In this document: positions 1 through 64,000 of the stretch, piece after piece
Position numbering within the stretch: the first letter of the stretch is position 1
Layout: every line of letters begins with the position of its first letter
Assembly: GCA_038144595.1 (NCBI GenBank)
Contig: JAYQOB010000006.1
Location: forward strand, 68,013 to 132,012
Direction: 5' to 3'
DNA from: Candidatus Poseidoniales archaeon
Lineage (GTDB): Archaea; Thermoplasmatota; Poseidoniia; Poseidoniales; Poseidoniaceae
Length of the DNA stretch: 64,000 nt
Notes under the pieces: model-generated
Told to the model about the DNA's origin: nothing
Databases searched by the model: none
Seen by the model: the letters and a program-made list of their open reading frames with translations, nothing else
Position numbers and translations under genes: made by a program

Positions 1-2916
1 TGAATAGCGGGGTGCCAAGCCGATGTCCGCCCACGGAACGGAGAATTCGTACACCTCATCCACAGCGCAACCACCGAGGTTGGAACTACCGGAGAGCACC
101 CATCGCTCCTCGTCGCCGACCTTGCCCTGCGCGCTGAACAGGTTCCACTTCGCTCGACCGTCCTCTCGAAGCGTATCAAAGTCGAAGGCAACCATGTGCT
201 TGGACGGGAACCCGAGAATCTGGTTCCCGTAGTAGGTGCGGAAATTGGTTTCGGCCTCGTTGAAATTGACCGCATTGGGTTGCATGAAGTAGATTGCAAG
301 GTCGGGTGAATCGTACTGGCCCACGCCCTCTGCATCCTCCAACTCATCGAGGGTCGCGGCGTCGACGCGGATGAAGACGTTGGAAGCATCGTAGCCAAAG
401 TGGAAGGACTCGATGTCGAAATTGCCACCGGACACCGGTGCGTCGTACCGGGCTGCGCCGTCCCATTCACCGGGCAATGCAATGCCGTCGATCATGGGCT
501 CAATGATGCCGGAAGCAGCAGGGTCGGGCACCGCAGGGTTGGTCCACAGGTCCTGAAGGTATGGCGGGAGGTCGAGGTTGATGGCACGGTAGATGTTCGA
601 GAGATGAACCTTGAACAGCACGTCCCAATTCTCGTCATAACCGCTGTCTTGGTCAAGTCCGTACCACCAGTACCAATCGCTGCCTTCAGCGATGTAGAGC
701 GATTCCCAAGCCGCCGGAAGACCGGGGTCGTTGGGGTTCGAGGTCTCGAATTCGACGAGGGCTTGACGAGCCTCCACCAAGCGCTGCCAGGCGAGGCTCT
801 CTTCCTCTTCACCCGCCCACGTACGCAAGGTACCGTCGATCCACGAACCTGTACCGATGGTTTGGATTTCGGGCAGGTCGGTTCCCTTGGTCAGGAATTC
901 GGATGGTGTGGTCGTCACGATGGTCGGGTGGTCGGCCAAACGACCGTACCATTCGGCCATGAACGGGCGAGCGTTGTCGTGGTGCTGGAACTCGGACATG
1001 AACATCCAGTTCTCCCCGTCCAACGCCACGGTCAGGAGGTGTTCCGAGGGGTCTTCCCCGGCATCGAGGAGTTGCTGTCGAACGTTATCGAGGTAGGCGA
1101 TAAAGTCCGAAACGGCGGCCTCCGGTGTCATGGTGCCGTACTGGAAGGCGATGCGGTCGGAGATGACCCGGTCTCGGAAAATGACGGCGATTTCGCCGCC
1201 CTCCGCGCCGGTGACCGTCCAAGGCGTCGCCAAGTTGGCAGCGTCCTCGACATCGACCAGGTTCCCGTTGGTGTCGGTGGATTGCTTGAGGATCTCCTCA
1301 TCGGTGACCATCCACTGGATGCCCACATCGGTCACGGGCTCAACCATGGCGGGAGAAACGGCCTCTTCGCTGGGCCACATGCCCGTCGGGCGAAAGCCGA
1401 GTTCTTGCTCAAACAGGTCCATGCCGGTCACGAGGTGATTTTGCACGTCGTCCGGCCAGGCTTCCTTGTTAACCCGGATGCCGTCTTCCATGGTCCAACC
1501 GTCCATCATGAGCAGCGGCATGATGGGGTGGTAGTACGGCGTGGTGGTCAATTCCACCTGACCGTTGGCGGCCAACTCGCTGTACATCGGCAAGACGTTG
1601 CCCATGTGGTCGTGTTGGGCATCGAGCACGTAGGAAAGGTCGGACAGGCTGTAATCTCCGTCTTGCATGAACAGGGCGATGAGACCTTCATCGCGGTGGC
1701 TGCTGTTGTACGCGCCCAGCACATAGTCGGGCGAAAACTGGTAGAGGTACCACAAGACTTGCAGGTCGAGGAAATCCTGTGGGGCAAGCAATTCATCGTC
1801 CATGATGGTGTCTGGCTTGAGGTTGTGGAGGGTCATGTCGTAGAGTTCCTTGTAGCGGGCGCTTGAGGGATAGAGCCAACCCAATTTTTCATCGCTTTGC
1901 GACACGTTGTAGATCCAGCCGCTGTTCCAAAAGGACTGGAACTGCATGGTGTGAAGTTCAAGGGCCGTGGCATTGGGATAGCCTCCTTCGCTCCAGGAAC
2001 GCTTGGCGATGTCGGTGTGCACGTCCAAGGTTTCGCTGACGTGGTAGTCAACGAGTTGTTCAATGAACGAAGGCACGAGGTTGTAGGTAACTTTGGTGTC
2101 GGTGTCGGCAAGAATGCCCGGGGAATCAACGTATTCGGTCATGGCGTGAACACGCACCCAGGGCATCTCGTACATGCCCGTGAGTTTGTTCTTGTAGTAC
2201 GGTTGGTGTTGGTGGAACACGATGGCCAAGTTGAGGGCGTCGTCGACCTTTTCTGCCCCGCCCGATTCAATGATGGGGAGTTGTTGCGGAGCGGTCGCGT
2301 TGGAGATGTTCTCGGCGTGCCAGGCATGGGTGAAGGTCTCGGCACCGTTGTTGCTGGACGGGTTCTGCACCGGGAAGGAGGCCCAGACGTTGCCTTCGTC
2401 TTGCCACTGCGCATAAACGAGGATGTCAAAGGACGTGGGTTGACCCAACGCCGACCATGGAAGGGCGAATTCAGTGGCTTTGTTGTCGGCCCAACCTGCA
2501 TAGAGGTCAACCGTGGTGGATTGGTCGGTCCACGAGCTGCCGTCGTAGGCGATGTGCTGGTAGTAGGTGTCGTCCTCGAGGATAAACCCGTGGTCGGCTG
2601 CGAACGGGAGGGTGTGAGCAAAACCCCAATCCCTGGCGAGAACGGAACCGCCCTCTGAGGTGTTGAGGTAGACGAACAAATCGGCCCCTTCAATGGTGGA
2701 CTTCCAATCGGTCCCGTCCCAACCAAGGAACAGCATGGTCTCGTTCCAGGTCAGGCGGAAGTCAACGCCGCTGCTGTCGGTGGCCATCAGCGAATCGGAC
2801 GACCAATCCGAATAATCACCGTCGACGGTGATGTTTTCAGGGGTTTGCCCTTGGACAAAACCACCAAAAAGCGAGGCAAAAAATATCAGCACGAGGAGCA
2901 CGGCCTTCGAGCGCAT
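1..2916 (-). CDS. Secreted GH57-family glycoside hydrolase (amylopullulanase/alpha-amylase-like); 3'-partial, C-terminus lies beyond window start
   Basis: Absent from the ORF track because it has no in-window stop. My translation of the minus strand from ATG 2916 stays open to position 1 (972 codons). Signal peptide MRSKAVLLVLIFFASLFGGFVQG. GH57 conserved regions seen: VFHQHQPYY, GQVELTTTPYYHPI, GMWPSEEAVS, LDGENW, EGSDWYWWYG. Confidence 0.8.
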   Translation of the reverse strand, partial: MRSKAVLLVLIFFASLFGGFVQGQTPENITVDGDYSDWSSDSLMATDSSGVDFRLTWNETMLFLGWDGTDWKSTIEGADLFVYLNTSEGGSVLARDWGFAHTLPFAADHGFILEDDTYYQHIAYDGSSWTDQSTTVDLYAGWADNKATEFALPWSALGQPTSFDILVYAQWQDEGNVWASFPVQNPSSNNGAETFTHAWHAENISNATAPQQLPIIESGGAEKVDDALNLAIVFHQHQPYYKNKLTGMYEMPWVRVHAMTEYVDSPGILADTDTKVTYNLVPSFIEQLVDYHVSETLDVHTDIAKRSWSEGGYPNATALELHTMQFQSFWNSGWIYNVSQSDEKLGWLYPSSARYKELYDMTLHNLKPDTIMDDELLAPQDFLDLQVLWYLYQFSPDYVLGAYNSSHRDEGLIALFMQDGDYSLSDLSYVLDAQHDHMGNVLPMYSELAANGQVELTTTPYYHPIMPLLMMDGWTMEDGIRVNKEAWPDDVQNHLVTGMDLFEQELGFRPTGMWPSEEAVSPAMVEPVTDVGIQWMVTDEEILKQSTDTNGNLVDVEDAANLATPWTVTGAEGGEIAVIFRDRVISDRIAFQYGTMTPEAAVSDFIAYLDNVRQQLLDAGEDPSEHLLTVALDGENWMFMSEFQHHDNARPFMAEWYGRLADHPTIVTTTPSEFLTKGTDLPEIQTIGTGSWIDGTLRTWAGEEEESLAWQRLVEARQALVEFETSNPNDPGLPAAWESLYIAEGSDWYWWYGLDQDSGYDENWDVLFKVHLSNIYRAINLDLPPYLQDLWTNPAVPDPAASGIIEPMIDGIALPGEWDGAARYDAPVSGGNFDIESFHFGYDASNVFIRVDAATLDELEDAEGVGQYDSPDLAIYFMQPNAVNFNEAETNFRTYYGNQILGFPSKHMVAFDFDTLREDGRAKWNLFSAQGKVGDEERWVLSGSSNLGGCAVDEVYEFSVPWADIGLAPRYS

Positions 2917-2967
2917 TGCATATCCGTGGCGTGATAGATTGAAAGGCTTTATCGCATTTTGAAGGGC

Positions 2968-4209
2968 ATGGAAGGGAACGGCGTTCTGTGCCACTTGACT
3001 TCGCTTCCAAACCCATGCCTTGCCGATGCGCAACGCTTCGTGCGTTGGCTTGCCGAACACGATTACCGCTCATGGCAGGTGTTGCCTCTCACCCCGCCCG
3101 ACGAACACGGCTCACCCTACGCCTCACCAACGGCGTTTGCCGCATGGCCGACACTGATGCAGGTGGAAACTCAGGTACCCATGGACGATGACGCTTATTG
3201 GTTGGAGGATTGGGGGCTGTATGCGGCCATCAAGGATGACCATGATGGAGCGCCGTGGTTTGCTTGGCCCGCCCCACTGCGAGACCGAGAACCTGCTGCC
3301 TTGGCCGAGTACCGTGAACGGGCCAACCTGCACGTGGAGCAACAGCAGCGGTTCCAGGCAGCGTGGCACCAATTGCAGCAAACAGCGGCAGAGCACGAAG
3401 TCGCCCTCATCGGCGATTTGCCCATCTTCGTTTCCCACGACTCGGCTGATGTGTGGGCCCACCGCCATCTCTTCCAACTCAACGATGACGGGATGCCGGA
3501 GGTCGTGGCCGGGGTCCCGCCCGATTATTTCTCGGAAGGTGGACAAAAATGGGGCACCGTCCTCTATTGTTGGGACGCCCACCGGCGTGAAGGTTGGCGC
3601 TGGTGGAGGGAGCGAATGAAGCGCATGCTTCGGTTGTTTGACGTCGTTCGCATCGACCACTTCAGAGCCGTTCATTCCAACTGGGCGATTCCAACAGAAG
3701 ACGAGGACGCCCGCCGCGGTTGGTGGCAAGTTGGACCGGCGGACGAACTCATGGAAGCGCTCATCGATGCGAGTGGTGGGCCTGGACGCCTGCTCGCCGA
3801 AGACCTGGGCATCATCCCAGAAGAGGTCGTCGCCCTGCGTCGACGCTTCAACCTCCCCGGCATGGCGGTCCTGCAGTTTGGCTTCGACGGCAACCCGTCC
3901 AACCCGCACCATCCATCCAACATCCAAACCGATCACGTCGTCTACACCGGCACCCACGACAACAACACCACGCACGGATGGTGGGCGAGCCTTGACGATG
4001 AGACGAAACAGCGAGTTCACCACCTGCTTCAACCCGACGAGTCACCCTCGGAGGGATTGATGCGTTTGGCGAGGGAAAGCGGTGCTGCGATGGCCATGGT
4101 TCCCCTGCAGGACGTGCTCGGCCTGGGCGAAGAAGCGAGAATGAACACCCCGGGGACCTTCGAGGGCAACTGGAGATGGGCCTTCGCATGGAGCGACCTA
4201 CCCGAGTAG
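2968..4209 (+). CDS. malQ: 4-alpha-glucanotransferase (amylomaltase, GH77)
   Basis: ORF 2959..4209; position 2959 is TTG and the first ATG is 2968 (MEGNGVLCHLTSLP, a typical MalQ N-terminus). Motifs: VVRIDHFRA, GGQKWG, YTGTHDNNT. Confidence 0.9.
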   Translation: MEGNGVLCHLTSLPNPCLADAQRFVRWLAEHDYRSWQVLPLTPPDEHGSPYASPTAFAAWPTLMQVETQVPMDDDAYWLEDWGLYAAIKDDHDGAPWFAWPAPLRDREPAALAEYRERANLHVEQQQRFQAAWHQLQQTAAEHEVALIGDLPIFVSHDSADVWAHRHLFQLNDDGMPEVVAGVPPDYFSEGGQKWGTVLYCWDAHRREGWRWWRERMKRMLRLFDVVRIDHFRAVHSNWAIPTEDEDARRGWWQVGPADELMEALIDASGGPGRLLAEDLGIIPEEVVALRRRFNLPGMAVLQFGFDGNPSNPHHPSNIQTDHVVYTGTHDNNTTHGWWASLDDETKQRVHHLLQPDESPSEGLMRLARESGAAMAMVPLQDVLGLGEEARMNTPGTFEGNWRWAFAWSDLPE

Positions 4210-4257
4210 AATGGCTCACCGTGAACCTCATAACCCATTTTTTGATAGGTTGACCCG

Positions 4258-5907
4258 ATGCCACCCATTGCGTATTTCACGGCCGAAATTGGGCTTTGGT
4301 CTGAACTCCACACCTATTCGGGTGGCCTCGGTGTGTTGGCGGGCGACCACGTGAAATCAGCCGCTGATGCCCGGTTGCCGTTGGTGGGCATGAGCCTGCT
4401 CTACCGGGAGGGCTACGGGCGACAACACCTCGACGAGGCTGGCGTCCAATCCGAGAGCTATGCCCCCATCGACCCTGCTGAACACCTGACGAACACGGGC
4501 AAGACCATTCAACTGCCCCTTGACGGTGAAACCCTGTTCGCCACCATCTGGAAGACGGACGTCGTGGGTGTCTCCGGGCATGTCGTTCCCGTCTATTTCC
4601 TTGACACCGCCCATCCCAACAACACTGCAGCCTTCGTTGGCTTGGGGGCACGGTTGTACGGTGGCGACGATGACATGCGTGTTCGACAGGAGTACCTGCT
4701 CGGCGTGGGCGGTGTCCAAGCCCTGCAAGCCCTCGGTCACGACTTCGCAGGCATGCACCTCAACGAAGGACACTGCACGTTCGCTATGCTTGAGATGCTG
4801 CGCCAAGGTTGGAGCAGAGAAGTGCTCGCACAGCGAACCTTGTTCACCACGCACACGCCGGTACCCGCCGGCCACGACCGGTTCGAATGGTCGTTGGTGC
4901 GTGAGGTCATCGGTGACCTTCTGCCCGACGATGCCGAAGATTTGGTTCGAAACGCCGGTGATTCGGAGGAAGGGCGCCGCTGTTCCATGTCTCACCTCGC
5001 CGTGGCCTTGTCGACGTCCGTCAACGCCGTGTCCAACCTCAACGCACAGGTCGCTTCAACGATGTTCGGAAGCACCCACATCGCCCCCATCACCAACGGC
5101 GTGCACCACATCACATGGACTTCGCCGCAAATGAGCGGCCTGTTTGATGCCCACCTCCCTGGCTGGAAGGAAGACCCGAGCCAACTCGGCTACGCAGGCA
5201 GCCTGCCCGATGGAGCGCTGTTGGAAGCCCGTCATGCCAACCGACGGATGTTGCGTGAACTGGTTCGTGCTTCGACCGGCGTGGAACTTCACGATGACCG
5301 ATTGACCATCGGCTTCGCACGACGCTTCGCCACCTACAAGCGAGCCAACCTCGTGTTCAGTGACCTCGAGCGACTTCGTTCCATTGGAGCAAACCGAATC
5401 CAGTTCGTGTTCAGCGGCAAAGCCCACCCCAAGGACGAGGGTGGGAAGCAACTGATTCGGGATATCTTTGCGTCCGCGGGAGAAGTCGCCGACGACATCC
5501 CCGTGGCGTTCATCGAGAACTACGACATGGACACCGGTCTCGCCATGACCAGCGGCGTGGACATCTGGCTGAACAACCCGATCCGGCCGCTGGAAGCCTC
5601 CGGCACCTCGGGCATGAAAGCCGCCATGAACGGCGTGCCCAACTGCTCCATCCTCGACGGTTGGTGGCCCGAAGGTTGCGAGCACGGCGTGAACGGTTGG
5701 GCCATTGGCAGTGCGGAGGATGAACGAGACGATGCACGGGACGCCGAGAACATCTACAGCGTGTTGGAGCAAGAAGTCCTCCCGCTTTGGGACGAAGGAC
5801 CGGAACGCTGGGCCAAATTGATGCGTGCGAGCATCGCCACCTCGGCCCGATTCACCGGAACGAGAATGATCGCCGATTACGTGCACTTCTACGAGAAGTT
5901 TTCCTGA
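4258..5907 (+). CDS. glgP: Alpha-glucan (glycogen/maltodextrin) phosphorylase, GT35, short archaeal type
   Basis: 549 aa. N-terminus FTAEIGL..YSGGLGVLAGDHVKSA. Pyridoxal-phosphate region EASGTSGMKAAMNGVPNCSILDGWW. Confidence 0.9.
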   Translation: MPPIAYFTAEIGLWSELHTYSGGLGVLAGDHVKSAADARLPLVGMSLLYREGYGRQHLDEAGVQSESYAPIDPAEHLTNTGKTIQLPLDGETLFATIWKTDVVGVSGHVVPVYFLDTAHPNNTAAFVGLGARLYGGDDDMRVRQEYLLGVGGVQALQALGHDFAGMHLNEGHCTFAMLEMLRQGWSREVLAQRTLFTTHTPVPAGHDRFEWSLVREVIGDLLPDDAEDLVRNAGDSEEGRRCSMSHLAVALSTSVNAVSNLNAQVASTMFGSTHIAPITNGVHHITWTSPQMSGLFDAHLPGWKEDPSQLGYAGSLPDGALLEARHANRRMLRELVRASTGVELHDDRLTIGFARRFATYKRANLVFSDLERLRSIGANRIQFVFSGKAHPKDEGGKQLIRDIFASAGEVADDIPVAFIENYDMDTGLAMTSGVDIWLNNPIRPLEASGTSGMKAAMNGVPNCSILDGWWPEGCEHGVNGWAIGSAEDERDDARDAENIYSVLEQEVLPLWDEGPERWAKLMRASIATSARFTGTRMIADYVHFYEKFS

Positions 5908-6090
5908 TCGGAAGGCGCTTCAAACGCCCCGTCCAGTTCCTGTTTCGGTGGACTTCTCCCCGTCGCGACCAACATCAGCACCAACAGGAGGATCGCACCG
6001 ATCAAGACGTTTCTTGCCGTAACGGCCGACGAGGTGGTCGTGCTGGCCTCTTCTTCTTCGCATGGCTCGCACATGGCAACGGGACAGGGT

Positions 6091-8676
6091 TCATTCTGCG
6101 GGATGCTCGTAGGTCTCACCGCAGCAGAGTTCGCAGACTTGCATGTTGGTTTCGTTGCTCGTTCCGTTCGTGGCGTTCCCTGTGCCTCCATCGGAGGTCC
6201 CGTTGTTGGCGGTCTCGTCGGTTTGGTTGGTTGAGGTGTTGTTTGAACCGTTATTCGTTTGATTGTTGTCGCTGGGGTCAACGCAACGTGGACAGCATTC
6301 ACCGTCCTCTGCTGGCAAGACGGTCCATCCCTCAGGGCATGCATCACAGACCACCTCGGCGCATGGGTCTTCAGGGTCGGTCTCGTACTGGCACGTACCG
6401 TCGTCTTCCGTGGCCGCTGCGTTGTAGTTCGTCGCCGTCTCGTCGGTGCATCCGAGGACTGACGCAGGTGGGTAGGTGCAACTGCCGTCGTCTTCGGTCG
6501 CCGACGAATTGTAATTCTCAGCGGTTGGATCCGTGCATCCGAGGACGGTGGTGTTTCCGTCGGATTCGTTGGTTGCGGATTGGTCAACGTTGGCGTCCAA
6601 CTCAATCACTGTAACCGAATGAGCGGGAACAGCCAAGGTGCCATCGGCCAGTGGACCCGAGCCAAAGCGCACCGTGTCGTTGGCTGCAAAGCCACTGAGT
6701 TGCGCTGGCGCACCTCGGTTCAACACCACGGTCATGGTTTGCTCGTCGTGGGTCATGTTGTACGCCAGCAGGTTGGCCATGGCCAGACGGGTGCTGTATG
6801 CCCCCTGCCGCAGAGCGATGGACTCGAGACGAAGTTGCCCGAGTTGCGAGATGTTTGCAAAGAGCGACGCCTCGTGGTCGCTCCACGAGGACTGGTTGCG
6901 GTACATGTGGCGATTATCGGGGTCGGCCCCGCCGTACTCACCGTATTCATCGCCGTAGTAGAGCAGAGGAGCACCTGGCGTGGTCAACAACCAACCGTAG
7001 GCTTGGAGGGCGGCATGGTAGGCAGAGACATCGCCCGGCTGTCCGGGAAGGCCGTCCTCGACCCACTGGTTGTAGGCATCACCGGTTCCGGTGTCTGCAC
7101 GGCTGGTGAGGCGAGGAACATCGTGGCTGCCCACGTAGGGGACCATCAAGGAACCGGGCGTGTATTGGTGCTGACTTCGGTTGGTCCAGTAATCCAAGTG
7201 CTGGTAGTTTTCGTTGCCGGAGACAAACACGTTGTCCACCACGGCATGATAGAGCACGAAATCGGCCTGACCGTCCAAGCCATCAGATCCCATGTAGGCG
7301 TTGATGGCCCCGTACTGGGCTTGATTGTCTTCAAGGGAATGACCCGACCAACCCATGGCCGTTTCCCCCTTGAGGTAAACATCGTTGCCCACGGTCTCAA
7401 ACCGCTCGTTGATCTGAGCGACCAAATTTGACACCGCCAAATTCTCGACGTGCTTCACCGCATCGATGCGGGCGCCGTCAAGGTCGAAGGTTTCCATCCA
7501 CCATAGGGCATCGGCGATCATCTGTTCGGATGCCTGCCGGTTCTTCCAGTTGACATCGGGCATGTAGGCCGTGAATTGACAGTCGAGCCGATGTTCGGTC
7601 CAATCGCAGTCAGCCTGACCGCAAATGCAGCCCGTGTTGAACCAGTCCGAGTTGTTCTGAGCGTATTCGTGATCTTCGTGCACGTGATTCACCACGAAAT
7701 CCATCATCACACGCATGCCATCGTCGTGCGCCGCATCGATCATGGCCTGAAGTTCGGCCTCCGTCCCCAATCGAGGTTCAACCCCGCGGGCTTCGATGGG
7801 CCAATAACCGTGGAAGGCCGACACATCATGCACGCCATCCGCTGCTTTGCCGGTACCGGTCGCCGCCGTGTTGAACGGAGTGAGCCAAAGGGCGTTAACG
7901 CCGAGGTCGGCGAAGTAGCCCGACTCAATCATCTGCATCACGCCTGCAAAATCACCGCCCTGCCAGTCCGCTCCTTGAGCAGCACCCGTGCTGGTGCCGT
8001 CGTTGCTGGTGTTGCCGTTGACGAAACGGTCGGTCATGATCATGTAGACCAGGGCGTCGTCCCAAACGAACTCAGCATGAGGGCCGGTCCAAAACGGGAC
8101 CAAGAGGTCGTAGGCTGGATGCCCTTCGGTATCGAACCCGTCGATCTTCAGCGTGTGCTTTCCGTCCTCAAGGCCGGACAGTGGAAGCGTCCACGTCGAC
8201 GTCATGTCGTCCCACGTTGCGCCAGCCAACGCCGAGGGAACACCGTCGTGAAGGGCACCGGTGGAGCCGGCATGATAGGTGACCTCGAGGGCAACGTCCG
8301 TCAGGGTGGCGGTGTAGTGGGGGCGAAGGTGGTCGTCCACCCGCAACAATGAGTTCTCGATGTCATCGCAGTACACGCGTTCGGGGTTGCTCGGGTCAAA
8401 GATGTAGGCGCCGTCCACGATGAATTTGTAGCAGTAAAGACCCTCTGAGAGTTCAACGTCCACGCTCCAAACGTCCCCGTTGCGGGACATGGTCAGCGTT
8501 TCACTCCAGTTCCATTCGCCGATGAGTTCCACCGATGAAGCGTTGCCCGTGTAGGTAAGCGTGATGAATTCGCCCGACCGACCGTCCGCAGCCTCCGCAT
8601 CGTTGGTCACCAGCGGTGAGGCCACGACGATGAGCAACAACGCCACCAGCATCGTAGCAGGGGTGCGTGTCAGCAT
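6091..8676 (-). CDS. Secreted GH13 alpha-amylase/pullulanase-like enzyme with an N-terminal E-set/CBM48-like domain and a Cys-rich, N/T-rich C-terminal tail
   Basis: 861 aa with a signal peptide. GH13 regions seen: DFVVNHV, GARIDAVKHV, YLKGETAMG, YVGSHDVPR. The N-terminal YCYKFIVDG...DP motif is typical of AMPK-beta/CBM48 folds. The start overlaps the malK stop (TGATG). A likely lost TM anchor continues in another frame to 5889 (see findings). Confidence 0.85.
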   Translation of the reverse strand: MLTRTPATMLVALLLIVVASPLVTNDAEAADGRSGEFITLTYTGNASSVELIGEWNWSETLTMSRNGDVWSVDVELSEGLYCYKFIVDGAYIFDPSNPERVYCDDIENSLLRVDDHLRPHYTATLTDVALEVTYHAGSTGALHDGVPSALAGATWDDMTSTWTLPLSGLEDGKHTLKIDGFDTEGHPAYDLLVPFWTGPHAEFVWDDALVYMIMTDRFVNGNTSNDGTSTGAAQGADWQGGDFAGVMQMIESGYFADLGVNALWLTPFNTAATGTGKAADGVHDVSAFHGYWPIEARGVEPRLGTEAELQAMIDAAHDDGMRVMMDFVVNHVHEDHEYAQNNSDWFNTGCICGQADCDWTEHRLDCQFTAYMPDVNWKNRQASEQMIADALWWMETFDLDGARIDAVKHVENLAVSNLVAQINERFETVGNDVYLKGETAMGWSGHSLEDNQAQYGAINAYMGSDGLDGQADFVLYHAVVDNVFVSGNENYQHLDYWTNRSQHQYTPGSLMVPYVGSHDVPRLTSRADTGTGDAYNQWVEDGLPGQPGDVSAYHAALQAYGWLLTTPGAPLLYYGDEYGEYGGADPDNRHMYRNQSSWSDHEASLFANISQLGQLRLESIALRQGAYSTRLAMANLLAYNMTHDEQTMTVVLNRGAPAQLSGFAANDTVRFGSGPLADGTLAVPAHSVTVIELDANVDQSATNESDGNTTVLGCTDPTAENYNSSATEDDGSCTYPPASVLGCTDETATNYNAAATEDDGTCQYETDPEDPCAEVVCDACPEGWTVLPAEDGECCPRCVDPSDNNQTNNGSNNTSTNQTDETANNGTSDGGTGNATNGTSNETNMQVCELCCGETYEHPAE
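6385..6546 (-). repeat. Two tandem coding repeats (about 25 aa, 87-nt period), VLGCTDxxAxNYNxxATEDDGxCxY, inside the GH13 C-terminus
   Basis: VLGCTDPTAENYNSSATEDDGSCTY and VLGCTDETATNYNAAATEDDGTCQY read directly from the translation. The nucleotide copies are visibly similar. Confidence 0.8.
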
Positions 8677-9461
8677 CAGGCACCCTCCCCAGAAGGTCGA
8701 AGCAAGGTGTTGGCCGTCTCGACCAAATCGTCAAGGTGGCGACACAGGAAGGATTGAACAAATTCGTTCGCCGGTTGCTGGTATGCCTCAAGCGGAGGTG
8801 CGTGCTGTTGAAGCACCCCTTTGTCGAGGATGGCCACGCGGTCGGCCAGGGTCATCGCTTCGATTTGGTCGTGCGTGACGTAGATGGTCGTGGTACCGAG
8901 TTCATCGTGAAGTCGACGGATTTCATGACGCATTTGGTGACGCAATTCGGCGTCTAAATTGGAGAGCGGTTCGTCCATCAACAGCACCTTCGGCCGACGA
9001 ATCAAGGCACGGCCCAGGGCGACACGCTGCCGCTGACCACCGCTCAATTCCTTGGGCTTCTTGTCGAGGTGGTCGCTTAATTCCAACATCGCTGCCGTCT
9101 CTTTGACCCTCGTGGCGATTTCGCCGTCGGGGAGACGGTCAGCGCCTTTGGCCATTCGCAACCCGAAGGTCATGTTGTCGCGGACGCTCATGTGCGGGTA
9201 GAGGGCGTAGGACTGGAACACCATGCCCAGTCCACGAGCGCCAGCGGGAAGGTGGTTCACGACAACGCCGTCAATGCTGACAGTCCCGTCGGTCACTTCC
9301 TCAAGGCCGGCCAGCATTCGCAGCGTGGTTGATTTACCGCAACCCGAGGGCCCAAGCAACACCAGGAATTCGCCGTCATTGACTTCTAAATCGAGCCCTG
9401 AAACGGCTTCAAACCCGTCTTCGTATCGCTTTGCCACTCCTTCAAATTTCACACTCACCAT
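8676..9461 (-). CDS. malK: Sugar ABC transporter ATP-binding protein (MalK/UgpC-like), short form lacking the C-terminal regulatory domain
   Basis: Walker [11 protein letters not shown]-loop, signature [14 protein letters not shown], Walker [13 protein letters not shown]-loop THDQ. The ORF ends about 20 aa after the PANEFVQSF motif. Confidence 0.85.
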
Positions 9462-9467
9462 GTGTTC

Positions 9468-10712
9468 TCACCCCTTAACGCCTCCAGCGGACAGTCCCTC
9501 GATGAGGAACTTCTGGAAGAACAGGAACAGCAAGGCCACCGGCAAACTCACCAGGAGGCTGGCCGCAGCAAAATCGCCCCACGCTTGGCCCGTGCTGGAG
9601 ATCATCGATGCCAGACCAACCGGCAACGTGTACATGTCGTTGGACGTGTTGAACGTCAAAGCCAGCAGGAATTCGTTCCATGCTGCGAGGAAACTGAAGA
9701 GCGCCGTGACCGCAACGGCCGGCAACGAGAGGGGCAGCACCACTTTGGTGAACACCTGAAACTGGTTGCAGCCGTCCAACAACGCAGCCTCTTCGAGTTC
9801 CCGGGGCACGGTATCAAAGAAGCCTTTCAGCATCCACACGCACAGCGGAAGGGCCGTGACACAGTAGGCGAGAATGAGGCCCAGGTGAGAATTCAACAGG
9901 CCGAGCGATTTCATCACCAAGAAGTACGGCACCAGGATGATGATGCCGGGGAACATTTGCACCAGCAAGAACGCAAACATGGACACGTCCCTGCCTGTGA
10001 ACTTGTAGCGACTGAACGCGTACCCGGCGGGAATGGCAACGACCAGCCCCAGCAGGGTGGTACCGATGCTCACGATGAGGGAATTGCGCATCCACGTCCA
10101 AAAGGCCTCGCTGCCCAGCATGTTGGAGAAATGTTCGGTGGTGTATGGTCCACCCAACGAGCCCCCGAGCGCATTGCCGGGGGAAAGAGCGATGTCAAGG
10201 ATCCATACGAGCGGAAGGAGGGTGAGGACCACGAAATGCAAGAGCACGAGGTGAGCCCCAAAGGCGTGGAAACGCGGTGCGAGGGATTGGTTCCTCGCCA
10301 ATCCGTATTCCACAGCACCGATGGAGAGGGAGCGCGTTGACCAGGCCGACACGGGGCGACCGGAAACCCAGAGAATGGTCAGGGCACCGGGTCCAACCAT
10401 CCAAGCATGCATCCAGCAGTCGAACAGGCTCATGGGCGTCTCAAGCAGACGAACCAAACCACACAACAACACGGCGCCGCCAAGCATCAAGGATTGGTTT
10501 CGAGAAGCAGGTTTCTGCTCCTGGGGGAGGGAGTTCAACAGGGCTCCCATCATCAAGACCCCAAGAACACCGATGAAGAAGGATTCACCACCGCGAAGCA
10601 CATCGACAGAGAGCAACATTACGTTGACCACCACGCTGACCAGCAGCCATCGCCGAAGGGTGGACACCTCAACGGGCGTGTACCAACGCCGAACCGTCTC
10701 GGGAGAAATCAT
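9468..10712 (-). CDS. malG: Maltose/maltodextrin-type ABC permease (MalG-like) with an N-terminal extension of about 130 aa carrying extra TM helices
   Basis: EAA loop: VPRELEEAALLDGCNQFQVFTKVVLPLSLPA. The ORF track starts at 10793, but ATG 10712 forms an ATGA overlap with the upstream stop (10709-10711), so it is preferred. Confidence 0.8.
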   Translation of the reverse strand: MISPETVRRWYTPVEVSTLRRWLLVSVVVNVMLLSVDVLRGGESFFIGVLGVLMMGALLNSLPQEQKPASRNQSLMLGGAVLLCGLVRLLETPMSLFDCWMHAWMVGPGALTILWVSGRPVSAWSTRSLSIGAVEYGLARNQSLAPRFHAFGAHLVLLHFVVLTLLPLVWILDIALSPGNALGGSLGGPYTTEHFSNMLGSEAFWTWMRNSLIVSIGTTLLGLVVAIPAGYAFSRYKFTGRDVSMFAFLLVQMFPGIIILVPYFLVMKSLGLLNSHLGLILAYCVTALPLCVWMLKGFFDTVPRELEEAALLDGCNQFQVFTKVVLPLSLPAVAVTALFSFLAAWNEFLLALTFNTSNDMYTLPVGLASMISSTGQAWGDFAAASLLVSLPVALLFLFFQKFLIEGLSAGGVKG

Positions 10713-13330
10713 ACCGTCGCCTCCGTTGCGTTCGTGCGCTTCATGTACGTCCAGGAGAACGCCAGCAACATCATGAAAATCACCACGGACCACGCAGCTG
10801 CTACGCCGTATGCACCGTCTCGGAAGGCCACATCGTAAACGTAGGTGATGAGAATGTCCGTCTGCCCGGGCTCACCAAAGTACAGGTCGGGACCGCCGTC
10901 GGTCAGGAGGTAAATGACGTTGAACATGTTGAACGTCCAGATAAATCCGAGCAACGACAGCGGCACAAGGGCGCTCTTGAGGTTCGGGAAGGTCAGATGA
11001 CGGAAGGTGTCCCACGAGCCTACCCCGTCGAGTTGGGCGGCTTCGTACATCTCCTTTGGCAGCGCCTGAAGGGCACCGCTGAGTGACATCATCATGAACG
11101 GAACGCCGAGCCAGATGTTGACGAAGATCACCACGAGTTGCGCCCCCGTGGGGTCGGCCAAGAATTGGAACTCGGTCCCGAGCACGTCGTTCACAAGACC
11201 CTCGGGTTGGAACATTCCCTTCCAAACGAGAACGGAGATGTAGGACGGGATGGCCCAAGGCAGGAGCAACACCGTGCGGTACACCGTGGTGCCACGAATG
11301 TTCGCACGGTGCAACACCAGGGCGAGGAAGAGCCCAAGGCCGATGTGAGCGGCCACGTTGCTGACCGTCCACACCAACGTGAACAGGGTCACCCGCAGGA
11401 AACCGGAGGAGGTGAACACATCGAGGAAATTGATCAGCCCGACAAACGATTCATCGCCCAGTCGCGTCGCATCGGCGTTGGTGAAGGAAAGCCAGAATCC
11501 GTAGAGCACGGGGTAGAAGGTCAAGACAGCAAGGGCCAGCATGGCCGGTGCAATGTAGGCGTGCGCAGAGCGAGCGTGAAGGCGACCCGCTTTGATGTCC
11601 ATGTAGCGACCGAAACTGAGCAGCGCCACCAGTGAAACAACGATGGCGCCCAAGGCAAACAGCACGGCAGAGGTGTCGCCGCTGGTGGGCACAACATCGC
11701 CCACCTCGGTGCTGAGTTCCTGACTCAACACGGTACCCGAGTCCCCTTCCACCTCTATCTGATGCAGCGTACCGGGCACCATACCGGTCAGGGAACATTC
11801 GATGACCGTGGCACCACTGGGGAGAAGGCGACTTGAGCCGACGTGCGGCATCTCCACTCCGTCGGCAAGACACGTGTCGTAGGCGGGCAGCAACGAGGGT
11901 ATGAGGACCTCAGATGAGAGACTTGAGTGGGTTTCTCCGTCAACAAGAACGGTGTACGTCAAGGAATCATCCGTGGTGAAATTCACCGTGATGGTTCGGT
12001 AGCCCTCGTTGTCCGGCGGCGGCGCCGCTCGCTCCAAGCCCTCCATTTCTTCGATGAGCGCTGCATTGGCTCCCGAGAGGGCTGCTTCAGCGGTGGCTGT
12101 TCCGGTGTAGACTTGCTCAAAGGCGGTGACCAAGGGACCGTAAACGAGCGCCATGCCACGCGTGGTGGGCGCCGGCGTACCAGCGTTCAACTGGTCCATG
12201 AACCCCGCCAGCACTTCATCAGCCCGAACCGCTTCATCCGCAGCCGCACCGAGGTGGGTTGGCAGGGTGTACGTCTCCAACGCAAACTGCTTCTGAACCT
12301 CTTCACTCGAGAGGAACAGCGCCAAATCCACCGCTGCTAATTTGTGGAGACTTTGTTTACTGACGGTCCAGCCTTTGTAGGTGACGAGCGGAGCCACCCG
12401 CTCCCCTGTCGTATCAATGACAGGAAGCATGGCTTGACCCACGTCCAACCGACTGGCTTCGTAGGTGGCCCAATTCCACGGACCGTCGACGATCATGGCG
12501 GCTTTGGAGCCGATAAACTGGTTTTTCATGCCCTCTGTTTGTGTGCCGGTGGCGACCACCTCGTGCTCCAATTCCAAGTCGAGCAACCAGTCCAAGGCAT
12601 CGGCAGAACCGTTGGAATCCAAGGTGGGGGAGCCGGATTCGTTGAAGAGCGACCCACCCCAGCCTGCTTGGAACCCAAACCACCAGTAGGCCGATTTGAC
12701 CGGTAACGCCAGCCCCTGAACGTCTTGAAAGGTCAGCGTTTGCGCCGCCTGCAGCAAGTCATTTTGCGTCCATGATGCGTCGGGGTAGTCAACGCCTCGT
12801 GCATCAAAAATGGCTTTGTTGTAAATCAACGAAAGGGCGTCCTGGCTCGCCGGCACGCCGTACAGGGCCTCGTCGTACCTCATCGCGTGAAGAGCACGCT
12901 CGTCAAATTGAGCACGTTGAACCGGGGTCAGGTGTGGACGAAGGTCCTCCAACAGGGGAAAACCGTCCACCCGCACCTCGCCGATGGCACCCAATTGGTC
13001 GCTCGAGAGCCGCATCAAATCAGGTGCTTCACCGCCTTGAGCAGCCGTCATGAACAGGTTGTCGGCATCGCCGAATGGTACCAGTGAGGCCTCCACCGTG
13101 ATGGTCGGATGAAGCGCCTCAAAAGCCTGGATGGAGGACAAAAAGACGTTCTCTTCCTTGCTTTCTGCCGCAAACGTGTGCCACACGGTGAGGGTGATCG
13201 GACCTTCATCGTCCACGGAGGTGGAGGTTGACTCGCTGCTACCCAAGCATCCGGCAAGGAAAACTGAGCCGATGAGCATGGCGAGCAAAGCGGCTCGCCG
13301 AGCCTCTCGACGGCATCGTGGACCCGCCAT
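10709..13330 (-). CDS. Fusion protein: lipobox-anchored MalE-like solute-binding domain + Ig-like spacer + MalF-like ABC permease
   Basis: Track start 13375 is TTG. ATG 13330 gives MAGPRCRREARRAALLAMLIGSVFLAGC (lipobox). Residues about 50-450 are SBP-like (ITLTVWHT..., PVKSAYWWFGFQAGWGG, DGPWNW). The C-terminal roughly 300 aa are MalF-like (FYPVLYGFWLSFTN, EAA loop LPKEMYEAAQLDGVGSWDTFRHLTFP). Confidence 0.8.
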   Translation of the reverse strand: MAGPRCRREARRAALLAMLIGSVFLAGCLGSSESTSTSVDDEGPITLTVWHTFAAESKEENVFLSSIQAFEALHPTITVEASLVPFGDADNLFMTAAQGGEAPDLMRLSSDQLGAIGEVRVDGFPLLEDLRPHLTPVQRAQFDERALHAMRYDEALYGVPASQDALSLIYNKAIFDARGVDYPDASWTQNDLLQAAQTLTFQDVQGLALPVKSAYWWFGFQAGWGGSLFNESGSPTLDSNGSADALDWLLDLELEHEVVATGTQTEGMKNQFIGSKAAMIVDGPWNWATYEASRLDVGQAMLPVIDTTGERVAPLVTYKGWTVSKQSLHKLAAVDLALFLSSEEVQKQFALETYTLPTHLGAAADEAVRADEVLAGFMDQLNAGTPAPTTRGMALVYGPLVTAFEQVYTGTATAEAALSGANAALIEEMEGLERAAPPPDNEGYRTITVNFTTDDSLTYTVLVDGETHSSLSSEVLIPSLLPAYDTCLADGVEMPHVGSSRLLPSGATVIECSLTGMVPGTLHQIEVEGDSGTVLSQELSTEVGDVVPTSGDTSAVLFALGAIVVSLVALLSFGRYMDIKAGRLHARSAHAYIAPAMLALAVLTFYPVLYGFWLSFTNADATRLGDESFVGLINFLDVFTSSGFLRVTLFTLVWTVSNVAAHIGLGLFLALVLHRANIRGTTVYRTVLLLPWAIPSYISVLVWKGMFQPEGLVNDVLGTEFQFLADPTGAQLVVIFVNIWLGVPFMMMSLSGALQALPKEMYEAAQLDGVGSWDTFRHLTFPNLKSALVPLSLLGFIWTFNMFNVIYLLTDGGPDLYFGEPGQTDILITYVYDVAFRDGAYGVAAAWSVVIFMMLLAFSWTYMKRTNATEATV

Positions 13331-13352
13331 GACCGCACGATGGCGATGGTGG

Positions 13353-13358
13353 ATTAAA
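13353..13358 (-). promoter_or_regulatory. TATA-like element (TTTAAT) about 25 nt upstream of the malEF ATG; suggests a leaderless transcript
   Basis: The minus strand reads tgTTTAATcc. Spacing to ATG 13330 matches the archaeal TATA-to-TSS distance. No SD lies in between. Confidence 0.35.
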
Positions 13359-13430
13359 CACCTTAGGCGTCTCAATTTCCGTCCACGGCAAAGCCCATCA
13401 GCGGCAAAATGGCCTGCAGGTCTTTGACGT

Positions 13431-14051
13431 TCACCACGGGTACACCGGCGGCTTCAAACGCTTCTTTGGAACTGTCTGGGTCGGATTGAATCCAATGAAC
13501 CGGCTGCCTTCGACCATCATGGACAAGTCCATTTCTGAGTCGCCGACGGAAACGCAGTCCTCTGCCTCAAGGTCGTTCATCTCCAGCAGACGTGAGATGA
13601 TGGCGCCTTTTCCACTGGCGTGGAGGCGGCATACACCCTCGTCCGTGAGGTAGCCCTCGTCGTCAAAGACGAACCCGTTGGCGATCCAATCATCCACCTT
13701 GAGCATGCTCGCAATGGAACTCACGAACAAGTCGACACCGGCGCTGACGATGGCTACGAAAACGCCAGCCTCTTGGAGGCGTTCGACGCACTCACGTGCA
13801 CCCGGCATCAGCTTGACACCGGCGTAGGCCCTGAACAACTCGTCCTGGTGGATGGGGTTTCTCACCGCCTTCCACATCTGGATGTCGGAGCGCATGAACT
13901 CAACGTCGCTGATCTCACCACGAATGAATCGAGTGAGGTTCACGGCGTTGTCCGTACCAAACGAGTCGTGCAGAGTCCTCCAGGAACTCACCGCATCAAC
14001 GAGCACCCCGTCGCAGTCAAAGACCACAACCTTGGGTTGTCCTTTAGCCAT
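13431..14051 (-). CDS. HAD-superfamily hydrolase/phosphatase
   Basis: Motif I is VVVFDCDGVLVD and motif IV is VGDSEMDLSMM. Start moved to ATG 14051, which is preceded by GGTGA (SD) 5 nt upstream. The track start 14093 adds an unlikely extension. Confidence 0.7.
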   Translation of the reverse strand: MAKGQPKVVVFDCDGVLVDAVSSWRTLHDSFGTDNAVNLTRFIRGEISDVEFMRSDIQMWKAVRNPIHQDELFRAYAGVKLMPGARECVERLQEAGVFVAIVSAGVDLFVSSIASMLKVDDWIANGFVFDDEGYLTDEGVCRLHASGKGAIISRLLEMNDLEAEDCVSVGDSEMDLSMMVEGSRFIGFNPTQTVPKKRLKPPVYPW

Positions 14052-14169
14052 GTGATTCACCAGGGGACTCTTCGACCGTAGCAAGCTCACCAAGGAGAGG
14101 AGGCCCCGAAGGGCCTCGCTCTCCGAGGCGGTCGTCCGAGGACGACGTCGCTTCGACGTCCGTCAGGCC

Positions 14170-14736
14170 TCAAGCCTTCTTGTCGTAGCTCAGGTCATCC
14201 CAAGTTCGGAGCAAAGCACCGTCTCCATTGATTGGAGCATAGCTCAGGGTGATCGTCACATCTTCAAGCGGCGTACCGTCAGGTGCGTGGGTTCGAACAA
14301 AGATCGTGTCTCCGGAGTTGAAGGTCGAAACCGACCGGGTCTCCGTTTCTGAGATTTGTTCCTTGGTCACCGAGTCCACGAAGGACACGAAGGCGTCGCT
14401 GTTGGCGGGGTTGAACCCGTACACACCGGCGCTGTCAGCCAAGTTCACCGAGTAGGTGTTGAGGGCACCCGTGGCGTTGGTGTAGAACACCTTCACCTCG
14501 ACGGCTTGCGTAGCAAGGGGCGTCTGGGATTGCTCAACGGTGATGCGCCAGTGGCCTTCATCAGCATCGAATCCGTTGACGTCTTCGATGTCGAAGGTGA
14601 CACGGGGCACGCCCTTCACGTCGGTTTCAGCCAGGCTGGAAGCCCACACGTAGATGACACCGGACAGCACCACGGTGATAGCGACCATCAGGATGGTAGC
14701 GATCACAGGGCTGACGGCTGCGTCGTCTTCAGCCAT
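14170..14736 (-). other. Archaeal type IV pilin-like module (class III signal motif + DUF1628-type domain), in frame at the 3' end of the giant ORF; possible nested CDS from ATG 14736
   Basis: MAEDDAAVSPVIATILMVAITVVLSGVIYVWASSLAETDVKGVPRVTFDIEDVNGFDADEGHWRITVEQ... (188 aa). It is preceded by the TM anchor APSIVAVALTGLFVSALSFAS and then RRADDEEDVES. GAGGA lies 10 nt upstream of ATG 14736. Confidence 0.7.
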
Positions 14737-17700
14737 CGACTCGACGTCCTCTTCGTCGTCAGCACGGCGGCTGGCGAAGGAGAGGGCACTGACGAAGAGA
14801 CCCGTGAGGGCCACAGCGACAATGCTTGGGGCGAACGATGGAACGGCGCTGGCACCGATGGTTTCCACAACGTCTGGCAGGAACTGGTCCGTGGCCAGGA
14901 AGTTGCTGGCTGGCTGGTTGGCGTGGTTACACACGTCAGCCGTAGCAAGCGAGGTCATGATGTTGTTACACCAGTTGGTGTCCTCGAGGAGCGGTCGGCG
15001 CTCGGAGGTCTTCGTGGCGTTCTTACCGTATTGACCGGGCTTGGACCATGGGTCGTCGCTCTGCACGTTGTTGATGATAGCGTAGTGCGATCCGGGCTCG
15101 TCGGCCTGGAAGCGGTCTGCAGCGGTCACCGACATGTCGCAGGGGTTGGCCAGACAGGTCACAACGTCCATCTCAACCCACACGTGGGTCGTGTCCTTTG
15201 TGATGTAGACATCCTCGGTGTACTTGACGCTGGCACCGTAGTCGGGCACAGCGTAGTAGCGAGTCAACTCAACATCGTCGTGTCCATCCGTGTGGTAGGT
15301 GATGGCCAGCATGTGGTCGTATCGGTATGGACCTTCGTCGCCACCGCCGTTGACGGCGACGGTGACCGGCACGTAGGTACCGGTCATGACGTTGGTGACA
15401 CCGTTGAAGCTGAAGCCCACCTCGTCGTCGAAGAAGTAGTCAGGCACTTGCTCACGGACGTTCTCAACACGGACACCGATTTCCTTCGTAGCCACACCTT
15501 GCTGGTAGTCAGCGATGGCCATCACGCTTGGGTCGTAGTTTGGCACGTACGTGTTGTACTCGCCCTGCGTGGTTGGGGCCGTTGGTGTGTCTCGGAGGAC
15601 CAAGCGGATCTGACAGTACTCAGAGCCGGATGGGCCAATCTGGTGGATACCGTTGTTGTTGAGGTAGTCGATCTCCCAGTCGTTGGCGTTGGTCGTAGCG
15701 TCCTCGATGAGGTCGAACACGAGGTCATCACCGACGATGGTCGTGGTGAAGTAGTTCGTGTAGACACACTGGTCCGTGGACTCAACCGTCCAGGTCAGGT
15801 CGTCGAGGTCGTGGTCAACGTCTGCCTTGATAGCGGACAGGTCGTAGGTCAAGTTCGCCACGTTCTCGTCATCTTCCATCAAGGAGATGGACCATGGGAG
15901 AGCGGGGATCGAACCGTTGTCAGCCACCATGACGGTGTCGGTCGTGCGGTTCCAGTCCTTGATGACCGGAGCGTCGTTGACAGGTGCAACCGAGAAAACC
16001 ACGTCGAAGGTGGTTGCATCTTGGTTTTCTGCGCCATCGTCAGCGAGACCGAGCGTGACCGTACACTTGCCACCCAACTCGTTGTTGGTGTTCTCGGTGA
16101 TGGCCAGCTCGTTGTTGAGGATGTCAACATCGAAGGCGGAACAGGCATCGCTGGTGCCGAAGTCAACAGCGCTGGCGGACCAGGTGTAGACTTGGCGGGT
16201 CGGTGCTTGCTCGTTGGCCATGTCACGGATGTAGGAACGGGTAGCGTTCGACACATCACCCAGGAACTTGGTGTGGGTACCGAAGCCTTCTGGGAGGATG
16301 TTGTAGTTGCCGTCGTCTTCGGAGAAGATCGGCATACAGTCGGAGCGCTCGACGTTACAGATGACAGGAGCGTCGTTGATGTTGTTCACCGTGAAGGTGA
16401 TGTTGTGGGTGTCGCTCAAGCCGTTGCTGTCCGTGACCTCGAAGGAGAACACTTGCGTACCGAATTGATCAACTCTGGGCGTGAAGGTCACGTCCTGACC
16501 GTTGAGCACGGCGTCCATGAGGTCGTCGTTGTTGAAGGCCACTTGGGTGCCCTCGGTCATGGTCCAGCTCAGCGAGGATTCCTCGTCCTGCACGTCATCA
16601 GCCAGGTTGGTCAGGCTGAAGGTGAAGGCGCCGGAGTCTTCGTCCTTGTCGAAGTCAACGAGTCCGTCGTCGGTGTTGGTTCCTTCCGTGTCGATCACTG
16701 GACAGGCACGCTTGATGTCAATCGTGCTCTGGACGTCGGTCGTGTCGCCGGTTCCAGCCACGTAGCTGTCGTCGAAGACGACGTTGGTGGCCATTGAGAT
16801 GTCCTCAACGACGGCCCAGTCGTAGGCACAAGCAGCTGGCGTCTTGATCATCAGGTCGTAGTTCTTCTGACCGGTGGCCGTGGTGCTGCCCTTGTAGGAC
16901 TGGTAGACCAGGACCTCAGAGGTCAAGGTTCCGTCAGCAAGGTCACCGTGGGTCAACTCGACGGTCATGAACTTGGACAGGCTCTGCAGGGTAGCAGAGG
17001 AGTTCAAGGTCTGACTTGGGTGAGCGATCGTGATGTCAGCCGTGGTTTCCTCTTGGACGATGGCCACGATGTCGATCTCGGATGGCATACCACCGATGCG
17101 GCTCCATGGGACACCGAACTCAGCGAGCGAAGTGGAGAAGTCCACGTCGATGTTGGCCGTGCTCAGGCTGGATGGACTCCAGCCGAGGAAGCCGTAGCTG
17201 TAGAGGTCGTAGGAACCTTCGCTGTCAGCCCACAACACGTAGTTTGCGTTGAACGGCAGTTCGTGTGCACCACCGAGGCCGTTGTAGCCGACATCGGAAC
17301 CACCGCTACCGGTGTTGAGGTAAATCAACACGTCCGAGTTGGACAGGTCGCTGTTGGTCATACCGAAGTAGATACCGTCGCCTTCGATGTAGGTCACCAG
17401 GAAGTCGTCGGTGCCGTCGCCGCTCATTACACCGGGCATAGCGTAGCCGGATGGGTTGAGGGCGTTGCCGCCGTTCCAGTCCTCGTCCGAGCCGTCCACC
17501 GTCATGGCTTCGGGTTGGAAGGAGGTCGAAACGTAGGAAGCACGCTCGTCGTCCGTGGAGGTCAGCAAGAGAGCGACCTCAGCAGCAGGAGCAGCACCCA
17601 AGTGGGTGGAGTCGATGCTCATGAGGTTGGCTTCGTCGATGACGGCCGAGCTGGCCACGACGATCTTGCTGCTGTCGAGGGTGTTGCCAATCGAGGTGAT

Positions 17701-20700
17701 GTGAGCGTTGTTGCCAGCGTTCACCTGCGTGGTGGCGTCAGCCCAGGACATGTTCTCAACACTGCCGGTGGCGTCCACAACGGACAGGGCCGTGGTGGCG
17801 TCAGCGACACCGCCGTCCCAGCGGAACGGCGTGTCTTCAACATACATACCGATGGCACCCGAGGCGTCCATGGGGTAGACCCAGACGTCAGGGCTGCTCT
17901 CGACGTGGAGACCGGTACCGGTGGCACCACCGTCGACGTGAGCGTCGATGGCCACCACGTAGGTGTCCTCAGCGAACACACCGTAGTCGTTTCCAGCGAT
18001 GTAGGCGCCGCCAATCATGAACAGGTCGCCGTTCTCCTTGCTGACACCGGTGGCGTAGCCGCTCACGTCCGTACCGTTGAGGGTCAGGATCGTGTTGGTG
18101 TCGTCGCCGACGATACCGACGGTCGAGGAGAGGTCATCACCGGTCAAGGTGGAACCAACGTCGCTGAAGTCGCAGTCATCGAGAACGATGGCGTTGTCGC
18201 CAAGGTTGATCGTGTTGGCTGCGGACTGGATGGCCACAGAGTCACAGCTCGAAGCGGTGATACCAACGGCGTTCGGGGAGGTTCGTCCCGTCGACAAGCC
18301 GATGGTGTTGCCACTCACGGTTGGACCGGCGTAGCTGCCCGTAGCGCCAGAGGATTCAACCACACTGATGGTGGCTCCACCGTCGCCCCACGAGTCGGCC
18401 ACAGCAAGCGTGTAGTTGCCAGCGTCCGTGTAAGCACGGAGTGGGCTGTACGCAGCGTTGCTGTTGAACGAGTAGGTGGGCCAGGTGTCCTTGGTACCGT
18501 CGGGCTTGGTGATCTCAATGCTGATTTCGTAGCCCCAGCTGTCGGTTTCGAGGTTGACCACAGCGGTCTTGCCGGAGGCAAGGTTCCAGGTACAGCTGGT
18601 CGAGCGTCGGTAGTCGCTGCTGCCAATCGAACAAAGCGAGTTGGTCGGTGCAGGCGGTGCGCCCATGCTGTCAAGGTACATACCACCGTCAGCATCCGTC
18701 AGGGTGTTGTCGGTGATGTTGCCGTAGCCGTCGAAGATGTAGATACCCGTCGAGGTGTCGTCGCTGATACCGCCGATGTCGTTGCCGTCAATCGTGAAGT
18801 CATCCACACGGTTGAGGTAGAAGGCATCGTCGCCGCCAACGACCGTGTTGTCCTGAATCAGGACGTCCTCGGTCTTCCCGTTGTAGATGGCCACTGCGTG
18901 TCCGTTGGACGGGTTGAACTCGTTGTCGGTGATGGTCACGTGCTGTGCTTCGTTCGTGGTGTCGAGCCAAACATCTGCGATTTCACCGCCGTCGTTGAAG
19001 ACGTTGTTGGTGACCGTCAGGTTGTCAACACCGATCTCGTTGGTGTTGTGGCTGTAGTAGTAGGGCGAGCGCTCAGCAAAGACACCAACACCACAGTCAA
19101 CGAAGTTGTTGCTGTCGATGATGTTGCCGTCACCGCCGTTCATGATGATACAGATGTCATTCAGGTTGATGGCGTTGTTCAATGCAGAGTAGCCGTCGTA
19201 GTGGACGAAGGTGCTGTTGGTGATCTTGAAGAAGTCCAACTCGTAGTTGTTGTAGTAGCCGTAGCCCATGGCACCGATGACCGAGGCAACACCGGAAATG
19301 GTGGTGTTGTCCATGTCGATATTGAGCGAGTAGTAGCGGTAGCCGAGGACGAAGCCCTGTGGAGCGCCACTGCTGGACACAGCCACGGTGGTGACCGTAG
19401 CATCGTGCATGTAGAGCGAGGATTCGCCGCTGTAGTACGGGTACATACGGTTGGCGCCGTCGAAGTCGTAGGAAGCGGTGGAGATCCACGTGGAACCGTT
19501 CCAGTTGTGCTTGCCTGAGGCGAGGTACATGAACGGAGCGTCCATCATGACGGTCTCGCCAGCCAAGTCGTTGCCGCTGTGGCTTCGGAGGTAGCCGTAT
19601 TCCACCAGACCGTTGCTGTACGTTCGGCTTCCCGAGGAAGAGAGGCCGCTGGCGCAGCGCTCTTGCTTCACGTAGGAGGTCGAGGTGTAGCAGATACGGG
19701 CGGTGTACTCGTCTTCGAGGTAGACCGTGTCGCTGTTGCCCGAGGCGTCCGTGAGGGACATGGTCTCGAACACGTAGCGGAAGTCAGCTGCGTTGTTGCT
19801 GCTGCCGGACCAGTAGTAGTCAATGGTGGCCGAGGCCACCACTTCGTAGCCGTTCAGGTTGGCCGTACAGACGTTGGCACACGAACCGCTGTCCACCGTT
19901 TGGGTGATGAACGTCAGGTCGTTGGCCACACCGTTCGAATCGGTGTTAACCATACCGGTGACCGTTCCGTCAGCGTCCTTCAGAATGACCGTGGTGCCGG
20001 TCACGTCCTCGGCGGTGCCGGAGACGTTCGCCTGGAGGGTCACATCGAGTTGTCGCAGTCGGTCGAAGATACCGGTTCCGGTGACTTCCACCGTGTTGGT
20101 GTCGATCGTACCTTCGATGAACTCCATGGTGGCGGAACCGGTGATGAGGACATCCTTGGTGTTGGACATGACAACATCGGTCAGCGTGAATGCACCGCTT
20201 CCGTCGGTTTCGATACCAACGGCGTTGTTCTGAATGGTCATACCGCTGAACTCAACGTCGGCCGAAGTACGAGAGGCGTACTTGAAGGCCGCACCGGTTG
20301 AACCGGTGACAGTACCGGAAAGGTCGCCACCGACATCGGTCTGGTAGTAGACACCAGCCACGGCTTGGTTCTCAAGGTCGAGGTTGAGGAGGTCCATTTG
20401 ACCAGAGGCTGTGCTTGACACAAGGACACCGTAGTTGCCGCTCGAGACGTTCAAACGGTCTGCGGAGGCAGAAGTTTGACCGACGATTTCCAAACCGGAT
20501 TGGCTTGCTCCAACGACATCAATGTCCTCAAAGTGGCCAGCAGCAAACGCACCGCCGATTTCGATACCGGTGGTGGCGCCCGTGATGGAGCCTTCCTTGA
20601 AGAGTGGCGTACCAGACTCGCGGAGGTAGGTTCCCAAGTCGCTTGGGTCGTTGCCGGAACGAGCCACGAAGTCGTAGCGGTCCTGGTAGTTGTCAGATCC

Positions 20701-23700
20701 TCGGTGAAGGACATCCATCCAAAGGTAGACCTTGGAGATGTTTCCGCCGTTGGCGACAGCGCCAGAGATGTCCACGATGGGGTAGGTCAGGCGAGCGCCC
20801 TCTCCGCTGTTCATGTAGTAGGTGTAAGCGTAGTCAAGACAGATACCGTAGTTGTTGGGGTAGCCACCGGCAGCGTAGCTTGGTGGGTTACCAACGTTTC
20901 CAGGCTGACCTGGGCCGGTGGAGGGTTGACCGTTGCTACCTTCGGGTGGAGCGTAGGCACCGCCGAAGTAGAAGGACGGGGAGTAGTAGCCCCAGTACTT
21001 GTACGGGTAGCGGGACTGGTAGTTGCCCGTTGGACTGAAGTCGGTGGACTCCCAGCCGAAGCCGAATTCATCAGGTGCTTCGTAGTAGTCAGGATAACTC
21101 ACGGACTGACCGAGCCAGTAGCGGTAGAGGTAGTAGAAGTAGCCCTCCCAAGACTGGTAGTTTGGACCGTAGCTGTAGCCGTAGTAGTTACAGTGCCAGG
21201 ATGGTGCACCACCGGTACCGCCGTTGTAGGAGTGGGTACCTGCGGTGACCGCTGGGTCGTTGCTACCGTAGGGGTAGTAACCCTCTTGGCCGTTGTCGGT
21301 GATGTTCCACTCGTTGCCAGCATCGTCCTCGAACATGATGTTCATTCGGTCGGTGATGAAGTAGTACTTGCTCGTAGCGTAGTTGTAGCTTGGGTGAGCG
21401 TTTCCACCGGCAAAGACCGAGTTGGCACCAACCTGCAGGTAGTCGCCCGTGCCCAAGTAGGTGGACAGGTCGATCTTGTAGGTGGTCCAGCCGGCCGTAG
21501 CGCCAGAGAGGGACGTACTTCGGTAGATGGTTGGCAGCGACATACCGCCGTAGGCGTTGATACCGACGGTGTTGCCCGTGGAGGTGAAGCCGTCCACTTG
21601 AGGAGCACCGTTGTAGCTCTGGATACCGACGGCTGCGTTCTTGACGATGATGTCAGTGAGCGTTGCACCGGAGTTCTCGATCCAAATCGCCGTACCGGTC
21701 TGACCGGTGTTGATGATGCTGGAGGCCTGGATGTTCGCAGAGCCGCCTTGGATCTTGACCGTAGCCATCTCGTCAGCGTTCGCAGAGGCACCGTAGATGT
21801 TCGCGGAGTCCATCATGTTCAACGTTGCGCCGTTGCCGATGTAGAGCGCCGACTCGGTGGTCGTGTCCCAAGCAACGTCTCGGAGGTTGGCGTGGTCGAG
21901 CGTCAGCGTACCGCCATTCTGGATGTCCAAGTGGAGGCCGTAGGTCGAAGAGACCGCACGGATGGCCGCAGGGTTTCCGGAGGTACCATCGTTGTTGGCG
22001 GTCAAGAAACCGCTGTCCTTGATGGTGATGACTGGCGAAGAGGTCGCCGTGCTCTGAACACGCAGCGAACCGCCCTGCAACTCGAAACCACAGGAGTCGA
22101 GCATCAAGTCGGCCGAGACCGTGATGGACGTGTCGTCAAAGGTGAACGTGTTCGTACCGCTGTCGAAGTTTCCACGGAGGTCGTATCCGCCGCTGGAGCT
22201 GGACTGGCCGGTGTAGAACGGGTCGTTGATCAACTTGTAACAGTCGAGCGTTGGGTCGTTGAACACGATGGGCGCTGGCTCCAAGAGGAGGTCCAGGTGC
22301 GTGCCCCACGTGTAGCCGTTGCTGGGGTACCAGGAACTGGCCAGGGTGACATCGGGGTAGTCATCGGGGTAGGTCTCGTTCTGACCGGCCGTACCGAAGG
22401 CTCGGACGACGTGGTCTTCGTAGGCCGTACCGTCGCTGTCTTCCACGACAACCCAAACGCTGGTGTTGCCGTTCACGTCGGTCATGTGGCTGCCGACCTG
22501 GAACAACTCGTTCATGCTGCTGTCGAGGAGCGTGGCCGTGACCACGTGGTCTTGCTTGTACACCTTGGCGGTCGGCGTCTGTCGGTAGACGGAGACGTTG
22601 GCCAGTCCACCGAAGTAGACCAACGACGGGTTGCTGCTGGACGAGGAGACGTCGTAGGCACAGTTGCCCGTGTCGCCGTTCGAGTCCGAACAGTCGTTGC
22701 CGTTGAGGTCAACGTCGATGAGCACAACATCGGTGCCGGTTCGAGCCTTGGCGACTTCCGTCGTGCCCGAGCTGATGCTCGAACTGGTGATGGTCGACTC
22801 ACCCACGGTGATGCGGGAGTTTCGGCCGTCGATGACGTGGTCGGAACTGGAACCGTGTGCAAAGTCAGCGTCTCCGATCGAAATCGTGTTCTTCGCAGAG
22901 GAACTGGAACAGGTGCTCTTGAACGATTCAAGGCTCGGGGCATCCATGATCATGGACCAGCCACAGCCAGCCAGCGTGAAGGCATCGATGTCAAAGTTCG
23001 CCATGTCAACGGTTTCGGAGACGATGGAAGAACCGCTCATCGAGATATCGCCAGCGGTGATGTCCGTGAAGGTACCCGGGTGGATGCGCTGCATCGTGAT
23101 GTCGCCAGCGGTGATGGTGTCAAAGACAGCGTCGCTGCTGGATGGACCGTTGCCGGTCTGGGACCAGCCACCTGGGATGAGCCACAAGTCAGCCGTGCCG
23201 AGGTCAACGTCCATCATGGCGATGCTGCCCATGGCGTTGATACCGGAGTTGGCGTAGCTGTCCACGTCCACGTTGTTGAGGTACACGTTGGAACCCGTGC
23301 CGTACATCGAGTCAATGGCCACACCGGTCTGAGCCGATGGGTTGGTGACGGTCACGTTCGAGACGGTGACGTGCTGCAAGTCAACATCGATGAAGTTCAC
23401 GTAGGAGTTCTCGACGGTCAAGTTCTCAGCGTGCAGAGCACCGGCGGTGGAACCTGGGTAGTTGACGATGGTACCGGCCCACGACTTACCGTCGGTGTTA
23501 CAGTTCTTGATCGTCCCTTCCTTCAGGGTGGCCACGGTGTTCTCTGGGAAGTTGAAACAGGCCTCATCGACGCCGTCAATTTCGAAGTCTTCCATGGTGA
23601 GGACCGTACCTTGGCCGCTGCCGTGTGTGAACACAGCACCGACGTTGGTGAAGGTCACGTCGCTCATCGTGTAGTTTCCGGTGTTACAGTCTGCGGTTGA

Positions 23701-26700
23701 ACTACCACAGGACGGTCCGGAGCTGTCGTGGCGGCTACCGGAGCGGAACACAGCGTCCGACGTATTCATGAAGTTCACGTGGCTAAACTGATGTCGGTCA
23801 TCGGTACCACCTGCGGAGGTACAGTCGTCCGTGAAGGCCATACCCTTCCATTCGCCACCGTTCAAGCCGGTGATGTTGATGGGGTGGGTTTCGTTGGCCA
23901 GGGCCGTCATCTTGGTACAGGCGCCGTCGAAGGAGATTCCCTTGCCAGCGGCCACGTAGATCTGCACACCGGGCTTGATGGTCAAGTCCGAAGAGACCAC
24001 GAGGTAGTCGTTGGTCGGGTTGATGCGGATTGGGCTGTCGGTCAAGTCCCACACTGGGTCGGAGGTGATGTCAGCCGTAACATCCGTACCCTTGCCTTCG
24101 TATGGCATGACACGGTAGTAGACGGAACAGTCCTGGTTGGAGTTCACGTAGCAGTAGTATTGGTTGTATCCGGTCCAGAACGGAGCGATGGTACATGGGT
24201 GAGCCAAGCTGCTTCCCGAGTAGGGAAGGGATGGCTGGTGGTAGGTCCAGAGGCTGCGCTCAACGTTCGTGTTGCCGTTGCTGATGAAGTACATCGAGCC
24301 TTGTCGGCTGAGTTGGATACGGTCGTTGGAGTCGTCACCGTCGTAGGTCGTACCGAAGTATTCGAATTCGAAGCCTGCTGGGATGTCAATGTTCGCGTTG
24401 CAGCGAGCCTTGTACGTGTTCCAGTAGTAGGACGAGATACAGTAGTAGAGGTAGGGGCGACCGTTGGAGGTGCCGGTCAACGCCGTGTCAGCGTTGGTGA
24501 CTTCCACCAGACCCTTGTCGAAGGACTCCCATGCGTGGGAGGACGAGCTGGTCGAGATACGGAAGTTGGACGTGGTTGGCACGTGACCGGGGTTGGTGTT
24601 GAAACTCGTCGAGGAGGAATGCGCAATGCTGGCACCCTTCTGGCGGGTTTGGTCCATGTAGCCGATCGACCAGGAGTTGTAGGTGGTACGGCAGTTGCTG
24701 TCGTACTTGTACTCAATCTCGTTGGTCACGTCGTAGAACAAGGCCTGAACGGTACAGAGTTGACCGTAGGTGTAGTACGACATGTCTCGCCACTCAACGA
24801 CGAACACCTTGTTCGGGTCGCCTCGCTCAAAGGAGTAGGTCGACGAGGTGTTGCTGTTGATGCCGGAGGAAACGGTCGAAACGTCTCGGCTGGAGAAGTA
24901 GTACTCCACCGTGTCGTTCACTTCGAGGTCCTCGATGGCAGCGCTCCACGTACAGGCGGCGAGTTGACACTCGGTACGGGTCTTGCCGGATTCTTGGGAC
25001 ATGGCCGTCGAAACCCAGCTGCCAGCCGAGCCACCGTCGGGGGTGATTCGGTGGTAGAGGGTTGGTCCGACACCAGCAGAGCTGCTCACGTTGAGACCTG
25101 CGGCTGGGTCACCAGCATCGAGGATGGTGACCGAAACCGTTCGGCTCTTGGAGTGAGAGTCCTGCATGGGGCTGTGGATCATCTCTGGCTTGAACGTGTC
25201 AGGCGTAGGTGCGACGTTGCCGACCTTGTAGGTGATGTCGCCGGTGCTGGCTTGGCGACCGTAGTAGCCAGTGCCAAGGGCGAACCCGCTCCAGCGGTAG
25301 GAGGAGGTCGAACCGTACACCATGTAGTAAGCCGAGGTACAGCGGTCGTAGGAGGTTGCTCGGTAGAAGTAGTACCATCCGTTCGTGGTGACACACAAAC
25401 GGTTGGCCGTCGTCGAACTGGCGGTTGCGTTGAACGAGAACGTACCGAAGGAACCGGTGATGTCGCCGGGGATGGCGAACTTGTAGGCTTGCGAGAAACC
25501 GTAGGACACCGAGGCCGTGGCTTGGCTGCCGCCGGTCAACGGGGTGTCAATGCCGGTTTCGGTGTCAACACCGACGGTGGCCCACTTGTTCAGCTGGCTG
25601 TTGTACACGAAGATGATGTTCATGCCTGGGCCGTCCTTGGCAGCGATCTGCAGGAAGCCGTCGCCGTTGTTGTTCCAGAGGTTCTGGTTGAACTTGTTGG
25701 AACCGCTGTTCATGCCGTAGTAGCCGGTGGCGGGTGCGGTGCTTCCACGGGCGAGCCAGTTACCGTAGAAGGTGCTGGTGCCGGTGTAGAAACAGGACTG
25801 CGAACCCGTGCCACAGTTCGAGGTGTCGAACTCAAAGAAGTACTCATCGGAGTGGCTGTAGTAAGTCAGTTGGCGGTCCATGAAGCCCTGAGGCGTGTAG
25901 TAGCTGCCTGCGTGGACGTCCGTGGTCAACACGGTCATCTTCTTGTGCGAGGTTGGTGCGTTGGCTGGGTCAACGATGTCAACCTGGTAAGGCGTAGGCG
26001 TGGTTTGCGTACCGGTCAAGGCAGGCTCGTAGCCGACGTTGGCGCCGTTGCTGCCCTGGTTCAAGTCTTGGAACTTCCAGTAGTACTGGAAATCGTCGCC
26101 GTAGGACAGGTCGTCCACACGGGCCTTGAAGCGGCAGTCGGTGGCGGTGCTGGAACAGGTGCCAATGGACACGAGTTCACCAGCGTCGAACTGGTTGTTG
26201 GAGCCCAGTCCGTAGGTGGTGGTGCTCCAGGAGGATCCACCGTCGGTGGAGTAGTAGAGCACAGGTGCACCGCTGGACGTCGTGTCGATACCCGACATGT
26301 CGGTCAGCTTGATGAAGAGCGTTCGCTCACCTTCGATGTACGAATCAATTCCCGTGTAGGGGACAAAGTCCGAGGTTGGGGCATCGGCGTCCGTACCACC
26401 AGAGTAGGTGATGAGGAGGTGAGAGTTGCGGCTGCCAGAGGCGTAGGCGTACGTGTAGAAGTACGCACTGCCACCGGTGTAGTGCTCACCAACACCGACC
26501 GTGCCCGAGTTGCTCAGGGCGTTGGTGATGATGGAGACACCACCGGAGGTGGCGCCACAAGCGGTGGCGGAGTTACAGAGCGTAACGGTCTTCCAACCGG
26601 TACCGCTGCTGCTGACCGTGGCTGCGGATGGCGAGCGACCAATCGAGGCTTTGAGGCTTCGAGAGGCGGTACCACCGTAGTTTGAGGTCAGGTAGGAACC

Positions 26701-27999
26701 GCTGATGGAGGAACCGGAACACGAACTGGAGCCGAAGCTGTAGGAGTAGCGTGGAGCGAGACCACAGGACTCCAAGACCTTGACCTGGAAGGTGCGGGTC
26801 TGGCCGTAGGCGTAGTTCATGTATTTCTTCCACTCAATCTTGTCAACGGTTGCACCGCTGGGCAGAGCGCTGGAGGAAGAGAAGGTGTACTTGTGCCATG
26901 GCACATAGTAGTAGGAACCGTAGTATCTGTAGTGGTAGCGGTAGGAGCTGCTGTAGCAGTAAGCGTAGTAGATGTAACAGTAGCCACCTGCAGCGGAGTT
27001 CACACGAATGGACGGGTCAATGGCAACCGGGTAAACACGGTCTTCATCGAGGAGCCAGTCGGACTCAACCACGGTGATGAGGAGGATTTCAGGGCCGTAG
27101 ACCTGAACGAAGAAGGTTCCCATGTGGGGCTCGTCTGCACCTGCTTCCACGATCATGGGCGCAGGGATCTCCGCGAGGAGTTCACCGGTTTCGATGTGTC
27201 GGATTTGAAGGTCTTCTTGCGTCTTGAAGAGTTCTTCACCGAGCATCGTTTCACCAGAGAAGAGTGCGTAGCCAGCAGGCATGCGCAGTCCTTCGCTGAG
27301 ACCGAAGTACTCAGCAGCGTCTGGAATCACCGGAGCCTCACGGAGGATGAGGTTCTGCTTGACCTGGTTGCTCTCGACGGAGTAGTCCAGGTCAAAGCCT
27401 TCAGCAAGCGGGTAGCGGATGACGTTGCCACCAACTTCCACGCCGTTCGGGCTTGGAGGAGCGATGAAGGGCTCGGGAGCCGAGCCGGAGACATCGAGGG
27501 TCACGAGCATGGGGTTGATACCGGAGATCACCGGGTCAACGAACTCGTTTGCCTGAACCGAGATGCCGTTGGCGACTTCAGGGGCGAAGTAGGTCGTGAA
27601 GGTGTTCTCCGTCACGCCCCAGCCCTCTGGGTAGGCCTGAATGTTCAGGTCAATGTCTTCCCAAGTGCCATCGGCAGACATGTAGTGGACAGGTTCACTG
27701 GCCACCATCTGCGTGATGGAGCCGTCCTCATTGAGGAAGGCCTTGGTCTTGGCGTCTCGCATCCCTTGAAGTTCAAGCGATGGGTCGTATTCATATTCTG
27801 CTTCGGCAAGCTTCTCGGGGAGAGCAAAGTAATCCTCTGCTCCAGTCGAGTCTGCTTCCACAGACTCCACGGTTGCTGCTGTTTCGTTGTTGTCAACGTA
27901 GCCGCTCATTGGCATGAGCACCATCAATGCGCACAACAACAGTGCAACCCCGATACCGCCGAAGACGGTCTTCTTCTGGTTATTCTTGTTTCCCAACAT
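14170..27999 (-). CDS. Giant (4,609 aa) cell-surface adhesin-like protein: signal/anchor, Tyr-rich segment, right-handed beta-helix (PbH1-like) repeats, cadherin/VCBS-like NDAPV domains, TM anchor, C-terminal pilin module
   Basis: Single uninterrupted 13.8-kb ORF. ATG 27999 is preceded by GGGGTGA (SD) 7 nt upstream. N-terminus KKTVFGGIGVALLLCALMVLMPMSG. Beta-helix repeats include NNVFNDGGEIADVWLDT...ITDNEFNPSNGHAVAIYNG...IQDNTVVGGDDAFYL. Cadherin-like ends: TFTVNNINDAPV and VVFSVAPVNDAPV. Confidence 0.85.
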   Translation of the reverse strand: MLGNKNNQKKTVFGGIGVALLLCALMVLMPMSGYVDNNETAATVESVEADSTGAEDYFALPEKLAEAEYEYDPSLELQGMRDAKTKAFLNEDGSITQMVASEPVHYMSADGTWEDIDLNIQAYPEGWGVTENTFTTYFAPEVANGISVQANEFVDPVISGINPMLVTLDVSGSAPEPFIAPPSPNGVEVGGNVIRYPLAEGFDLDYSVESNQVKQNLILREAPVIPDAAEYFGLSEGLRMPAGYALFSGETMLGEELFKTQEDLQIRHIETGELLAEIPAPMIVEAGADEPHMGTFFVQVYGPEILLITVVESDWLLDEDRVYPVAIDPSIRVNSAAGGYCYIYYAYCYSSSYRYHYRYYGSYYYVPWHKYTFSSSSALPSGATVDKIEWKKYMNYAYGQTRTFQVKVLESCGLAPRYSYSFGSSSCSGSSISGSYLTSNYGGTASRSLKASIGRSPSAATVSSSGTGWKTVTLCNSATACGATSGGVSIITNALSNSGTVGVGEHYTGGSAYFYTYAYASGSRNSHLLITYSGGTDADAPTSDFVPYTGIDSYIEGERTLFIKLTDMSGIDTTSSGAPVLYYSTDGGSSWSTTTYGLGSNNQFDAGELVSIGTCSSTATDCRFKARVDDLSYGDDFQYYWKFQDLNQGSNGANVGYEPALTGTQTTPTPYQVDIVDPANAPTSHKKMTVLTTDVHAGSYYTPQGFMDRQLTYYSHSDEYFFEFDTSNCGTGSQSCFYTGTSTFYGNWLARGSTAPATGYYGMNSGSNKFNQNLWNNNGDGFLQIAAKDGPGMNIIFVYNSQLNKWATVGVDTETGIDTPLTGGSQATASVSYGFSQAYKFAIPGDITGSFGTFSFNATASSTTANRLCVTTNGWYYFYRATSYDRCTSAYYMVYGSTSSYRWSGFALGTGYYGRQASTGDITYKVGNVAPTPDTFKPEMIHSPMQDSHSKSRTVSVTILDAGDPAAGLNVSSSAGVGPTLYHRITPDGGSAGSWVSTAMSQESGKTRTECQLAACTWSAAIEDLEVNDTVEYYFSSRDVSTVSSGINSNTSSTYSFERGDPNKVFVVEWRDMSYYTYGQLCTVQALFYDVTNEIEYKYDSNCRTTYNSWSIGYMDQTRQKGASIAHSSSTSFNTNPGHVPTTSNFRISTSSSSHAWESFDKGLVEVTNADTALTGTSNGRPYLYYCISSYYWNTYKARCNANIDIPAGFEFEYFGTTYDGDDSNDRIQLSRQGSMYFISNGNTNVERSLWTYHQPSLPYSGSSLAHPCTIAPFWTGYNQYYCYVNSNQDCSVYYRVMPYEGKGTDVTADITSDPVWDLTDSPIRINPTNDYLVVSSDLTIKPGVQIYVAAGKGISFDGACTKMTALANETHPINITGLNGGEWKGMAFTDDCTSAGGTDDRHQFSHVNFMNTSDAVFRSGSRHDSSGPSCGSSTADCNTGNYTMSDVTFTNVGAVFTHGSGQGTVLTMEDFEIDGVDEACFNFPENTVATLKEGTIKNCNTDGKSWAGTIVNYPGSTAGALHAENLTVENSYVNFIDVDLQHVTVSNVTVTNPSAQTGVAIDSMYGTGSNVYLNNVDVDSYANSGINAMGSIAMMDVDLGTADLWLIPGGWSQTGNGPSSSDAVFDTITAGDITMQRIHPGTFTDITAGDISMSGSSIVSETVDMANFDIDAFTLAGCGWSMIMDAPSLESFKSTCSSSSAKNTISIGDADFAHGSSSDHVIDGRNSRITVGESTITSSSISSGTTEVAKARTGTDVVLIDVDLNGNDCSDSNGDTGNCAYDVSSSSSNPSLVYFGGLANVSVYRQTPTAKVYKQDHVVTATLLDSSMNELFQVGSHMTDVNGNTSVWVVVEDSDGTAYEDHVVRAFGTAGQNETYPDDYPDVTLASSWYPSNGYTWGTHLDLLLEPAPIVFNDPTLDCYKLINDPFYTGQSSSSGGYDLRGNFDSGTNTFTFDDTSITVSADLMLDSCGFELQGGSLRVQSTATSSPVITIKDSGFLTANNDGTSGNPAAIRAVSSTYGLHLDIQNGGTLTLDHANLRDVAWDTTTESALYIGNGATLNMMDSANIYGASANADEMATVKIQGGSANIQASSIINTGQTGTAIWIENSGATLTDIIVKNAAVGIQSYNGAPQVDGFTSTGNTVGINAYGGMSLPTIYRSTSLSGATAGWTTYKIDLSTYLGTGDYLQVGANSVFAGGNAHPSYNYATSKYYFITDRMNIMFEDDAGNEWNITDNGQEGYYPYGSNDPAVTAGTHSYNGGTGGAPSWHCNYYGYSYGPNYQSWEGYFYYLYRYWLGQSVSYPDYYEAPDEFGFGWESTDFSPTGNYQSRYPYKYWGYYSPSFYFGGAYAPPEGSNGQPSTGPGQPGNVGNPPSYAAGGYPNNYGICLDYAYTYYMNSGEGARLTYPIVDISGAVANGGNISKVYLWMDVLHRGSDNYQDRYDFVARSGNDPSDLGTYLRESGTPLFKEGSITGATTGIEIGGAFAAGHFEDIDVVGASQSGLEIVGQTSASADRLNVSSGNYGVLVSSTASGQMDLLNLDLENQAVAGVYYQTDVGGDLSGTVTGSTGAAFKYASRTSADVEFSGMTIQNNAVGIETDGSGAFTLTDVVMSNTKDVLITGSATMEFIEGTIDTNTVEVTGTGIFDRLRQLDVTLQANVSGTAEDVTGTTVILKDADGTVTGMVNTDSNGVANDLTFITQTVDSGSCANVCTANLNGYEVVASATIDYYWSGSSNNAADFRYVFETMSLTDASGNSDTVYLEDEYTARICYTSTSYVKQERCASGLSSSGSRTYSNGLVEYGYLRSHSGNDLAGETVMMDAPFMYLASGKHNWNGSTWISTASYDFDGANRMYPYYSGESSLYMHDATVTTVAVSSSGAPQGFVLGYRYYSLNIDMDNTTISGVASVIGAMGYGYYNNYELDFFKITNSTFVHYDGYSALNNAINLNDICIIMNGGDGNIIDSNNFVDCGVGVFAERSPYYYSHNTNEIGVDNLTVTNNVFNDGGEIADVWLDTTNEAQHVTITDNEFNPSNGHAVAIYNGKTEDVLIQDNTVVGGDDAFYLNRVDDFTIDGNDIGGISDDTSTGIYIFDGYGNITDNTLTDADGGMYLDSMGAPPAPTNSLCSIGSSDYRRSTSCTWNLASGKTAVVNLETDSWGYEISIEITKPDGTKDTWPTYSFNSNAAYSPLRAYTDAGNYTLAVADSWGDGGATISVVESSGATGSYAGPTVSGNTIGLSTGRTSPNAVGITASSCDSVAIQSAANTINLGDNAIVLDDCDFSDVGSTLTGDDLSSTVGIVGDDTNTILTLNGTDVSGYATGVSKENGDLFMIGGAYIAGNDYGVFAEDTYVVAIDAHVDGGATGTGLHVESSPDVWVYPMDASGAIGMYVEDTPFRWDGGVADATTALSVVDATGSVENMSWADATTQVNAGNNAHITSIGNTLDSSKIVVASSAVIDEANLMSIDSTHLGAAPAAEVALLLTSTDDERASYVSTSFQPEAMTVDGSDEDWNGGNALNPSGYAMPGVMSGDGTDDFLVTYIEGDGIYFGMTNSDLSNSDVLIYLNTGSGGSDVGYNGLGGAHELPFNANYVLWADSEGSYDLYSYGFLGWSPSSLSTANIDVDFSTSLAEFGVPWSRIGGMPSEIDIVAIVQEETTADITIAHPSQTLNSSATLQSLSKFMTVELTHGDLADGTLTSEVLVYQSYKGSTTATGQKNYDLMIKTPAACAYDWAVVEDISMATNVVFDDSYVAGTGDTTDVQSTIDIKRACPVIDTEGTNTDDGLVDFDKDEDSGAFTFSLTNLADDVQDEESSLSWTMTEGTQVAFNNDDLMDAVLNGQDVTFTPRVDQFGTQVFSFEVTDSNGLSDTHNITFTVNNINDAPVICNVERSDCMPIFSEDDGNYNILPEGFGTHTKFLGDVSNATRSYIRDMANEQAPTRQVYTWSASAVDFGTSDACSAFDVDILNNELAITENTNNELGGKCTVTLGLADDGAENQDATTFDVVFSVAPVNDAPVIKDWNRTTDTVMVADNGSIPALPWSISLMEDDENVANLTYDLSAIKADVDHDLDDLTWTVESTDQCVYTNYFTTTIVGDDLVFDLIEDATTNANDWEIDYLNNNGIHQIGPSGSEYCQIRLVLRDTPTAPTTQGEYNTYVPNYDPSVMAIADYQQGVATKEIGVRVENVREQVPDYFFDDEVGFSFNGVTNVMTGTYVPVTVAVNGGGDEGPYRYDHMLAITYHTDGHDDVELTRYYAVPDYGASVKYTEDVYITKDTTHVWVEMDVVTCLANPCDMSVTAADRFQADEPGSHYAIINNVQSDDPWSKPGQYGKNATKTSERRPLLEDTNWCNNIMTSLATADVCNHANQPASNFLATDQFLPDVVETIGASAVPSFAPSIVAVALTGLFVSALSFASRRADDEEDVESMAEDDAAVSPVIATILMVAITVVLSGVIYVWASSLAETDVKGVPRVTFDIEDVNGFDADEGHWRITVEQSQTPLATQAVEVKVFYTNATGALNTYSVNLADSAGVYGFNPANSDAFVSFVDSVTKEQISETETRSVSTFNSGDTIFVRTHAPDGTPLEDVTITLSYAPINGDGALLRTWDDLSYDKKA

Positions 28000-28052
28000 A
28001 TGTCATTCACCCCATACGGACTGTATGCAGTGCAACCCACGACTTACACCAC

Positions 28053-28059
28053 TTATATT
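28053..28059 (-). promoter_or_regulatory. TATA-like box (AATATAA) about 55 nt upstream of the giant-gene ATG
   Basis: It is the only strongly A/T-rich hexamer at the right distance. It would give a 5' UTR of about 30 nt containing the GGGGTGA SD. Confidence 0.4.
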
Positions 28060-28215
28060 GATTGGGGTGCAGAATCTTTGAAAAAATGTGACTCTCCGGA
28101 AACATACCCCCCAAATTTTGCAAAAATCCGGCACGAGATTCCGCAAAAAAAGGTAGAAATCCGGAAGAAAAATATCAACTTTGAAAATGACACCGTATTG
28201 GTTCTCGTTTGAGCA

Positions 28216-29094
28216 TCACGCGTTGGTCTGCTCATCGATGATCTTCGAGGCAATCTCACGAATATCAACCGTGTATTGCCCCGGGCGTGGCATGTCCATG
28301 GGGTCAACGCCATGGATGGCGTTCAGCCAGACGTACACGCCGGTGTCTTCCGCAATGTACCCGGCATGGCCCTTGGCATCGGTGAAGATCGAGGACTTTT
28401 TTGGTCCCGTCATTTGACGGACATCATCATCGAGTTCACCGTCTTCAAACATGGCTCGCAATTCGTACATCACGGCCCCGTGATGGAAGGTGAAGACGTC
28501 CGTGCCGGGATAATCTGCCCTAAGGTCGTCGGACAGGTTGCCCCAATATGGCCACAGGTCGAGAGTGGAGTTGGCTGCGTACTCGCTTGCGTTTTCGTAC
28601 TCCGCGGGGAAGTCCTTCCACGGCATCGCCAAACCAATGCGGACATCAGGGTTCTTCTCAACGGCGTAGTCCGTGAAATTCCAGATGGCCTGGTCGGTGT
28701 CCAAGGTCTCGATGAATTCCGGTGAGCAACAAATCATGACGAGCACGTCAATTTCACCGGTGTCGAGGAAGGCTTTGATGTTCGCTTGATGCTCAGCGTC
28801 TTCCCACAGCAATCCCGGCGAGCCGGATTCACCACCGCTGAACTCGATGTATTGGGCGTGCTCCTTGATGCCAGCCGTGTGTGCGTAGTCCTCAATCAAT
28901 CTGGCGAAGGGCCGGCCAAAACTGTGCCCGATGTAAAGGACATTCTCATCGCCCCCATCAACATCGGCCGGAACACGGTCCTCAATGTCATCACCGATGC
29001 CATCACCCCCTCCGCCTCGGCCCAAACAACCGGACAGTGAGAGGGTCAACATCAGCAGAACAACGGTTCCTGTTCGAATCAATTTCATGGACAT
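28216..29094 (-). CDS. Lipoprotein, possibly with an SGNH/GDSL-like hydrolase fold
   Basis: Lipobox LTLSLSGC. YIGHSFG near the N-terminus and DAKGHAG near the C-terminus loosely resemble SGNH blocks I and V. GGGGT SD upstream. Function is uncertain. Confidence 0.6.
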   Translation of the reverse strand: MSMKLIRTGTVVLLMLTLSLSGCLGRGGGGDGIGDDIEDRVPADVDGGDENVLYIGHSFGRPFARLIEDYAHTAGIKEHAQYIEFSGGESGSPGLLWEDAEHQANIKAFLDTGEIDVLVMICCSPEFIETLDTDQAIWNFTDYAVEKNPDVRIGLAMPWKDFPAEYENASEYAANSTLDLWPYWGNLSDDLRADYPGTDVFTFHHGAVMYELRAMFEDGELDDDVRQMTGPKKSSIFTDAKGHAGYIAEDTGVYVWLNAIHGVDPMDMPRPGQYTVDIREIASKIIDEQTNA

Positions 29095-29207
29095 TTTACG
29101 ACCCCAATCCTTTGAAGAGGTTTGGTATCAACGATGATACCGGATTTGACCTTTGATCGAGTGAATGACACCTTGAGGAAGCAAGGCTGCCACGGTTGGA
29201 GGAAAGG

Positions 29208-29245
29208 AAAAAAGAAGGCCAGAAGGGCCGCCGTGGCGGCCCTTC
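29208..29245 (-). terminator. Hairpin + oligo-T terminator downstream of the 1,046-aa surface-protein gene
   Basis: 10-bp GC-rich stem (29222-29231 / 29236-29245, loop cgtg) about 50 nt after the stop. On the minus strand it is followed by TGGCCTTCTTTTTTCCTTTCC (T6 at 29208-29213). Confidence 0.6.
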
Positions 29246-29295
29246 CGGCGTTGTACACCTCTGAGAGGTGGATGTGCGTCAGCACGGGTCAGGGA

Positions 29296-32200
29296 TCAGT
29301 AATCCCAGTCCTTGCCTTCGCCGCCTTCACCGTCTCCACGGGAGAGGATGAAAGCACCTGCGATGAACGCCACGATGACCACACCGCCGATGAGGCCCCA
29401 GGTCCAGGTTGGAACGCTGGAGGAAGCATCGTCGCCCGTGTCGCCAATGGTGCCGTTGCCGTCGTTGGTGTTGCTGTTGTCAACCACACGGGTGTCGATG
29501 ATGGAGTTCATCGAGGCAGCAGCGTCCATGTTGCCCAAAGCGTCCATGGGCACAGCGGTGAAGAAGTACTCTTGACCGGTGCGGACGGCAGGCATGTCAA
29601 TGCTGACCGTGGTGGCGTCGCCACCCATGGCTGCGTCGGGGCAGGGCGTAGGCATCTCACCGATGGTGAAGTCCTCGGTGGACCAGCACACGTGCCACAT
29701 GGCCACATCGCTGGAATCACCGGACACTTCCCACGAGACAACCCACTGGCCGTCTTGAGCTGCTACAGCAAGGTTGGTTGCTGCAACATCGCCGTCAACT
29801 TGCTTGTCGGCCACCACGCTGGCGATGCCAGGGGTGGAACAGCCTTGCTCGTTGCAAACAGCGACTTCAATGTGGTAGGTCTCACCGTGCGTGGTTTGCG
29901 AACCACTGTAGGTGTAGGTGCGGTCCTCGTCAGCCACGGTGGCTTCGAAGGCGTCGTCGCAATCGGCCTGTGCGGCGCAGATGCTCACAACAATGCTGTC
30001 GGAGTTCAGCAAGGTACCGGTGATGTCCCAGGTCATGGCGATGGCGCCACCACGCTGGGCTTCAGCGCTGAATCCACTGACGGAGGCGTCGGGGATGGAG
30101 GCTTGAGCGAGTTCACCGCCCATGAGGATCATCTTGCCGGCAGGGACAACAGGGCTGTTGTCGGGTACGTCGTAGGTGAACATCTCGGTGGTGGCGTCAA
30201 CATCGGTCGAGGCATCGGAGAGGAGAATCCACTTGCCGGAGCCGTCGATGTACCACAATGAAGTGGCTTCAACGTCCTTGGCCACGATGACCGAGATGGA
30301 CTGGTCGAGCACGTCGCTGGCCGTGTAGGTGGTGCTTGGCGTGTAGTCCAAAGCAGCCACGGCAGCGTAGGTACCGGTGAAGCCCTCGAGTTGGACGGCG
30401 TCGTAAGAGGACGCATCAGCGTCCGTGAAGGACGTGATGGTGAACTCCGACTGACCGTTGTAGTCAAGGCTGTACTGGACTTCAATGCCGGCATCGCTTG
30501 TGGCGGTCGCAACGGCGCTGTTCCAAACGAACATGTCGATTTCCTGGGACACTTCACCCATGTGGCTGTCCATTACGACCACGGTGACCGGAGAGTTGCC
30601 GATGAAGTCAGGGAGCACAGGCGAGGTACACACGGTGGCGCCTTCTGCTTGCGTTCCTGAACAACCACCGATTTCGCCACCGGGGTAGGAGTAAGCGAAG
30701 CTCAGTCCTTCACCCGATGGGTCGTCGACGTCAAAGGCCTCAACGGAGAAGACCAGCGGGGATTCCTGGCCAACGACGATGTCGCCTTCGGTGGTCAGCT
30801 CGAAGGAGGTGATCACGGGGAGGTTGTTGATGACATCAATGACCATCGTCGCACCGTTGTTGCTGGTGCGCTGGTCCGTGCCGCCAGACCATGGAACAGG
30901 GTCCTGGTCGGTGCTGCTCTTGTCGTCCATGTTCAGGTTCATGGTGAAAGTGTACTCACCGGGCTCGAGGGTGGTCTGGACACAGACCGCACCGGTTGGG
31001 GCTTGCCCACCGAGTGGGGAGTAGACGTAGGGCATGTCGATGCCAACGGTACATTCGTTCATGCTACCGGCGGCCAGGGTGGTGCCGTCGAGGGCGATGG
31101 AGTACGAGACGTCCCAGCCGTAGGCTTTGCTCGGGTCACTGCCTCGATGCTCAACATCTGCGTAGAGGAGAGAACAACCCACGTTCAGGTCGCCGTCTTC
31201 ACCTTCTTGGGTGAAGGTGCTGGCTGCACCCGTACAGTCGGAGTTGTAGCCCTGGTAGATGCCCATGCGAGAGATGCGGATGTCGTCGTAGGTGACCTTG
31301 CTGCCGGTCAACTCGTCGTAGTCCGTCTTGGGCCGGTCATCGCTGTTTTGAAGCACTTCACAGAAGTTGGCCCAGGTGGTGACGTTTTCGTCGCCCTCAG
31401 TGGCCTCGGAGGTTTCAACGCACTCGTCGTACTGGCCGTAGAGCGTGTAGTTGGCCACTTCAGCCGTGATTTCGAACTGGGCGTTGGCGTCGCCGGTCGG
31501 GATCAACTCACCGGACATTTCCCAAGCCGTCTGGTAGGAAAGGACCGAGCGAGAACCGGTCTGCGTGGCGTTGGGGTCCGTTTCGTTGGCGTAGGTCTCC
31601 ACCGTCGAGGTGGTTCCGACGGTTACGTAGGAGATGCCCTTGATGTCGTCGCTGCCGAGGGTGGCGGTAGCGACTTGGCCGGAGGTCTCCAGTCGGATGT
31701 TGACCTCGCGGGGGTTGAAGTTCTCGGAACCGTCAGCGGTGACGGTCAGTTTGAACTGGGCGCTCTGAAGGCTGCTGGCATCGAGGCTGGAGGTTTCCAT
31801 CTCTTCGCCGGCACCGTCAAGCCAGGTGAGGTCGACTTCGATGTCGTACCAGTCCTCAACGATGACGTAGACGAGCTCAGCGTCGTTGGAGGTGTCAGCG
31901 TCGACCGGGCTGTCCACGGCGATCTCGACCATGTACTCGCCTTGCGTAGGCGTCCACACGATGTCGGCACCGCTGCGCTGGAGCGTCAACTTGCCGCCGC
32001 CGAGGAAGGCGCCTGCGGCGAGTGGGTTGGTGGAGGAATCGAAGTCGCAGATGGTGCCGTCGTCGCACATGGCGTCAACGTTCTCCCACACGAGGTCGTT
32101 TCCGGAGGCGTCCTTGGCGATTCCGCCAACAGCCTGGGAAGAGTCGGTCAAGTAGATGGTGACCGAGTAGGACAACTCATCGATGTCCGCATCGCCCACG

Positions 32201-32436
32201 TTCTTGATGAAGGCCGAGAACGTGACCTCTTCACCCACTTGGAGGGTGTTGCGGCAACCAGCGATGTTGCACGTGCTTTCTTTCGGCGTTGTGATGGCAA
32301 CCACCGACGCATCTGCTCCTGCACGTGCGCCGGTTTCCTCGATTACCACTTGTTCTTCAAGCTCGTGGATGTCCATGCCGGCGAAGAAACTCGTCAACAT
32401 CAACAACACGAGAATTACAGGTGTCATATTCTTCAT
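29296..32436 (-). CDS. Large anchored surface (S-layer-candidate) protein with CARDB/Ig-like and FN3-like repeats and a C-terminal TM anchor
   Basis: 1,046 aa. Signal MKNMTPVILVLLMLTSFFAG. CARDB-like segment VGEEVTFSAFIKNVGDADID. C-terminal TWTWGLIGGVVIVAFIAGAFILSRGDGEGG. Flanked by its own TATA box and terminator. Confidence 0.8.
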   Translation of the reverse strand: MKNMTPVILVLLMLTSFFAGMDIHELEEQVVIEETGARAGADASVVAITTPKESTCNIAGCRNTLQVGEEVTFSAFIKNVGDADIDELSYSVTIYLTDSSQAVGGIAKDASGNDLVWENVDAMCDDGTICDFDSSTNPLAAGAFLGGGKLTLQRSGADIVWTPTQGEYMVEIAVDSPVDADTSNDAELVYVIVEDWYDIEVDLTWLDGAGEEMETSSLDASSLQSAQFKLTVTADGSENFNPREVNIRLETSGQVATATLGSDDIKGISYVTVGTTSTVETYANETDPNATQTGSRSVLSYQTAWEMSGELIPTGDANAQFEITAEVANYTLYGQYDECVETSEATEGDENVTTWANFCEVLQNSDDRPKTDYDELTGSKVTYDDIRISRMGIYQGYNSDCTGAASTFTQEGEDGDLNVGCSLLYADVEHRGSDPSKAYGWDVSYSIALDGTTLAAGSMNECTVGIDMPYVYSPLGGQAPTGAVCVQTTLEPGEYTFTMNLNMDDKSSTDQDPVPWSGGTDQRTSNNGATMVIDVINNLPVITSFELTTEGDIVVGQESPLVFSVEAFDVDDPSGEGLSFAYSYPGGEIGGCSGTQAEGATVCTSPVLPDFIGNSPVTVVVMDSHMGEVSQEIDMFVWNSAVATATSDAGIEVQYSLDYNGQSEFTITSFTDADASSYDAVQLEGFTGTYAAVAALDYTPSTTYTASDVLDQSISVIVAKDVEATSLWYIDGSGKWILLSDASTDVDATTEMFTYDVPDNSPVVPAGKMILMGGELAQASIPDASVSGFSAEAQRGGAIAMTWDITGTLLNSDSIVVSICAAQADCDDAFEATVADEDRTYTYSGSQTTHGETYHIEVAVCNEQGCSTPGIASVVADKQVDGDVAATNLAVAAQDGQWVVSWEVSGDSSDVAMWHVCWSTEDFTIGEMPTPCPDAAMGGDATTVSIDMPAVRTGQEYFFTAVPMDALGNMDAAASMNSIIDTRVVDNSNTNDGNGTIGDTGDDASSSVPTWTWGLIGGVVIVAFIAGAFILSRGDGEGGEGKDWDY

Positions 32437-32482
32437 GTCAATACCCCCGAAGGTTCGGTATCCCTCCCCATGCCATGTGTCG

Positions 32483-32490
32483 TATTTATA
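32483..32490 (-). promoter_or_regulatory. Consensus archaeal TATA box (TATAAATA), 47-54 nt upstream of ATG 32436
   Basis: The minus strand reads agTATAAATAcg. A GGGGGT SD-like element lies 6 nt before the ATG. Confidence 0.5.
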
Positions 32491-32629
32491 CTATGGGCCC
32501 TATGAATACGGGAAAAAATGACCCAATCTCGCCATTTGGCGCAGGTATTCGGCAGGCTGAGCCCGAAAATGAGTAGGAATGCGGCATTTCATTTCAAAAA
32601 CAGCGAACATCAGCAGGCTGAAGTTATTT

Positions 32630-35600
32630 TTACACCGCCCTGAGCGCTGCAGAAGGCGGAACGGCTGCCGCTCTACGCACCGGTATGAAGGTGGTCAACA
32701 ACACCACGCCCCACGCCACCAAAAACAGGAGCATGGTGCTCACCCACGGGAAGGAAAACGCCGCCCCCTCTGCCTTCCAGAGCGCGTTGTAGAGCATCAC
32801 ATGGAACCCGTAGCCGATCACCAAGCCGTTGAGCAACCCCAACACCGCCACCCAGGAAACCTCAACGGAGAACAGACGGAGGACATGCCGTCGCCTAAAC
32901 CCGATGGCTCGGAGCATACCAATGGTGGTCTTGCGTTCGCTCACGTTTCGAACGGTCACCACCCCGATGCCAGCAACACCGACCAACAACCCGAGTGCGA
33001 GGTAGCCCTCAAACAGCGAGAGGATGGCCAGCACCAAGGATTGGATGATCATGATTTCATCGGCTACCGTTTGGACGTTGATGTTCCGGCCGGCCAGTTC
33101 AACATCGAGCACCTCCTCAAGTTCTGCAGCTGCACGTCGCTCATCCAGCGTCTTTCCTTGGGCGGCGGTTACGCTCCCGTCAAAATCAGGCGTGGCTTTG
33201 GCATCGGATGAGACGCTCACGTACATCCGCGTGATGGCTCCAGAAAACTGCGTTTCCACAGGTTCTGCATTCATCCAAACACCGGGCGAAAAAATGTACG
33301 ACGACTGTTTGAGGAAGCCACCGACCACCGCATTTCGAGTGTTTTTCGGATTTGAGTAATCAATGAGCGATATTGAATCTCCAATTGAAAACTGGAGAGG
33401 TACAAGGGTGGTGCCATCGGCGGTTGATTCCAAGCCAAACGAGGCATCGAGGAACACGATGTTGTCGAAGGCAGCCATGGCAATCCACGCCTCTTCGGAT
33501 GAGTTGCCGAGGGAGGAATCCCATGCGTAAAGTGGCAAGCCGCCATGCTGGATGAACCCGTCATCCACACCCCGAAGAAGGTAGGGCATTCGTTCACCGT
33601 TGATGTCCTCGAGATGGACTGGCGCCCGATACACCGCCCCAACAGCGTCGATGTTGTCCAGCGCAGGATGATCGATGCCCCATGTGGACGGATCCTCTCC
33701 CAAATCGATGGGCCGGGACCTCGTTGAGGTTAGAAGAAGCTCAAATTCGCCTTCTGCTTCTTCGACGAAATCTGAGGAATAGGTGTCAAACTGTTCGGTG
33801 TAACCAGCGAGCACCACCACTGAAAACATCGTGATGGAAAACATCCCCATCACCACCGCCGTTCGCAACGGGTGTGCCAGTGGATGTGCGAGGGCCACCG
33901 AACCCACCGGCCCGGTCCGCCTCAACACCCACCGTTGCTTGGCCAGCCAACCCACGGCCTGCGGGGCCAAACTGGTAAGGACCATGACACCTGCAAGCAC
34001 TTGGAGCAGACCCAACACGATGAACGCCAGTTCGTTGGCTTCCATCTGTGCGCGCAACGGGTCAACAGGGGCAAGAAACAACGTCCAGAGGAGGAACAAC
34101 AGACCGACCGCACCGAGGGTGTTTCTGGGTGCGTGGCGAGTCCAACGATTGGCGGGACGGCCCCTGTTGAAGAACACAGGGAGTTCCCATGTGAGCAGCG
34201 GCGTGAACAGGAGAATTAGACCGCTGCCCAAGAGGAGATAGGCACCGTAGGCGAAGGGAGATGAAAGGCCGGATAGAAGCAGCGAAAGCCCGCACAAGCC
34301 GACCAAACCCAAGGCCATGATTTGAAGCAAAAAGACGCCCCAAGGCACCCCGTTCTTGATGACCGCTCGAGCGCCACGGAGGGCTCGAACAATGTTGAGT
34401 TGAGCGTTGTAAAGTGCGCTGGACCAGAGGATGAGCAGCGCCAACAACGTCCCCCAAATCCATCCAGCAAGGAAGGAATCAGCCGTCCAATCGAAGACGA
34501 AATTCGTCGCATCGACGGATGAAAAGATCGATGAAAAGCCTGCAGAGATGATCCAAGCAAGGCCAAGACCCAGCACAGAACCGAGCCCGCTGGCAATAAA
34601 CGCCAACGTCGCCCCCTCAAGGAGGAACAGGGCACGAGCATCGCTTCTACGCAGGCCAAGAGCTCGCACGGTGGCGACCTCGCTTCGCCGAACATCCGCC
34701 AGCAGCATGATGATCGTCAACGACAACAAGACACCTGCAGCGATGGTGAAGGTTCCAAACACCAGAAACATGGCCGAGAGGGCACCTGACGATGCCGCTG
34801 CTTGCTCAGCGGCTTCCAGCTTGACGGCGGCGAGCCGGAGGTGAATGTCTTCGGCTTCACTGCGCTGGTCAAACCACGCCGTCATGGCGTCCAAACTCGT
34901 GGTGTTTCCACCGCTGAAACCCGGACCTGAAAACATGAGCAACGAACGGTCATCCTCCTCGGCCAGGGCGAGCACCTCGGCGTCGGAAAGGGACACCAAA
35001 CCGAGCACAACTGCGTCCAAATCGGCGAGCTGCTCAAAGCCGTCAATCGCCGTGTAATCCCCGTTGTACGCCAGCATCGTTGACGAATCGTTTCCGTAAG
35101 CGTAGGGAAGGACACCGGTCATGGCGAGAACGTTGCCATCTTCGAGGCCCAACGCCTCCAAGCGGGCAGAGGTCAACACCTGCCCTTCCTCGACTTCAAG
35201 GGTGGCTCCCTCGCCTCCAAAGGCCAGCACCATCTGAGGCAGTTTTCCAAAGCCAGGGGCGTCGGACAACACCGGAAGCCGAAGGGTGTCGACCACGTTC
35301 GTTGTTGCTTCCAATCGCAGCAAGCCGTGCTCAAAGGAGCACCATGTTTCACCGGCCTCCAACACCGCTGCGGCTCGGCCGTCGCAAGGCTCCACCACCT
35401 GGATGGGTTCATCTGAATCGGACGGCCATGCTTCGGCGTTGATTTTTTCCATGTCGATGAGGGGCAACGCGCCCCGGTAGTATGTACTCGACAAAAGACC
35501 CTCAACACGTAGCAACAGAGCATCCTCCGCCACCCTGAGGTCGAAAGAGAGTACCGTAGTGGGAAGGGGCACCGTCAGGTTTGACGAGGCGAGGGTGCTC

Positions 35601-37222
35601 AAGTTATCATCCAGGGTCAAGAGCTCCAGCGTACCGGCATGCTCAACCAATGTGTACCACACGCCTTCGCCTCGAGCAAGGGCCGTGGGCGCGCCTTCAA
35701 AGGAGACCGAAAACCGTTCGTCCTCGTCGGTGAGGTTCGTGTCTGCCACCACCATGCGTTGGCCGGACAGGAAGCCCACGATGCTGTTGTGTTCACTCCA
35801 TGCAACATCGACCATTCGTTCGCCCTCATCGACCTGCCAAAGCCAAGCTTCGTTGGTGCTCAAGCGCTCAAATCCGAGACCGTTGGCGGTGCTGTGCCAG
35901 AGCGCATCCTCCGCGACGACCAAACGGTCGACCGTTGCATCAGCAAGGGTCAGGAGCGGCTCACCTTCAACTTGAAGTTCGATGAGTGGCACCTGCAACA
36001 CTTCGAGGAGGGTGGCGTCGGGATAGAGCACGGTCCGGTTTTCGCGAAGGGCGGCGACGTCGTCACCATCCAAACGCTGAAGCCCGTTGGAAGAGGACAC
36101 CGTGAGCGACGAGGTCCCGTCGTCCACCGTCCACACGAGGCCGATGTCCTCCGCTGTCAACACGTCATTGAACACCTGTTCAAGGGCATCCAGATGCTGC
36201 TTGATGGCGCTGTCAGAGAGGGAGGGCTTGAACGAGAGGGCGATACGAGTCAATTCACGGTCCATCCCCAGCAGCCCCTGGGCGGCGGTGAGGTCGAGGA
36301 ATACAGCGGGTGAGCGCGTCCCCGCCATGGCGCCCTGGCCTTCGTTGGGGACCACGGCCAGCACCTCGACGCTGTGTGTGGTCCGCACCCGTTGGTTGTC
36401 TTCGGTGACGAACGCGCCCAACTCGAGAGCATCACCAACGCCGACCTCAAGCGCTTCGGCAGCCACGGCGTTGATGGCCACGCCTGGCGTGCTTCGAACC
36501 TCATTGGCAGCGGCAATGTCAGAAAACCGATAGGCGTTGGCAGGATCCAAGGCCTGCCATACGGACTCGCCGTCAATCGTGGCGTTGTGAGCAAACAAGG
36601 AGACGGACGGTTCGGCAAGCCCGGAATCCGCAGAAAGGCTGACCGAAGAAGTGAGGCCGAACTGACGACCACGAAGGTCATCGGCGAGTTCGGTGTTCTG
36701 TTGAAGCGACGCCCAGTAACGAGCGCCGATTCCTTCGTCAAAGGCGACGGCAACACCCGTCATGGGGTCAAAGCCAGCGATGAGCACGTCGGTCTCACCG
36801 TAGGCGGCTTGGACCTCACGCCCGACCGTCGCATCGAGAGAATCGCCCACCACCAAGGACGAGGTGATGATGGCAGAAGCGATGATCAGACCAGCGAGCA
36901 TTAGCGCTGATTGTCGTTTGCGCCGAACCATGTTTTCCCTCGCTAAACGCCACACGAGCAAGCGTTGCGGGAGGAGCAGCGGTTGAACGAACATCATGGA
37001 GAGGGTCCCGATCAGGAAACCTCCGGCGACAGCGGTTGCCGAGGACAAGCCGAGCCAAGAAAGCAGCGCCAGCCCTAGCGTACCGTCAACCGAACCGGAG
37101 ACGAGAAGCAGCAGCCGTGTCGACCACGAGGCTTCACCCCACCGACCTGAAAGGTACACACTGACCGTGCTCATCGCCAGCAGGGCTGACGCAACGAGCA
37201 CGTACCACAAGAGCAACGTCAT
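32630..37222 (-). CDS. MacB/FtsX-family ABC transporter permease, duplicated FtsX domains with very large extracytoplasmic domains (1,530 aa)
   Basis: Two FtsX-type modules (RRSEVATVRALGLRRSDARALFLLEG... and KTTIGMLRAIGFRRRHVLRLFSVEVSW...). N-terminal LARENMVRRKRQSALMLAGLIIASAII. ATGA overlap with the upstream ATPase gene. Confidence 0.85.
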   Translation of the reverse strand: MTLLLWYVLVASALLAMSTVSVYLSGRWGEASWSTRLLLLVSGSVDGTLGLALLSWLGLSSATAVAGGFLIGTLSMMFVQPLLLPQRLLVWRLARENMVRRKRQSALMLAGLIIASAIITSSLVVGDSLDATVGREVQAAYGETDVLIAGFDPMTGVAVAFDEGIGARYWASLQQNTELADDLRGRQFGLTSSVSLSADSGLAEPSVSLFAHNATIDGESVWQALDPANAYRFSDIAAANEVRSTPGVAINAVAAEALEVGVGDALELGAFVTEDNQRVRTTHSVEVLAVVPNEGQGAMAGTRSPAVFLDLTAAQGLLGMDRELTRIALSFKPSLSDSAIKQHLDALEQVFNDVLTAEDIGLVWTVDDGTSSLTVSSSNGLQRLDGDDVAALRENRTVLYPDATLLEVLQVPLIELQVEGEPLLTLADATVDRLVVAEDALWHSTANGLGFERLSTNEAWLWQVDEGERMVDVAWSEHNSIVGFLSGQRMVVADTNLTDEDERFSVSFEGAPTALARGEGVWYTLVEHAGTLELLTLDDNLSTLASSNLTVPLPTTVLSFDLRVAEDALLLRVEGLLSSTYYRGALPLIDMEKINAEAWPSDSDEPIQVVEPCDGRAAAVLEAGETWCSFEHGLLRLEATTNVVDTLRLPVLSDAPGFGKLPQMVLAFGGEGATLEVEEGQVLTSARLEALGLEDGNVLAMTGVLPYAYGNDSSTMLAYNGDYTAIDGFEQLADLDAVVLGLVSLSDAEVLALAEEDDRSLLMFSGPGFSGGNTTSLDAMTAWFDQRSEAEDIHLRLAAVKLEAAEQAAASSGALSAMFLVFGTFTIAAGVLLSLTIIMLLADVRRSEVATVRALGLRRSDARALFLLEGATLAFIASGLGSVLGLGLAWIISAGFSSIFSSVDATNFVFDWTADSFLAGWIWGTLLALLILWSSALYNAQLNIVRALRGARAVIKNGVPWGVFLLQIMALGLVGLCGLSLLLSGLSSPFAYGAYLLLGSGLILLFTPLLTWELPVFFNRGRPANRWTRHAPRNTLGAVGLLFLLWTLFLAPVDPLRAQMEANELAFIVLGLLQVLAGVMVLTSLAPQAVGWLAKQRWVLRRTGPVGSVALAHPLAHPLRTAVVMGMFSITMFSVVVLAGYTEQFDTYSSDFVEEAEGEFELLLTSTRSRPIDLGEDPSTWGIDHPALDNIDAVGAVYRAPVHLEDINGERMPYLLRGVDDGFIQHGGLPLYAWDSSLGNSSEEAWIAMAAFDNIVFLDASFGLESTADGTTLVPLQFSIGDSISLIDYSNPKNTRNAVVGGFLKQSSYIFSPGVWMNAEPVETQFSGAITRMYVSVSSDAKATPDFDGSVTAAQGKTLDERRAAAELEEVLDVELAGRNINVQTVADEIMIIQSLVLAILSLFEGYLALGLLVGVAGIGVVTVRNVSERKTTIGMLRAIGFRRRHVLRLFSVEVSWVAVLGLLNGLVIGYGFHVMLYNALWKAEGAAFSFPWVSTMLLFLVAWGVVLLTTFIPVRRAAAVPPSAALRAV

Positions 37223-37920
37223 TCCTCCTCGGTGGGCGTTGTCGAGGGCGAAACGATGTTCCCGTCACTCATCGTGATGGTGCGCTGGCACTGTTCTGCA
37301 ATGGCCGGGTCGTGGGTGACGACGAGAAAGGTTGTACCTTGCTCTCGATTCATCGTGGTCAAGAGCGTCATGACCTCGTCGGAGGTGGCGTTGTCGAGGT
37401 TGCCTGTGGGTTCATCGCACAAGATGATGGAAGGGCGATGGACGATGGCCCGAGCGACGGCCACCCGCTGCTGTTGACCGCCTGAAAGCTCCGCAGGACG
37501 ATGGCCGCTGCGGTCGCCGAGCCCCACCTGTTCAAGCGCGAGGAGTGCGGATGTTCGTGCTTCGGTTGGAGAGGAACCGTTGAGCAAGAGCGGGAGTTCA
37601 ACGTTCTCAACGGCTGAGAGCACGGGAAGGAGGTTGAAATTTTGGAAGATAAATCCGAAATGCTGGCCCCGGAGGTCCGTACGCTCGTCGTCGGAAATAC
37701 CGTACAGGGGTTGACCGTTGACCAGCACCATCCCGGAGGTCGGTTCGTCAATGCCGGAGAGAATGTTGAGCAGCGTGGTTTTTCCACACCCGGACGGGCC
37801 CATCACGGCGATCATTTCCCCTGAATCAATGCGGACATCCACGCCTCGGACGGCTTCGACCGTGGATTCGCCGGCCTGGTAGAGTTTCCATAGTTGGCTG
37901 GCTTCGAGGGCCGGTGGCAT
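37219..37920 (-). CDS. ABC transporter ATP-binding protein (MacB/LolD-like)
   Basis: GPSGCGKTTLLN, LSGGQQQRVAVARAIV, ILCDEPTGNLD, THD. Confidence 0.9.
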   Translation of the reverse strand: MPPALEASQLWKLYQAGESTVEAVRGVDVRIDSGEMIAVMGPSGCGKTTLLNILSGIDEPTSGMVLVNGQPLYGISDDERTDLRGQHFGFIFQNFNLLPVLSAVENVELPLLLNGSSPTEARTSALLALEQVGLGDRSGHRPAELSGGQQQRVAVARAIVHRPSIILCDEPTGNLDNATSDEVMTLLTTMNREQGTTFLVVTHDPAIAEQCQRTITMSDGNIVSPSTTPTEEE

Positions 37921-37940
37921 GATGGACGATGCGGAATTGT

Positions 37941-37950
37941 ATTCATAAAT
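37941..37950. promoter_or_regulatory. Shared A/T element (ATTCATAAAT) in the 71-bp divergent spacer
   Basis: It reads ATTTATGAAT on the minus strand, centred about 26 nt from ATG 37920 (a leaderless configuration). It reads TTCATAAAT on the plus strand about 46 nt from ATG 37992. Confidence 0.3.
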
Positions 37951-37991
37951 CCCTGCCCGTAAGGCGTCGCATGGCCTCCGAGGATCACGGG

Positions 37992-38225
37992 ATGACCGTC
38001 GCCGTCATCGCTTTTGGACAAGTGGGGGAACAACTCGGTGGGCGCCATCACGAGCGAACGGTCCAGCCCGGCCTCACCGTGCGAGACCTCGTGGTTGAAC
38101 TTGGGCTGGAGGAATGGATCTCGTTTGGCCTGTCAGTGGCCCTAAACGGCGATCGGTGTGGCATGGATACACCGCTGGTCGAGGGGGCTGAAATCGCCCT
38201 CCTTCCGCCCGTGAGCGGTGGTTAA
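37992..38225 (+). CDS. MoaD/ThiS-family ubiquitin-like sulfur carrier / SAMP-like protein ending in Gly-Gly
   Basis: 77 aa from ATG 37992: MTVAVIAFGQ...ALNGDRCGMDTPLVEGAEIALLPPVSGG*. The beta-grasp family end PPVSGG is diagnostic of MoaD-type proteins. Confidence 0.75.
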   Translation: MTVAVIAFGQVGEQLGGRHHERTVQPGLTVRDLVVELGLEEWISFGLSVALNGDRCGMDTPLVEGAEIALLPPVSGG

Positions 38226-38256
38226 ATCGCCCTCCTTCCGCCTGTCAGCGGTGGTT
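38191..38256 (+). repeat. 2.2 copies of a 33-bp tandem repeat covering the last 10 codons plus the stop of the MoaD-like gene
   Basis: aaatcgccctccttccgccCgtGagcggtggtt / aaatcgccctccttccgccTgtCagcggtggtt / aaatcc. The two differences are synonymous in the gene frame. Confidence 0.9.
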
Positions 38257-38329
38257 AAATCCCCGTGGAGACCCCGTGAGAGGAAAGCCTTCAACAACGG
38301 GGAGCGCCAGGGCATAACGAGGAAGCACC

Positions 38330-38647
38330 ATGGTCGGCGGATTGGGTCCCCTTGAATTGAGCATCTTGCTCCTGTTGTTCTTCGTGCTGTTCGGTGCTCA
38401 GCGCTTGCCAGAACTCGCCAACGCCCTCGGCCGCTCCAAAGGTGAATTCCAGAAGGGTCTCAACGAAGCAACGTCGCTTGGCGATGCTTCACGAACCATC
38501 GCTGACCTCGAGGCCGGCGGGCGCACTCCCGACCAGGTGCTCATCGACCGAGCCAAGGCTGTTGGCATTGATTCCGCTGGCATGCCCGTTGAGGAGTTGG
38601 AAAAGAAGGTCGCTGCACTCGAAGCCCTCAACGAAGAAAACGAGTGA
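38330..38647 (+). CDS. tatA: Twin-arginine translocase subunit TatA/E
   Basis: GPLELSILLLLFFVLFGAQRLPELANALGRSKGEFQKG (TM + amphipathic helix hallmark), with an acidic tail. Confidence 0.8.
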   Translation: MVGGLGPLELSILLLLFFVLFGAQRLPELANALGRSKGEFQKGLNEATSLGDASRTIADLEAGGRTPDQVLIDRAKAVGIDSAGMPVEELEKKVAALEALNEENE

Positions 38648-38648
38648 T

Positions 38649-39146
38649 TCACCCTTTGCGGCGTTTGACCTCGAGGGGCGAGCCGCAAATCCGACATTCA
38701 CCGGTGCTCCCCTGCTTTGAGCGAGCCACATCGGGTTCAAGCGACGACGTCGCACCGCAGCCTTTGCACCGTTGCTCCCAAATCCAGACGTGTTTCGAAG
38801 CAGCGTTCACCACCGGCTCAACCGTCCCACCAGCGTGGCGAAAGGTGTTTTGCAAGCGGTAGTCATCGGTCACGAGCACGGCCTTCAGGGACAGGGCCAA
38901 AGCGAGGACATCGACGTCCACATCGGACAGTCGAGCCAAGTCGCCCGACGCACTGGCAGCAGCGTTGGCAGCTTCAAGCGCCGCAGGCGTCGGCGAACGC
39001 CACTGAAGGTCAGCCGCTTCAATCAGCATGGAGCGCGCTTCACTCAACCGCTCGAGTTCCTGCCGTTGCGATTGGGCGCATACACCTCCTGCGAGGCGAC
39101 TGGGCGGCCAGTGGAGCAACGCTGCCGTGTCCAACACCCGCTCCAT
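38649..39146 (-). CDS. PIN-domain + zinc-ribbon protein (archaeal Nob1-like endonuclease)
   Basis: From ATG 39146: MERVLDTAALL (PIN start), LVTDDYRLQN, and a C-terminal CKGCG...CRICG zinc ribbon. Confidence 0.6.
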   Translation of the reverse strand: MERVLDTAALLHWPPSRLAGGVCAQSQRQELERLSEARSMLIEAADLQWRSPTPAALEAANAAASASGDLARLSDVDVDVLALALSLKAVLVTDDYRLQNTFRHAGGTVEPVVNAASKHVWIWEQRCKGCGATSSLEPDVARSKQGSTGECRICGSPLEVKRRKG

Positions 39147-39223
39147 GGTGGCAACACCACAACCCGCACCATGAAGGCACCGCTCACCCCTATCTTCTTG
39201 AAAGAGGAGGCACAGCAAGACCC

Positions 39224-39835
39224 ATGAGTTGGAGGGACACCATTCTGGAGGCGTTCGACGTCTTTGGTCCTGCCAGCCTGTTCGTCCTTTCCTTTACCGA
39301 GGCCATCGTTCAACCGATTCCGCCCGACTTGCTGTACATCCCCATGCTGGTCAACGCCATGGGTGATACCCCATTGGTGGTGTGGCTGTGGTTGGTGGTC
39401 ACCGTGGCATCCGTGCTCGGATCCCTGGTGGGGTATTGGATTGGCCAACGGTGGGGCACCTCCCTCATGAAGCGGTTCGGTCAGGAGAAGCATCTCGCGA
39501 AACTCGAACACCTCACGGCCACCTACGGCACCTTGGGCATCTTCATCGCCGCCTTCTCCCCCATCCCCTACAAGGTGCTGGGGTGGATGGCTGGCATGGG
39601 CCACATGGCCAAGAAACCCTTCATCATCGCCGGACTGCTCGGACGTAGCCTGCGATTTGGCCTTGAGGCTGTGCTCATCGGCCTGTACGGCGAGCGGGCC
39701 CTTGAGGCCATCATGTGGATTCTTGACAACGAAATTCTGCTCGCCGTGGTGATGATCGTCAGCCTCGGGGGTGCATGGTTGGCTTGGCGGTGGTGGTCCG
39801 ACCTCGGCCCTCAAGCACCGGCTGCGGGCCAGTAA
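39224..39835 (+). CDS. DedA/YqaA (SNARE-associated) family membrane protein
   Basis: ATG 39224 is preceded by AAGAGGAGG. Motifs: FVLSFTEAIVQPIPPDLL and GYWIGQRWG. The upstream part of track ORF 38717..39835 is antisense to the Nob1-like gene and is rejected. Confidence 0.7.
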   Translation: MSWRDTILEAFDVFGPASLFVLSFTEAIVQPIPPDLLYIPMLVNAMGDTPLVVWLWLVVTVASVLGSLVGYWIGQRWGTSLMKRFGQEKHLAKLEHLTATYGTLGIFIAAFSPIPYKVLGWMAGMGHMAKKPFIIAGLLGRSLRFGLEAVLIGLYGERALEAIMWILDNEILLAVVMIVSLGGAWLAWRWWSDLGPQAPAAGQ

Positions 39836-39893
39836 AGAGACAACTGCCTTCCACGGGAACGGTTATGAACAGGGCGTCAGTGGGGCAATCACC

Positions 39894-39968
39894 GCTCGCG
39901 TGGTGTAGTCAGGTCCATCATTACGGGTTTTCATCCCGTCGACCCGGGTTCGAATCCCGGCGCGAGCA
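39894..39968 (+). tRNA. tRNA-Glu (anticodon UUC), 75 nt, no encoded CCA
   Basis: Folded by hand. Acceptor GCUCGCG/CGCGAGC. Anticodon stem ACGGG/CCCGU with loop UUUUCAU (UUC flanked by U33 and A37). T arm CCGGG-UUCGAAU-CCCGG. Discriminator A. Confidence 0.95.
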
Positions 39969-40051
39969 TAACTTCGCCCCAGCACCCTCTTAATAACGAA
40001 AGAATCTGTTATCGATGGACGGGATTTCTCAAGGAAAGCCCACGCGAGAAA

Positions 40052-40059
40052 GTTTAGAT
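40052..40059 (+). promoter_or_regulatory. BRE/TATA-like element (AGAAAGTTTAGAT) about 26 nt upstream of the peroxiredoxin ATG (leaderless configuration)
   Basis: gcgAGAAAgTTTAGAtg is centred 26-27 nt before ATG 40082, with no SD. Confidence 0.4.
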
Positions 40060-40081
40060 GCCACCCCTCTGAGCAGGATTC

Positions 40082-40543
40082 ATGCTCAAGATTGGAGATG
40101 CCGCACCTGACTTTACCCTGACCACCCCTGACAAGAGCAAGGTGAGCCTTGCCGACCATGCAGGTGAGCGCGTGGTGCTCGCGTTCTACCCGGCTGCCTT
40201 CACCGGTGTGTGCACGGCTGAGATGTGTTCCTTCCAGGATTCAATGGCCGCCCTCAACGACGCAGGAGCCACCGTCTTTGGCGTCTCGGTCGACTCGCCC
40301 TTCGCCAACGGTGCCTTCGCCAAGGCCAACGGATTGGAGTTCACCCTCCTCTCGGACGTTCACCGAACGATGATCACCGACTACGGCATGACCTTCGAGA
40401 ATTTCGCCATTGACGGTTACACCGTGGCCAACCGAGGCGTCGTTGTGGTGGAAGCCGATGGAACCGTCGGCTATGTTTGGGTGTGCGAGAATTTGGGCCA
40501 GGAGCCCGATTACGAGGCCATTCTGGCGCACTGCGCCCAGTGA
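40082..40543 (+). CDS. Peroxiredoxin (AhpC/TSA family, Bcp/PrxQ-like)
   Basis: LAFYPAAFTGVCTAEMCSF active-site motif; 153 aa. Confidence 0.85.
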   Translation: MLKIGDAAPDFTLTTPDKSKVSLADHAGERVVLAFYPAAFTGVCTAEMCSFQDSMAALNDAGATVFGVSVDSPFANGAFAKANGLEFTLLSDVHRTMITDYGMTFENFAIDGYTVANRGVVVVEADGTVGYVWVCENLGQEPDYEAILAHCAQ

Positions 40544-41383
40544 TCACGCCAGCGTACCGTTGTTGTAATCCTCGATGGCCTGGTAGATTTCCTGCCGGGT
40601 GTTCATCACGAAAGGCCCGTAGCGTGCAATGGGCTCGCCCAGTTCTGGACCGCCAAGGATGAGCAATTCTGCGCCGTCCTCCTCTGCCGTGATGGACACG
40701 GCGTCGCCCTGCGAAAGCAAACCGAGTCCACCATCGTGGAGGGACCGGCCTTCAACGTCCATCGAACCGCCAAAGGCGTAGAGCATGACGTTGTGGTCGT
40801 GCTCGCACGCATGCACGTAATTGGCTCCAGGCTTGAGTTTGAGGTGGATGAAGGTGATGGGAATCACGGTGTCGATGACGGCTTGGACGCCCAGGGCTTC
40901 ACCAGCGATGACCTTGGCCCACACCTGACCGTCTTCGCTGGTGGTTTCGGGGAGGTCGGCCGACGGAATGTCTTGGTAGCGCGGCGGCATCATCTTGTCC
41001 TTGGCTGGAAGGTTGACCCAAATTTGGAAACCGTGCATCAGGCCGCCATTTTCCATCATGTGGTCTTGAGGAAGTTCAGAATGAATGACGCCACGACCGG
41101 CGGTCATCCATTGCACATCGCCGGGGTTCAAGTCGCCACTGTTGCCAGCCGAGTCGGCGTGCTTCATACCACCGGCCAGCAGGTAGGTGACCGTTTCGAA
41201 ACCGCGGTGGGGGTGGTCAGGTGCACCGACCGCTTCGCCAGGTGCGTAATCAACGGGCCCCATTTCGTCGAGAAGCAAGAAGGGGCTCATCAGCCGGCCC
41301 ATGGCTGCAGGGCGTCGAACTTTGAAGCCGCCTCCTTCAAGAACGGTGTGCGTGGGTACGATGGATTTCAGGGTACGGTTCAT
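40544..41383 (-). CDS. Pirin-family cupin protein
   Basis: From ATG 41383: GGGFKVRRP, HPHRGFETVTYLLAG, VQWMTAGRGVIHSE. Confidence 0.85.
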   Translation of the reverse strand: MNRTLKSIVPTHTVLEGGGFKVRRPAAMGRLMSPFLLLDEMGPVDYAPGEAVGAPDHPHRGFETVTYLLAGGMKHADSAGNSGDLNPGDVQWMTAGRGVIHSELPQDHMMENGGLMHGFQIWVNLPAKDKMMPPRYQDIPSADLPETTSEDGQVWAKVIAGEALGVQAVIDTVIPITFIHLKLKPGANYVHACEHDHNVMLYAFGGSMDVEGRSLHDGGLGLLSQGDAVSITAEEDGAELLILGGPELGEPIARYGPFVMNTRQEIYQAIEDYNNGTLA

Positions 41384-41388
41384 GGTGG

Positions 41389-41889
41389 TCACTCCTTGGT
41401 CATGGCGTTGAGCATGGCGTTGATGGTGTCTGGATTGGCGGCCTTCTTCTTGTTGGTGACGAGCGAACGCCCCAGCACAATGCAACCAAGGAACGAGAAT
41501 TGCATTCGCATGGCCATGATGACATGCTGGCCGCCGCCTCCGGAATGCGTGCCGAGCGCCACGGTTCGGTCTCGGAAGAGGCGTCGGAAATCATCGCCTT
41601 CTCGGCTCAACCAAGCGATGGCGTTGTTGAGAACAGGCGGGTAGGAGCCGTTGTATTCCGGGGCAAACACGAACCAGGCATCGCCTCGGTCCAGCACCTC
41701 GATGAGGTCGGCCAGGCCGTCCAACACCGCTGTGGCCTTTTCGCGTGCCACCGTGTAGACTGGAAAGTCGTAGGCGTTCAAGGAAACATGCTCGACGGTA
41801 TGCCCCATCTCAAGGGCATAACCCTCCACCTCGTGGGCCAAGGCAACGTTGTTTCCATCCGAGGCGTGGATGAAGACAAGCTTCGCCAT
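41389..41889 (-). CDS. Flavodoxin-like NAD(P)H-dependent FMN reductase family protein
   Basis: MAKLVFIHAS..., FVFAPEYNGSYPPVLNNAIAWLS pattern typical of the FMN_red family. Confidence 0.6.
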   Translation of the reverse strand: MAKLVFIHASDGNNVALAHEVEGYALEMGHTVEHVSLNAYDFPVYTVAREKATAVLDGLADLIEVLDRGDAWFVFAPEYNGSYPPVLNNAIAWLSREGDDFRRLFRDRTVALGTHSGGGGQHVIMAMRMQFSFLGCIVLGRSLVTNKKKAANPDTINAMLNAMTKE

Positions 41890-41957
41890 GCTATCCCGTG
41901 GGCGGCTTCTGCTTTATGATTGGCAGTATCGCGCCAAGCACCGTTGGCAGCCAAGGA

Positions 41958-42155
41958 TCATTCATTGGATGCTGCAGCCGCATCAAACGCCGTCATGAAT
42001 CGCTCCATCCACGCCCCCTTGGGATGGTCTCGATGACCTGCGATGACATCGTGATGGGCCTCGAAATAATGGGGCATCATCTTGACGAGCATCGCCTGCC
42101 ACGAAGACGCCTCCACATGGACGATGCCGCAATCGATGCAAGCCATCCGAGGCAT
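41958..42155 (-). CDS. Small Cys/His-containing hypothetical protein (DUF1059-like?)
   Basis: 65 aa, MPRMACIDCGIVHVEASSWQ...EAHHDV. Co-directional with and just upstream of the FMN reductase-pirin pair, with a normal-looking composition. Confidence 0.35.
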   Translation of the reverse strand: MPRMACIDCGIVHVEASSWQAMLVKMMPHYFEAHHDVIAGHRDHPKGAWMERFMTAFDAAAASNE

Positions 42156-42257
42156 GGTGTGGTTTTCTCACCGCCGATAATTGAAGTTATCCAAGTTGGA
42201 AACAGAGCAAGGTCCCTTGGGCCAAGGCGTTATATCGGTCGGGCGGGGGGCCGAATC

Positions 42258-42542
42258 ATGTCAGAAGCCGTGGTGCTCGAACACGCAGCAGCTTGTGAAA
42301 CCGACTTCCTGGTCTACACTGGAAACTTCTGCGGGTACTGCCGTGCGCTGAAGAATCTTCTCAACCGAAAGGAACTCACCTTCACCGAGTACAATTTCGA
42401 CGAGCACGAGGGGATGCGCATGGCGGTCGTGCAAGCCACCGGCCACCGAACCGTGCCCGTGGTGTTTGACCTTCGTGGTGAGCAGCCGATGTTCATCGGC
42501 GGGTTCGATGAAACCAATCGCTACCTCAGGAAAACGTCGTGA
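42258..42542 (+). CDS. Glutaredoxin
   Basis: From ATG 42258: LVYTGNFCGYCRALKNLL (CxxC), TVPVVF, GGFDE. Confidence 0.8.
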   Translation: MSEAVVLEHAAACETDFLVYTGNFCGYCRALKNLLNRKELTFTEYNFDEHEGMRMAVVQATGHRTVPVVFDLRGEQPMFIGGFDETNRYLRKTS

Positions 42543-43128
42543 GCCACTCCTTCAAGGCTTGATGATGCTCAATGGGAATCATGTGGCCCTTGTGATGCTC
42601 GATAAGTTCCACGGCCCAGCCCGCTGACTCGAACAGATGCGCGATGGCCCAACCGTCCTCGATGGGGACCCGAACATCCTTTTCGCCGTGCATCCAAAAC
42701 AACCGCTTAGATTCGAGCTCGTTCAAACGCAAACGAAGTTCCATGGGACGGACAAGGCGAGTGGCCATGCACACGACCCCTTGGATGCGGTCGGCGATGG
42801 GCAGTTGAAGCAACTCCTGCGCCATGGCGCCGCCTTGGGAGAATCCGCCAACGACCAAAGGCCCCATGGGTGCTTCTTCTGCAATGAGTTTCTCAAGTTG
42901 AGAAAGGCTGGAGTCCACGTCCATCAATTCCTTCCGAGAAAGCATCATCCTTCGGGTCACGTCGGCGTCAAAATTCTCGTAGCGCCACCACGTGAAGCCA
43001 CGAACGGGGTGCTTGAAGCGGGCCTCTGGGACGAGCAGCGTCCAACCCTCGGGCAGGATCTTCTCTGCAAACGGCCGCATCATGGACGCGTCACCCGTCA
43101 TGCCGTGCATCATGATGAGGGTCGGCAC
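42526..43128 (-). CDS. Alpha/beta hydrolase (phospholipase/carboxylesterase family)
   Basis: GTG start at 43128, preceded by GAGGTGGTGA. LIMMHGMTGD, nucleophile elbow GFSQGG, C-terminal His (KGHMIP). Confidence 0.7.
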   Translation of the reverse strand: MPTLIMMHGMTGDASMMRPFAEKILPEGWTLLVPEARFKHPVRGFTWWRYENFDADVTRRMMLSRKELMDVDSSLSQLEKLIAEEAPMGPLVVGGFSQGGAMAQELLQLPIADRIQGVVCMATRLVRPMELRLRLNELESKRLFWMHGEKDVRVPIEDGWAIAHLFESAGWAVELIEHHKGHMIPIEHHQALKEWLTTFS

Positions 43129-43137
43129 GTCACCACC

Positions 43138-44095
43138 TCACAAGGTCCACTGCGTGATGATGCCACCGGCGACCTTCAGATGAAGTTCGGAGGACTGCCC
43201 GCGAAGGGTGATGGTCAGGGAATAATCCCCCGAGAGCGACGGAATGGTACCGATGGCGCCTTTCTCAGAAGCACCGGAGCCCCACGCCCGGGTCAGCGGT
43301 GAGGCGCCCTGGTGGTCTTTCATGGAGAGCGTCCCCGAGCCGCCCTGTGCGATGTTGACATCGAGGTACCACACCAAGACGTCCCAGTCCTCGCCACCGG
43401 GGTGGCCGCTGTCAAAGAAAGAGTCGTAGATGTCGTTGTCGTTCTCTTCGTAGACACTGTCGAGCAGATCCCGAGCCTGGTAGAAGTACACGTCGCCGGT
43501 GTAGCCGGTCTTGGTTTGCGTCAGTTCCATGCGGAGTTGCTCAACGCCCTCGCCGTCCGTCCACACCATGGAGTCAAGGAAGCCGACCCGTCCGCTGAAC
43601 GCGTAGGTCAATCGGTGCCCGTCCGAGGAATCGGCGACCACGTCCGCCACGCCGTTGTAGATGGACGCCGTCATGGCCGTCCACTGTTGCCCGAGGAGCG
43701 TGAACGTCCAGGTGTCACCTTCGTTCCATGGGAAGTTGAACACGGGCTGAGGCTCGCCCTCTTCGTAGGCAGACGAGCCGTCCAAGGTAACACGACCGAG
43801 GAAGGGGTTGTGGTTGATGACGGCGTGGCGCTGCGCTTCCCGCTCCCTGGAAATGCCCAGGCGGTAGAGGCTCGGATTCGTTGTCAACTTCAGCCACGAC
43901 CAAACGAGCGCTGTCTTCACCAAACTGAGGCGTGATGAAGGTGTAGAGCCACTGGTCGCCGACGTTCCACGAGGGAAGACGCAGTTCGTCCTCGGTGGTG
44001 TCGCCACGGTTGTCCGAGGAAACCGTTGGCCCCTCCAAGCATCCAGCGAGGCTCAGCGAAAGCATGAGCCACGCCATCAAGCCCATGCTTCGCAT
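43138..44095 (-). pseudogene. Lipoprotein gene split over two frames (frameshift near 43865-43895); pseudogene or sequence error
   Basis: ORF 43715..44095 supplies the lipobox N-terminus (MAWLMLSLSLAGC...WNVGDQWLY...ARLVVAEV). ORF 43138..44007 supplies a protein-like remainder (NPSLYRLGIS...FPWNEGDTWTF...). Outside those parts each frame turns P/R/S-rich. Confidence 0.55.
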
Positions 44096-44175
44096 GGTGA
44101 GGGCTCACGCCCTCTCTTTGAAAGGCTAACGCTCAGCCTTGTCTCAACCAATCGTCGTTCATTCGACGTTGTTGT

Positions 44176-46245
44176 TCAGAGCAGACCGTTCTGGGTCATC
44201 ACGTCGGCGCCGGCGAGAACGACGGCCACGATCGACATGAGTTTGATCAGAATGTTCAGCGAAGGACCGGAGGTGTCCTTGAACGGGTCGCCGATGGTGT
44301 CGCCGATGACGGCAGCATCGTGAGCCTCGTCGCCCTTCTTGGCGCCGGGAATGTGGTCTTGCTCGATGGCTTTCTTGGCGTTGTCCCAAGCACCACCAGC
44401 GTTGGCCATGAAGAGGGCCATGAGCACACCGGTAACCAGGGACCCTGCGAGCAGGCCGCCCAATGCATCGTAGCCAAGACCGTAGCCGACCACGACGGGA
44501 GCAACAACGGCCACCACACCGGGGCCAACCATCTCACGGAGGGCGGCCTTGGTGGAGATGTCCACACAGGTTTGCGAGTCGGGCTTCACACCTTCCTTGC
44601 CTTCGAGAAGACCGGGAATTTCCTTGAATTGGCGGCGGATTTCAACCACCATGTCGCCAGCAGCCTTGCCCACAGAGGTCATCGTCATGGCCGCCACAAC
44701 GAAGGGCAGCCCGCCACCGATGAGCAGGCCGATGACGACCATGGGGTTGGTCAATTCGAGATTCAGCGTATCGCCGTTGGCGCCGATGGCCGAGGTGTAG
44801 GCTGCAAAGAGAGCGAGGGCGGTCAATGCAGCGGAACCGATGGCGAATCCTTTGCCCACAGCAGCGGTGGTGTTTCCAATCGAGTCGAGTTCGTCAGTGA
44901 TGGCTCGGACGTCATCGCCCAGGGCGCTCATCTCTGCAATACCGCCGGCGTTGTCGGCCACCGGCCCGTAAGCGTCCACCGTCATGGTGACACCGACCGT
45001 TGCGAGCATACCCATGGCCGCCATGGCAATGCAATACAGGCCGTAGGTGTCGCCACCGAGTTGGTTGGCACCAAGGATACCCAAAGCGATGAGCACGACA
45101 GGGACGAAAGTCGACATCATACCGACCGAAAGACCGGCGATGGCGTTGGTGGCAGGGCCGGTCTTGGACATCTCGCCGATGTGGGGGATGGCCTTGGTCT
45201 TGATTCCGAACACGGGCTCGATGCCGGTGTAGTATTCGGTGACCAGCCCGATGAGGATACCGACGATGCTGCCGAGCACCACGGAGTGCATGATGCCCAT
45301 TTCGACATCGATGAGGCCTTGGCTGATGGCGCCGTAGCCACCGAGCCAGAACAAACCAGCACCGATGAACGTGGTGTTGCGCAGGGCGACGGCGGGGTCG
45401 TCGCCGTTCTTCAGGATGGCCATCGAGAACACACCGACGATGGAGGCGATGTAGCCGATGAAACCGAGGAGAATGGGCATCATCACGTAATCAACGTTCC
45501 AGCCTTCCGAAGTGCTGGCGATGATCATGGCAGCAATGATGGAACCGACGAAGGACTCGAAGATGTCCGCACCCATACCGGCCACGTCGCCGACGTTGTC
45601 GCCGACGTTATCTGCGATGACACCGGGGTTGCGTGGGTCGTCTTCAGGAATACCGGCTTCGACTTTGCCGACGAGGTCAGCACCGACGTCAGCGGCCTTG
45701 GTGTAGATGCCACCGCCCACACGTGCGAACAGGGCAATGGAGGAGGCACCCATCCCGAAGCCAGCGGCTGCGGAGAGGTCAGCACCACCTTCTGCATCAA
45801 GCCAGAGGGCGACGAGGGAGATGCCGAGGAGGCCAAGACCACCGACAGAGAGGCCCATGACGGCGCCACCGTTGTAGGACACAGCCAAGGCACCTGCTCG
45901 GCCCTCGGACTTGGCGGCCATGGCGGTTCGACCGTTGGCCGAGGTGGCAGCACGCATACCGGAGAAGCCGGCAAGCACGGAAGCCACCGCACCGAGGAAG
46001 AAGGCGATGGCCGTGTTGGCGTCGTTGATGACGAACAGCAACCCGCCGACGGCCACACAGAAGATAGCGAGGACACGGTATTCCGCAAAGAGGAACGCCA
46101 TGGCGCCCTTTTGAATTTCATCCGTAATCTCAGCGACCACTTCGTTGTCGATCTTCACTTTGTTCACTTGTTGGTAGAGCATAAACGCAATCACCAATCC
46201 AAGGGCGCCTGCGGCTGCTGAAATCATGGCAATGTTTTCCATCAT
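44176..46245 (-). CDS. hppA: Membrane-bound proton/sodium-translocating pyrophosphatase
   Basis: [56 protein letters not shown]. Track start 46263 is GTG. ATG 46245/46242 follows AGGTGAT (SD) and is preferred. Confidence 0.95.
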
Positions 46246-46403
46246 CAATATCACCTGTTGCACCGGCCACTTGGGAACCCTTCATAAGCCGTTCCCAGCA
46301 AAAATGACCCGCTGTTGCGGTTTTGAAGGCCTCTCTTGAGTACCGTTGGGACGGGAGCACGAAGGGGCAATCGTTCAAAGAGGAGGAACCGCTGGTCGTT
46401 TTC

Positions 46404-46766
46404 ATGAGCATCACTGCCGAGGAAATCCTCGCTGAGATTGGACCCGTCCAGGAGATTCTGGATGAGCACGACGGTGTGGTCAACGTCATCGACACCTCAG
46501 ATGGGAACATCATGCTCTCCCTCGATGGAGGGTGTAACTGTTGTTCATCAACGCCCATGACGGCCATGCAGATTTACTACTCGCTGAAAAAACTCGATCA
46601 TGTGAACGATGTCATCTTTGTCAACGGTGAACTCCCCGAGTACATGCGCACCTTCATCGACCAAAAGATGGCGAAGGAAGCAGCCGAATCTGGTGGTGCC
46701 GCAGGTGGAGCAAACGGGGATGAAACGTCTGACGGAACGGGCGAGCCCCAGGGCGAAATCGTTTGA
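46404..46766 (+). CDS. NifU C-terminal-domain (Nfu-like) Fe-S assembly protein with an acidic/Gly-rich tail
   Basis: From ATG 46404 (AGGAGGA upstream): IGPVQEILDEHDGVVNVIDTSDGNIMLSLDGGCNCCSSTPMT matches the NifU_C pattern. The usual CxxC motif is CNCC here. Confidence 0.6.
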   Translation: MSITAEEILAEIGPVQEILDEHDGVVNVIDTSDGNIMLSLDGGCNCCSSTPMTAMQIYYSLKKLDHVNDVIFVNGELPEYMRTFIDQKMAKEAAESGGAAGGANGDETSDGTGEPQGEIV

Positions 46767-47096
46767 TCACTCTTCTTCTCGCATCCGACCGATGCTGTGC
46801 GGGTTGGCACCGAACGAGACGTTCTCGCCCTTGATGTTCATGCGGGCCGAAATGGCGAGGATGATGCAGAACAGCGCCAGCGGACGCGGGATGTAGTCCG
46901 AGCCCCACAACTCACCTCCCACGCTGGGCAGTAACCACAGCACGGCAGCAGCAGCGATGAGCAGGAAGAAAATGATGTTCTGAACCACGGCCTCAGCCTT
47001 TGGTGAACGGGAAAAGGTCGCAATGAAGGTGAACAAGACGGCCGAGGAAGCGCACAGCACCTCAGCGAGCAGTTCGACCGCTTGCCCGTCCACCAT
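46767..47096 (-). CDS. Small hypothetical membrane protein (about 3 TM)
   Basis: From ATG 47096: MVDGQAVELLAEVLCASSAVLFTFIATF...IIFFLLIAAAAVLWLL. No recognisable motif. Confidence 0.4.
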   Translation of the reverse strand: MVDGQAVELLAEVLCASSAVLFTFIATFSRSPKAEAVVQNIIFFLLIAAAAVLWLLPSVGGELWGSDYIPRPLALFCIILAISARMNIKGENVSFGANPHSIGRMREEE

Positions 47097-47175
47097 GCTT
47101 CTTCCAACCCGCCCGCATTCTTGAACATGGGGGCCCGAGCGAACCTTTGTGTAGGGTCCCGCACCTCTTCCCTCC

Positions 47176-49116
47176 ATGGCAGGCGGCAGTTTTGCTCTTC
47201 CCAAACCGCGCCCCAACGGGCCGCCGTTTTTTTCTCGCAATCAAGTGGCGAACGTCCTCCATCAGGTGGCGGTGCTGCTCGAACTGCAAGGTGCCAACGT
47301 CTTCCGGGTTCGCTCCTACCAAAACGCCAGCCGCATGCTCGGGAGTTTGACCGAAGACCTCGGGGAACTGGTGGCCAGCGGTGAAATCTTCAACATGAAA
47401 GGCATTGGAAAAGGCCTCGGCAGCGCCCTCACCCAGGCCATCTCGGAAGGACGCTGGCCCGACGATTGGGTGGACCTCCACACGAGCACGCCCCCAGGGC
47501 TCATCGAAATGCTGGGCATTCCCGGCCTGGGCCCGAAGCGCATCAAGCTCATGGCCGATGAACTCGGGGTTGACTCGGTGGCCAGCCTCAAAGAAGCCGC
47601 CCTCAACAATCACATCGCGCCCATGAAAGGGTTCGGGGCCAAATCACAACAACGCATGCTGGACGGCATTGAATTGCTCTCAAGGTTCAGGGCCCGCCGA
47701 CGTCTTGACATCGGGTTGCGCTACGGCGAGGCGTTTCAGCGGAAAATCGCCGCCCTCGACGGCGTGCACCGGGCCACCCTTGCCGGCAGTGCACGACGGC
47801 GAAAAGACACGATTGGCGACCTTGACGTCGTGGTAGCGGTGGACGAAGCCGACCACGAATCGGTGGCCAACGCCATCCTCAACTTGCCCGGTATTGCCGA
47901 CGTCAAAGGAGCAGGAGATTCGAAGATCAGCCTCATCCTCGACACGACCATCTTCGATGACTCGTTCACGGTCGGCCACATCGACGCCAACGTCTTGGAC
48001 GCCATCGGTGGCGATGATTACGAACAGTTGGAAGCCGGCGGCACCATCGATGCTCAGGTCCGCTTGGTCCCGAGACATGTCGAACCCTTCACGCTGGCGT
48101 ACTTCACCGGCAGCAAAGAGCACAACATCGCCATGCGCCAGCGCGCCATTGACCGCGGCCTGCGCCTGAACGAGTTCGGGTTAATTCCCGAGGCAAAAGC
48201 CGGGGAACTCAAGGGCATGGAGGCCGCAGCCTTTTCCCTTGAAGCCGTGGACGAAGCCGCCATTTACGCTCACCTCGACTTGGCCTATGTTCCACCCGAA
48301 CTACGCGAGGACATGGGCGAAGTGCAAGCCGCTCAGGACGGTACGCTCCCCCACCTCATTGAAACCAGCCACATCAAGGGCGCCCTCCACAACCACACCA
48401 CGCTCTCGGACGGTGAGGCGAGTTTGGAGGTCATGGCGGACACGGCCCGCAAGATGGGATGGAACTGGCTCGGCATTGCCGACCACTCCCCCACGCTCAA
48501 AATTGCCAACGGTGCGAGTGCAGACGACCTGCTTGAACAGGGTCGTACCATCAAGGCCTACAACGCTGCGTGGGCGGAGGAAGGCACGGATTTCCGTCTC
48601 TTCCACGGCGTGGAATCCGACATTCTTGAAGGCGGCAAACTGGACCATCCCGACGACGTGTTGTCCGAACTGGACTACGTGGTGGCCAGCGTTCACGCCA
48701 TGACCAAGTGGCGAGGGCGGGACGAGTTGGAGAACACCGAGGAACTCATGCGGGTCATCGACCACCCCGCCACCACGGTGCTGGGCCACCCCACCGGCCG
48801 CATCCTCCAAGGACGAGAAGGCTACGAAGTGGACTTGTTTGCCGTGCTTGAACACATGGCGGAACACAACGACGAGGGGCGACTTAAGGCCATTGAACTC
48901 AACGCCAGCCCCTACCGGCTTGACCTCGACTGGCGCCTGTGCAAACACGCCAAGGGCCTCGGCGTCCCCGTGGCCATCAACCCCGATGCGCACTCCGTTC
49001 GAGGCCTCAGCGACATCGCCTACGGGGTGATGACGGCCCGCAAAGGCTGGATTGAGCCGGTTGACACCCTGAATTCACTCACAGGAGAAGAACTGGCCCA
49101 ACGCATGACGCTGTGA
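47176..49116 (+). CDS. polX: Family X DNA polymerase with a C-terminal PHP phosphoesterase domain
   Basis: HhH N-terminus (VANVLHQVAVLLELQGANVFRVRSYQNA). Nucleotidyltransferase GSARRRKDTIGDLDVVV. PHP motifs HNHTTLSDG and IADHSP. Confidence 0.85.
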   Translation: MAGGSFALPKPRPNGPPFFSRNQVANVLHQVAVLLELQGANVFRVRSYQNASRMLGSLTEDLGELVASGEIFNMKGIGKGLGSALTQAISEGRWPDDWVDLHTSTPPGLIEMLGIPGLGPKRIKLMADELGVDSVASLKEAALNNHIAPMKGFGAKSQQRMLDGIELLSRFRARRRLDIGLRYGEAFQRKIAALDGVHRATLAGSARRRKDTIGDLDVVVAVDEADHESVANAILNLPGIADVKGAGDSKISLILDTTIFDDSFTVGHIDANVLDAIGGDDYEQLEAGGTIDAQVRLVPRHVEPFTLAYFTGSKEHNIAMRQRAIDRGLRLNEFGLIPEAKAGELKGMEAAAFSLEAVDEAAIYAHLDLAYVPPELREDMGEVQAAQDGTLPHLIETSHIKGALHNHTTLSDGEASLEVMADTARKMGWNWLGIADHSPTLKIANGASADDLLEQGRTIKAYNAAWAEEGTDFRLFHGVESDILEGGKLDHPDDVLSELDYVVASVHAMTKWRGRDELENTEELMRVIDHPATTVLGHPTGRILQGREGYEVDLFAVLEHMAEHNDEGRLKAIELNASPYRLDLDWRLCKHAKGLGVPVAINPDAHSVRGLSDIAYGVMTARKGWIEPVDTLNSLTGEELAQRMTL

Positions 49117-49159
49117 AGGCAAAGCACACCTTCTTGACTCCCGGCCCTGTCCTCACACC

Positions 49160-49369
49160 ATGCGCACCCTTCGAACCATCATCATGGGCAGCATGATGAT
49201 CTTCCCTGGTTTGCTGCTCGCCCTTATCGTTTGGTACATCTCGGGCAAACCGGAAAGCGAGCCGTGGGAGACGCTGATTTGCAATGGCATCCCGTTCATC
49301 TCCATCGTGATGGGCCTCTTCTTTGGCTGGCAAACGGGCGAGGAATACAGTGCAACCTACGAAGGGTGA
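49160..49369 (+). CDS. Small two-TM hypothetical membrane protein
   Basis: 69 aa with two clear hydrophobic helices. Its stop overlaps the candidate GTG start of nth (GTGA). Confidence 0.4.
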   Translation: MRTLRTIIMGSMMIFPGLLLALIVWYISGKPESEPWETLICNGIPFISIVMGLFFGWQTGEEYSATYEG

Positions 49370-50028
49370 GTGGTGTCGTGAAGCGCCAAGACAAGGCCGA
49401 CATCATCGCCGGGCAGTTGGAGGAACTTTACCCCGTCATCCCGATTCCACTGGACCACACCAACGCCTTTGAGCTGCTGGTCGCCGTGCTGATGAGCGCC
49501 CAAACCACCGATCTCAAGGTCAACGAGGTGACGCCCGCCCTGTTCGCCAAAGCCAGTTCCGCTGCCGCCATGGCTGAACTGGAAGTTGAAACCATCCTCG
49601 CCGACATCCGACAGGTCGGCCTCGCACCCACGAAAGCGAAGAACATCAAGCGACTTTCAGAAATGCTGGTTGAGCGACACGACGGCGAAGTCCCTGCGTC
49701 GTTTGAGGCCCTTGAAGCGCTCCCGGGCGTGGGCCACAAAACGGCCTCGGTGGTCATGGCCCAGGCCTTTGACGTCCCAGCGTTTCCCGTGGACACCCAC
49801 ATCCACCGCCTCGCGGCCCGCTGGGGGCTCTCCAACGGCACCACCGTGGAGAAGACCGAGAAGGACCTCAAGGCGGTGTTTCCTCGTGAAAAGTGGAATG
49901 ACCTCCACTTGCAAATCATTTTCTTTGGGCGGGAATACTGCCCTGCTCGCTACCACGACTTGACGACCTGCCCCATCTGTTCGTGGGCGGCGACCAAGAA
50001 CCGCATCCGAGAGGAAATGAAGCGTTGA
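49366..50028 (+). CDS. nth: Endonuclease III (DNA glycosylase/AP lyase)
   Basis: FELLVAVLMSAQTTD, HhH LPGVGHKTASVV, catalytic-region VDTHIHR, and a C-terminal Cys cluster CPARYHDLTTCPIC. The start is GTG 49366 (or 49378). The track's upstream extension overlaps the small ORF. Confidence 0.85.
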   Translation: MSGVVKRQDKADIIAGQLEELYPVIPIPLDHTNAFELLVAVLMSAQTTDLKVNEVTPALFAKASSAAAMAELEVETILADIRQVGLAPTKAKNIKRLSEMLVERHDGEVPASFEALEALPGVGHKTASVVMAQAFDVPAFPVDTHIHRLAARWGLSNGTTVEKTEKDLKAVFPREKWNDLHLQIIFFGREYCPARYHDLTTCPICSWAATKNRIREEMKR

Positions 50029-50031
50029 GCC

Positions 50032-50463
50032 TCAGAAGAGTGAGAAGCCGCGTCCCACGATGCTGGTGACCATGACCACACCGGCCAGCATCATCGTGAT
50101 GCGAACGGCGACGTGCTGGTCAGCGTCTTCCTGCGATTCACGGAAAAAGGCGTAGCCGAGCAAAACGATGGCACCGGTTTGAAGAATGACCGAAACCGCA
50201 CCAAACAGGGCCACTTGTCCCTCGTAACTGTCGACGTCGTCGAGGTATTGCTGGGCCTCCTTCTCATCGAGCAGGTCGTAATCTGCAGCGTTTGGCACCG
50301 AGGAGTCCAGTGGGAACTGAGCAAAGGTGGCTGAAATCACAAGCATGATCATGCCGATCATCAGCCACTTCTGGAAGGAGTACATGCTCCCTTTGGCCAT
50401 GGCGGCGGCCGGTGGCTGATAGGGAGAGGCGGCGGCTGGAGGGGGCGGAAGCGGTGCTTGCAT
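50032..50463 (-). CDS. Hypothetical membrane protein (Pro-rich N-terminus, 3 TM) at the distal end of the archaellum operon
   Basis: From ATG 50463: MQAPLPPPPAAASPYQPPAAAMAKG... followed by 3 hydrophobic helices. It starts 42 nt downstream of the flaJ stop on the same strand. Confidence 0.45.
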   Translation of the reverse strand: MQAPLPPPPAAASPYQPPAAAMAKGSMYSFQKWLMIGMIMLVISATFAQFPLDSSVPNAADYDLLDEKEAQQYLDDVDSYEGQVALFGAVSVILQTGAIVLLGYAFFRESQEDADQHVAVRITMMLAGVVMVTSIVGRGFSLF

Positions 50464-50504
50464 GGTTGTGAAATCGTCAGCGGGAGTATGAATGTTCCCG
50501 AGCC

Positions 50505-52307
50505 TCAGACACTGAAGATGCTGCCTGCTTGGCCGAGAACGATGGCTGTGAACAGCGAGGCCAGCCCGGCGACCCACGTCAGTTGAATCATCTGCCCAAC
50601 GGCACTCATTCGAGTTCCACCTCGAAGCCGTGTGGCGATGGATGAAACGGTGACCACCTGCATCAAGATGAGCAAGGAGATGATGATTTTGAACATCCGA
50701 ATGTTGTCTTCAACCGACGAAGCGTCTTCCATCACGGGCAGTGCAATACCGCCCGAGAATTCTGAGAGCGCACCCACATCGGTGTCGACCAAACCGGAGG
50801 CCACGCCAGCGATGGCTTCACCGAGCTGGAGCACGATGGAGGTGGTGACGTTGAGCGAGGCCACGCTGGAGATCAGCAGACCGAGGGCCACACCCCACAT
50901 CGTGTTGGCCGAAAGGGAACGGCGGTTGCGCAGCGAAAGCAAGTTTCCGACACTCCTTGAGACCATTTCAGCGGTCTCGGCTGGTTGGCCTGAGGATTGC
51001 GAACCCTCAATGTAGATGCGGGTGTAGCGGGAGATGACCGCCGAGTTGGTGTCGGCGGTGAAGTAATCCCACGCACGGTCGGAGTCAATGCGGGTGGAGA
51101 GACGCTTTTCCAAGCGGTCGATGGAATTGTCAAGCATACCGAAATCAATGCCCCGAAGGGCTTTGATGGTGGCTGACGGTTCGGCTGAACGCGCCTGGGC
51201 CGTCCCACCGAGCGCACGGATGAAGTCGGGATAGGTGTCGTCACGGCGTTGAATTTGATTTTCTTCGCGCCGAACCATGAACGCAGGGATGAGCAGGGGG
51301 GAAAAGGGGAGTGCGATGAACAGCAAGCCGTACTTGTCCCATTCCGACGTGATGATGTCCCATGTCCAAATCAGCGTCAGAGTGGACAGCACAACCAACC
51401 CCGCAGCGATGGCCCCGGAGAGCAGGAGCGAGCGACGAAAGTTGATGCGAAACGGGGTTTCCATCTCGTCCCTCGCGAAAGTTGCATCCTTTGGAATCGT
51501 GGCACGGAAGGCGAACACGGCAGCCAGTTGAATGAACACAAACACCAAGGAAGCGAGCAACAGGAAGCGCAGCCGACTGGCCACTTCAATGGGGGTGTCG
51601 TTCGCACCGCCCACTTCGAACAGCACGAGGTGAATGCCGGCGATGACCAAGCCGAACAGGCCGGCGGTGTTCAACGAGACGTAGATTTCCTTGAGCGTGT
51701 CAACGGATTCCAAGCGAGTGTCGTAGAGCGTGTTGTACTGCTCGGCGATGGTTTCTTGCTCCGAGCGCATGAATTCGTCAATGGGTTGGCCGGCCTCGAT
51801 GGAGAAGGCCATGCGGTCGAGAAAATCCGACCACAGCGGGCTCGGGCTTTGGTGAGCGACGATTCGTGCGGCCTCCGGGAGCGACGTGTTCCACTTGTCG
51901 ACCAAGGTTTCGATGCGTTTGACCTCAGAAGCCAACTCCCCGTAGTCTCGCATTTGCTTGAGGATGTCAAAGATGGACTGGGCCCCGACTTCACCGATGG
52001 ACAAAATGCCCATGCGCGTGATGAACATGTGCATCTCTTCTTCGATCAGCGTGGCCGAACGCTGGACATCGAGAACGGGAAAGGCCACCGCTGCGAGGGC
52101 CGACATGGCCGACAGCAGGATGACGAAGAGGACGCCGGTAAAGCCCGCAAACAAGGCCCCTTCCGCCAGTCCGCCGGTCAAAAAGACGATGACCATCGCC
52201 AGGAGGAAGGTTACCGCCACGATGGGAGCGACGTACAACGTGAGAAAACGAGGAACCGGCATCTCCAGACGACGAAGGGCAATGTGCCAAATTGGCATGC
52301 GCTCCAT
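50505..52307 (-). CDS. flaJ: Archaellum membrane platform protein FlaJ/ArlJ
   Basis: 600 aa, polytopic, two T2SF-like halves. Immediately downstream of flaI (12-nt spacer). Confidence 0.85.
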   Translation of the reverse strand: MERMPIWHIALRRLEMPVPRFLTLYVAPIVAVTFLLAMVIVFLTGGLAEGALFAGFTGVLFVILLSAMSALAAVAFPVLDVQRSATLIEEEMHMFITRMGILSIGEVGAQSIFDILKQMRDYGELASEVKRIETLVDKWNTSLPEAARIVAHQSPSPLWSDFLDRMAFSIEAGQPIDEFMRSEQETIAEQYNTLYDTRLESVDTLKEIYVSLNTAGLFGLVIAGIHLVLFEVGGANDTPIEVASRLRFLLLASLVFVFIQLAAVFAFRATIPKDATFARDEMETPFRINFRRSLLLSGAIAAGLVVLSTLTLIWTWDIITSEWDKYGLLFIALPFSPLLIPAFMVRREENQIQRRDDTYPDFIRALGGTAQARSAEPSATIKALRGIDFGMLDNSIDRLEKRLSTRIDSDRAWDYFTADTNSAVISRYTRIYIEGSQSSGQPAETAEMVSRSVGNLLSLRNRRSLSANTMWGVALGLLISSVASLNVTTSIVLQLGEAIAGVASGLVDTDVGALSEFSGGIALPVMEDASSVEDNIRMFKIIISLLILMQVVTVSSIATRLRGGTRMSAVGQMIQLTWVAGLASLFTAIVLGQAGSIFSV

Positions 52308-52319
52308 GTCTCATCATCC

Positions 52320-54035
52320 TCAGTTGTGGTTGACCCCGACCCAAGTGTCGATGGCTCGGCTAAAGTGGTCCCAACCGTTGGAGTAGTACAAACCGAGAAG
52401 GTCGAACACGTCGTCGTAGTGGGTCAAATCACGGTCGGCCATGCGCTGGATGGCATCTGCTCGGCGAAGCATTTCGTCGTAGATATCACGCTTGTTGGCA
52501 AAACCTGCCATGGCTGCAATCTTGTTTTCGAGCAGGTGGGACTGGAACATACCGCGGAAGTAGTGCTTGTCCTTGACCGGGTCCCACTCAAACATACCGC
52601 GGGTCAGCACACCGTCGCTGTGCTTGTTGTAGCCGATGACTTCGTCGATACCGGTGATACGTCGGGCAATACCGCCACCCGGCGCCTCCACGACTTCCTG
52701 GAAAATGGCGAAATTCAGGTTATCGAAGAACCGAATCGGGACGTTGATCGGGTCACCGGTGAAACGTTGAATCATCTTGACGATGGAGGAGGCGTGGAAG
52801 GTAGCGATGACAGGGTGGCCTGTTTGCATGGCTTGGAAGGCGGTCGCACCCTCGACACCACGGATTTCACCGATGATGATGTAGCGTGGACGGCTACGCA
52901 AGGCGGCTTTGAGCAGGTCGAACATCTCAACACGGGAATCTTCGTTCTTGGCGTCACGGGTGACCAGGCGCTGCCAAATCTTGTGGCGCACCTTCACCTC
53001 AGGTGTGTCTTCTGCGGAGTAAATCTTCACGTTGTGGTCGATGAACGGGAGAATGGCATTGAGCGTCGTGGTTTTTCCCGATGCGGTTTCTCCCGACACC
53101 AGCACCGACATGCCGTATTCGAGGCAGATCCAAATGTACGCCGCTTGCTGCGCTGACATCGTCCCCCATTTGATGAGTTGAATCACCGAGATGGTTTCCT
53201 CTGCGAACTTACGAATGGTGAACGAAGGCCCGAGCATGGAGACGTCGTCGGAGAAGATGATGTTGATACGTGAACCGTCGAGCAACACACCGTCGATGAT
53301 GGGTTTGTTGTCCGACACCGGTCGGCCGATGCGTTCCGACATGGCACGAAGATAACGGGAAAGCAGCTCTCGCTCACGGAACCGAATGTTGGAAGTGACC
53401 ATGCCGAACACCTTGTGGTCCATGTGAATGTGTTTCAGCCCGACCGAGTGAATATCTTCCAGCATTTCGTCGGACAGCAGCGGCTCAAGCGGCCCGTTTC
53501 GAATCAAATCTCGAATCACGACGTACGTCAGCCGCTCTCGTTGGGCTTGGGTCACGGTCAAACGTTTGTCGTCCATGCCGATGAGTTCCCACATGCGCCC
53601 TTGACGACGAACAAGGTTGTTCGCCTCGGTGTCGAGGATGGTGTAGCGCTCAATCATTTGCTGGAGGATGTTCTCAAATTCGTTGTCGGTCGTGAACGAA
53701 GGGGCGGTGGGGGCTTCCTGAAGCAGGGTCTCCACAAGCTCACGGCGAATGTTCTCCTCTTCCTCCGTGAGTTGCGGCTCGAGTCCGAACCACAGAATGG
53801 TACCGCCGCCGTCGTCGTCGGCAGGAGGCTCGTAAATGTGGACGAAGATGGGTTCGCGAGTGACGTAGATAAGGTTGAGCGGACGTTGTTTCTTGGCGTC
53901 GCGGTCCAGTGGACCGTAGTACATCGGACGAGAGCCGTAGCGCATCTCGAAGTCGCGGACCCATTCTGCGACGTGCGGGTAAGCCGCCATGACGCCGTTG
54001 AGGTCGCCTTTTGCGAATCGAGGTTCGTCAGCCAT
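52320..54035 (-). CDS. flaI: Archaellum assembly/motor ATPase FlaI/ArlI
   Basis: Walker A SGETASGKTTTLN. Walker B/Asp-box IIIGEIRG. His box. AGGAGGAGGA SD upstream. Confidence 0.95.
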   Translation of the reverse strand: MADEPRFAKGDLNGVMAAYPHVAEWVRDFEMRYGSRPMYYGPLDRDAKKQRPLNLIYVTREPIFVHIYEPPADDDGGGTILWFGLEPQLTEEEENIRRELVETLLQEAPTAPSFTTDNEFENILQQMIERYTILDTEANNLVRRQGRMWELIGMDDKRLTVTQAQRERLTYVVIRDLIRNGPLEPLLSDEMLEDIHSVGLKHIHMDHKVFGMVTSNIRFRERELLSRYLRAMSERIGRPVSDNKPIIDGVLLDGSRINIIFSDDVSMLGPSFTIRKFAEETISVIQLIKWGTMSAQQAAYIWICLEYGMSVLVSGETASGKTTTLNAILPFIDHNVKIYSAEDTPEVKVRHKIWQRLVTRDAKNEDSRVEMFDLLKAALRSRPRYIIIGEIRGVEGATAFQAMQTGHPVIATFHASSIVKMIQRFTGDPINVPIRFFDNLNFAIFQEVVEAPGGGIARRITGIDEVIGYNKHSDGVLTRGMFEWDPVKDKHYFRGMFQSHLLENKIAAMAGFANKRDIYDEMLRRADAIQRMADRDLTHYDDVFDLLGLYYSNGWDHFSRAIDTWVGVNHN

Positions 54036-54048
54036 GATATCCTCCTCC

Positions 54049-54786
54049 TCAGCTCACCGCCGTGATGTCAACGATGAAGCCCATACCGGGCTCAACACGC
54101 CAACCAACGGATGTTTGAATCGGCCCTGCTGCACGAAGGAACCGTGTGATGATGATGTTGCGCTTCAACTCGCCACCGATCATGGCGTTGTCCAGATCGA
54201 GAACGACCTCGGCAGAGGCCCGCAAGGTATGCAGAAGTGAATGGTCCATTTCTTCTGGGTCAGCACAGAGCATGAAGGAGCGTCCGTCAGAGGCGAGTTT
54301 GCGAAGTTGTTGGATCAGGTTGTAGTGGTCCGCTTTTGTGCCGCCTTCCGGCATCAACGAACTCGCAGAATCCAACACGATGACATCGGCCGCCGGGATG
54401 GCTGGGCTGCTGAGCACTTCTTGGAGCGACACGTCTTGACGGGCATCCGCCACCGTACCGTAGCGACTGAGCACCATGACACGGCCCTCTCGGATGGCGT
54501 CGGTCATGCCGTAGCCGATGCTCTCCATCTGTTCGATCCATCCACGCGTGGTGAGTTCGGTCGTGATGACCAGCACCTTGACCCCGTTGTGAACCATGCC
54601 GTGAATGAGGCGCTGGGCGATGAGGGATTTCCCCGCACCGACCTTGCCCTGCAGAAGGTAGAGCGAGCGATTTGGCAGTCGCAGTCCCATCGAGTCCGCC
54701 AACGAATCGGTTTCAACCTCAAAGGGGAAGCCGTCTTCCACAGGCTTGTGGGCCGTCATGAAGGGGTTTTCGTCAGGAGAAAGCAT
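54049..54786 (-). CDS. flaH: Archaellum RecA/KaiC-like ATP-binding protein FlaH/ArlH
   Basis: Walker A QGKVGAGKS, VLVITTE. Canonical operon position between flaG and flaI. Alternative start at 54759. Confidence 0.85.
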   Translation of the reverse strand: MLSPDENPFMTAHKPVEDGFPFEVETDSLADSMGLRLPNRSLYLLQGKVGAGKSLIAQRLIHGMVHNGVKVLVITTELTTRGWIEQMESIGYGMTDAIREGRVMVLSRYGTVADARQDVSLQEVLSSPAIPAADVIVLDSASSLMPEGGTKADHYNLIQQLRKLASDGRSFMLCADPEEMDHSLLHTLRASAEVVLDLDNAMIGGELKRNIIITRFLRAAGPIQTSVGWRVEPGMGFIVDITAVS

Positions 54787-55264
54787 TCAATCTCACCTCC
54801 GCACTGGTGGTCGCTGAGTGGGTGTTTCCGCTGACTCGCTCGGACACACCGACAAAGAAGACCGAGATGTCTTCGCCGTCAGCGTAGGTCCACGAGCTGT
54901 TGGTCAGCACAATCTCAAGCAGGTCGCCAGGATTCCATTCCGTTCCGCTCGGGAGTACGGCTTCTGTGCTCGTGGGCGGCACTTCACCGTCGATGAGAAC
55001 TTCGTAGTTGGACGTGTCCAGATCATAACTTCCGGTGTTCAGGAAGTACAGGGTGATGGTATCGCTGCTGTTGTTGTAGGCCACCATCGCAGGATCGCCT
55101 GCAAGCGCAACGCTCACACCGCTCCTCACGTCAGAGGCCCGCTCGTTCACCTGGACGACGCGAACGGCATCGCTCCATTCAGCGATGAGCAGAGCGCTCG
55201 CACCGCCCGAAATGAGCAAAGCCGTGATCAGCATGACCATTGAAGAAGCACCTCCGTCCGCCAT
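54773..55264 (-). CDS. flaG: Archaellum protein FlaG/ArlG-like
   Basis: N-terminal helix MADGGASSMVMLITALLISGGASALLI followed by a beta-rich domain. Operon position supports the call. Confidence 0.65.
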   Translation of the reverse strand: MADGGASSMVMLITALLISGGASALLIAEWSDAVRVVQVNERASDVRSGVSVALAGDPAMVAYNNSSDTITLYFLNTGSYDLDTSNYEVLIDGEVPPTSTEAVLPSGTEWNPGDLLEIVLTNSSWTYADGEDISVFFVGVSERVSGNTHSATTSAEVRLNAFS

Positions 55265-55268
55265 TCCA

Positions 55269-55914
55269 TCACCACAACCCGTGTGCTACGGTGGTTGAAC
55301 CCACCGAAATTGTCATTCGTTCATCGCCGGGCAGACCGGTGTCAAACCAGTTCAAGAAGAGCGTTTCACCTGAAAACCAGAGATTGGTCAACGGCGGATT
55401 GTAAACGCGACGAAAACTGCGTCGCATTTTGGCCGTCAAGGAACACCCAAACATCGTCGTGATTGATGGTGGTCGAGCCGGTATTGGTCACGTTGGCGTA
55501 GAGCACATTGCCGAGTACGGCGGTCAAACTGGCAGTCGAGGTTGGCGTTCCGCCACCGTTCACGACCAAGGTTGGGAGCGAGGAATAATTTCCGTGGCTG
55601 GTGATCACCACGGAAGTGATGGCTCCCGTACCGTTTGTCGTGTAGGTCGCGGAAAATCCGCCGTTTCCGCTGGAGGCTTCAATCGTGCCTCCGCTGCTGT
55701 AGCCTGAACCGCCGTCAGCGATGGTGACGTCAACGATGGCACCGGTGAAGATCACCGCATCGTCAATGGTGAAGGTTGGCGTGGGTTCATCTGCTTCTTC
55801 AATCCGGTCAACACCGGATTCAATTTGCAGCGAAATGGCCTGATAGGCCATGGAGAACACCACCAGCATCGAAATGCCGATGATGAGCCCACCTACACCA
55901 ACCGAAGCACCCAT
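55269..55914 (-). pseudogene. flaF: Archaellum protein FlaF/ArlF-like, interrupted by a 1-nt frameshift at a T4 run (plus-strand A4, 55413-55416); pseudogene or sequence error
   Basis: ATG 55914 lies 1 nt after the upstream stop: MGASVGVGGLIIGISMLVVFSMAY. After ...LDGQNATQF, the protein-like continuation RRVYNPPLTNLWFSGETLFLNWFDTGLPGDERMTISVGSTTVAHGLW* is in the frame of ORF 55269..55454. That frame ends 4 nt before the flaG ATG. Confidence 0.6.
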
Positions 55915-55915
55915 G

Positions 55916-56773
55916 TCACTCTTCACCCCGAAGCATGTGGAGCTGTCGCCAGGACGAGACCAACGCCGAGAACACCAACAGTTGTCGGTGCGGCAAATGG
56001 TCTTCCAGCGCCGTTTCCGGATCACCCGGTTCTGCCAACTGAACGATGGCAAGAACGGCGTCGCCTTCCTCTTGGGTCAGCATGCCGGATTCCATGGCCT
56101 TCTGCGTGAAACTCACGGCGGCCATGCCGGACATGTGGTCGAGGAGCAGCGCAGCGACCGTGGGCGCACCCGTGCTGGATTGACTGCTGGACCCGCTTGA
56201 ACGAGGGGCGACGAGGAACGGGTTGGCCGCCAAGGCTTGCGCCTCGTACAACTCAACCAGTTGACCCTGGTCGTCTTCCATCATGCGAGACGAACCACCG
56301 ACTTCCACAACCTCGCCGCTGGCGGTGATGATGCGGTCGCCGGTTGTCCCGTCAGCGTCGTCGTCGGACGCATCGCTCTCGTGGCTCTCACCGTCTGCAC
56401 CAGCCTCGGCGTTGACGGATACGCCTTCTTCGAGGCGATGTTCCACCATTCGCAGGACGTCCTCAACCATGTCGAGGCGGCTGCTGATGAGGCGCTCAAG
56501 GCCAGAGGTGTCGACCGTCGCAGGAGCGGCTGGTACCGGCGTGGGGGCCGGTGCGAGCGTGGCTGCGACGTTGGGGACACTCTGTTGGCTGTTGATCCGA
56601 GCACGTGTTGGTCCGGGGGAAATCGTCCACGCGTCCTCCTCTGTGAGCATTCCCTGTTCAGGGAAAGGCACCTGCTCAATGGCCACGTTGGCCAAGATTT
56701 TCAGGCGCTCTTCGCTCAAGTTTTGGTCTGCGCTTTTGTTTCCACCCGAGTTTCCACTAAATGGCCATGCCAT
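55916..56773 (-). CDS. Acidic hypothetical protein occupying the FlaC/D/E position of the archaellum operon
   Basis: 285 aa. Strong SD GGAAGGAGGT 6 nt upstream of ATG 56773. Pro/Ala linker, acidic stretch (ESHESDASDDDADG). No motif I recognise. Confidence 0.55.
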   Translation of the reverse strand: MAWPFSGNSGGNKSADQNLSEERLKILANVAIEQVPFPEQGMLTEEDAWTISPGPTRARINSQQSVPNVAATLAPAPTPVPAAPATVDTSGLERLISSRLDMVEDVLRMVEHRLEEGVSVNAEAGADGESHESDASDDDADGTTGDRIITASGEVVEVGGSSRMMEDDQGQLVELYEAQALAANPFLVAPRSSGSSSQSSTGAPTVAALLLDHMSGMAAVSFTQKAMESGMLTQEEGDAVLAIVQLAEPGDPETALEDHLPHRQLLVFSALVSSWRQLHMLRGEE

Positions 56774-56789
56774 GTGATAACCTCCTTCC

Positions 56790-56809
56790 GAGAGTCAAAA
56801 CTGACTCTC
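56790..56809 (-). promoter_or_regulatory. Perfect 8-bp hairpin (GAGAGTCA-aaac-TGACTCTC) between the archaellin genes and the downstream accessory genes
   Basis: Read directly from the sequence. It lies 75 nt after the flaB2 stop and 17 nt before ATG 56773. Possible attenuator or processing site. Confidence 0.4.
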
Positions 56810-56884
56810 AGAAGTGATCAAACCACAAGAGCGCCAGCAGTTGTATCGTCAATTGTGACGTCTCGTAGGTTGTTCCACCACCGT

Positions 56885-57375
56885 TCAAGACGTGAAGGTA
56901 GAGTTGGAACTTGTGATTGGATCTCCGCCTGCGTCTGTTGCTGCAGGACCACAATCAACTGTTGCACTTGTTGCATCGATATGTACAATGTAACCATCAC
57001 CAACATTCATTAATGTAGTTGCTGTTGCAAGGTCGGCTTCGTCTTCCATTGTGTGTACGTCAGTGTTAGCCAGTTCACCCTCAACAACACCGTTTGCACA
57101 GAACAACTGATAGGTGATTGGAATGGGAGCGTTGGTTCGCTACCAGGTGCAAGACGAACGAGGAGGTGGAATTCATCTGTTTGCGCAGTGGCGGAACCCG
57201 TCCCAACGTAAGCAGTGTTGATCATGATCTTCCCGCTCATTTCGTCAGCGGTGTCATCACCGGCGGTTTGTGCGTTCTGTTGAAGTTTTTCAGCGGTCTG
57301 AATGATGACTGCAGCAGCAACGGCTGCAACAAGAATCAGAGCGATGAAGACAATCATGGCACCGATACCGATGGC
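56885..57375 (-). pseudogene. flaB: Archaellin paralog 2: no start codon upstream of its conserved AIGIGA cleavage motif, plus an internal frameshift near 57118-57130
   Basis: AIGIGAMIVFIALILVAAVAAAVIIQTAEKLQQNAQT is identical to flaB1 at the protein level. After ...VRLAPGSEPTLP, the flaB1-like continuation ITYQLFCANGVVEGELANTDVHT...GDGYIVHIDAT...* lies in the frame of ORF 56885..57106. Confidence 0.65.
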
Positions 57376-58010
57376 TAGAGAATCTTGTCCTTTGGATTGA
57401 ACATGGACTGTTGGTCTTCAAATGACCACCTCGCCGTCAGCACAGATCCGCCGTAGTTCAAGACTTCGTAGGTGAAACCACCTGTTCCAGATTGAACGTT
57501 GAATGTGTGTTGTGCGTTTGCTGTTGGTTGGCAAGGTTGTTGGGTCAAGCTGGATGGTGTAGGTTTCACCAGGCTGAATGGTTGTAGCTGCATTTCCGGC
57601 CATATCCCTGTTCCAAGGTCAGAGGCAGCACGGTGAACCGTGGTTGTTTCATCGTTAAAGTTCCCAGCGTCAAGTCCACCGTTAGCACCATCATCACAAG
57701 TGATGACCCACTGAATCGTGTGGCTGACAACTGGGTCCGAACCAGGTGCCAATTCAAAGGTCACATACAGGTCATCAGTGTTTGTGATAATCACCGACTT
57801 GATGGTAATCTTTGATGCCATCATGTCGGTTGTATCCTCACCCGTGGTCTGTGCGTTCTGCTGCAGCTTTTCTGCCGTCTGAATAATGACAGCAGCAGCC
57901 ACTGCTGCGACCAAGATCAGCGCAATGAACACAATCATTGCCCCAATACCGATGGCCGCAACGTTGTCGCGGTTTTCGTTCTTCATTTCTTTCTTCATGT
58001 TTTTCACCAT
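57375..58010 (-). CDS. flaB: Archaellin (FlaB/ArlB) paralog 1 with a class III signal peptide
   Basis: ATG 58010: MVKNMKKEMKNENRDNVAA/IGIGAMIVFIALILVAAVAAAVIIQTAEKLQQNAQT. The track's longer N-terminus overlaps the upstream gene and is rejected. An internal segment of about 85 nt looks better in another frame (see findings). Confidence 0.8.
   Translation of the reverse strand: MVKNMKKEMKNENRDNVAAIGIGAMIVFIALILVAAVAAAVIIQTAEKLQQNAQTTGEDTTDMMASKITIKSVIITNTDDLYVTFELAPGSDPVVSHTIQWVITCDDGANGGLDAGNFNDETTTVHRAASDLGTGIWPEMQLQPFSLVKPTPSSLTQQPCQPTANAQHTFNVQSGTGGFTYEVLNYGGSVLTARWSFEDQQSMFNPKDKIL
57846..57956 (-). repeat. 111-nt paralogous block shared with 57265..57375 (archaellin N-terminal helix)
   Basis: 37 codons are identical at the amino-acid level. 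By my count 19 of the 37 codons differ, and every difference is synonymous. Confidence 0.85.
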
Positions 58011-58053
58011 TTTTTGTTTTCTTCCCCGCCGCTGCGGGTGGAACAGGATGCGG

Positions 58054-58995
58054 TCAAAGAGCACCTCCTTGACCGAGGTTGATGCGAAGCGGCATGCGGA
58101 GCACGGCGACTTCGTCTGGAGCAAGATTACGAATGAAGGGCACCTCTTCGGCGGAGAAGCCGGGAGGAATCCAGGGCGTGAGCAGAACTTCAGAAAGCGG
58201 TTCCATCGAACGGTTCTGAACGCGCATGGTGACCGTGATTTCACCCGACCGCATCTCGTAGGCAGTGGCCACCGACAACTTGCGGGTCAGCGGGATGTCC
58301 TCGGATGAAAGGCGGTAGTCAGGCTGGATGTCAAAGCGGAGCGGGATGTTGCCGCCGGGGGCGATGATGGGCAAGTCAACGTTGGGCGGATTGGCCGTCC
58401 AGCCCTCGGGCACGGGCGGCTTCAAGCGCAGCATCGGCATGGGAATGGGGCCGTCGTTGATGATGCGGACCAGCAACACACCGGATTCTCCACCGGCAGG
58501 CCAGCGGGTGTCCACGCCCATCCAGAAGTGGCGGAACAAGAACGGGTTGAGCGTTGAGGTGTTGCCGCCAATCATGTCTTCGAGCAGGTCTTCGACCTCT
58601 TCGGTAGAGGCACGAATGTCCCCCATCTCGGCTGCGGCGGTCGCCTCTCGGAGTTTGTAGAGGATGCGCTCGGCTTCTTCGAGGGAAATGTGCTTATGCA
58701 CCAGCAAACGATGGAGCATGGCGATGCTGCGGCGAAGGTGCAGAACGTCCTCCTCCAACTCCTCAAGGGTCTTTTCTGCCCGACGAAGCGATTTTTTGGC
58801 TTTGCTCAGTTGGTGCAGGCTCAGGTGAACCTTGACCTCGCCGAGGTCCATCTCAGTTTCCGCCAGCGAAGGGTTCTCGCGCTTGGCGGCCTGCCGAGCG
58901 ATACGCTCGAGGGTTTGCGAGGCTTCGAGGATGCCTTGCTCGCGCTCGGCACGCTCTTGCGCCATCATGTCCGCCAAGGCGTCGTCTTCAGGCAT
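58054..58995 (-). CDS. Hypothetical coiled-coil + beta-domain protein, translationally coupled to the upstream 1,665-aa gene
   Basis: ATG 58995 overlaps the upstream stop by 8 nt (GATGCCTGA). The N-terminal half is heptad-like and charged (MAQERAEREQGILEASQTLERIARQAAK...). The C-terminal half is beta-rich (ITVTMRVQNRSMEPLSEVLLTPWIPPGF, CARDB-like). Confidence 0.6.
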   Translation of the reverse strand: MPEDDALADMMAQERAEREQGILEASQTLERIARQAAKRENPSLAETEMDLGEVKVHLSLHQLSKAKKSLRRAEKTLEELEEDVLHLRRSIAMLHRLLVHKHISLEEAERILYKLREATAAAEMGDIRASTEEVEDLLEDMIGGNTSTLNPFLFRHFWMGVDTRWPAGGESGVLLVRIINDGPIPMPMLRLKPPVPEGWTANPPNVDLPIIAPGGNIPLRFDIQPDYRLSSEDIPLTRKLSVATAYEMRSGEITVTMRVQNRSMEPLSEVLLTPWIPPGFSAEEVPFIRNLAPDEVAVLRMPLRINLGQGGAL

Positions 58996-61900
58996 CGTCT
59001 TCCACCTCCTCTTCGGCCCCTTCTTCCGCCTCAAATACGAGATCGGTCGCGGGTTCCTTTTCACCCTCGTCTGAGATGATGGGTTCGGACGCCCCACCGG
59101 CAGGCGCAGCAGCACCACCTGTGGTTGCAGCGGCCACCGGAGCGCGTTCACCGAGAATCGCAGAGAAGTCAAGTCCTTCATCGGCCAAGTCGTTGAGCAA
59201 GCGGGCGGGGTCGCTCAAATCACGCTCGATGCGAATGGACTTGACCTCAGCATCCGTCATGCGACCGTAGAGGTTGCCGTACATCTTGTCCGAGCGCTTG
59301 AGCAGGTACCAGACACCGGCCATGATGATGAAGAAGTACGCCGCCATGACCACCAAGTTGTCGCTGTCCGTGGAAAGTTGGGGCGGGAGTCCAAGAACGA
59401 TCGCAAGCATCCCCAGCACCGGGATGGACAAGATGATGGTCAACTGCCGTCGGCTGTCCTTGAGGGCTTCAAAGTGGTCAGAATACACCGTGGAAGTCCC
59501 CTTTCTGGCACGCTGATAGTCTTCGTGAATGAGTCTGAACTCGTCGCTGCTCTTCCACGTCATGCGCCAAATCCACAGGGCACTCAAGGCGAGAATGGCG
59601 GGGCCGTAATACGGGACTTGGAACAGGTGGAAGGCAAAGCCAAAGGCGATCACGCCAGCATAGACGCCACCGAGTTGCCACTTCTCGGACTGGCTGGAGA
59701 GGCGAACGAACACGAAGGAAAGCAACGCCGCCACAACACACGCTACAAAGGCGATGGAAAGGTCGGGTGACCACGATTGAACGGTCTCTTCACCGAGGTC
59801 AACCCCTTGTGAACGGTCGTTGGTTTCGTCGTTGCCGTCGCCGACGTAGAGGAAGGAAAGGGAGGCGTCGCACTGAACGGTACGCTCAACTTCCCACCAG
59901 TCGATCGTGACCGGACGCACGTCCCACGTGAAGGTGTGCTCGGCGTTGGCTGCCATGATGGGCACCATGTCGGGGACACTGAGCACGTCGACAGCCCCGT
60001 TGCAATCCAACATGGCTGAAACACCGAGGGCTTGAGCCGTGCCGTCGTTGCGCACGGTTACCTGATACTGTGTTTCTTGACCTTCGTAGAAGGCTTCGGG
60101 GTCAACCGGGCCTTGGGCGTGAATGGCCGGGTCGGCGAAGACGGCCAGCTGGTAGGTGAAGACGTCCTCTTCGTAGACGGTGTAGCCGCTGTTCTCGTCA
60201 GGGTGATAGAGGCGGAAGGTGAGGTCCCATCCGTCGCCGGGAAGAATGTTGGGCGGGTTGGGCGCATCAACGATGAGTTCGATCGGGGCGCTGGTGACCC
60301 AGGGCTGTCGGCTTGGCAAAGTGATGCGGGATTCGGGACCCAGCGAAGTCGAACCGCAGAAGGCCGACATGTTGAGTGGGTAGTCGGTGTCATCGACCCG
60401 AACGGCAAACGTCCAACCGTAGAGGGAAGCGTTCTGGCCAAGGTCGTCCACATCGAGGAGGCGTTCGGCACGGCACAATTCAAGTTCGTACGCCACGGCA
60501 CTCTCGGGCCCCATTGGGATGTGCGAATAGACGATGGAGAAACTCTGCGGTCCATTGTCACTTGGTGGCGTGACCGAGGTGTCGCCGAGTTCGAAGAACC
60601 GATTCATTCGCAGGTCTGTGTAGTACTCTGCACTGCCTTGGACCGCCTCTTCGGTGGGGTCGAGGGTGAGGATGAGGTTGGCGGCCAGTGTCAACGCCGG
60701 TTGGACGGCGACGCTGCTGATGCTGAAGGAGAAGGGGACGGTTTCGCCACGTGGAAGGAACAGGCGAGAAGGAGCGGTTGGAGAGACTTCCCAATCCAAG
60801 CTCGGTGTGGTCAAACCACCCTGAAGCAGGGTATAGGTCACGTTGACTTCAACGTCCTTGTTGCCGGTGTTGGTGATTTTCACGTCCCACGTTCGGCTGA
60901 TACCGCGGTGATAATCCATGGTCGTTGGCCAGTCCTCAACTTCAACGAGGAACAACGGTGCCACCACGAAGCGGAAGGTGTGCACCTTGAGTTCATCTCC
61001 CGTGGTAGCGTTGAGGACACGAATGGTGACGGGGTACAGCGCACCGTTGGCCATGCTGTTGTCGTCGGTCAAGGCCGGAACGTCGACATCAAACGAGCCC
61101 GTGTAGGTAGCACCCACGTCAAGGCTCAACGGGAGCGAAGCAGGTGTTACGGTCCAGTTGCCGGCCACCGAAGTTTCCACAATGACATCTTCAACGAGAT
61201 TCCCGTTGTTGATGAGGGAGAAATCTACGGTTTGCGTTTCGCCAGGAACAACACCGATCTCTTCCAAGGTACCGACCACAAGGCCGTGTTGCTCACTGAT
61301 GTTGCCGAGGATGTTGGCCGAGAGGTTCAGGCCGGATTCGACGTTCGAGACCCAAACGGTGGCGTAGTAGTTGGCGGCGGCGAGCGCGTCGGTGGTCGGC
61401 GTGAGACGCACGCGCACGGTGGATTCGTACCCAGCACCAATCTGGACGACGGTGGGCGTTTCGAGCACGAAATCGATTTCACCGGCGTTCGACGTATCGA
61501 GGTAGACGCCAAAGGTGGCGGGCGTGTTGCCGTCGTTGCTGATGATGACGCTCGTGGTGATCGTCTCGCCGATGGAGAGGTTCACGGTTTGGCTGGTGGG
61601 CGAGAGTGAAGCGTTGACTTTCTCGCCCACACGAATGGGCACCTCAAACGACGCAATGTACGTGCCCGAGGACATCTCAAACACGTCGATGCCGATGGGC
61701 TCCACGCTGTTGGCCGGGGCTTCGGGGTCCGTGGTGAGAATGAGCGGGAAGGTGGTGATGTGCGTTGAAGCGTTTGACGGGTAATCGGCCACATCGGCGG
61801 GCACGTCGGTGACCGTGGTGGATGGCATGATGCTGCTGGTGCTGAACGAAACATCCCAGCCGTCCGGGACTTGGTCGTTCAGTACCAGGCGGTAGGAGGT

Positions 61901-63985
61901 CATGTTGTTGCCCGTGTTGGCGAGGTCGATGTCGAACGTGGTCTCTTCGCCGACCATGGCGTCGAGGGTGGTGCCGTTGTGGCCTTCAACACCAAGCACG
62001 GGTGGAATGTTGATGGTCAAGGTCTGCGAGATGGAGGTTGGAATCACGTTGGCGCTGCTGTGAGCCGCACCGAGGCTCGGCGTGGCCGTAATGGGGATGG
62101 ACAGCGAACCGGCCACGGAATAGTCGTCGGCGGGCCCCTGAACCGTCAACACGGCCTGACGGGTCTCACCGAGGGACATGCCCGGCAACGAGGTGGGCGT
62201 TAATCCAACGGCCCAGCGAGCCGCTTCAGAGAAACCACCGGACGAATCGGAGGTGAAGACAGGCGTGCCGAGGGAGAGGGTGGTGTCGACCGTCTCTGAG
62301 AGCTCCGTGACGAGGTTGTGGCGGACCTCGACTTCGAGATCGAGAATTTCTTCCAATCCGCTCCCCTGCTGTGCTTCAAGGACTTGCTGCACCGTCATGT
62401 CAATGCTCTGGGTTGGCAGGCCGGGGTCCACCACGATGACGGGGAGAATGCGAACGGGCGTGGCGTTGACTTCTGGTACGCCGCCGTCCACCGAGGTGGC
62501 TTGTGCCCACACGGACATGGTGTCGCCGGCTCCGTTGTATTCCGCAGGAACGAGCGGATTCTGAATCACGGGCGGGGTGACCGTGAGCGTGACGTTGACC
62601 GATTCACCGGGCTGGAGCGTGCCCGTGGTGGCGGATGAAAACGAAAGATCCCAGTTGATGGGGTTGGTCGAGATGCCGGCGTTGAGGGTGAAGGACGTTG
62701 GTGCGTTGCCATCGTTTTGCACCTTCACTTGAATGGGCGAGGGATTACCCGGCGTCAGTGATTTGGTGTCGCTGTCCATTTCGACCGTGCCGTCGTAGGA
62801 TTCGCTCGCAAGGATGGTGGTGGAGACGCTCTTGGCAAATCCACCGCCGTTGGAGGTGATACTGAGCGTGATGGTGTCGGCGTCGGTTCGGAGCGCCGAT
62901 GCTGGGACGGTTACGTCGACGAACACGTAGGTGGTGCCGTTGGCCGTGACCGTTGGCGTGGAGGGCGATGGGCTGACGGCCGACACCCACCCGTTCACGT
63001 CCGAAACGCTGACCTGATAGTCATCCACACTGACACCGGTGTTTTCGATGGCGTAGGTCAACTGTGCTGTTTGCCCGGGCTCAACGCTGCGGTCGTGAGC
63101 GGCGGTCAACTCAAAGTCGTAGTTGGAAAACACCACGCGCTGGTTGAGGAACTCGATTGAATTGGCCCAATTCAGTCCGTTGAAATGCATCTCACCAACC
63201 ACATCCCACTGCCCTGTGCGTGCGGTCGCATCGAACTGCATGGTGACATCGTAGAGGGCGGCTCCACCGGCATACAGGGAGCCGGGGCGAACAACGGGGA
63301 CGATGCTGGAGACCTCGGAGAAGGCGTTCGTAGGGTTGCCTGCTTCGGTGAAGTTGAGGTAGAACTGGGCCGATTGATTCTTCACGCCGTCGTTGCGAAC
63401 TTTGACGGTAAAATCGTGCATGGTTTGCGACCACACCACGCTGCTGGCGCCGCTGCTTGGTTGCGGGATGTCCACCACCGGAACGCTGCTGTTTTGATAG
63501 CGGCTCACGTTGATGACCATCTGGTCTTCGTTGTTGGCCGTGTTCACGTCGGTGGAGGAGGAGATGCGTGCCTTCAGGATCTGATTGGCCCCCAAGGTGG
63601 CCGACCACGAGAAGACCGACACAGCACTGGAAGCACCGGCGGCGATAACGCCAAGGTCGGTGCTGTCAATGAGGACATCGCCGGATGAGGCCGTACCCTG
63701 GAGAAGCAGCGTGAGCGATGCCTGGCCTGCTGCGAGGCCGATGTTTTGAACCTGAACACGAACGACGTGGGTGGCGTCTTCGGCCTCTATTCCGCCGCCG
63801 AGGTTCATCGAACCCGCATCATCCAAGGTGAACGATGACACCACGAAATCAGGCGTTGATCGTCCGCCATCGGCCATGGCGAGCGGTGTCAAGCTCGCCA
63901 CCAACATCAGGGCAACAAGGCCCAAGGGGACGGCGGGCTTAGACAGGGTCTGCACCTCCTCGATTGGGTTCCGTGAAGCGGTCAA
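58988..63985 (-). CDS. Large (1,665 aa) surface protein: signal peptide, many CARDB/Ig-like repeats, then a 5-TM module and an acidic cytoplasmic tail
   Basis: Uninterrupted 5-kb ORF. Signal ...PLGLVALMLVASLTPLAMA/DGG. Repeated motifs of the type VxVxNxGxxxxxxxL. The last 261 aa (58988..59773) contain 5 hydrophobic helices and the tail EAEEGAEEEVEDDA. The start is uncertain (TTG 63985 or GTG 63955). Confidence 0.8.
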   Translation of the reverse strand: MTASRNPIEEVQTLSKPAVPLGLVALMLVASLTPLAMADGGRSTPDFVVSSFTLDDAGSMNLGGGIEAEDATHVVRVQVQNIGLAAGQASLTLLLQGTASSGDVLIDSTDLGVIAAGASSAVSVFSWSATLGANQILKARISSSTDVNTANNEDQMVINVSRYQNSSVPVVDIPQPSSGASSVVWSQTMHDFTVKVRNDGVKNQSAQFYLNFTEAGNPTNAFSEVSSIVPVVRPGSLYAGGAALYDVTMQFDATARTGQWDVVGEMHFNGLNWANSIEFLNQRVVFSNYDFELTAAHDRSVEPGQTAQLTYAIENTGVSVDDYQVSVSDVNGWVSAVSPSPSTPTVTANGTTYVFVDVTVPASALRTDADTITLSITSNGGGFAKSVSTTILASESYDGTVEMDSDTKSLTPGNPSPIQVKVQNDGNAPTSFTLNAGISTNPINWDLSFSSATTGTLQPGESVNVTLTVTPPVIQNPLVPAEYNGAGDTMSVWAQATSVDGGVPEVNATPVRILPVIVVDPGLPTQSIDMTVQQVLEAQQGSGLEEILDLEVEVRHNLVTELSETVDTTLSLGTPVFTSDSSGGFSEAARWAVGLTPTSLPGMSLGETRQAVLTVQGPADDYSVAGSLSIPITATPSLGAAHSSANVIPTSISQTLTINIPPVLGVEGHNGTTLDAMVGEETTFDIDLANTGNNMTSYRLVLNDQVPDGWDVSFSTSSIMPSTTVTDVPADVADYPSNASTHITTFPLILTTDPEAPANSVEPIGIDVFEMSSGTYIASFEVPIRVGEKVNASLSPTSQTVNLSIGETITTSVIISNDGNTPATFGVYLDTSNAGEIDFVLETPTVVQIGAGYESTVRVRLTPTTDALAAANYYATVWVSNVESGLNLSANILGNISEQHGLVVGTLEEIGVVPGETQTVDFSLINNGNLVEDVIVETSVAGNWTVTPASLPLSLDVGATYTGSFDVDVPALTDDNSMANGALYPVTIRVLNATTGDELKVHTFRFVVAPLFLVEVEDWPTTMDYHRGISRTWDVKITNTGNKDVEVNVTYTLLQGGLTTPSLDWEVSPTAPSRLFLPRGETVPFSFSISSVAVQPALTLAANLILTLDPTEEAVQGSAEYYTDLRMNRFFELGDTSVTPPSDNGPQSFSIVYSHIPMGPESAVAYELELCRAERLLDVDDLGQNASLYGWTFAVRVDDTDYPLNMSAFCGSTSLGPESRITLPSRQPWVTSAPIELIVDAPNPPNILPGDGWDLTFRLYHPDENSGYTVYEEDVFTYQLAVFADPAIHAQGPVDPEAFYEGQETQYQVTVRNDGTAQALGVSAMLDCNGAVDVLSVPDMVPIMAANAEHTFTWDVRPVTIDWWEVERTVQCDASLSFLYVGDGNDETNDRSQGVDLGEETVQSWSPDLSIAFVACVVAALLSFVFVRLSSQSEKWQLGGVYAGVIAFGFAFHLFQVPYYGPAILALSALWIWRMTWKSSDEFRLIHEDYQRARKGTSTVYSDHFEALKDSRRQLTIILSIPVLGMLAIVLGLPPQLSTDSDNLVVMAAYFFIIMAGVWYLLKRSDKMYGNLYGRMTDAEVKSIRIERDLSDPARLLNDLADEGLDFSAILGERAPVAAATTGGAAAPAGGASEPIISDEGEKEPATDLVFEAEEGAEEEVEDDA

Positions 63986-64000
63986 TCGTGACCGACTTCC

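What the first reader, a model, noticed from the sequence alone, without database searches (positions are those of the whole stretch)
14170..14865. A complete archaeal type IV pilin module is encoded in frame at the C-terminus of the 4,609-aa adhesin
Seen: the last 188 codons of ORF 14170..27999 read MAEDDAAVSPVIATILMVAITVVLSGVIYVWASSLAETDVKGVPRVTFDIEDVNGFDADEGHWRITVEQ.... VSPVI + ILMVAITVVL is the hallmark class III signal/N-terminal helix of archaeal pilin-like (DUF1628-type) proteins. It is followed by a beta-rich domain of normal pilin size. That motif normally sits at the extreme N-terminus of a small protein. Here it follows 4,421 residues and sits directly behind a hydrophobic anchor (APSIVAVALTGLFVSALSFAS), an RR stop-transfer and an acidic loop (RRADDEEDVESMAEDDAA), with no stop codon. 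The topology is self-consistent: ectodomain out, TM in, short cytoplasmic loop, pilin helix back out. This places the A/VSPVI site on the cytoplasmic face, where FlaK/PibD-type prepilin peptidases cut. Inference, three options: (a) a polyprotein in which the prepilin peptidase separates a membrane-anchored giant adhesin from a pilin, i.e. a 4.4-kaa leader; (b) a nested pilin gene translated from internal ATG 14736, which has GAGGA 10 nt upstream; (c) a recent fusion by stop-codon loss. The pre-cleavage region is acidic rather than the usual basic. I am not aware of a described pilin precursor of this architecture.
Basis: partly seen in the sequence, partly recalled or inferred. Interest (0 to 1): 0.85.

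Follow-up and report, generated by a model that had tools for sequence, protein, structure and literature searches.

The report
Pilin cassette ending a giant protein
In the ocean's most abundant surface-water archaea (Marine Group II), one conserved 4,600-residue surface-protein gene ends, in frame, with a membrane anchor followed by a complete type IV pilin precursor; this layout is not described in the literature I could search, and it probably means a prepilin peptidase cuts one protein into a giant surface protein and a pilin.

Summary
ORF 14170..27999 (-) encodes 4,609 aa ending in PSFAPS, an 18-aa TM helix, RR, an 18-aa acidic loop, A|VSPVIATILMVAITVVLSGVIYVWA and a ~155-aa beta domain.

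- **Pilin identity.** The tail passes the curated cut-offs of PF07790 and TIGR02537. It models as a helix-plus-beta-sandwich "lollipop" whose best PDB matches are archaeal filament subunits.
- **Origin and age.** The window is Poseidonia (Marine Group II). In 82/82 genomes or contigs the frame runs through the junction, so the fusion is ancient. "Recent stop-codon loss" and assembly error are refuted.
- **Database "free pilins".** All three checked entries matching the tail are truncated gene calls or a scaffold gap.
- **Selection.** The pilin helix is 98.9% identical across species while third codon positions are 52% identical. Ala -1 is invariant. TM1 is only 63% identical.
- **Leader.** Free pilins have the same [DE][DE]xA|VSPVI site, so the acidic leader is normal.
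- **Internal start.** Unlikely: 14/82 loops have no start codon, 80/82 lack a TATA-like element, and GAGGA comes from Glu/Asp codons.
- **Portability.** A second, unrelated family of large proteins carries the same cassette; a free, nearly identical pilin gene follows a contig-truncated copy of that family's pilin.

Best reading (about 0.55): an internal class III signal peptide is cut at A4428|V4429. Main rival (about 0.3): an uncleaved two-helix anchor. "Adhesin" is unproven.

The parts
14170..27999 (-). Giant ORF, 4,609 aa plus stop. It is one conserved orthologous gene of Poseidoniales.
   Evidence: ORF. P0121 is 90% identical over the full length, P0129 is 44% identical over 4,602 aa, and P0132/P0135 are 30-34% identical over nearly the full length; only Pilin_N passes a Pfam cut-off.
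27895..27999 (-). N-terminal Sec-type signal peptide or signal anchor: MLGNKNNQKKTVFGGIGVALLLCALMVLMPMSGYV.
   Evidence: Read from the sequence. The same N-terminus is conserved in P0121, P0128, P0129 and P0134. Export is inferred, not tested.
15109..15462 (-). Membrane-proximal Ig-like ectodomain (residues 4180-4297). It always travels with the C-terminal beta domain.
   Evidence: it is 35-42% identical to small Sec-exported proteins P0148/P0149, which have this domain and the beta domain but lack both helices; beta sandwich with pLDDT 84-88.
14824..14841 (-). PSFAPS motif at the outer end of TM1 (residues 4387-4392).
   Evidence: S, F, A and P are nearly invariant in A3. The motif is also present in the unrelated family B (TPSFAPS, SPSFAPG) and appears as PGF in P0135/P0136. 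In all fetched DNA the motif is found only together with the pilin cassette, 74/74.
14770..14823 (-). TM1, an 18-residue stop-transfer helix IVAVALTGLFVSALSFAS (residues 4393-4410).
   Evidence: The length is fixed at 18 in 81/81 tails. Mean amino-acid identity is only 63%. AF2 predicts a helix.
14716..14769 (-). Cytoplasmic loop RRADDEEDVESMAEDDAA (residues 4411-4428), read here as an internal class III leader. The predicted cut is after Ala4428 (codon 14716-14718), before Val4429 (14713-14715). It contains ATG 14734-14736.
   Evidence: loop length is 18-22 aa. Position -1 is Ala in 82/82, -3 is E/D in 80/82, -4 is D in 76/82. The -7 position is read by eye from the loops printed as hydrophobic (M/I/L/F) in the loops inspected; it was not tallied. 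Many loops end in ...TRRIVEDEMA, the same as the free-pilin leader MKRRIVNDEQA. AF2 gives pLDDT below 50 in the loop.
14641..14715 (-). Pilin alpha-1 helix / H-domain VSPVIATILMVAITVVLSGVIYVWA (residues 4429-4453).
   Evidence: family matches; three peptide variants across 80 species, 98.9% mean identity, encoded by 75 distinct DNA sequences with 52% identity at third codon positions.
14173..14640 (-). Globular beta-sandwich domain of the pilin module (residues 4454-4609). The stop codon is at 14170-14172.
   Evidence: pLDDT up to 95; best fold matches are archaeal filament subunits; conserved YGF, D and Y columns.
57375..58010 (-). Context: the archaellin gene of the same genome, with leader MVKNMKKEMKNENRDNVAA|IGIGAMIVFIA. 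It is a second predicted substrate of the class III signal peptidase, and it also lacks a charged -2 residue.
   Evidence: PF01917, 70 bits; sequence and start.
50505..55264 (-). Context: archaellum assembly genes FlaJ (50505-52307), FlaI (52320-54035), FlaH (54049-54786) and FlaG/F-like (54773-55264). These are the only type IV filament machinery in the window.
   Evidence: T2SSF, T2SSE, KaiC-type ATPase, Arch_flagellin.

Best explanation
The gene ends in a portable cassette of about 230 residues. In order it contains the PSFAPS motif, an 18-residue stop-transfer helix (TM1), RR, an 18-22 residue cytoplasmic loop, an invariant pilin helix and a beta-sandwich domain. The loop is a class III (prepilin-type) leader without its initiator Met.

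Proposed mechanism:
1. The ~4,350-residue ectodomain is exported through Sec.
2. TM1 stops transfer.
3. The pilin helix re-inserts with its N-terminus in the cytoplasm and carries the beta domain back outside.
4. The class III signal peptidase (PibD/FlaK type), which this organism needs anyway for its archaellin, cuts between Ala4428 and Val4429.
5. One ORF therefore yields, at 1:1, a giant TM-anchored surface protein with a short acidic cytoplasmic tail and a 181-residue mature pilin-like protein.

At this stoichiometry the pilin cannot be a bulk filament subunit. Most likely it acts as a minor or adaptor subunit. It would stay bound through its beta domain to the giant's membrane-proximal domain, and through its invariant helix it would dock into an assembly built from free pilins that have an almost identical helix.

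What is shown: the architecture, the homology, the fold, the conservation pattern, and the absence of a stop codon, promoter or conserved start codon. What is inferred: the topology, the cleavage, and (most speculative) the adaptor role.
For: **Bona fide pilin module.** Curated HMM cut-offs are passed. There is a PDB Pilin_N sequence hit. The fold is a lollipop whose best matches are archaeal filament subunits.

**Ancient and universal.**
- At least 539 stretches in GTDB species genomes encode a relative; that count can include free pilins with the same helix.
- The best 80 loci are Poseidoniales apart from two evidently mis-binned contigs.
- The frame is open through the junction in 82/82.
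- Apparent interruptions are frameshifts far upstream or a scaffold gap.
- Full-length representatives of 2,785-5,559 aa all carry the module at the extreme C-terminus.

**Selection pattern expected for a processed pilin.**
- The helix is 98.9% identical with 52% third-position identity, whereas the adjacent TM1 is 63% identical.
- In an otherwise variable loop, Ala -1 is 82/82 and the acidic -3/-4 residues are kept.
- A G/A/S residue at -1 is the universal requirement for prepilin peptidases (PMC4371748).

**Same site as free pilins.**
- P0154 (Poseidoniaceae) reads MKNEMKNDEA|VSPVIATILMVAITVVLAGVLYVWA.
- P0239 reads MKRRIVNDEQA|VSPVI.
- H. volcanii PilA1-6 read DA|VS or RA|VS.

**Family B.** These are unrelated glycine-rich large proteins of 800-2,400 aa that carry the same cassette with a basic loop (KRRKKGYRRDREA|VSPVIAIIL). 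In L090 a free pilin gene with its own AT-rich upstream region follows a contig-truncated copy of the family B pilin whose mature part is nearly identical.

**The organism's own archaellin** also has uncharged -1/-2 residues.

**Disordered loop.** AF2 gives pLDDT below 50 between the two helices.
Against: - No direct evidence of cleavage exists: no proteomics and no N-terminomics.
- The charged -2 residue reported as critical for archaeal prepilin peptidases is absent in the window (Ala). It is uncharged in 80 of 82 tails, with one Arg and one His.
- No class III signal peptidase gene and no pilus-type ATPase/platform pair lie in the window. Only the archaellum genes are present, 22 kb away.
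- An internal class III signal peptide has no precedent that I could find.
- Small paralogues (P0146-P0149) join the membrane-proximal domain directly to the beta domain without either helix. In family B the beta domain also occurs behind lipoprotein-type signals. The beta domain can therefore work without being a filament subunit.
- Making a 4,428-residue "leader" for each pilin is costly.
Confidence: 0.55

Rival explanations
1. Uncleaved helical-hairpin anchor. TM1 and the pilin-derived helix stay joined and form a permanent two-pass membrane anchor. The beta domain packs against the membrane-proximal ectodomain as part of the stalk. The pilin helix is kept for oligomerisation or for docking to the archaellum/pilus platform, or, as in Haloferax, because membrane-resident pilin H-domains regulate motility.
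For: - Hairpin-less paralogues join the same two ectodomains covalently.
- Lipobox-anchored versions of the family B beta domain exist.
- The -2 residue is uncharged in 80/82 tails, which breaks the FlaFind rule.
- The 1:1 stoichiometry suits an anchor better than a filament subunit.
- The beta-domain pLDDT rises from about 85 to 89-95 when it is modelled together with the upstream domain. This is weak evidence.
Against: - A plain anchor does not explain why Ala -1 and the acidic -3/-4 residues are invariant in a loop that otherwise varies, or why the loop keeps a full class III leader (...RRIVEDEMA).
- Free pilins with the identical site exist in the same lineages. The peptidase would therefore meet the same motif in the same topology and would be expected to cut it.
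- The organism's archaellin also lacks a charged -2 residue.
Confidence: 0.3
2. Nested gene. The pilin is translated separately from an internal start codon in the loop (ATG 14736 in the window), from the long mRNA or from an internal transcript.
For: - 62/82 loops contain an in-frame ATG.
- GAGGA lies 10 nt upstream of ATG 14736 in the window.
- A metatranscriptomic TSS study reports a DUF1628 gene among the most active TSSs on MG-II contigs (PMC5069720). Which gene this is could not be resolved.
Against: - 14/82 loops have no ATG, GTG or TTG, and 6 more have only GTG or TTG.
- The Met positions differ between clades (-2, -7, -9, -11). Position -7 is read by eye from the loops printed as a conserved hydrophobic site (M/I/L/F).
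- There is no TATA-like or AT-rich element in the 150 nt upstream in 80/82, even in genomes of 41-45% GC, whereas the true 5' region of the giant gene is AT-rich.
- GAGGA is made by the GAA-GAG-GAC codons of the acidic loop.
- Every checked database "free pilin" of this type was a truncated call.
Confidence: 0.07
3. Double processing. PSFAPS/PGF plus TM1 plus RR is a sortase-type sorting signal (archaeosortase-like). It would be cut at the outer face so that the giant becomes lipid-anchored or released, while the peptidase frees the pilin at the inner face. This is compatible with the best explanation.
For: - The layout is tripartite: a Pro-containing motif, 18 hydrophobic residues, then Arg-Arg. 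The motif is conserved across unrelated families, and P0135/P0136 read PGF.
Against: - No sorting-signal model reaches its cut-off. PGF_CTERM scores 7.9 bits against 24.5 and Heimdall-CTERM 14.9 against 24, and these hits are for P0136 only. The window sequence gives nothing.
- The signal is not at the C-terminus.
- The motif was seen only together with the pilin cassette.
Confidence: 0.06
4. Artefact or recent accident: a sequencing or assembly error, or a recent loss of the stop codon, joined two ordinary genes.
For: Public records annotate 180-aa "type IV pilin" / "flagellin-like" proteins that match the tail.
Against: - The junction is in frame in 82/82 independent assemblies spanning 51-98% tail identity.
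- The annotated short proteins are truncated calls at contig ends or at a 10-N scaffold gap.
Confidence: 0.01

Closest known systems
Archaeal adhesion pilins of the Pilin_N/DUF1628 family (Haloferax volcanii PilA1-6; PF07790, TIGR02537)
   Same: Same family by HMM. The H-domain is nearly the same (VSPVI...LMVAITVVL). The predicted processing site is the same, [D/R]A|VS. There is a small beta-rich globular domain. As in the six Hfx. PilA proteins, the H-domain is almost invariant while the globular part varies.
   Different: The signal peptide is not N-terminal. It follows 4,428 residues that include a Sec signal, a giant ectodomain and a TM helix. The -2 residue is uncharged. No pilus ATPase/platform genes lie nearby.
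Modular type IV pilins (Streptococcus sanguinis PilB/PilC) and class III-signal substrate-binding proteins of the Sulfolobus bindosome
   Same: A pilin-type N-terminal helix is used to place a functional, non-pilin module on a type IV filament-like assembly (established knowledge; bindosome also).
   Different: In those proteins the extra module is C-terminal to the pilin helix and remains covalently attached after leader removal. Here the large module is N-terminal to the cleavage site and would be separated from the pilin by the cut.
C-terminal tripartite sorting signals (PGF-CTERM/archaeosortase A, PEP-CTERM, LPXTG)
   Same: A short Pro-containing motif, a TM helix and an Arg cluster near the end of a large secreted protein. 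Some relatives read PGF.
   Different: No model reaches its cut-off. The signal is not terminal, because about 200 further residues follow it, encoding a pilin.
Surface-protein precursors split into two associated chains (Clostridioides difficile SlpA cut by Cwp84; Staphylothermus tetrabrachion precursor)
   Same: One ORF, one cut, and two surface polypeptides made 1:1 that stay associated (my knowledge; functional analogy only).
   Different: The protease and the membrane side differ. Here the cut would be made on the cytoplasmic face by an intramembrane aspartyl peptidase at a class III signal.

Membership tests
Archaeal type IV pilin / class III signal peptide protein (PF07790, TIGR02537) | Match to the family model above the curated cut-off | tested here: met
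   PF07790 scores 36-41.5 bits against 25.2. TIGR02537 scores 37-40.4 bits against 20.
Archaeal type IV pilin / class III signal peptide protein (PF07790, TIGR02537) | G/A/S at -1, immediately before the hydrophobic H-domain | tested here: met
   Ala4428. Ala in 82/82 relatives. The requirement is stated in PMC4371748.
Archaeal type IV pilin / class III signal peptide protein (PF07790, TIGR02537) | Charged residue at -2 (FlaFind rule) | tested here: not met
   The window has Ala at -2, with Asp at -3 and -4. One of 82 tails has Arg and one has His at -2. Family B tails and free homologues do have D/E at -2. The window's archaellin also lacks a charged -2.
Archaeal type IV pilin / class III signal peptide protein (PF07790, TIGR02537) | Signal peptide located at the N-terminus of the precursor | tested here: not met
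   The site follows 4,428 residues. The frame is open upstream in 82/82.
Archaeal type IV pilin / class III signal peptide protein (PF07790, TIGR02537) | Lollipop fold: a long N-terminal helix plus a beta-rich head | tested here: met
   AF2 pLDDT 82.7, helix at residues 3-29 plus a beta sandwich. Top Foldseek hits are 8rh5, 8rey and 5z1l, with E 2e-4 to 8e-4 but TM-scores of only 0.28-0.37.
Archaeal type IV pilin / class III signal peptide protein (PF07790, TIGR02537) | Processing by PibD/FlaK/EppA | not testable with these tools
   No proteomic data are available. No A24 peptidase was found among the window ORFs scanned. Its presence in the genome is inferred from the archaellum operon.
Archaeal type IV pilin / class III signal peptide protein (PF07790, TIGR02537) | Assembly by a dedicated ATPase and platform protein into a filament | tested here: inconclusive
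   Only FlaI/FlaJ are present, at 50.5-54 kb. The free Poseidoniaceae pilin P0293 also sits away from any ATPase, next to glycosyltransferases.
PGF-CTERM or other sortase-type C-terminal sorting signal | Match to a sorting-signal model above its cut-off | tested here: not met
   The window's TM1 region gives no sorting-signal hit. For P0136, PGF_CTERM scores 7.9 against 24.5 and Heimdall-CTERM scores 14.9 against 24.
PGF-CTERM or other sortase-type C-terminal sorting signal | Signal at the extreme C-terminus | tested here: not met
   199 residues follow the RR.
Modular type IV pilin | Pilin module at the N-terminus with the extra module grafted C-terminally | tested here: not met
   The order is reversed: the large module precedes the leader.
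Giant Ig-repeat surface adhesin | Recognised adhesin or Ig-like repeat domains | tested here: inconclusive
   Big_9 scores 20.7 bits against 23.6 and PKD_3 scores 16.1 against 26.3. No DNA tandem repeats were found. The membrane-proximal domain models as an Ig-like sandwich.

The most novel reading that the evidence does not exclude
A class III (prepilin) signal peptide works internally. The archaeal prepilin peptidase would then act as a polyprotein-processing enzyme that splits a ~4,400-residue surface protein from a pilin made on the same chain. The released pilin would stay attached to the giant's stalk and would couple it to a type IV filament or bindosome-like assembly. The cassette PSFAPS-TM-leader-pilin would then be a portable C-terminal "pilin tag" for large secreted proteins. 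It would be used throughout Marine Group II and by at least one other lineage.
Probability: 0.4. Interest if true: 0.85.

Novelty: new variant of a known kind. Interest (0 to 1): 0.78.

Why it matters
Marine Group II archaea are the most abundant archaea in ocean surface waters. They are uncultured, and their cell surface is essentially unknown. Their attachment to particles has been discussed only in terms of the archaellum operon, thrombospondin-like proteins and flotillin (PMC6461757).

This finding identifies one conserved, syntenic giant surface-protein gene whose last 230 residues tie it to type IV pilin biology.

- **If the internal site is cut,** the known substrate range of prepilin peptidases extends from short N-terminal leaders to a 4,400-residue "leader". 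It would also show a new way to make a surface protein and its pilin partner in fixed 1:1 ratio.
- **If the site is not cut,** it is a new kind of membrane anchor derived from a pilin.

Either way the hypothesis is directly testable with a tagged tail construct in Haloferax with and without pibD, or by peptide searches in marine metaproteomes.

There is also a practical consequence. Current annotation splits or truncates these genes into 180-residue "type IV pilin" / "flagellin-like" entries, which hides the architecture and inflates pilin counts.

Tried and rejected
- **Database "stand-alone" pilins matching the tail.** I checked P0062, P0023 (two contigs) and P0067. All are truncated calls at contig ends or at a 10-N scaffold gap. 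P0107 lies in a frameshift-ridden long-read contig.
- **Apparent upstream stops in six loci.** These are frameshifts or ambiguous bases far upstream inside the giant gene, not at the junction.
- **Internal promoter.** The sigma-70/terminator scan found nothing useful. My own scan found no TATA-like element.
- **Tandem DNA repeats in the giant gene.** None were found.
- **Sequence search of the whole giant against PDB.** Only the pilin helix matched.
- **Sorting-signal HMMs for TM1.** Below cut-off.
- **Class III peptidase in the window.** Not found among 30 ORFs scanned.
- **Free Poseidoniaceae pilin as a full-length homologue of the tail.** Only the end of the leader and the helix align.
- **Foldseek of the 430-residue model.** It added nothing beyond generic Ig/FN3 hits and archaeal filament subunits.
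- **Literature.** Six full-text searches and seven papers gave no description of a C-terminal or internal pilin module.
- **The TSS table that might resolve the nested-gene option.** Table S5 of PMC5069720 is truncated in the held copy.
- **Taxon of family B.** It could not be determined.


Full report
**1. The observation.**

The minus-strand ORF 14170..27999 encodes 4,609 aa. Its tail reads ...ETIGASAVPSFAPS-IVAVALTGLFVSALSFAS-RRADDEEDVESMAEDDAA-VSPVIATILMVAITVVLSGVIYVWA-SSLAETDVKGVPRVTF...DKKA*.

The tail passes the curated cut-offs of both pilin N-terminal models:
- PF07790 scores 36-41.5 bits against 25.2.
- TIGR02537 scores 37-40 bits against 20.

It is also the only part of the 4,609 residues that matches any sequence in the PDB, a Pilin_N protein, 8fj5_A.

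An AlphaFold2 model of the putative mature part was built from 94 sequences and has pLDDT 82.7. It shows a helix at residues 3-29 followed by a beta sandwich. Its best PDB matches are the Oxiplasma archaellum, the Cuniculiplasma filament and methanogen and haloarchaeal archaellins. E-values are 2e-4 to 1e-3 and TM-scores are modest.

**2. Where it comes from and how old it is.**

A scan of one genome per GTDB species found at least 539 stretches that encode a relative. That count can include free pilins with the same helix. The best 80 loci are Poseidoniales (Marine Group II, mostly Poseidoniaceae), apart from two evidently mis-binned contigs. The window is 98% identical in the tail to Poseidonia MAGs.

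In all 82 genomes or contigs examined, the reading frame upstream of VSPVI is open. In most it is open through the whole 10-kb flank, more than 3,380 codons. The six loci with an upstream stop show abutting ORFs in another frame, or runs of ambiguous bases, far inside the giant gene. These are frameshifts, not a separation of the pilin.

A profile search of 1.84 billion representative proteins returned full-length proteins of 2,785 to 5,559 aa, all with the module at the extreme C-terminus. The giant is orthologous over its full length: 44% identity over 4,602 aa to P0129, and 30-34% to P0132 and P0135.

The short "type IV pilin" / "flagellin-like protein" entries that match the tail in public databases are gene-calling artefacts:
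- In three contigs the ORF runs open to the contig end.
- In one there is a 10-N scaffold gap inside VPSFAPS.

A recent stop-codon loss and an assembly error are therefore refuted.

**3. What is conserved.**

I compared 80 species:
- The 25-residue pilin helix has three peptide variants and 98.9% mean identity.
- It is encoded by 75 different DNA sequences with only 52% identity at third codon positions.
- The neighbouring TM1 has a fixed length of 18 residues but is only 63% identical.

The loop between the helices is 18-22 residues and variable, except at these positions:
- RR at its start.
- D at -4 in 76/82.
- E/D at -3 in 80/82.
- Ala at -1 in 82/82.

A hydrophobic residue (M/I/L/F) sits at -7 in the loops I inspected by eye in the output; this position was not tallied.

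A G/A/S residue at -1 is the one requirement shared by all prepilin peptidases (PMC4371748).

Free, canonical pilins returned by the same search have the same site and almost the same helix:
- MKNEMKNDEA|VSPVIATILMVAITVVLAGVLYVWA. The cluster of P0154 includes a protein annotated from a Poseidoniaceae MAG.
- MKRRIVNDEQA|VSPVIAVIL (P0239).

Many giant tails end their loop in ...TRRIVEDEMA|VSPVI, which is a complete class III leader lacking only its initiator Met. The H. volcanii PilA pilins are listed with DA|VS and RA|VS sites.

What is unusual is the uncharged -2 residue. However, the archaellin encoded in this same window (57375-58010) has the leader ...NRDNVAA|IGIGAMIVFIA, which also lacks a charged -2.

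**4. The nested-gene option.**

An in-frame ATG occurs in 62/82 loops. Its position differs between clades (-2, -7, -9, -11), and the -7 Met of the window occupies the hydrophobic position noted above. Fourteen loops have no ATG, GTG or TTG at all.

The 150 nt upstream of the helix contain no TATA-like or AT-rich element in 80/82 species. This holds even in genomes of 41-45% GC. The true 5' flank of the giant gene, in contrast, is AT-rich. The GAGGA upstream of ATG 14736 is produced by GAA-GAG-GAC, the codons of the acidic loop.

One lead stays open. A metatranscriptomic TSS study lists a DUF1628 gene among the most active TSSs on MG-II contigs (PMC5069720). The table needed to identify that gene is truncated in the held copy.

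**5. A portable cassette.**

A second family (P0200, P0214, P0219, P0244, P0250, P0254, P0257, P0298) consists of unrelated large secreted proteins. They are glycine-rich and 800-2,400 aa long, and their taxon is unknown. They end in the same layout...TPSFAPS-TM-KRRKKGYRRDREA|VSPVIAIILMVAITIVLAGVLWLWV-beta domain. Here the loop is basic and the -2 residue is charged. Such genes occur in tandem.

In L090 the contig begins inside a copy of this family's pilin (from within its helix), so whether that copy is fused to a large protein cannot be seen directly. After a 195-bp AT-rich spacer comes a free pilin gene with the leader MAERIANHHRYNMRKSAWRNDDA|VSPVI. The mature parts of the two copies are nearly identical. 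If the truncated copy is a fused tail, as its similarity to the P0200/P0219 tails suggests, this arrangement fits a major free pilin plus a pilin that is tied to a large protein.

The PSFAPS motif (PGF in P0135 and P0136) is shared across these families. In the DNA I fetched it occurs only together with the cassette, 74/74. It resembles the motif of sortase-type sorting signals, but no such model reaches its cut-off.

**6. Evidence that cuts the other way.**

Small Sec-exported Marine Group II proteins (P0146-P0149, also P0139 with thrombospondin-type repeats) contain the giant's membrane-proximal domain at 35-42% identity and the beta domain at 34-37% identity. These two domains are joined directly in those proteins. 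About 160 residues, including both helices, are replaced by a short acidic linker, and the proteins are anchored by a C-terminal TM helix.

In family B the beta domain also occurs behind lipoprotein-type signals. So the two extracellular domains form a unit, and the beta domain can function without being a filament subunit.

This finding fits both readings:
- It supports the inferred topology, with both domains outside the cell.
- It fits a cleaved pilin that stays bound to the stalk.
- It equally fits an uncleaved hairpin anchor.

A model of the last 430 residues shows the following:
- An Ig-like membrane-proximal domain.
- TM1 as a helix.
- A low-confidence loop.
- The pilin helix.
- A very confident beta domain, pLDDT 89-95.

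**7. Surroundings.**

- Downstream of the giant gene lie a HAD hydrolase and an alpha-glucan utilisation cluster: an ABC sugar transporter with a fused binding-protein/permease, a GH13 amylase, a phosphorylase and a GH77 enzyme.
- Upstream lie further surface proteins and a MacB/FtsX-type ABC system.
- At 50.5-58 kb there is an archaellum operon: FlaJ, FlaI, FlaH, FlaG/F-like and an archaellin.
- No A24 peptidase and no second ATPase/platform pair are in the window.
- The free Poseidoniaceae pilin sits elsewhere in the genome, next to glycosyltransferases.

**8. Verdict.**

The module is real, complete, ancient and under the kind of selection expected for a processed pilin. The most likely mechanism is an internal class III signal peptide cut at A4428|V4429, which would give a giant TM-anchored surface protein and a 181-residue pilin at 1:1 (confidence about 0.55). 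The adaptor or minor-pilin role is a further inference.

| Rival | Confidence |
|---|---|
| Uncleaved two-helix anchor | about 0.3 |
| Internal initiation | about 0.07 |
| Additional sortase-like cut at PSFAPS | about 0.06 |
| Artefact or recent fusion | refuted |

I found no description of this architecture in six literature searches and seven papers. These included the archaeal type IV pilus census (PMC4858521), a 2026 preprint on archaeal type IV filament systems, and the main Marine Group II genomics papers.

I rate it a new variant of a known kind. The parts are known (a class III signal, a Pilin_N pilin, a TM anchor), but their order and the implied processing are new.

Noticed in passing
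window 50505-58010 (-): Archaellum operon: FlaJ, FlaI, FlaH, FlaG/F-like, two unassigned ORFs and an archaellin. The archaellin leader, MVKNMKKEMKNENRDNVAA|IGIGAMIVFIA, has no charged residue at -2. This suggests the Poseidoniales class III peptidase differs in specificity from FlaK/PibD of model archaea.
   Followed up: partly
L001, L092, L093, L094 and database proteins P0003, P0023, P0062, P0067: Public records annotate the last ~180 codons of the giant gene as an independent "type IV pilin" or "flagellin-like protein". The giant ORF is cut by contig ends or scaffold gaps, so the architecture is hidden in current annotation.
   Followed up: yes
L008 (NZEQ01000026.1) and L079 (CAXQWT010000116.1): Contigs carrying this Poseidoniales gene (97% and 58% tail identity) are filed under a Verrucomicrobiales MAG and a Salipiger bermudensis MAG. 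These are probably binning contamination.
   Followed up: no
L090 1-1254; L085 10001-20127; L091 549-7655: A second family of large glycine-rich secreted proteins (taxon unknown, 48-52% GC) carries the same cassette, occurs in tandem, and in L090 a free, nearly identical pilin gene follows a contig-truncated copy of its pilin. The same beta domain also appears behind lipobox signals (P0301, P0303).
   Followed up: partly
proteins P0139, P0146-P0149 (not in the window): Small Marine Group II surface proteins keep the giant's membrane-proximal domain and the pilin beta domain but lack both helices. P0139 adds thrombospondin type-3-like Asp-rich repeats, which links the module to the "thrombospondin" adhesion genes discussed for MGII.
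   Followed up: partly
window 10709-13375 (-): An 888-aa ORF fuses an extracellular solute-binding domain (SBP_bac_1/8) to an ABC permease domain (BPD_transp_1). It lies within an alpha-glucan utilisation cluster (GH77, phosphorylase, GH13 amylase with a glycogen-binding module).
   Followed up: no
window 32630-37920 (-): A 1,530-aa MacB/FtsX-type permease, unusually long, with its ABC ATPase. A 1,046-aa surface protein with no Pfam match and a 292-aa putative lipoprotein lie between it and the giant gene.
   Followed up: no
window 58988-63985 (-): A 1,665-aa surface protein with CARDB/NPCBM_assoc Ig-like domains, a TM helix and a long acidic cytoplasmic tail. It lies directly upstream of the archaellum operon.
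   Followed up: no
window 14100-14169 (-): The 76-nt spacer after the giant's stop codon holds two perfect GC-rich hairpins, GACGTCG-AAG-CGACGTC and GAGGCCC-TTCG-GGGCCTC. Neither was flagged by the terminator scan, because no T run follows them.
   Followed up: no
PMC5069720 (Red Sea mdRNA-Seq): A DUF1628 gene (GI:663535065) has the seventh most abundant TSS on MG-II contigs. It is unknown whether this is the free pilin or a giant-gene tail, because the supplementary table is truncated in the held copy.
   Followed up: partly

What the first reader, a model, noticed from the sequence alone, without database searches (positions are those of the whole stretch)
50032..63985. Archaellum operon with a canonical flaB-F-G-H-I-J core but no recognisable FlaC/D/E or FlaX; four unassigned genes take their place
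Seen: one 14-kb minus-strand array. In order: 1,665-aa Ig-repeat/5-TM protein -> (8-nt overlap) 313-aa coiled-coil + beta-domain protein -> two archaellins -> hairpin -> 285-aa acidic protein with a strong SD -> flaF -> flaG -> flaH -> flaI -> flaJ -> small Pro-rich 3-TM protein. Established: euryarchaeal operons normally place FlaC/D/E between the archaellins and FlaF, crenarchaeal ones use FlaX, and FlaF/G contact the S-layer. Inference: the coiled-coil protein and the acidic protein are candidate functional replacements (cytoplasmic ring or switch). The 1,665-aa protein, with its polytopic C-terminal module and acidic cytoplasmic tail, could be an envelope anchor or stator-like partner. No prepilin peptidase (FlaK/PibD) is present in the window.
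Basis: partly seen in the sequence, partly recalled or inferred. Interest (0 to 1): 0.6.

Follow-up and report, generated by a model that had tools for sequence, protein, structure and literature searches.

The report
Marine Group II archaellum gene cluster
This is the swimming-filament (archaellum) gene cluster of the abundant, uncultured ocean archaea called Marine Group II; its unassigned genes are conserved partners across the order, and one of them is probably a very diverged copy of the usual motor-ring protein.

Summary
The window comes from Ca. Poseidonia (Marine Group II, Poseidoniales).

- **Synteny.** The order 1,665-aa Ig-repeat membrane protein (BIG), 313-aa coiled-coil/Ig protein (CC), arlB x2, 285-aa acidic protein (ACID), arlF-G-H-I-J is kept in 80 Poseidoniaceae species loci. 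It is also kept in Thalassarchaeaceae loci and in a third Poseidoniales lineage.
- **Transcription.** Metatranscriptome contigs span the junctions from BIG to arlH.
- **ACID.** It sits in the ArlC/D slot. It has no transmembrane helix and belongs to a narrow family (67 clusters among 1.84 billion representatives). Its only recurring Pfam hit is FlaC_arch, sub-threshold, on its invariant LYEAQ..NPFL motif. I read it as a diverged ArlC/D-type motor scaffold (about 0.6).
- **BIG and CC.** They are translationally coupled and order-wide linked to arl genes. Their role (envelope anchor or adhesion module) is inferred.
- **The small 3-TM gene.** It is limited to part of Poseidoniaceae. Thalassarchaeaceae carry an A24 prepilin peptidase at that position.
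- **Fifth gene.** A conserved 145-aa gene lies just outside the window.
- **Frameshifts.** In this window arlB1, arlB2 and arlF are frame-broken. For arlF this is probably an assembly error.
- **Prior work.** Tully 2019 already reported conserved unannotated genes in this locus.

The parts
58988..63985 (-). BIG: 1,665-aa surface protein. It has an N-terminal hydrophobic signal or anchor, about 1,350 aa of CARDB/NEW3/ASH-type Ig-like repeats, a C-terminal polytopic membrane module (3 clear plus 2 weaker TM segments), a conserved juxtamembrane cytoplasmic segment and a variable acidic tail.
   Evidence: (NPCBM_assoc 1.8e-19, CARDB 5e-17). The membrane module at residues 1401-1600 is the best conserved part and the tail at 1601-1665 the worst. 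It is syntenic in MGIIa, MGIIb and L171.
58054..58995 (-). CC: 313-aa cytoplasmic protein with a five-helix coiled-coil/spectrin-like N-domain, an invariant GGNTSTLNPFLFRHFW linker and an Ig-like (NEW3/ASH-type) beta-sandwich. Its start overlaps the BIG stop by 8 nt.
   Evidence: NPCBM_assoc hits 14/16 members (best 2.4e-5) and EzrA 14/16. AF2 model, fold search. No predicted TM helix.
57375..58010 (-). arlB1 archaellin with a class III signal peptide (..AAIGIGAMIVFIALILV..). The reading frame is broken three times in this window. By comparison with an orthologue the true stop is at 57418-57420.
   Evidence: PF01917 4.4e-18. Frame analysis against the L010 protein.
56818..57421 (-). arlB2 archaellin (TTG start overlapping the arlB1 stop in relatives). 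The frame is broken at the N-terminus and twice further on in this window.
   Evidence: PF01917 6.4e-18. RNA and DNA contigs of relatives show single-base differences at 57377, 57403, 57409 and 57128.
56790..56809 (-). RNA hairpin (8-bp stem GAGAGTCA/TGACTCTC, loop GTTT) between arlB2 and ACID. It is directly followed by the GGAGG Shine-Dalgarno sequence at 56781-56785.
   Evidence: The structure is conserved while the sequence differs in 63 unique Poseidoniaceae sequences (median z -3.5, 87% with z<-2). It is absent in MGIIb.
55916..56773 (-). ACID: 285-aa acidic soluble protein in the ArlC/D/E slot. It has an N-terminal helix, a long helix (89-125), a disordered acidic linker, a helix ending in the invariant LYEAQALAxNPFL motif, and a confident four-helix C-terminal domain (203-282).
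   Evidence: invariant E177 N184 P185 F186 L187; AF2; FlaC_arch.
55269..55914 (-). arlF (214 aa in relatives). As read here the ORF stops early at 55366, because the window has one base at 55407 that all four closest public runs lack.
   Evidence: NCBIfam ArlF 4e-6.
54773..55264 (-). arlG (163 aa).
   Evidence: NCBIfam ArlG 1.2e-16.
54049..54786 (-). arlH (245 aa, KaiC-like). It overlaps arlG by 14 nt.
   Evidence: NCBIfam ArlH 2.7e-48, Pfam KaiC ATPase.
52320..54035 (-). arlI motor ATPase (571 aa).
   Evidence: NCBIfam NF058587, 674 bits, above its 550-bit cut-off.
50505..52307 (-). arlJ platform protein (600 aa).
   Evidence: NCBIfam ArlJ 3e-116, Pfam T2SSF.
50032..50463 (-). SMALL: 143-aa protein with a Pro-rich N-terminus and three TM segments. 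It is conserved downstream of arlJ only in part of Poseidoniaceae.
   Evidence: It is absent in L048/L052/L058/L071/L075. It is not detected by tblastn in MGIIb, where an A24 peptidase follows arlJ.

Best explanation
This is the archaellum (arl) gene cluster typical of the order Poseidoniales (Marine Group II).

**Shown.**
- The core arlB-arlB-arlF-G-H-I-J is canonical.
- It is embedded in an order-wide conserved array: u145, BIG, CC, arlB x2, ACID, arlF-J.
- Environmental RNA contigs bridge the junctions from BIG to arlH.

**Inferred, step 1.** ACID is the Poseidoniales version of the euryarchaeal ArlC/D cytoplasmic component. It is a soluble, acidic, modular helical protein. Its helix-NPFL module is a much-diverged FlaC_arch domain. 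It probably assembles around ArlH/ArlI as the cytoplasmic scaffold or stator ring. It has no chemotaxis-coupling role, because MGII is reported to lack che genes.

**Inferred, step 2.** BIG and CC are made in fixed proportion, as suggested by the overlapping stop and start codons, and form a membrane-spanning pair. BIG is a giant Ig-repeat ectodomain on a conserved polytopic anchor, and CC is a cytoplasmic coiled-coil/Ig partner. The pair works with the archaellum. The most likely role is a surface anchor or adhesion module in a lineage whose relatives lack an S-layer.

**Inferred, step 3.** In Poseidoniaceae the structure-conserved hairpin plus strong SD after arlB2 sets a high archaellin to lower accessory-gene expression ratio.

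**SMALL** is a family-level add-on, not part of the conserved machine.
For: - **Organism.** Source names on homologues are Ca. Poseidonia or Poseidoniales.
- **Core genes.**
- **Synteny in MGIIa.** Every one of the 80 genome-representative Poseidoniaceae loci with enough flank keeps the order. Where ArlH is 70% identical, ACID is 62-67% and CC 56-66% identical, above ArlF and ArlG at 34-52%.
- **Synteny elsewhere.** The same order holds in Thalassarchaeaceae metagenome loci (ArlI cluster named Ca. Thalassarchaeum). It also holds in a third lineage with flotillin and TSP_3 neighbours.
- **ACID family.** Only 67 representative clusters among 1.84e9. The invariant motif is E177..N184-P185-F186-L187.
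- **FlaC_arch signal.** It is the only family hit by more than one member, and is always placed on that motif: 4/13 members plus 2 MGIIb orthologues, E 0.016-0.27, profile positions 17-54 or 40-54 of 55. By my own estimate, a chance hit of that strength landing on one of about five archaellum-accessory families among 24,736 is roughly 1e-5 or less.
- **Relatives.** The Thermoplasmatales archaeon Oxyplasma meridianum has arlB-arlC-arlD-arlF-G-H-I-J, so ArlC/D occupy exactly this slot within the same phylum. There arlC/D are transcribed far above arlF-J (PMC12448462). Makarova 2016 found that FlaX and the thaumarchaeal 'unknown' are diverged FlaC/D/E (PMC4858521).
- **ACID model.** Flexible multi-domain helical protein.
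- **Coupling.** 8-nt BIG/CC overlap here, and 0-2 nt spacing or a short overlap in the other lineages.
- **RNA contigs.** They span BIG|CC (58781-59632), CC|arlB1 (to 58116), arlB|ACID|arlF (55638-57527) and ACID to arlH (54551-56758). Depth runs arlB > ACID/F/G > BIG > arlI/J.
- **Hairpin statistics.**
Against: - No ACID member reaches the FlaC_arch gathering score (27.8 bits; best 16.0).
- Family consensus sequences give no FlaC_arch hit. NCBIfam gives none. Arch_fla_DE is never hit.
- I could not run a true profile-profile comparison with ArlC/D/E/X, because no such sequences could be fetched.
- The fold search of ACID against the PDB found nothing, and the model is only moderately confident (pLDDT 63).
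- For BIG/CC the link is by synteny and shared transcripts only. Logan RNA contigs are unstranded, come from 88-97%-identical relatives, and may contain DNA.
- The window holds several other giant surface-protein ORFs, so BIG could be an ordinary adhesin.
- In this window arlB1, arlB2 and arlF are frame-broken as read.
Confidence: 0.6

Rival explanations
1. ACID is a lineage-specific invention with no ancestry in ArlC/D/E/X. It replaced the lost ring or switch proteins (non-homologous displacement) or does something else, such as regulation or chaperoning of archaellins.
For: All curated models fail at threshold. The family is confined to Poseidoniales. The confident C-terminal four-helix domain and the N-terminal EEAWTISP motif match nothing. 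The FlaC_arch hits cover only 15-38 residues.
Against: The same weak family recurs in both MGII families on the invariant motif. The position is exactly that of arlC/arlD in Thermoplasmatales relatives. Precedent shows that the occupants of this slot are extremely divergent yet homologous.
Confidence: 0.3
2. BIG, CC and u145 are a separate cell-surface or adhesin operon. It merely sits next to the archaellum genes and shares read-through transcription, with no mechanical role in the archaellum.
For: Ig-repeat (CARDB/NEW3, 'COG1470') membrane proteins are common archaeal surface proteins. The window carries other giant surface-protein ORFs, for example a 4,610-codon ORF at 14170-28002. Published readings of MGII stress adhesion (PMC6461757). 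No similarity to any Arl protein was found.
Against: Adjacency and orientation are kept across lineages in which BIG has drifted to 23-25% identity. CC is more conserved than ArlF and ArlG. CC ends only about 44 nt before arlB1. RNA contigs bridge CC into arlB1.
Confidence: 0.3
3. The cluster in this particular genome is decaying. The frameshifts in arlB1, arlB2 and arlF are real, and this strain no longer builds an archaellum.
For: Seven frame changes in about 2.7 kb relative to intact orthologues.
Against: Contigs from all four closest public runs lack the extra base at 55407 at full depth, which restores arlF. Same-species MAGs carry intact archaellins (L087: 190 and 171 aa). All other genes, including ACID between the broken ones, are intact. 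The breaks fall in the strain-hypervariable stretch where MAG contigs of this species end, which is typical of consensus errors.
Confidence: 0.12

Closest known systems
Euryarchaeal arl1-type archaellum cluster (arlB-arlC-arlD/E-arlF-G-H-I-J), as in Pyrococcus, Haloferax and the Thermoplasmatales archaeon Oxyplasma meridianum
   Same: Multiple archaellins come first, arlF precedes arlG, then arlH-I-J. A soluble, TM-less, highly transcribed protein lies between arlB and arlF. The prepilin peptidase is encoded elsewhere (in MGIIa).
   Different: There is one 285-aa protein instead of separate or fused ArlC, D and E, and it does not reach any curated FlaC_arch or Arch_fla_DE threshold. No chemotaxis system is reported for the lineage (PMC6461757, PMC6864105). 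Conserved extra genes (u145, BIG, CC) lie upstream of the archaellins.
Crenarchaeal ArlX (FlaX) ring protein
   Same: It occupies the slot after arlB, is helical or coiled-coil, occurs in organisms without chemotaxis, and is thought to scaffold ArlH/ArlI.
   Different: ArlX has an N-terminal transmembrane helix and ACID has none. ArlX clusters have the order arlG-arlF. No sequence signal to ArlX could be tested here.
'Putative MGII motility operon' of Tully 2019 (PMC6336850, Fig. 4), and Rinke 2019
   Same: It is the same locus. FlaA/B, G, H, I, J are syntenic with 'several orthologous proteins lacking annotations', and the structure is conserved in MGIIa and variable in MGIIb.
   Different: Those papers left the unannotated genes undescribed. 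The additions here are their architectures, the FlaC_arch lead for ACID, the BIG/CC coupling, the hairpin, the RNA contigs and the ArlK position in MGIIb.
COG1470 / NEW3 (NPCBM_assoc)-CARDB archaeal surface proteins
   Same: BIG and the beta domain of CC carry this Ig-like domain. One CC homologue is named 'COG1470 family protein' by UniRef.
   Different: CC has no signal peptide or TM helix, so it is probably cytoplasmic. BIG ends in a conserved polytopic module. The pair is fixed next to arl genes.

Membership tests
Archaellum (arl/fla) gene cluster | Co-located archaellin(s) with a class III signal peptide plus ArlF, ArlG, ArlH, ArlI and ArlJ | tested here: met
   Pfam and NCBIfam hits for all. 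ArlI is above its curated cut-off. ArlF, G, H and J are below their cut-offs but are the best hits and lie in canonical order.
ArlC/ArlD/ArlE (FlaC_arch PF05377, Arch_fla_DE PF04659) | Match to the FlaC_arch or Arch_fla_DE model at the gathering threshold | tested here: not met
   The best FlaC_arch score is 16.0 bits (E 0.016) against a 27.8-bit cut-off. It recurs in 6 family members on the invariant YE..NPF motif. Arch_fla_DE is never hit, and the consensus sequences are negative.
ArlC/ArlD/ArlE | Soluble (no TM helix) and encoded between arlB and arlF | tested here: met
   No hydrophobic segment in ACID. Position confirmed.
ArlC/ArlD/ArlE | Binds ArlH and docks CheF (switch function) | not testable with these tools
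   Needs multimer modelling or biochemistry. The literature reports no che genes in MGII. I did not screen the genome.
ArlX (FlaX) | N-terminal transmembrane helix followed by a cytoplasmic coiled coil, in clusters ordered arlG-arlF | tested here: not met
   ACID and CC have no predicted TM helix, and the order here is arlF-arlG. No ArlX sequence or model was available for comparison.
CheF (DUF439) | Match to the CheF family model | tested here: not met
   No such Pfam or NCBIfam hit for ACID, CC, SMALL or u145 at E<=0.1-10.
NEW3/CARDB Ig-repeat surface proteins (COG1470) | NPCBM_assoc or CARDB domains | tested here: met
   BIG: NPCBM_assoc 70 bits and CARDB 62 bits, both above their cut-offs. 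CC: NPCBM_assoc in 14/16 homologues, best E 2.4e-5; the window's own copy scores 13.2 bits (E 0.11), below the 24.4-bit cut-off.
ArlK/FlaK/PibD prepilin peptidase (A24) | Polytopic protein with two catalytic Asp motifs (G-x-G-D-x-K) | tested here: not met
   None in the window. In MGIIb the gene after arlJ hits Arc_PepC_II (8.4e-5) and Peptidase_A24 (0.025).

The most novel reading that the evidence does not exclude
BIG, CC (and u145) form a lineage-specific, envelope-spanning anchor for the archaellum motor. BIG's giant Ig-repeat ectodomain gives ArlF/G something rigid to hold in a cell without a crystalline S-layer. CC links BIG's membrane module to the ACID/ArlH/ArlI ring, perhaps through the helix-NPFL motif that ACID and CC share. 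This would be a third solution, beside the ArlX membrane ring and the ArlCDE-polar cap, to how an archaellum motor is kept from spinning in the membrane.
Probability: 0.2. Interest if true: 0.75.

Novelty: new variant of a known kind. Interest (0 to 1): 0.45.

Why it matters
Marine Group II archaea are the most abundant planktonic archaea in surface oceans and are uncultured. Whether their archaellum swims or only sticks to particles is still debated (PMC6461757, PMC6864105).

How archaella are braced against the envelope in S-layer-less Thermoplasmatota is an explicitly open question (PMC12448462).

A defined, order-wide set of accessory genes gives concrete candidates for the cytoplasmic ring and for an envelope anchor. 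These are a probable diverged ArlC/D, a coupled giant surface protein with a cytoplasmic partner, and a small basic protein. They can be tested by co-folding, heterologous expression and cryo-tomography.

It also warns annotators that 'ArlCDE absent' calls in Poseidoniales probably reflect divergence rather than loss.

Tried and rejected
- **Fetching ArlC/D/E/X comparators.** A tblastn of ArlI against PLSDB plasmids found only pilus-type ATPases at 35% identity. The supplementary alignments of PMC12448462 are images. No ArlCDE structure turned up in the papers read or in the PDB searches. A true profile-profile test was therefore impossible.
- **Consensus sequences of the ACID family** scanned against Pfam and NCBIfam gave nothing.
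- **PDB searches.** Sequence and fold searches for ACID, CC and u145 gave nothing specific.
- **Are ACID and CC paralogues?** hhalign aligns only the 17-residue NPFL stretch, E 0.074. I do not claim homology.
- **Metagenome scans.** The scan with P0174 alone found nothing.
- **Source names of distant ACID clusters** were uninformative. The lineage was identified through ArlI instead.
- **Paralogues in the window.** None of BIG, CC, ACID or SMALL has one in the rest of the window.
- **Checking the window's archaellin frames against a same-species MAG (L087)** failed, because the variable domains differ beyond the conserved N-terminus.


Full report
**1. What is in the sequence.**

ORF listing and translation confirm one minus-strand array from 63985 down to 50032.

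- BIG: 58988-63985, 1,665 aa.
- CC: 58054-58995, 313 aa. Its ATG overlaps the BIG stop by 8 nt.
- Two archaellin genes.
- An 8-bp/4-nt hairpin at 56790-56809, followed by GGAGG 7 nt before the next ATG.
- ACID: 55916-56773, 285 aa, pI 4.3.
- arlF, whose ATG lies 1 nt after the ACID stop.
- arlG, arlH (14-nt overlap with arlG), arlI and arlJ.
- SMALL: 50032-50463, a 143-aa protein with three TM segments.

Pfam and NCBIfam identify the core:

| Gene | Best hit |
|---|---|
| archaellins | PF01917, E about 5e-18 |
| ArlF | 4e-6 |
| ArlG | 1e-16 |
| ArlH | 3e-48 |
| ArlI | 674 bits, above its cut-off |
| ArlJ | 3e-116 |

ACID and SMALL have no family. CC has only a coiled-coil-type hit. BIG has CARDB, NPCBM_assoc and other Ig-like domains. 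The window contains no A24 prepilin peptidase motif.

**2. A caveat on this copy.**

I compared the window with the intact proteins of a close strain, L010.

- arlB1 changes frame three times.
- arlB2 changes frame three times. Its signal peptide is out of frame with the TTG start.
- arlF changes frame once.

ACID, which lies between these genes, is intact, and so is every other gene.

Contigs from the four public runs that share most of this sequence all lack one base at 55407, at full depth. Without it arlF reads through to ..HGLW*, 4 nt before arlG.

MAG contigs of the same species end at arlF/arlG or in the archaellins. A same-species MAG has intact archaellins, but with a different variable domain. 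The archaellin stretch is thus strain-hypervariable. The frame breaks are most simply consensus errors, though real decay in this strain is not excluded.

**3. Origin and prior knowledge.**

Source names on homologues and on 80 related genome loci place the window in Ca. Poseidonia (Poseidoniaceae, MGIIa).

- Rinke 2019 and Orellana 2019 reported the MGII flagellar operon and the absence of chemotaxis genes.
- Tully 2019 stated that the locus lacks most canonical annotations. [quoted passage not shown]

The bare observation is therefore published. The unannotated genes have not been analysed.

**4. Synteny.**

A tblastn of the eleven window proteins against the 80 Poseidoniaceae loci shows the same order and orientation wherever the flank suffices. 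At the distant end, where ArlH is about 70% identical:

| Protein | Identity |
|---|---|
| ACID | 62-67% |
| CC | 56-66% |
| ArlF, ArlG | 34-52% |
| BIG | 36-47% |
| SMALL | 31-38% |

SMALL is missing in one clade.

A metagenome scan seeded with distant ACID relatives returned 80 more loci. Their ArlI falls in a 90% cluster named Ca. Thalassarchaeum/Thalassarchaeaceae, that is MGIIb. These loci keep the order BIG (about 1,710 aa), CC (about 347 aa), arlB x2, ACID (about 272 aa), arlF-G-H-I-J.

The most distant ACID relative, P0174, lies on 55-66 kb contigs with the same order, next to flotillin and thrombospondin-repeat genes.

A 145-aa basic protein (u145) lies directly upstream of BIG on the same strand. 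It is 71-100% identical in MGIIa and 50% identical in the third lineage, and no MGIIb match was found. In this window it would begin just beyond coordinate 64000.

After arlJ the lineages differ:
- MGIIa has SMALL.
- MGIIb has a 334-365-aa A24 peptidase (Arc_PepC_II 8.4e-5, GGADVK motif).
- The third lineage has a 913-aa unknown protein.

**5. ACID.**

An exhaustive phmmer search of 1.84 billion representatives finds only 67 clusters, so the family is narrow. Alignments show three conserved features:
- an N-terminal EEAWTISP..R motif;
- a long helix;
- an invariant E177..N184-P185-F186-L187 (LYEAQALAxNPFL), followed by a conserved C-terminal domain.

AlphaFold2 (pLDDT 63 overall) predicts, in order:
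- a helix at residues 13-29;
- a disordered stretch;
- a helix at 89-125 (pLDDT about 86);
- an acidic disordered linker;
- a small hairpin;
- a helix at 165-183;
- a four-helix domain at 203-282 (pLDDT about 88).

PDB sequence and fold searches find nothing.

Scanning family members one by one against Pfam gives a single recurring family, FlaC_arch (PF05377). It hits 4 of 13 members (E 0.016-0.27) plus two MGIIb orthologues (0.049, 0.072). The match always places profile positions 17-54 or 40-54 of 55 on the invariant motif.

Each hit is below threshold, and family consensus sequences give none. But the library has 24,736 families and only about five are archaellum accessories. By my own estimate, a chance hit of this strength on that family, in the gene that sits in the ArlC slot, is very unlikely.

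Two published facts raise the prior:
- In the related order Thermoplasmatales the operon is arlB-arlC-arlD-arlF-G-H-I-J, and arlC/D are transcribed far above arlF-J (PMC12448462).
- FlaX and the thaumarchaeal 'unknown' were shown to be extremely diverged FlaC/D/E (PMC4858521).

I conclude, at about 0.6, that ACID is a diverged ArlC/D-type scaffold with a lineage-specific C-terminal domain. ArlX is disfavoured because ACID has no TM helix and the gene order is F-G.

**6. BIG and CC.**

BIG has an N-terminal hydrophobic segment, about 1,350 aa of Ig-like repeats and a C-terminal membrane module. That module, with the following 50 cytoplasmic residues, is the best conserved part (0.64-0.74 mean identity within MGIIa, against 0.42-0.63 for the ectodomain). 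The final acidic 65 residues are the worst conserved (0.23).

CC has 626 detectable homologues. Its strongly conserved stretches are LEEDVLHLRRSIAMLHRLL and GGNTSTLNPFLFRHFWxGVDTRWPAGG. The AF2 model shows five helices followed by a beta-sandwich. That sandwich matches only generic Ig, ASH or appendage folds and NPCBM_assoc (14/16 members). CC has no signal peptide or TM helix.

The BIG stop and CC start overlap by 8 nt here, and are separated by 0-2 nt or overlap in the other lineages. This suggests coupled translation and a complex.

ACID and CC share only the short helix-NPFL motif (hhalign E 0.074). I record this as a possible common docking motif, not as homology.

**7. Expression.**

Marine metatranscriptomes contain close relatives of the locus. 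Their assembled contigs bridge:
- BIG|CC (58781-59632);
- arlB2-arlB1 into the CC 3' end (57053-58116);
- arlF-ACID-arlB2-arlB1 (55638-57527);
- arlH-arlG-arlF-ACID (54551-56758).

Depth is highest on the archaellins (28-54), intermediate on ACID, arlF and arlG (9-20), lower on BIG (2-12) and near zero on arlI and arlJ.

Three caveats apply. The contigs are unstranded, their depth is a poor measure of expression, and DNA carry-over is possible.

The hairpin after arlB2 is conserved in structure but not in sequence in 63 unique Poseidoniaceae sequences (median MFE -19.4 kcal/mol per 50 nt, median z -3.5, 87% with z<-2, GGAGG in 98%). It is absent in MGIIb. It probably acts as an attenuator or 3'-end stabiliser that sets the archaellin to accessory-gene ratio. 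That role is inferred.

**8. Verdict.**

The array is the normal Poseidoniales archaellum cluster.

- The claim 'no recognisable FlaC/D/E or FlaX' holds at curated thresholds, but it probably reflects divergence of ACID rather than absence.
- BIG and CC, plus the unseen u145, are linked to arl genes across the order. They are the most interesting part, given the open question of how S-layer-less Thermoplasmatota brace the motor.
- SMALL is a family-level accessory.
- The mechanism proposed for BIG/CC is inference only.
- Novelty is moderate. This is a lineage-specific variant of a known machine, and its existence, though not its analysis, is already in the literature.

Noticed in passing
window 55407; 56818-58010: Seven frame changes are concentrated in arlB1, arlB2 and arlF, while all neighbouring genes are intact. 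Contigs from the four closest public DNA runs lack one base at 55407, which restores arlF. This is probably a set of consensus errors in a strain-hypervariable stretch.
   Followed up: partly
L087:4620-5057; L010:433-867; L171:2354-2794 (just beyond window 64000): A conserved 145-aa basic, helical protein (pI 9.6, no TM helix, no family) lies directly upstream of BIG on the same strand. It is present in MGIIa and in the third Poseidoniales lineage, with no MGIIb match found. It is a likely fifth member of the array, perhaps a regulator.
   Followed up: partly
L158:16352-17356; L107:13852-14949: In Thalassarchaeaceae the gene after arlJ is an A24-type prepilin peptidase (Arc_PepC_II 8.4e-5, GGADVK motif). 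There the ArlK peptidase is inside the operon, whereas Poseidoniaceae encode it elsewhere.
   Followed up: partly
L171:16264-19005: In the third lineage a 913-aa protein with no family follows arlJ, with a 1-nt overlap.
   Followed up: no
window 56790-56809 and the equivalent sites in L007-L086: The stem-loop between arlB2 and ACID is conserved in structure, not in sequence, across Poseidoniaceae and always abuts a GGAGG. Thalassarchaeaceae lack it and use ATGAGGTG-type sites.
   Followed up: yes
window 55916-56773 (residues 174-190) and 58054-58995 (residues 140-156): ACID and CC both carry an invariant helix-x-NPFL motif just before their C-terminal domains. The FlaC_arch profile end aligns to the ACID copy. 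It may be a shared docking motif.
   Followed up: partly
window 14170-28002 (-), 29296-32490 (-), 32630-37264 (-), 10709-13453 (-), 6091-8730 (-): There are several very large ORFs (4,610, 1,064, 1,544, 914 and 879 codons, measured stop to stop), some with hydrophobic N-termini. They are presumably giant surface proteins of the MGII kind and are not related to BIG by BLAST.
   Followed up: no
window 47176-49116 (+), 49231-50028 (+), 44176-46281 (-): The neighbours downstream of the array are a PolX/PHP DNA polymerase, an endonuclease III (HhH-GPD) and an H+-pyrophosphatase. These are housekeeping genes that mark the end of the operon.
   Followed up: no
L001-L006, L087-L090: MAG contigs of this species break at arlF/arlG or inside the archaellins. 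Archaellin variable domains differ between strains whose CC proteins are 100% identical, so this is a strain-level hypervariable island.
   Followed up: partly
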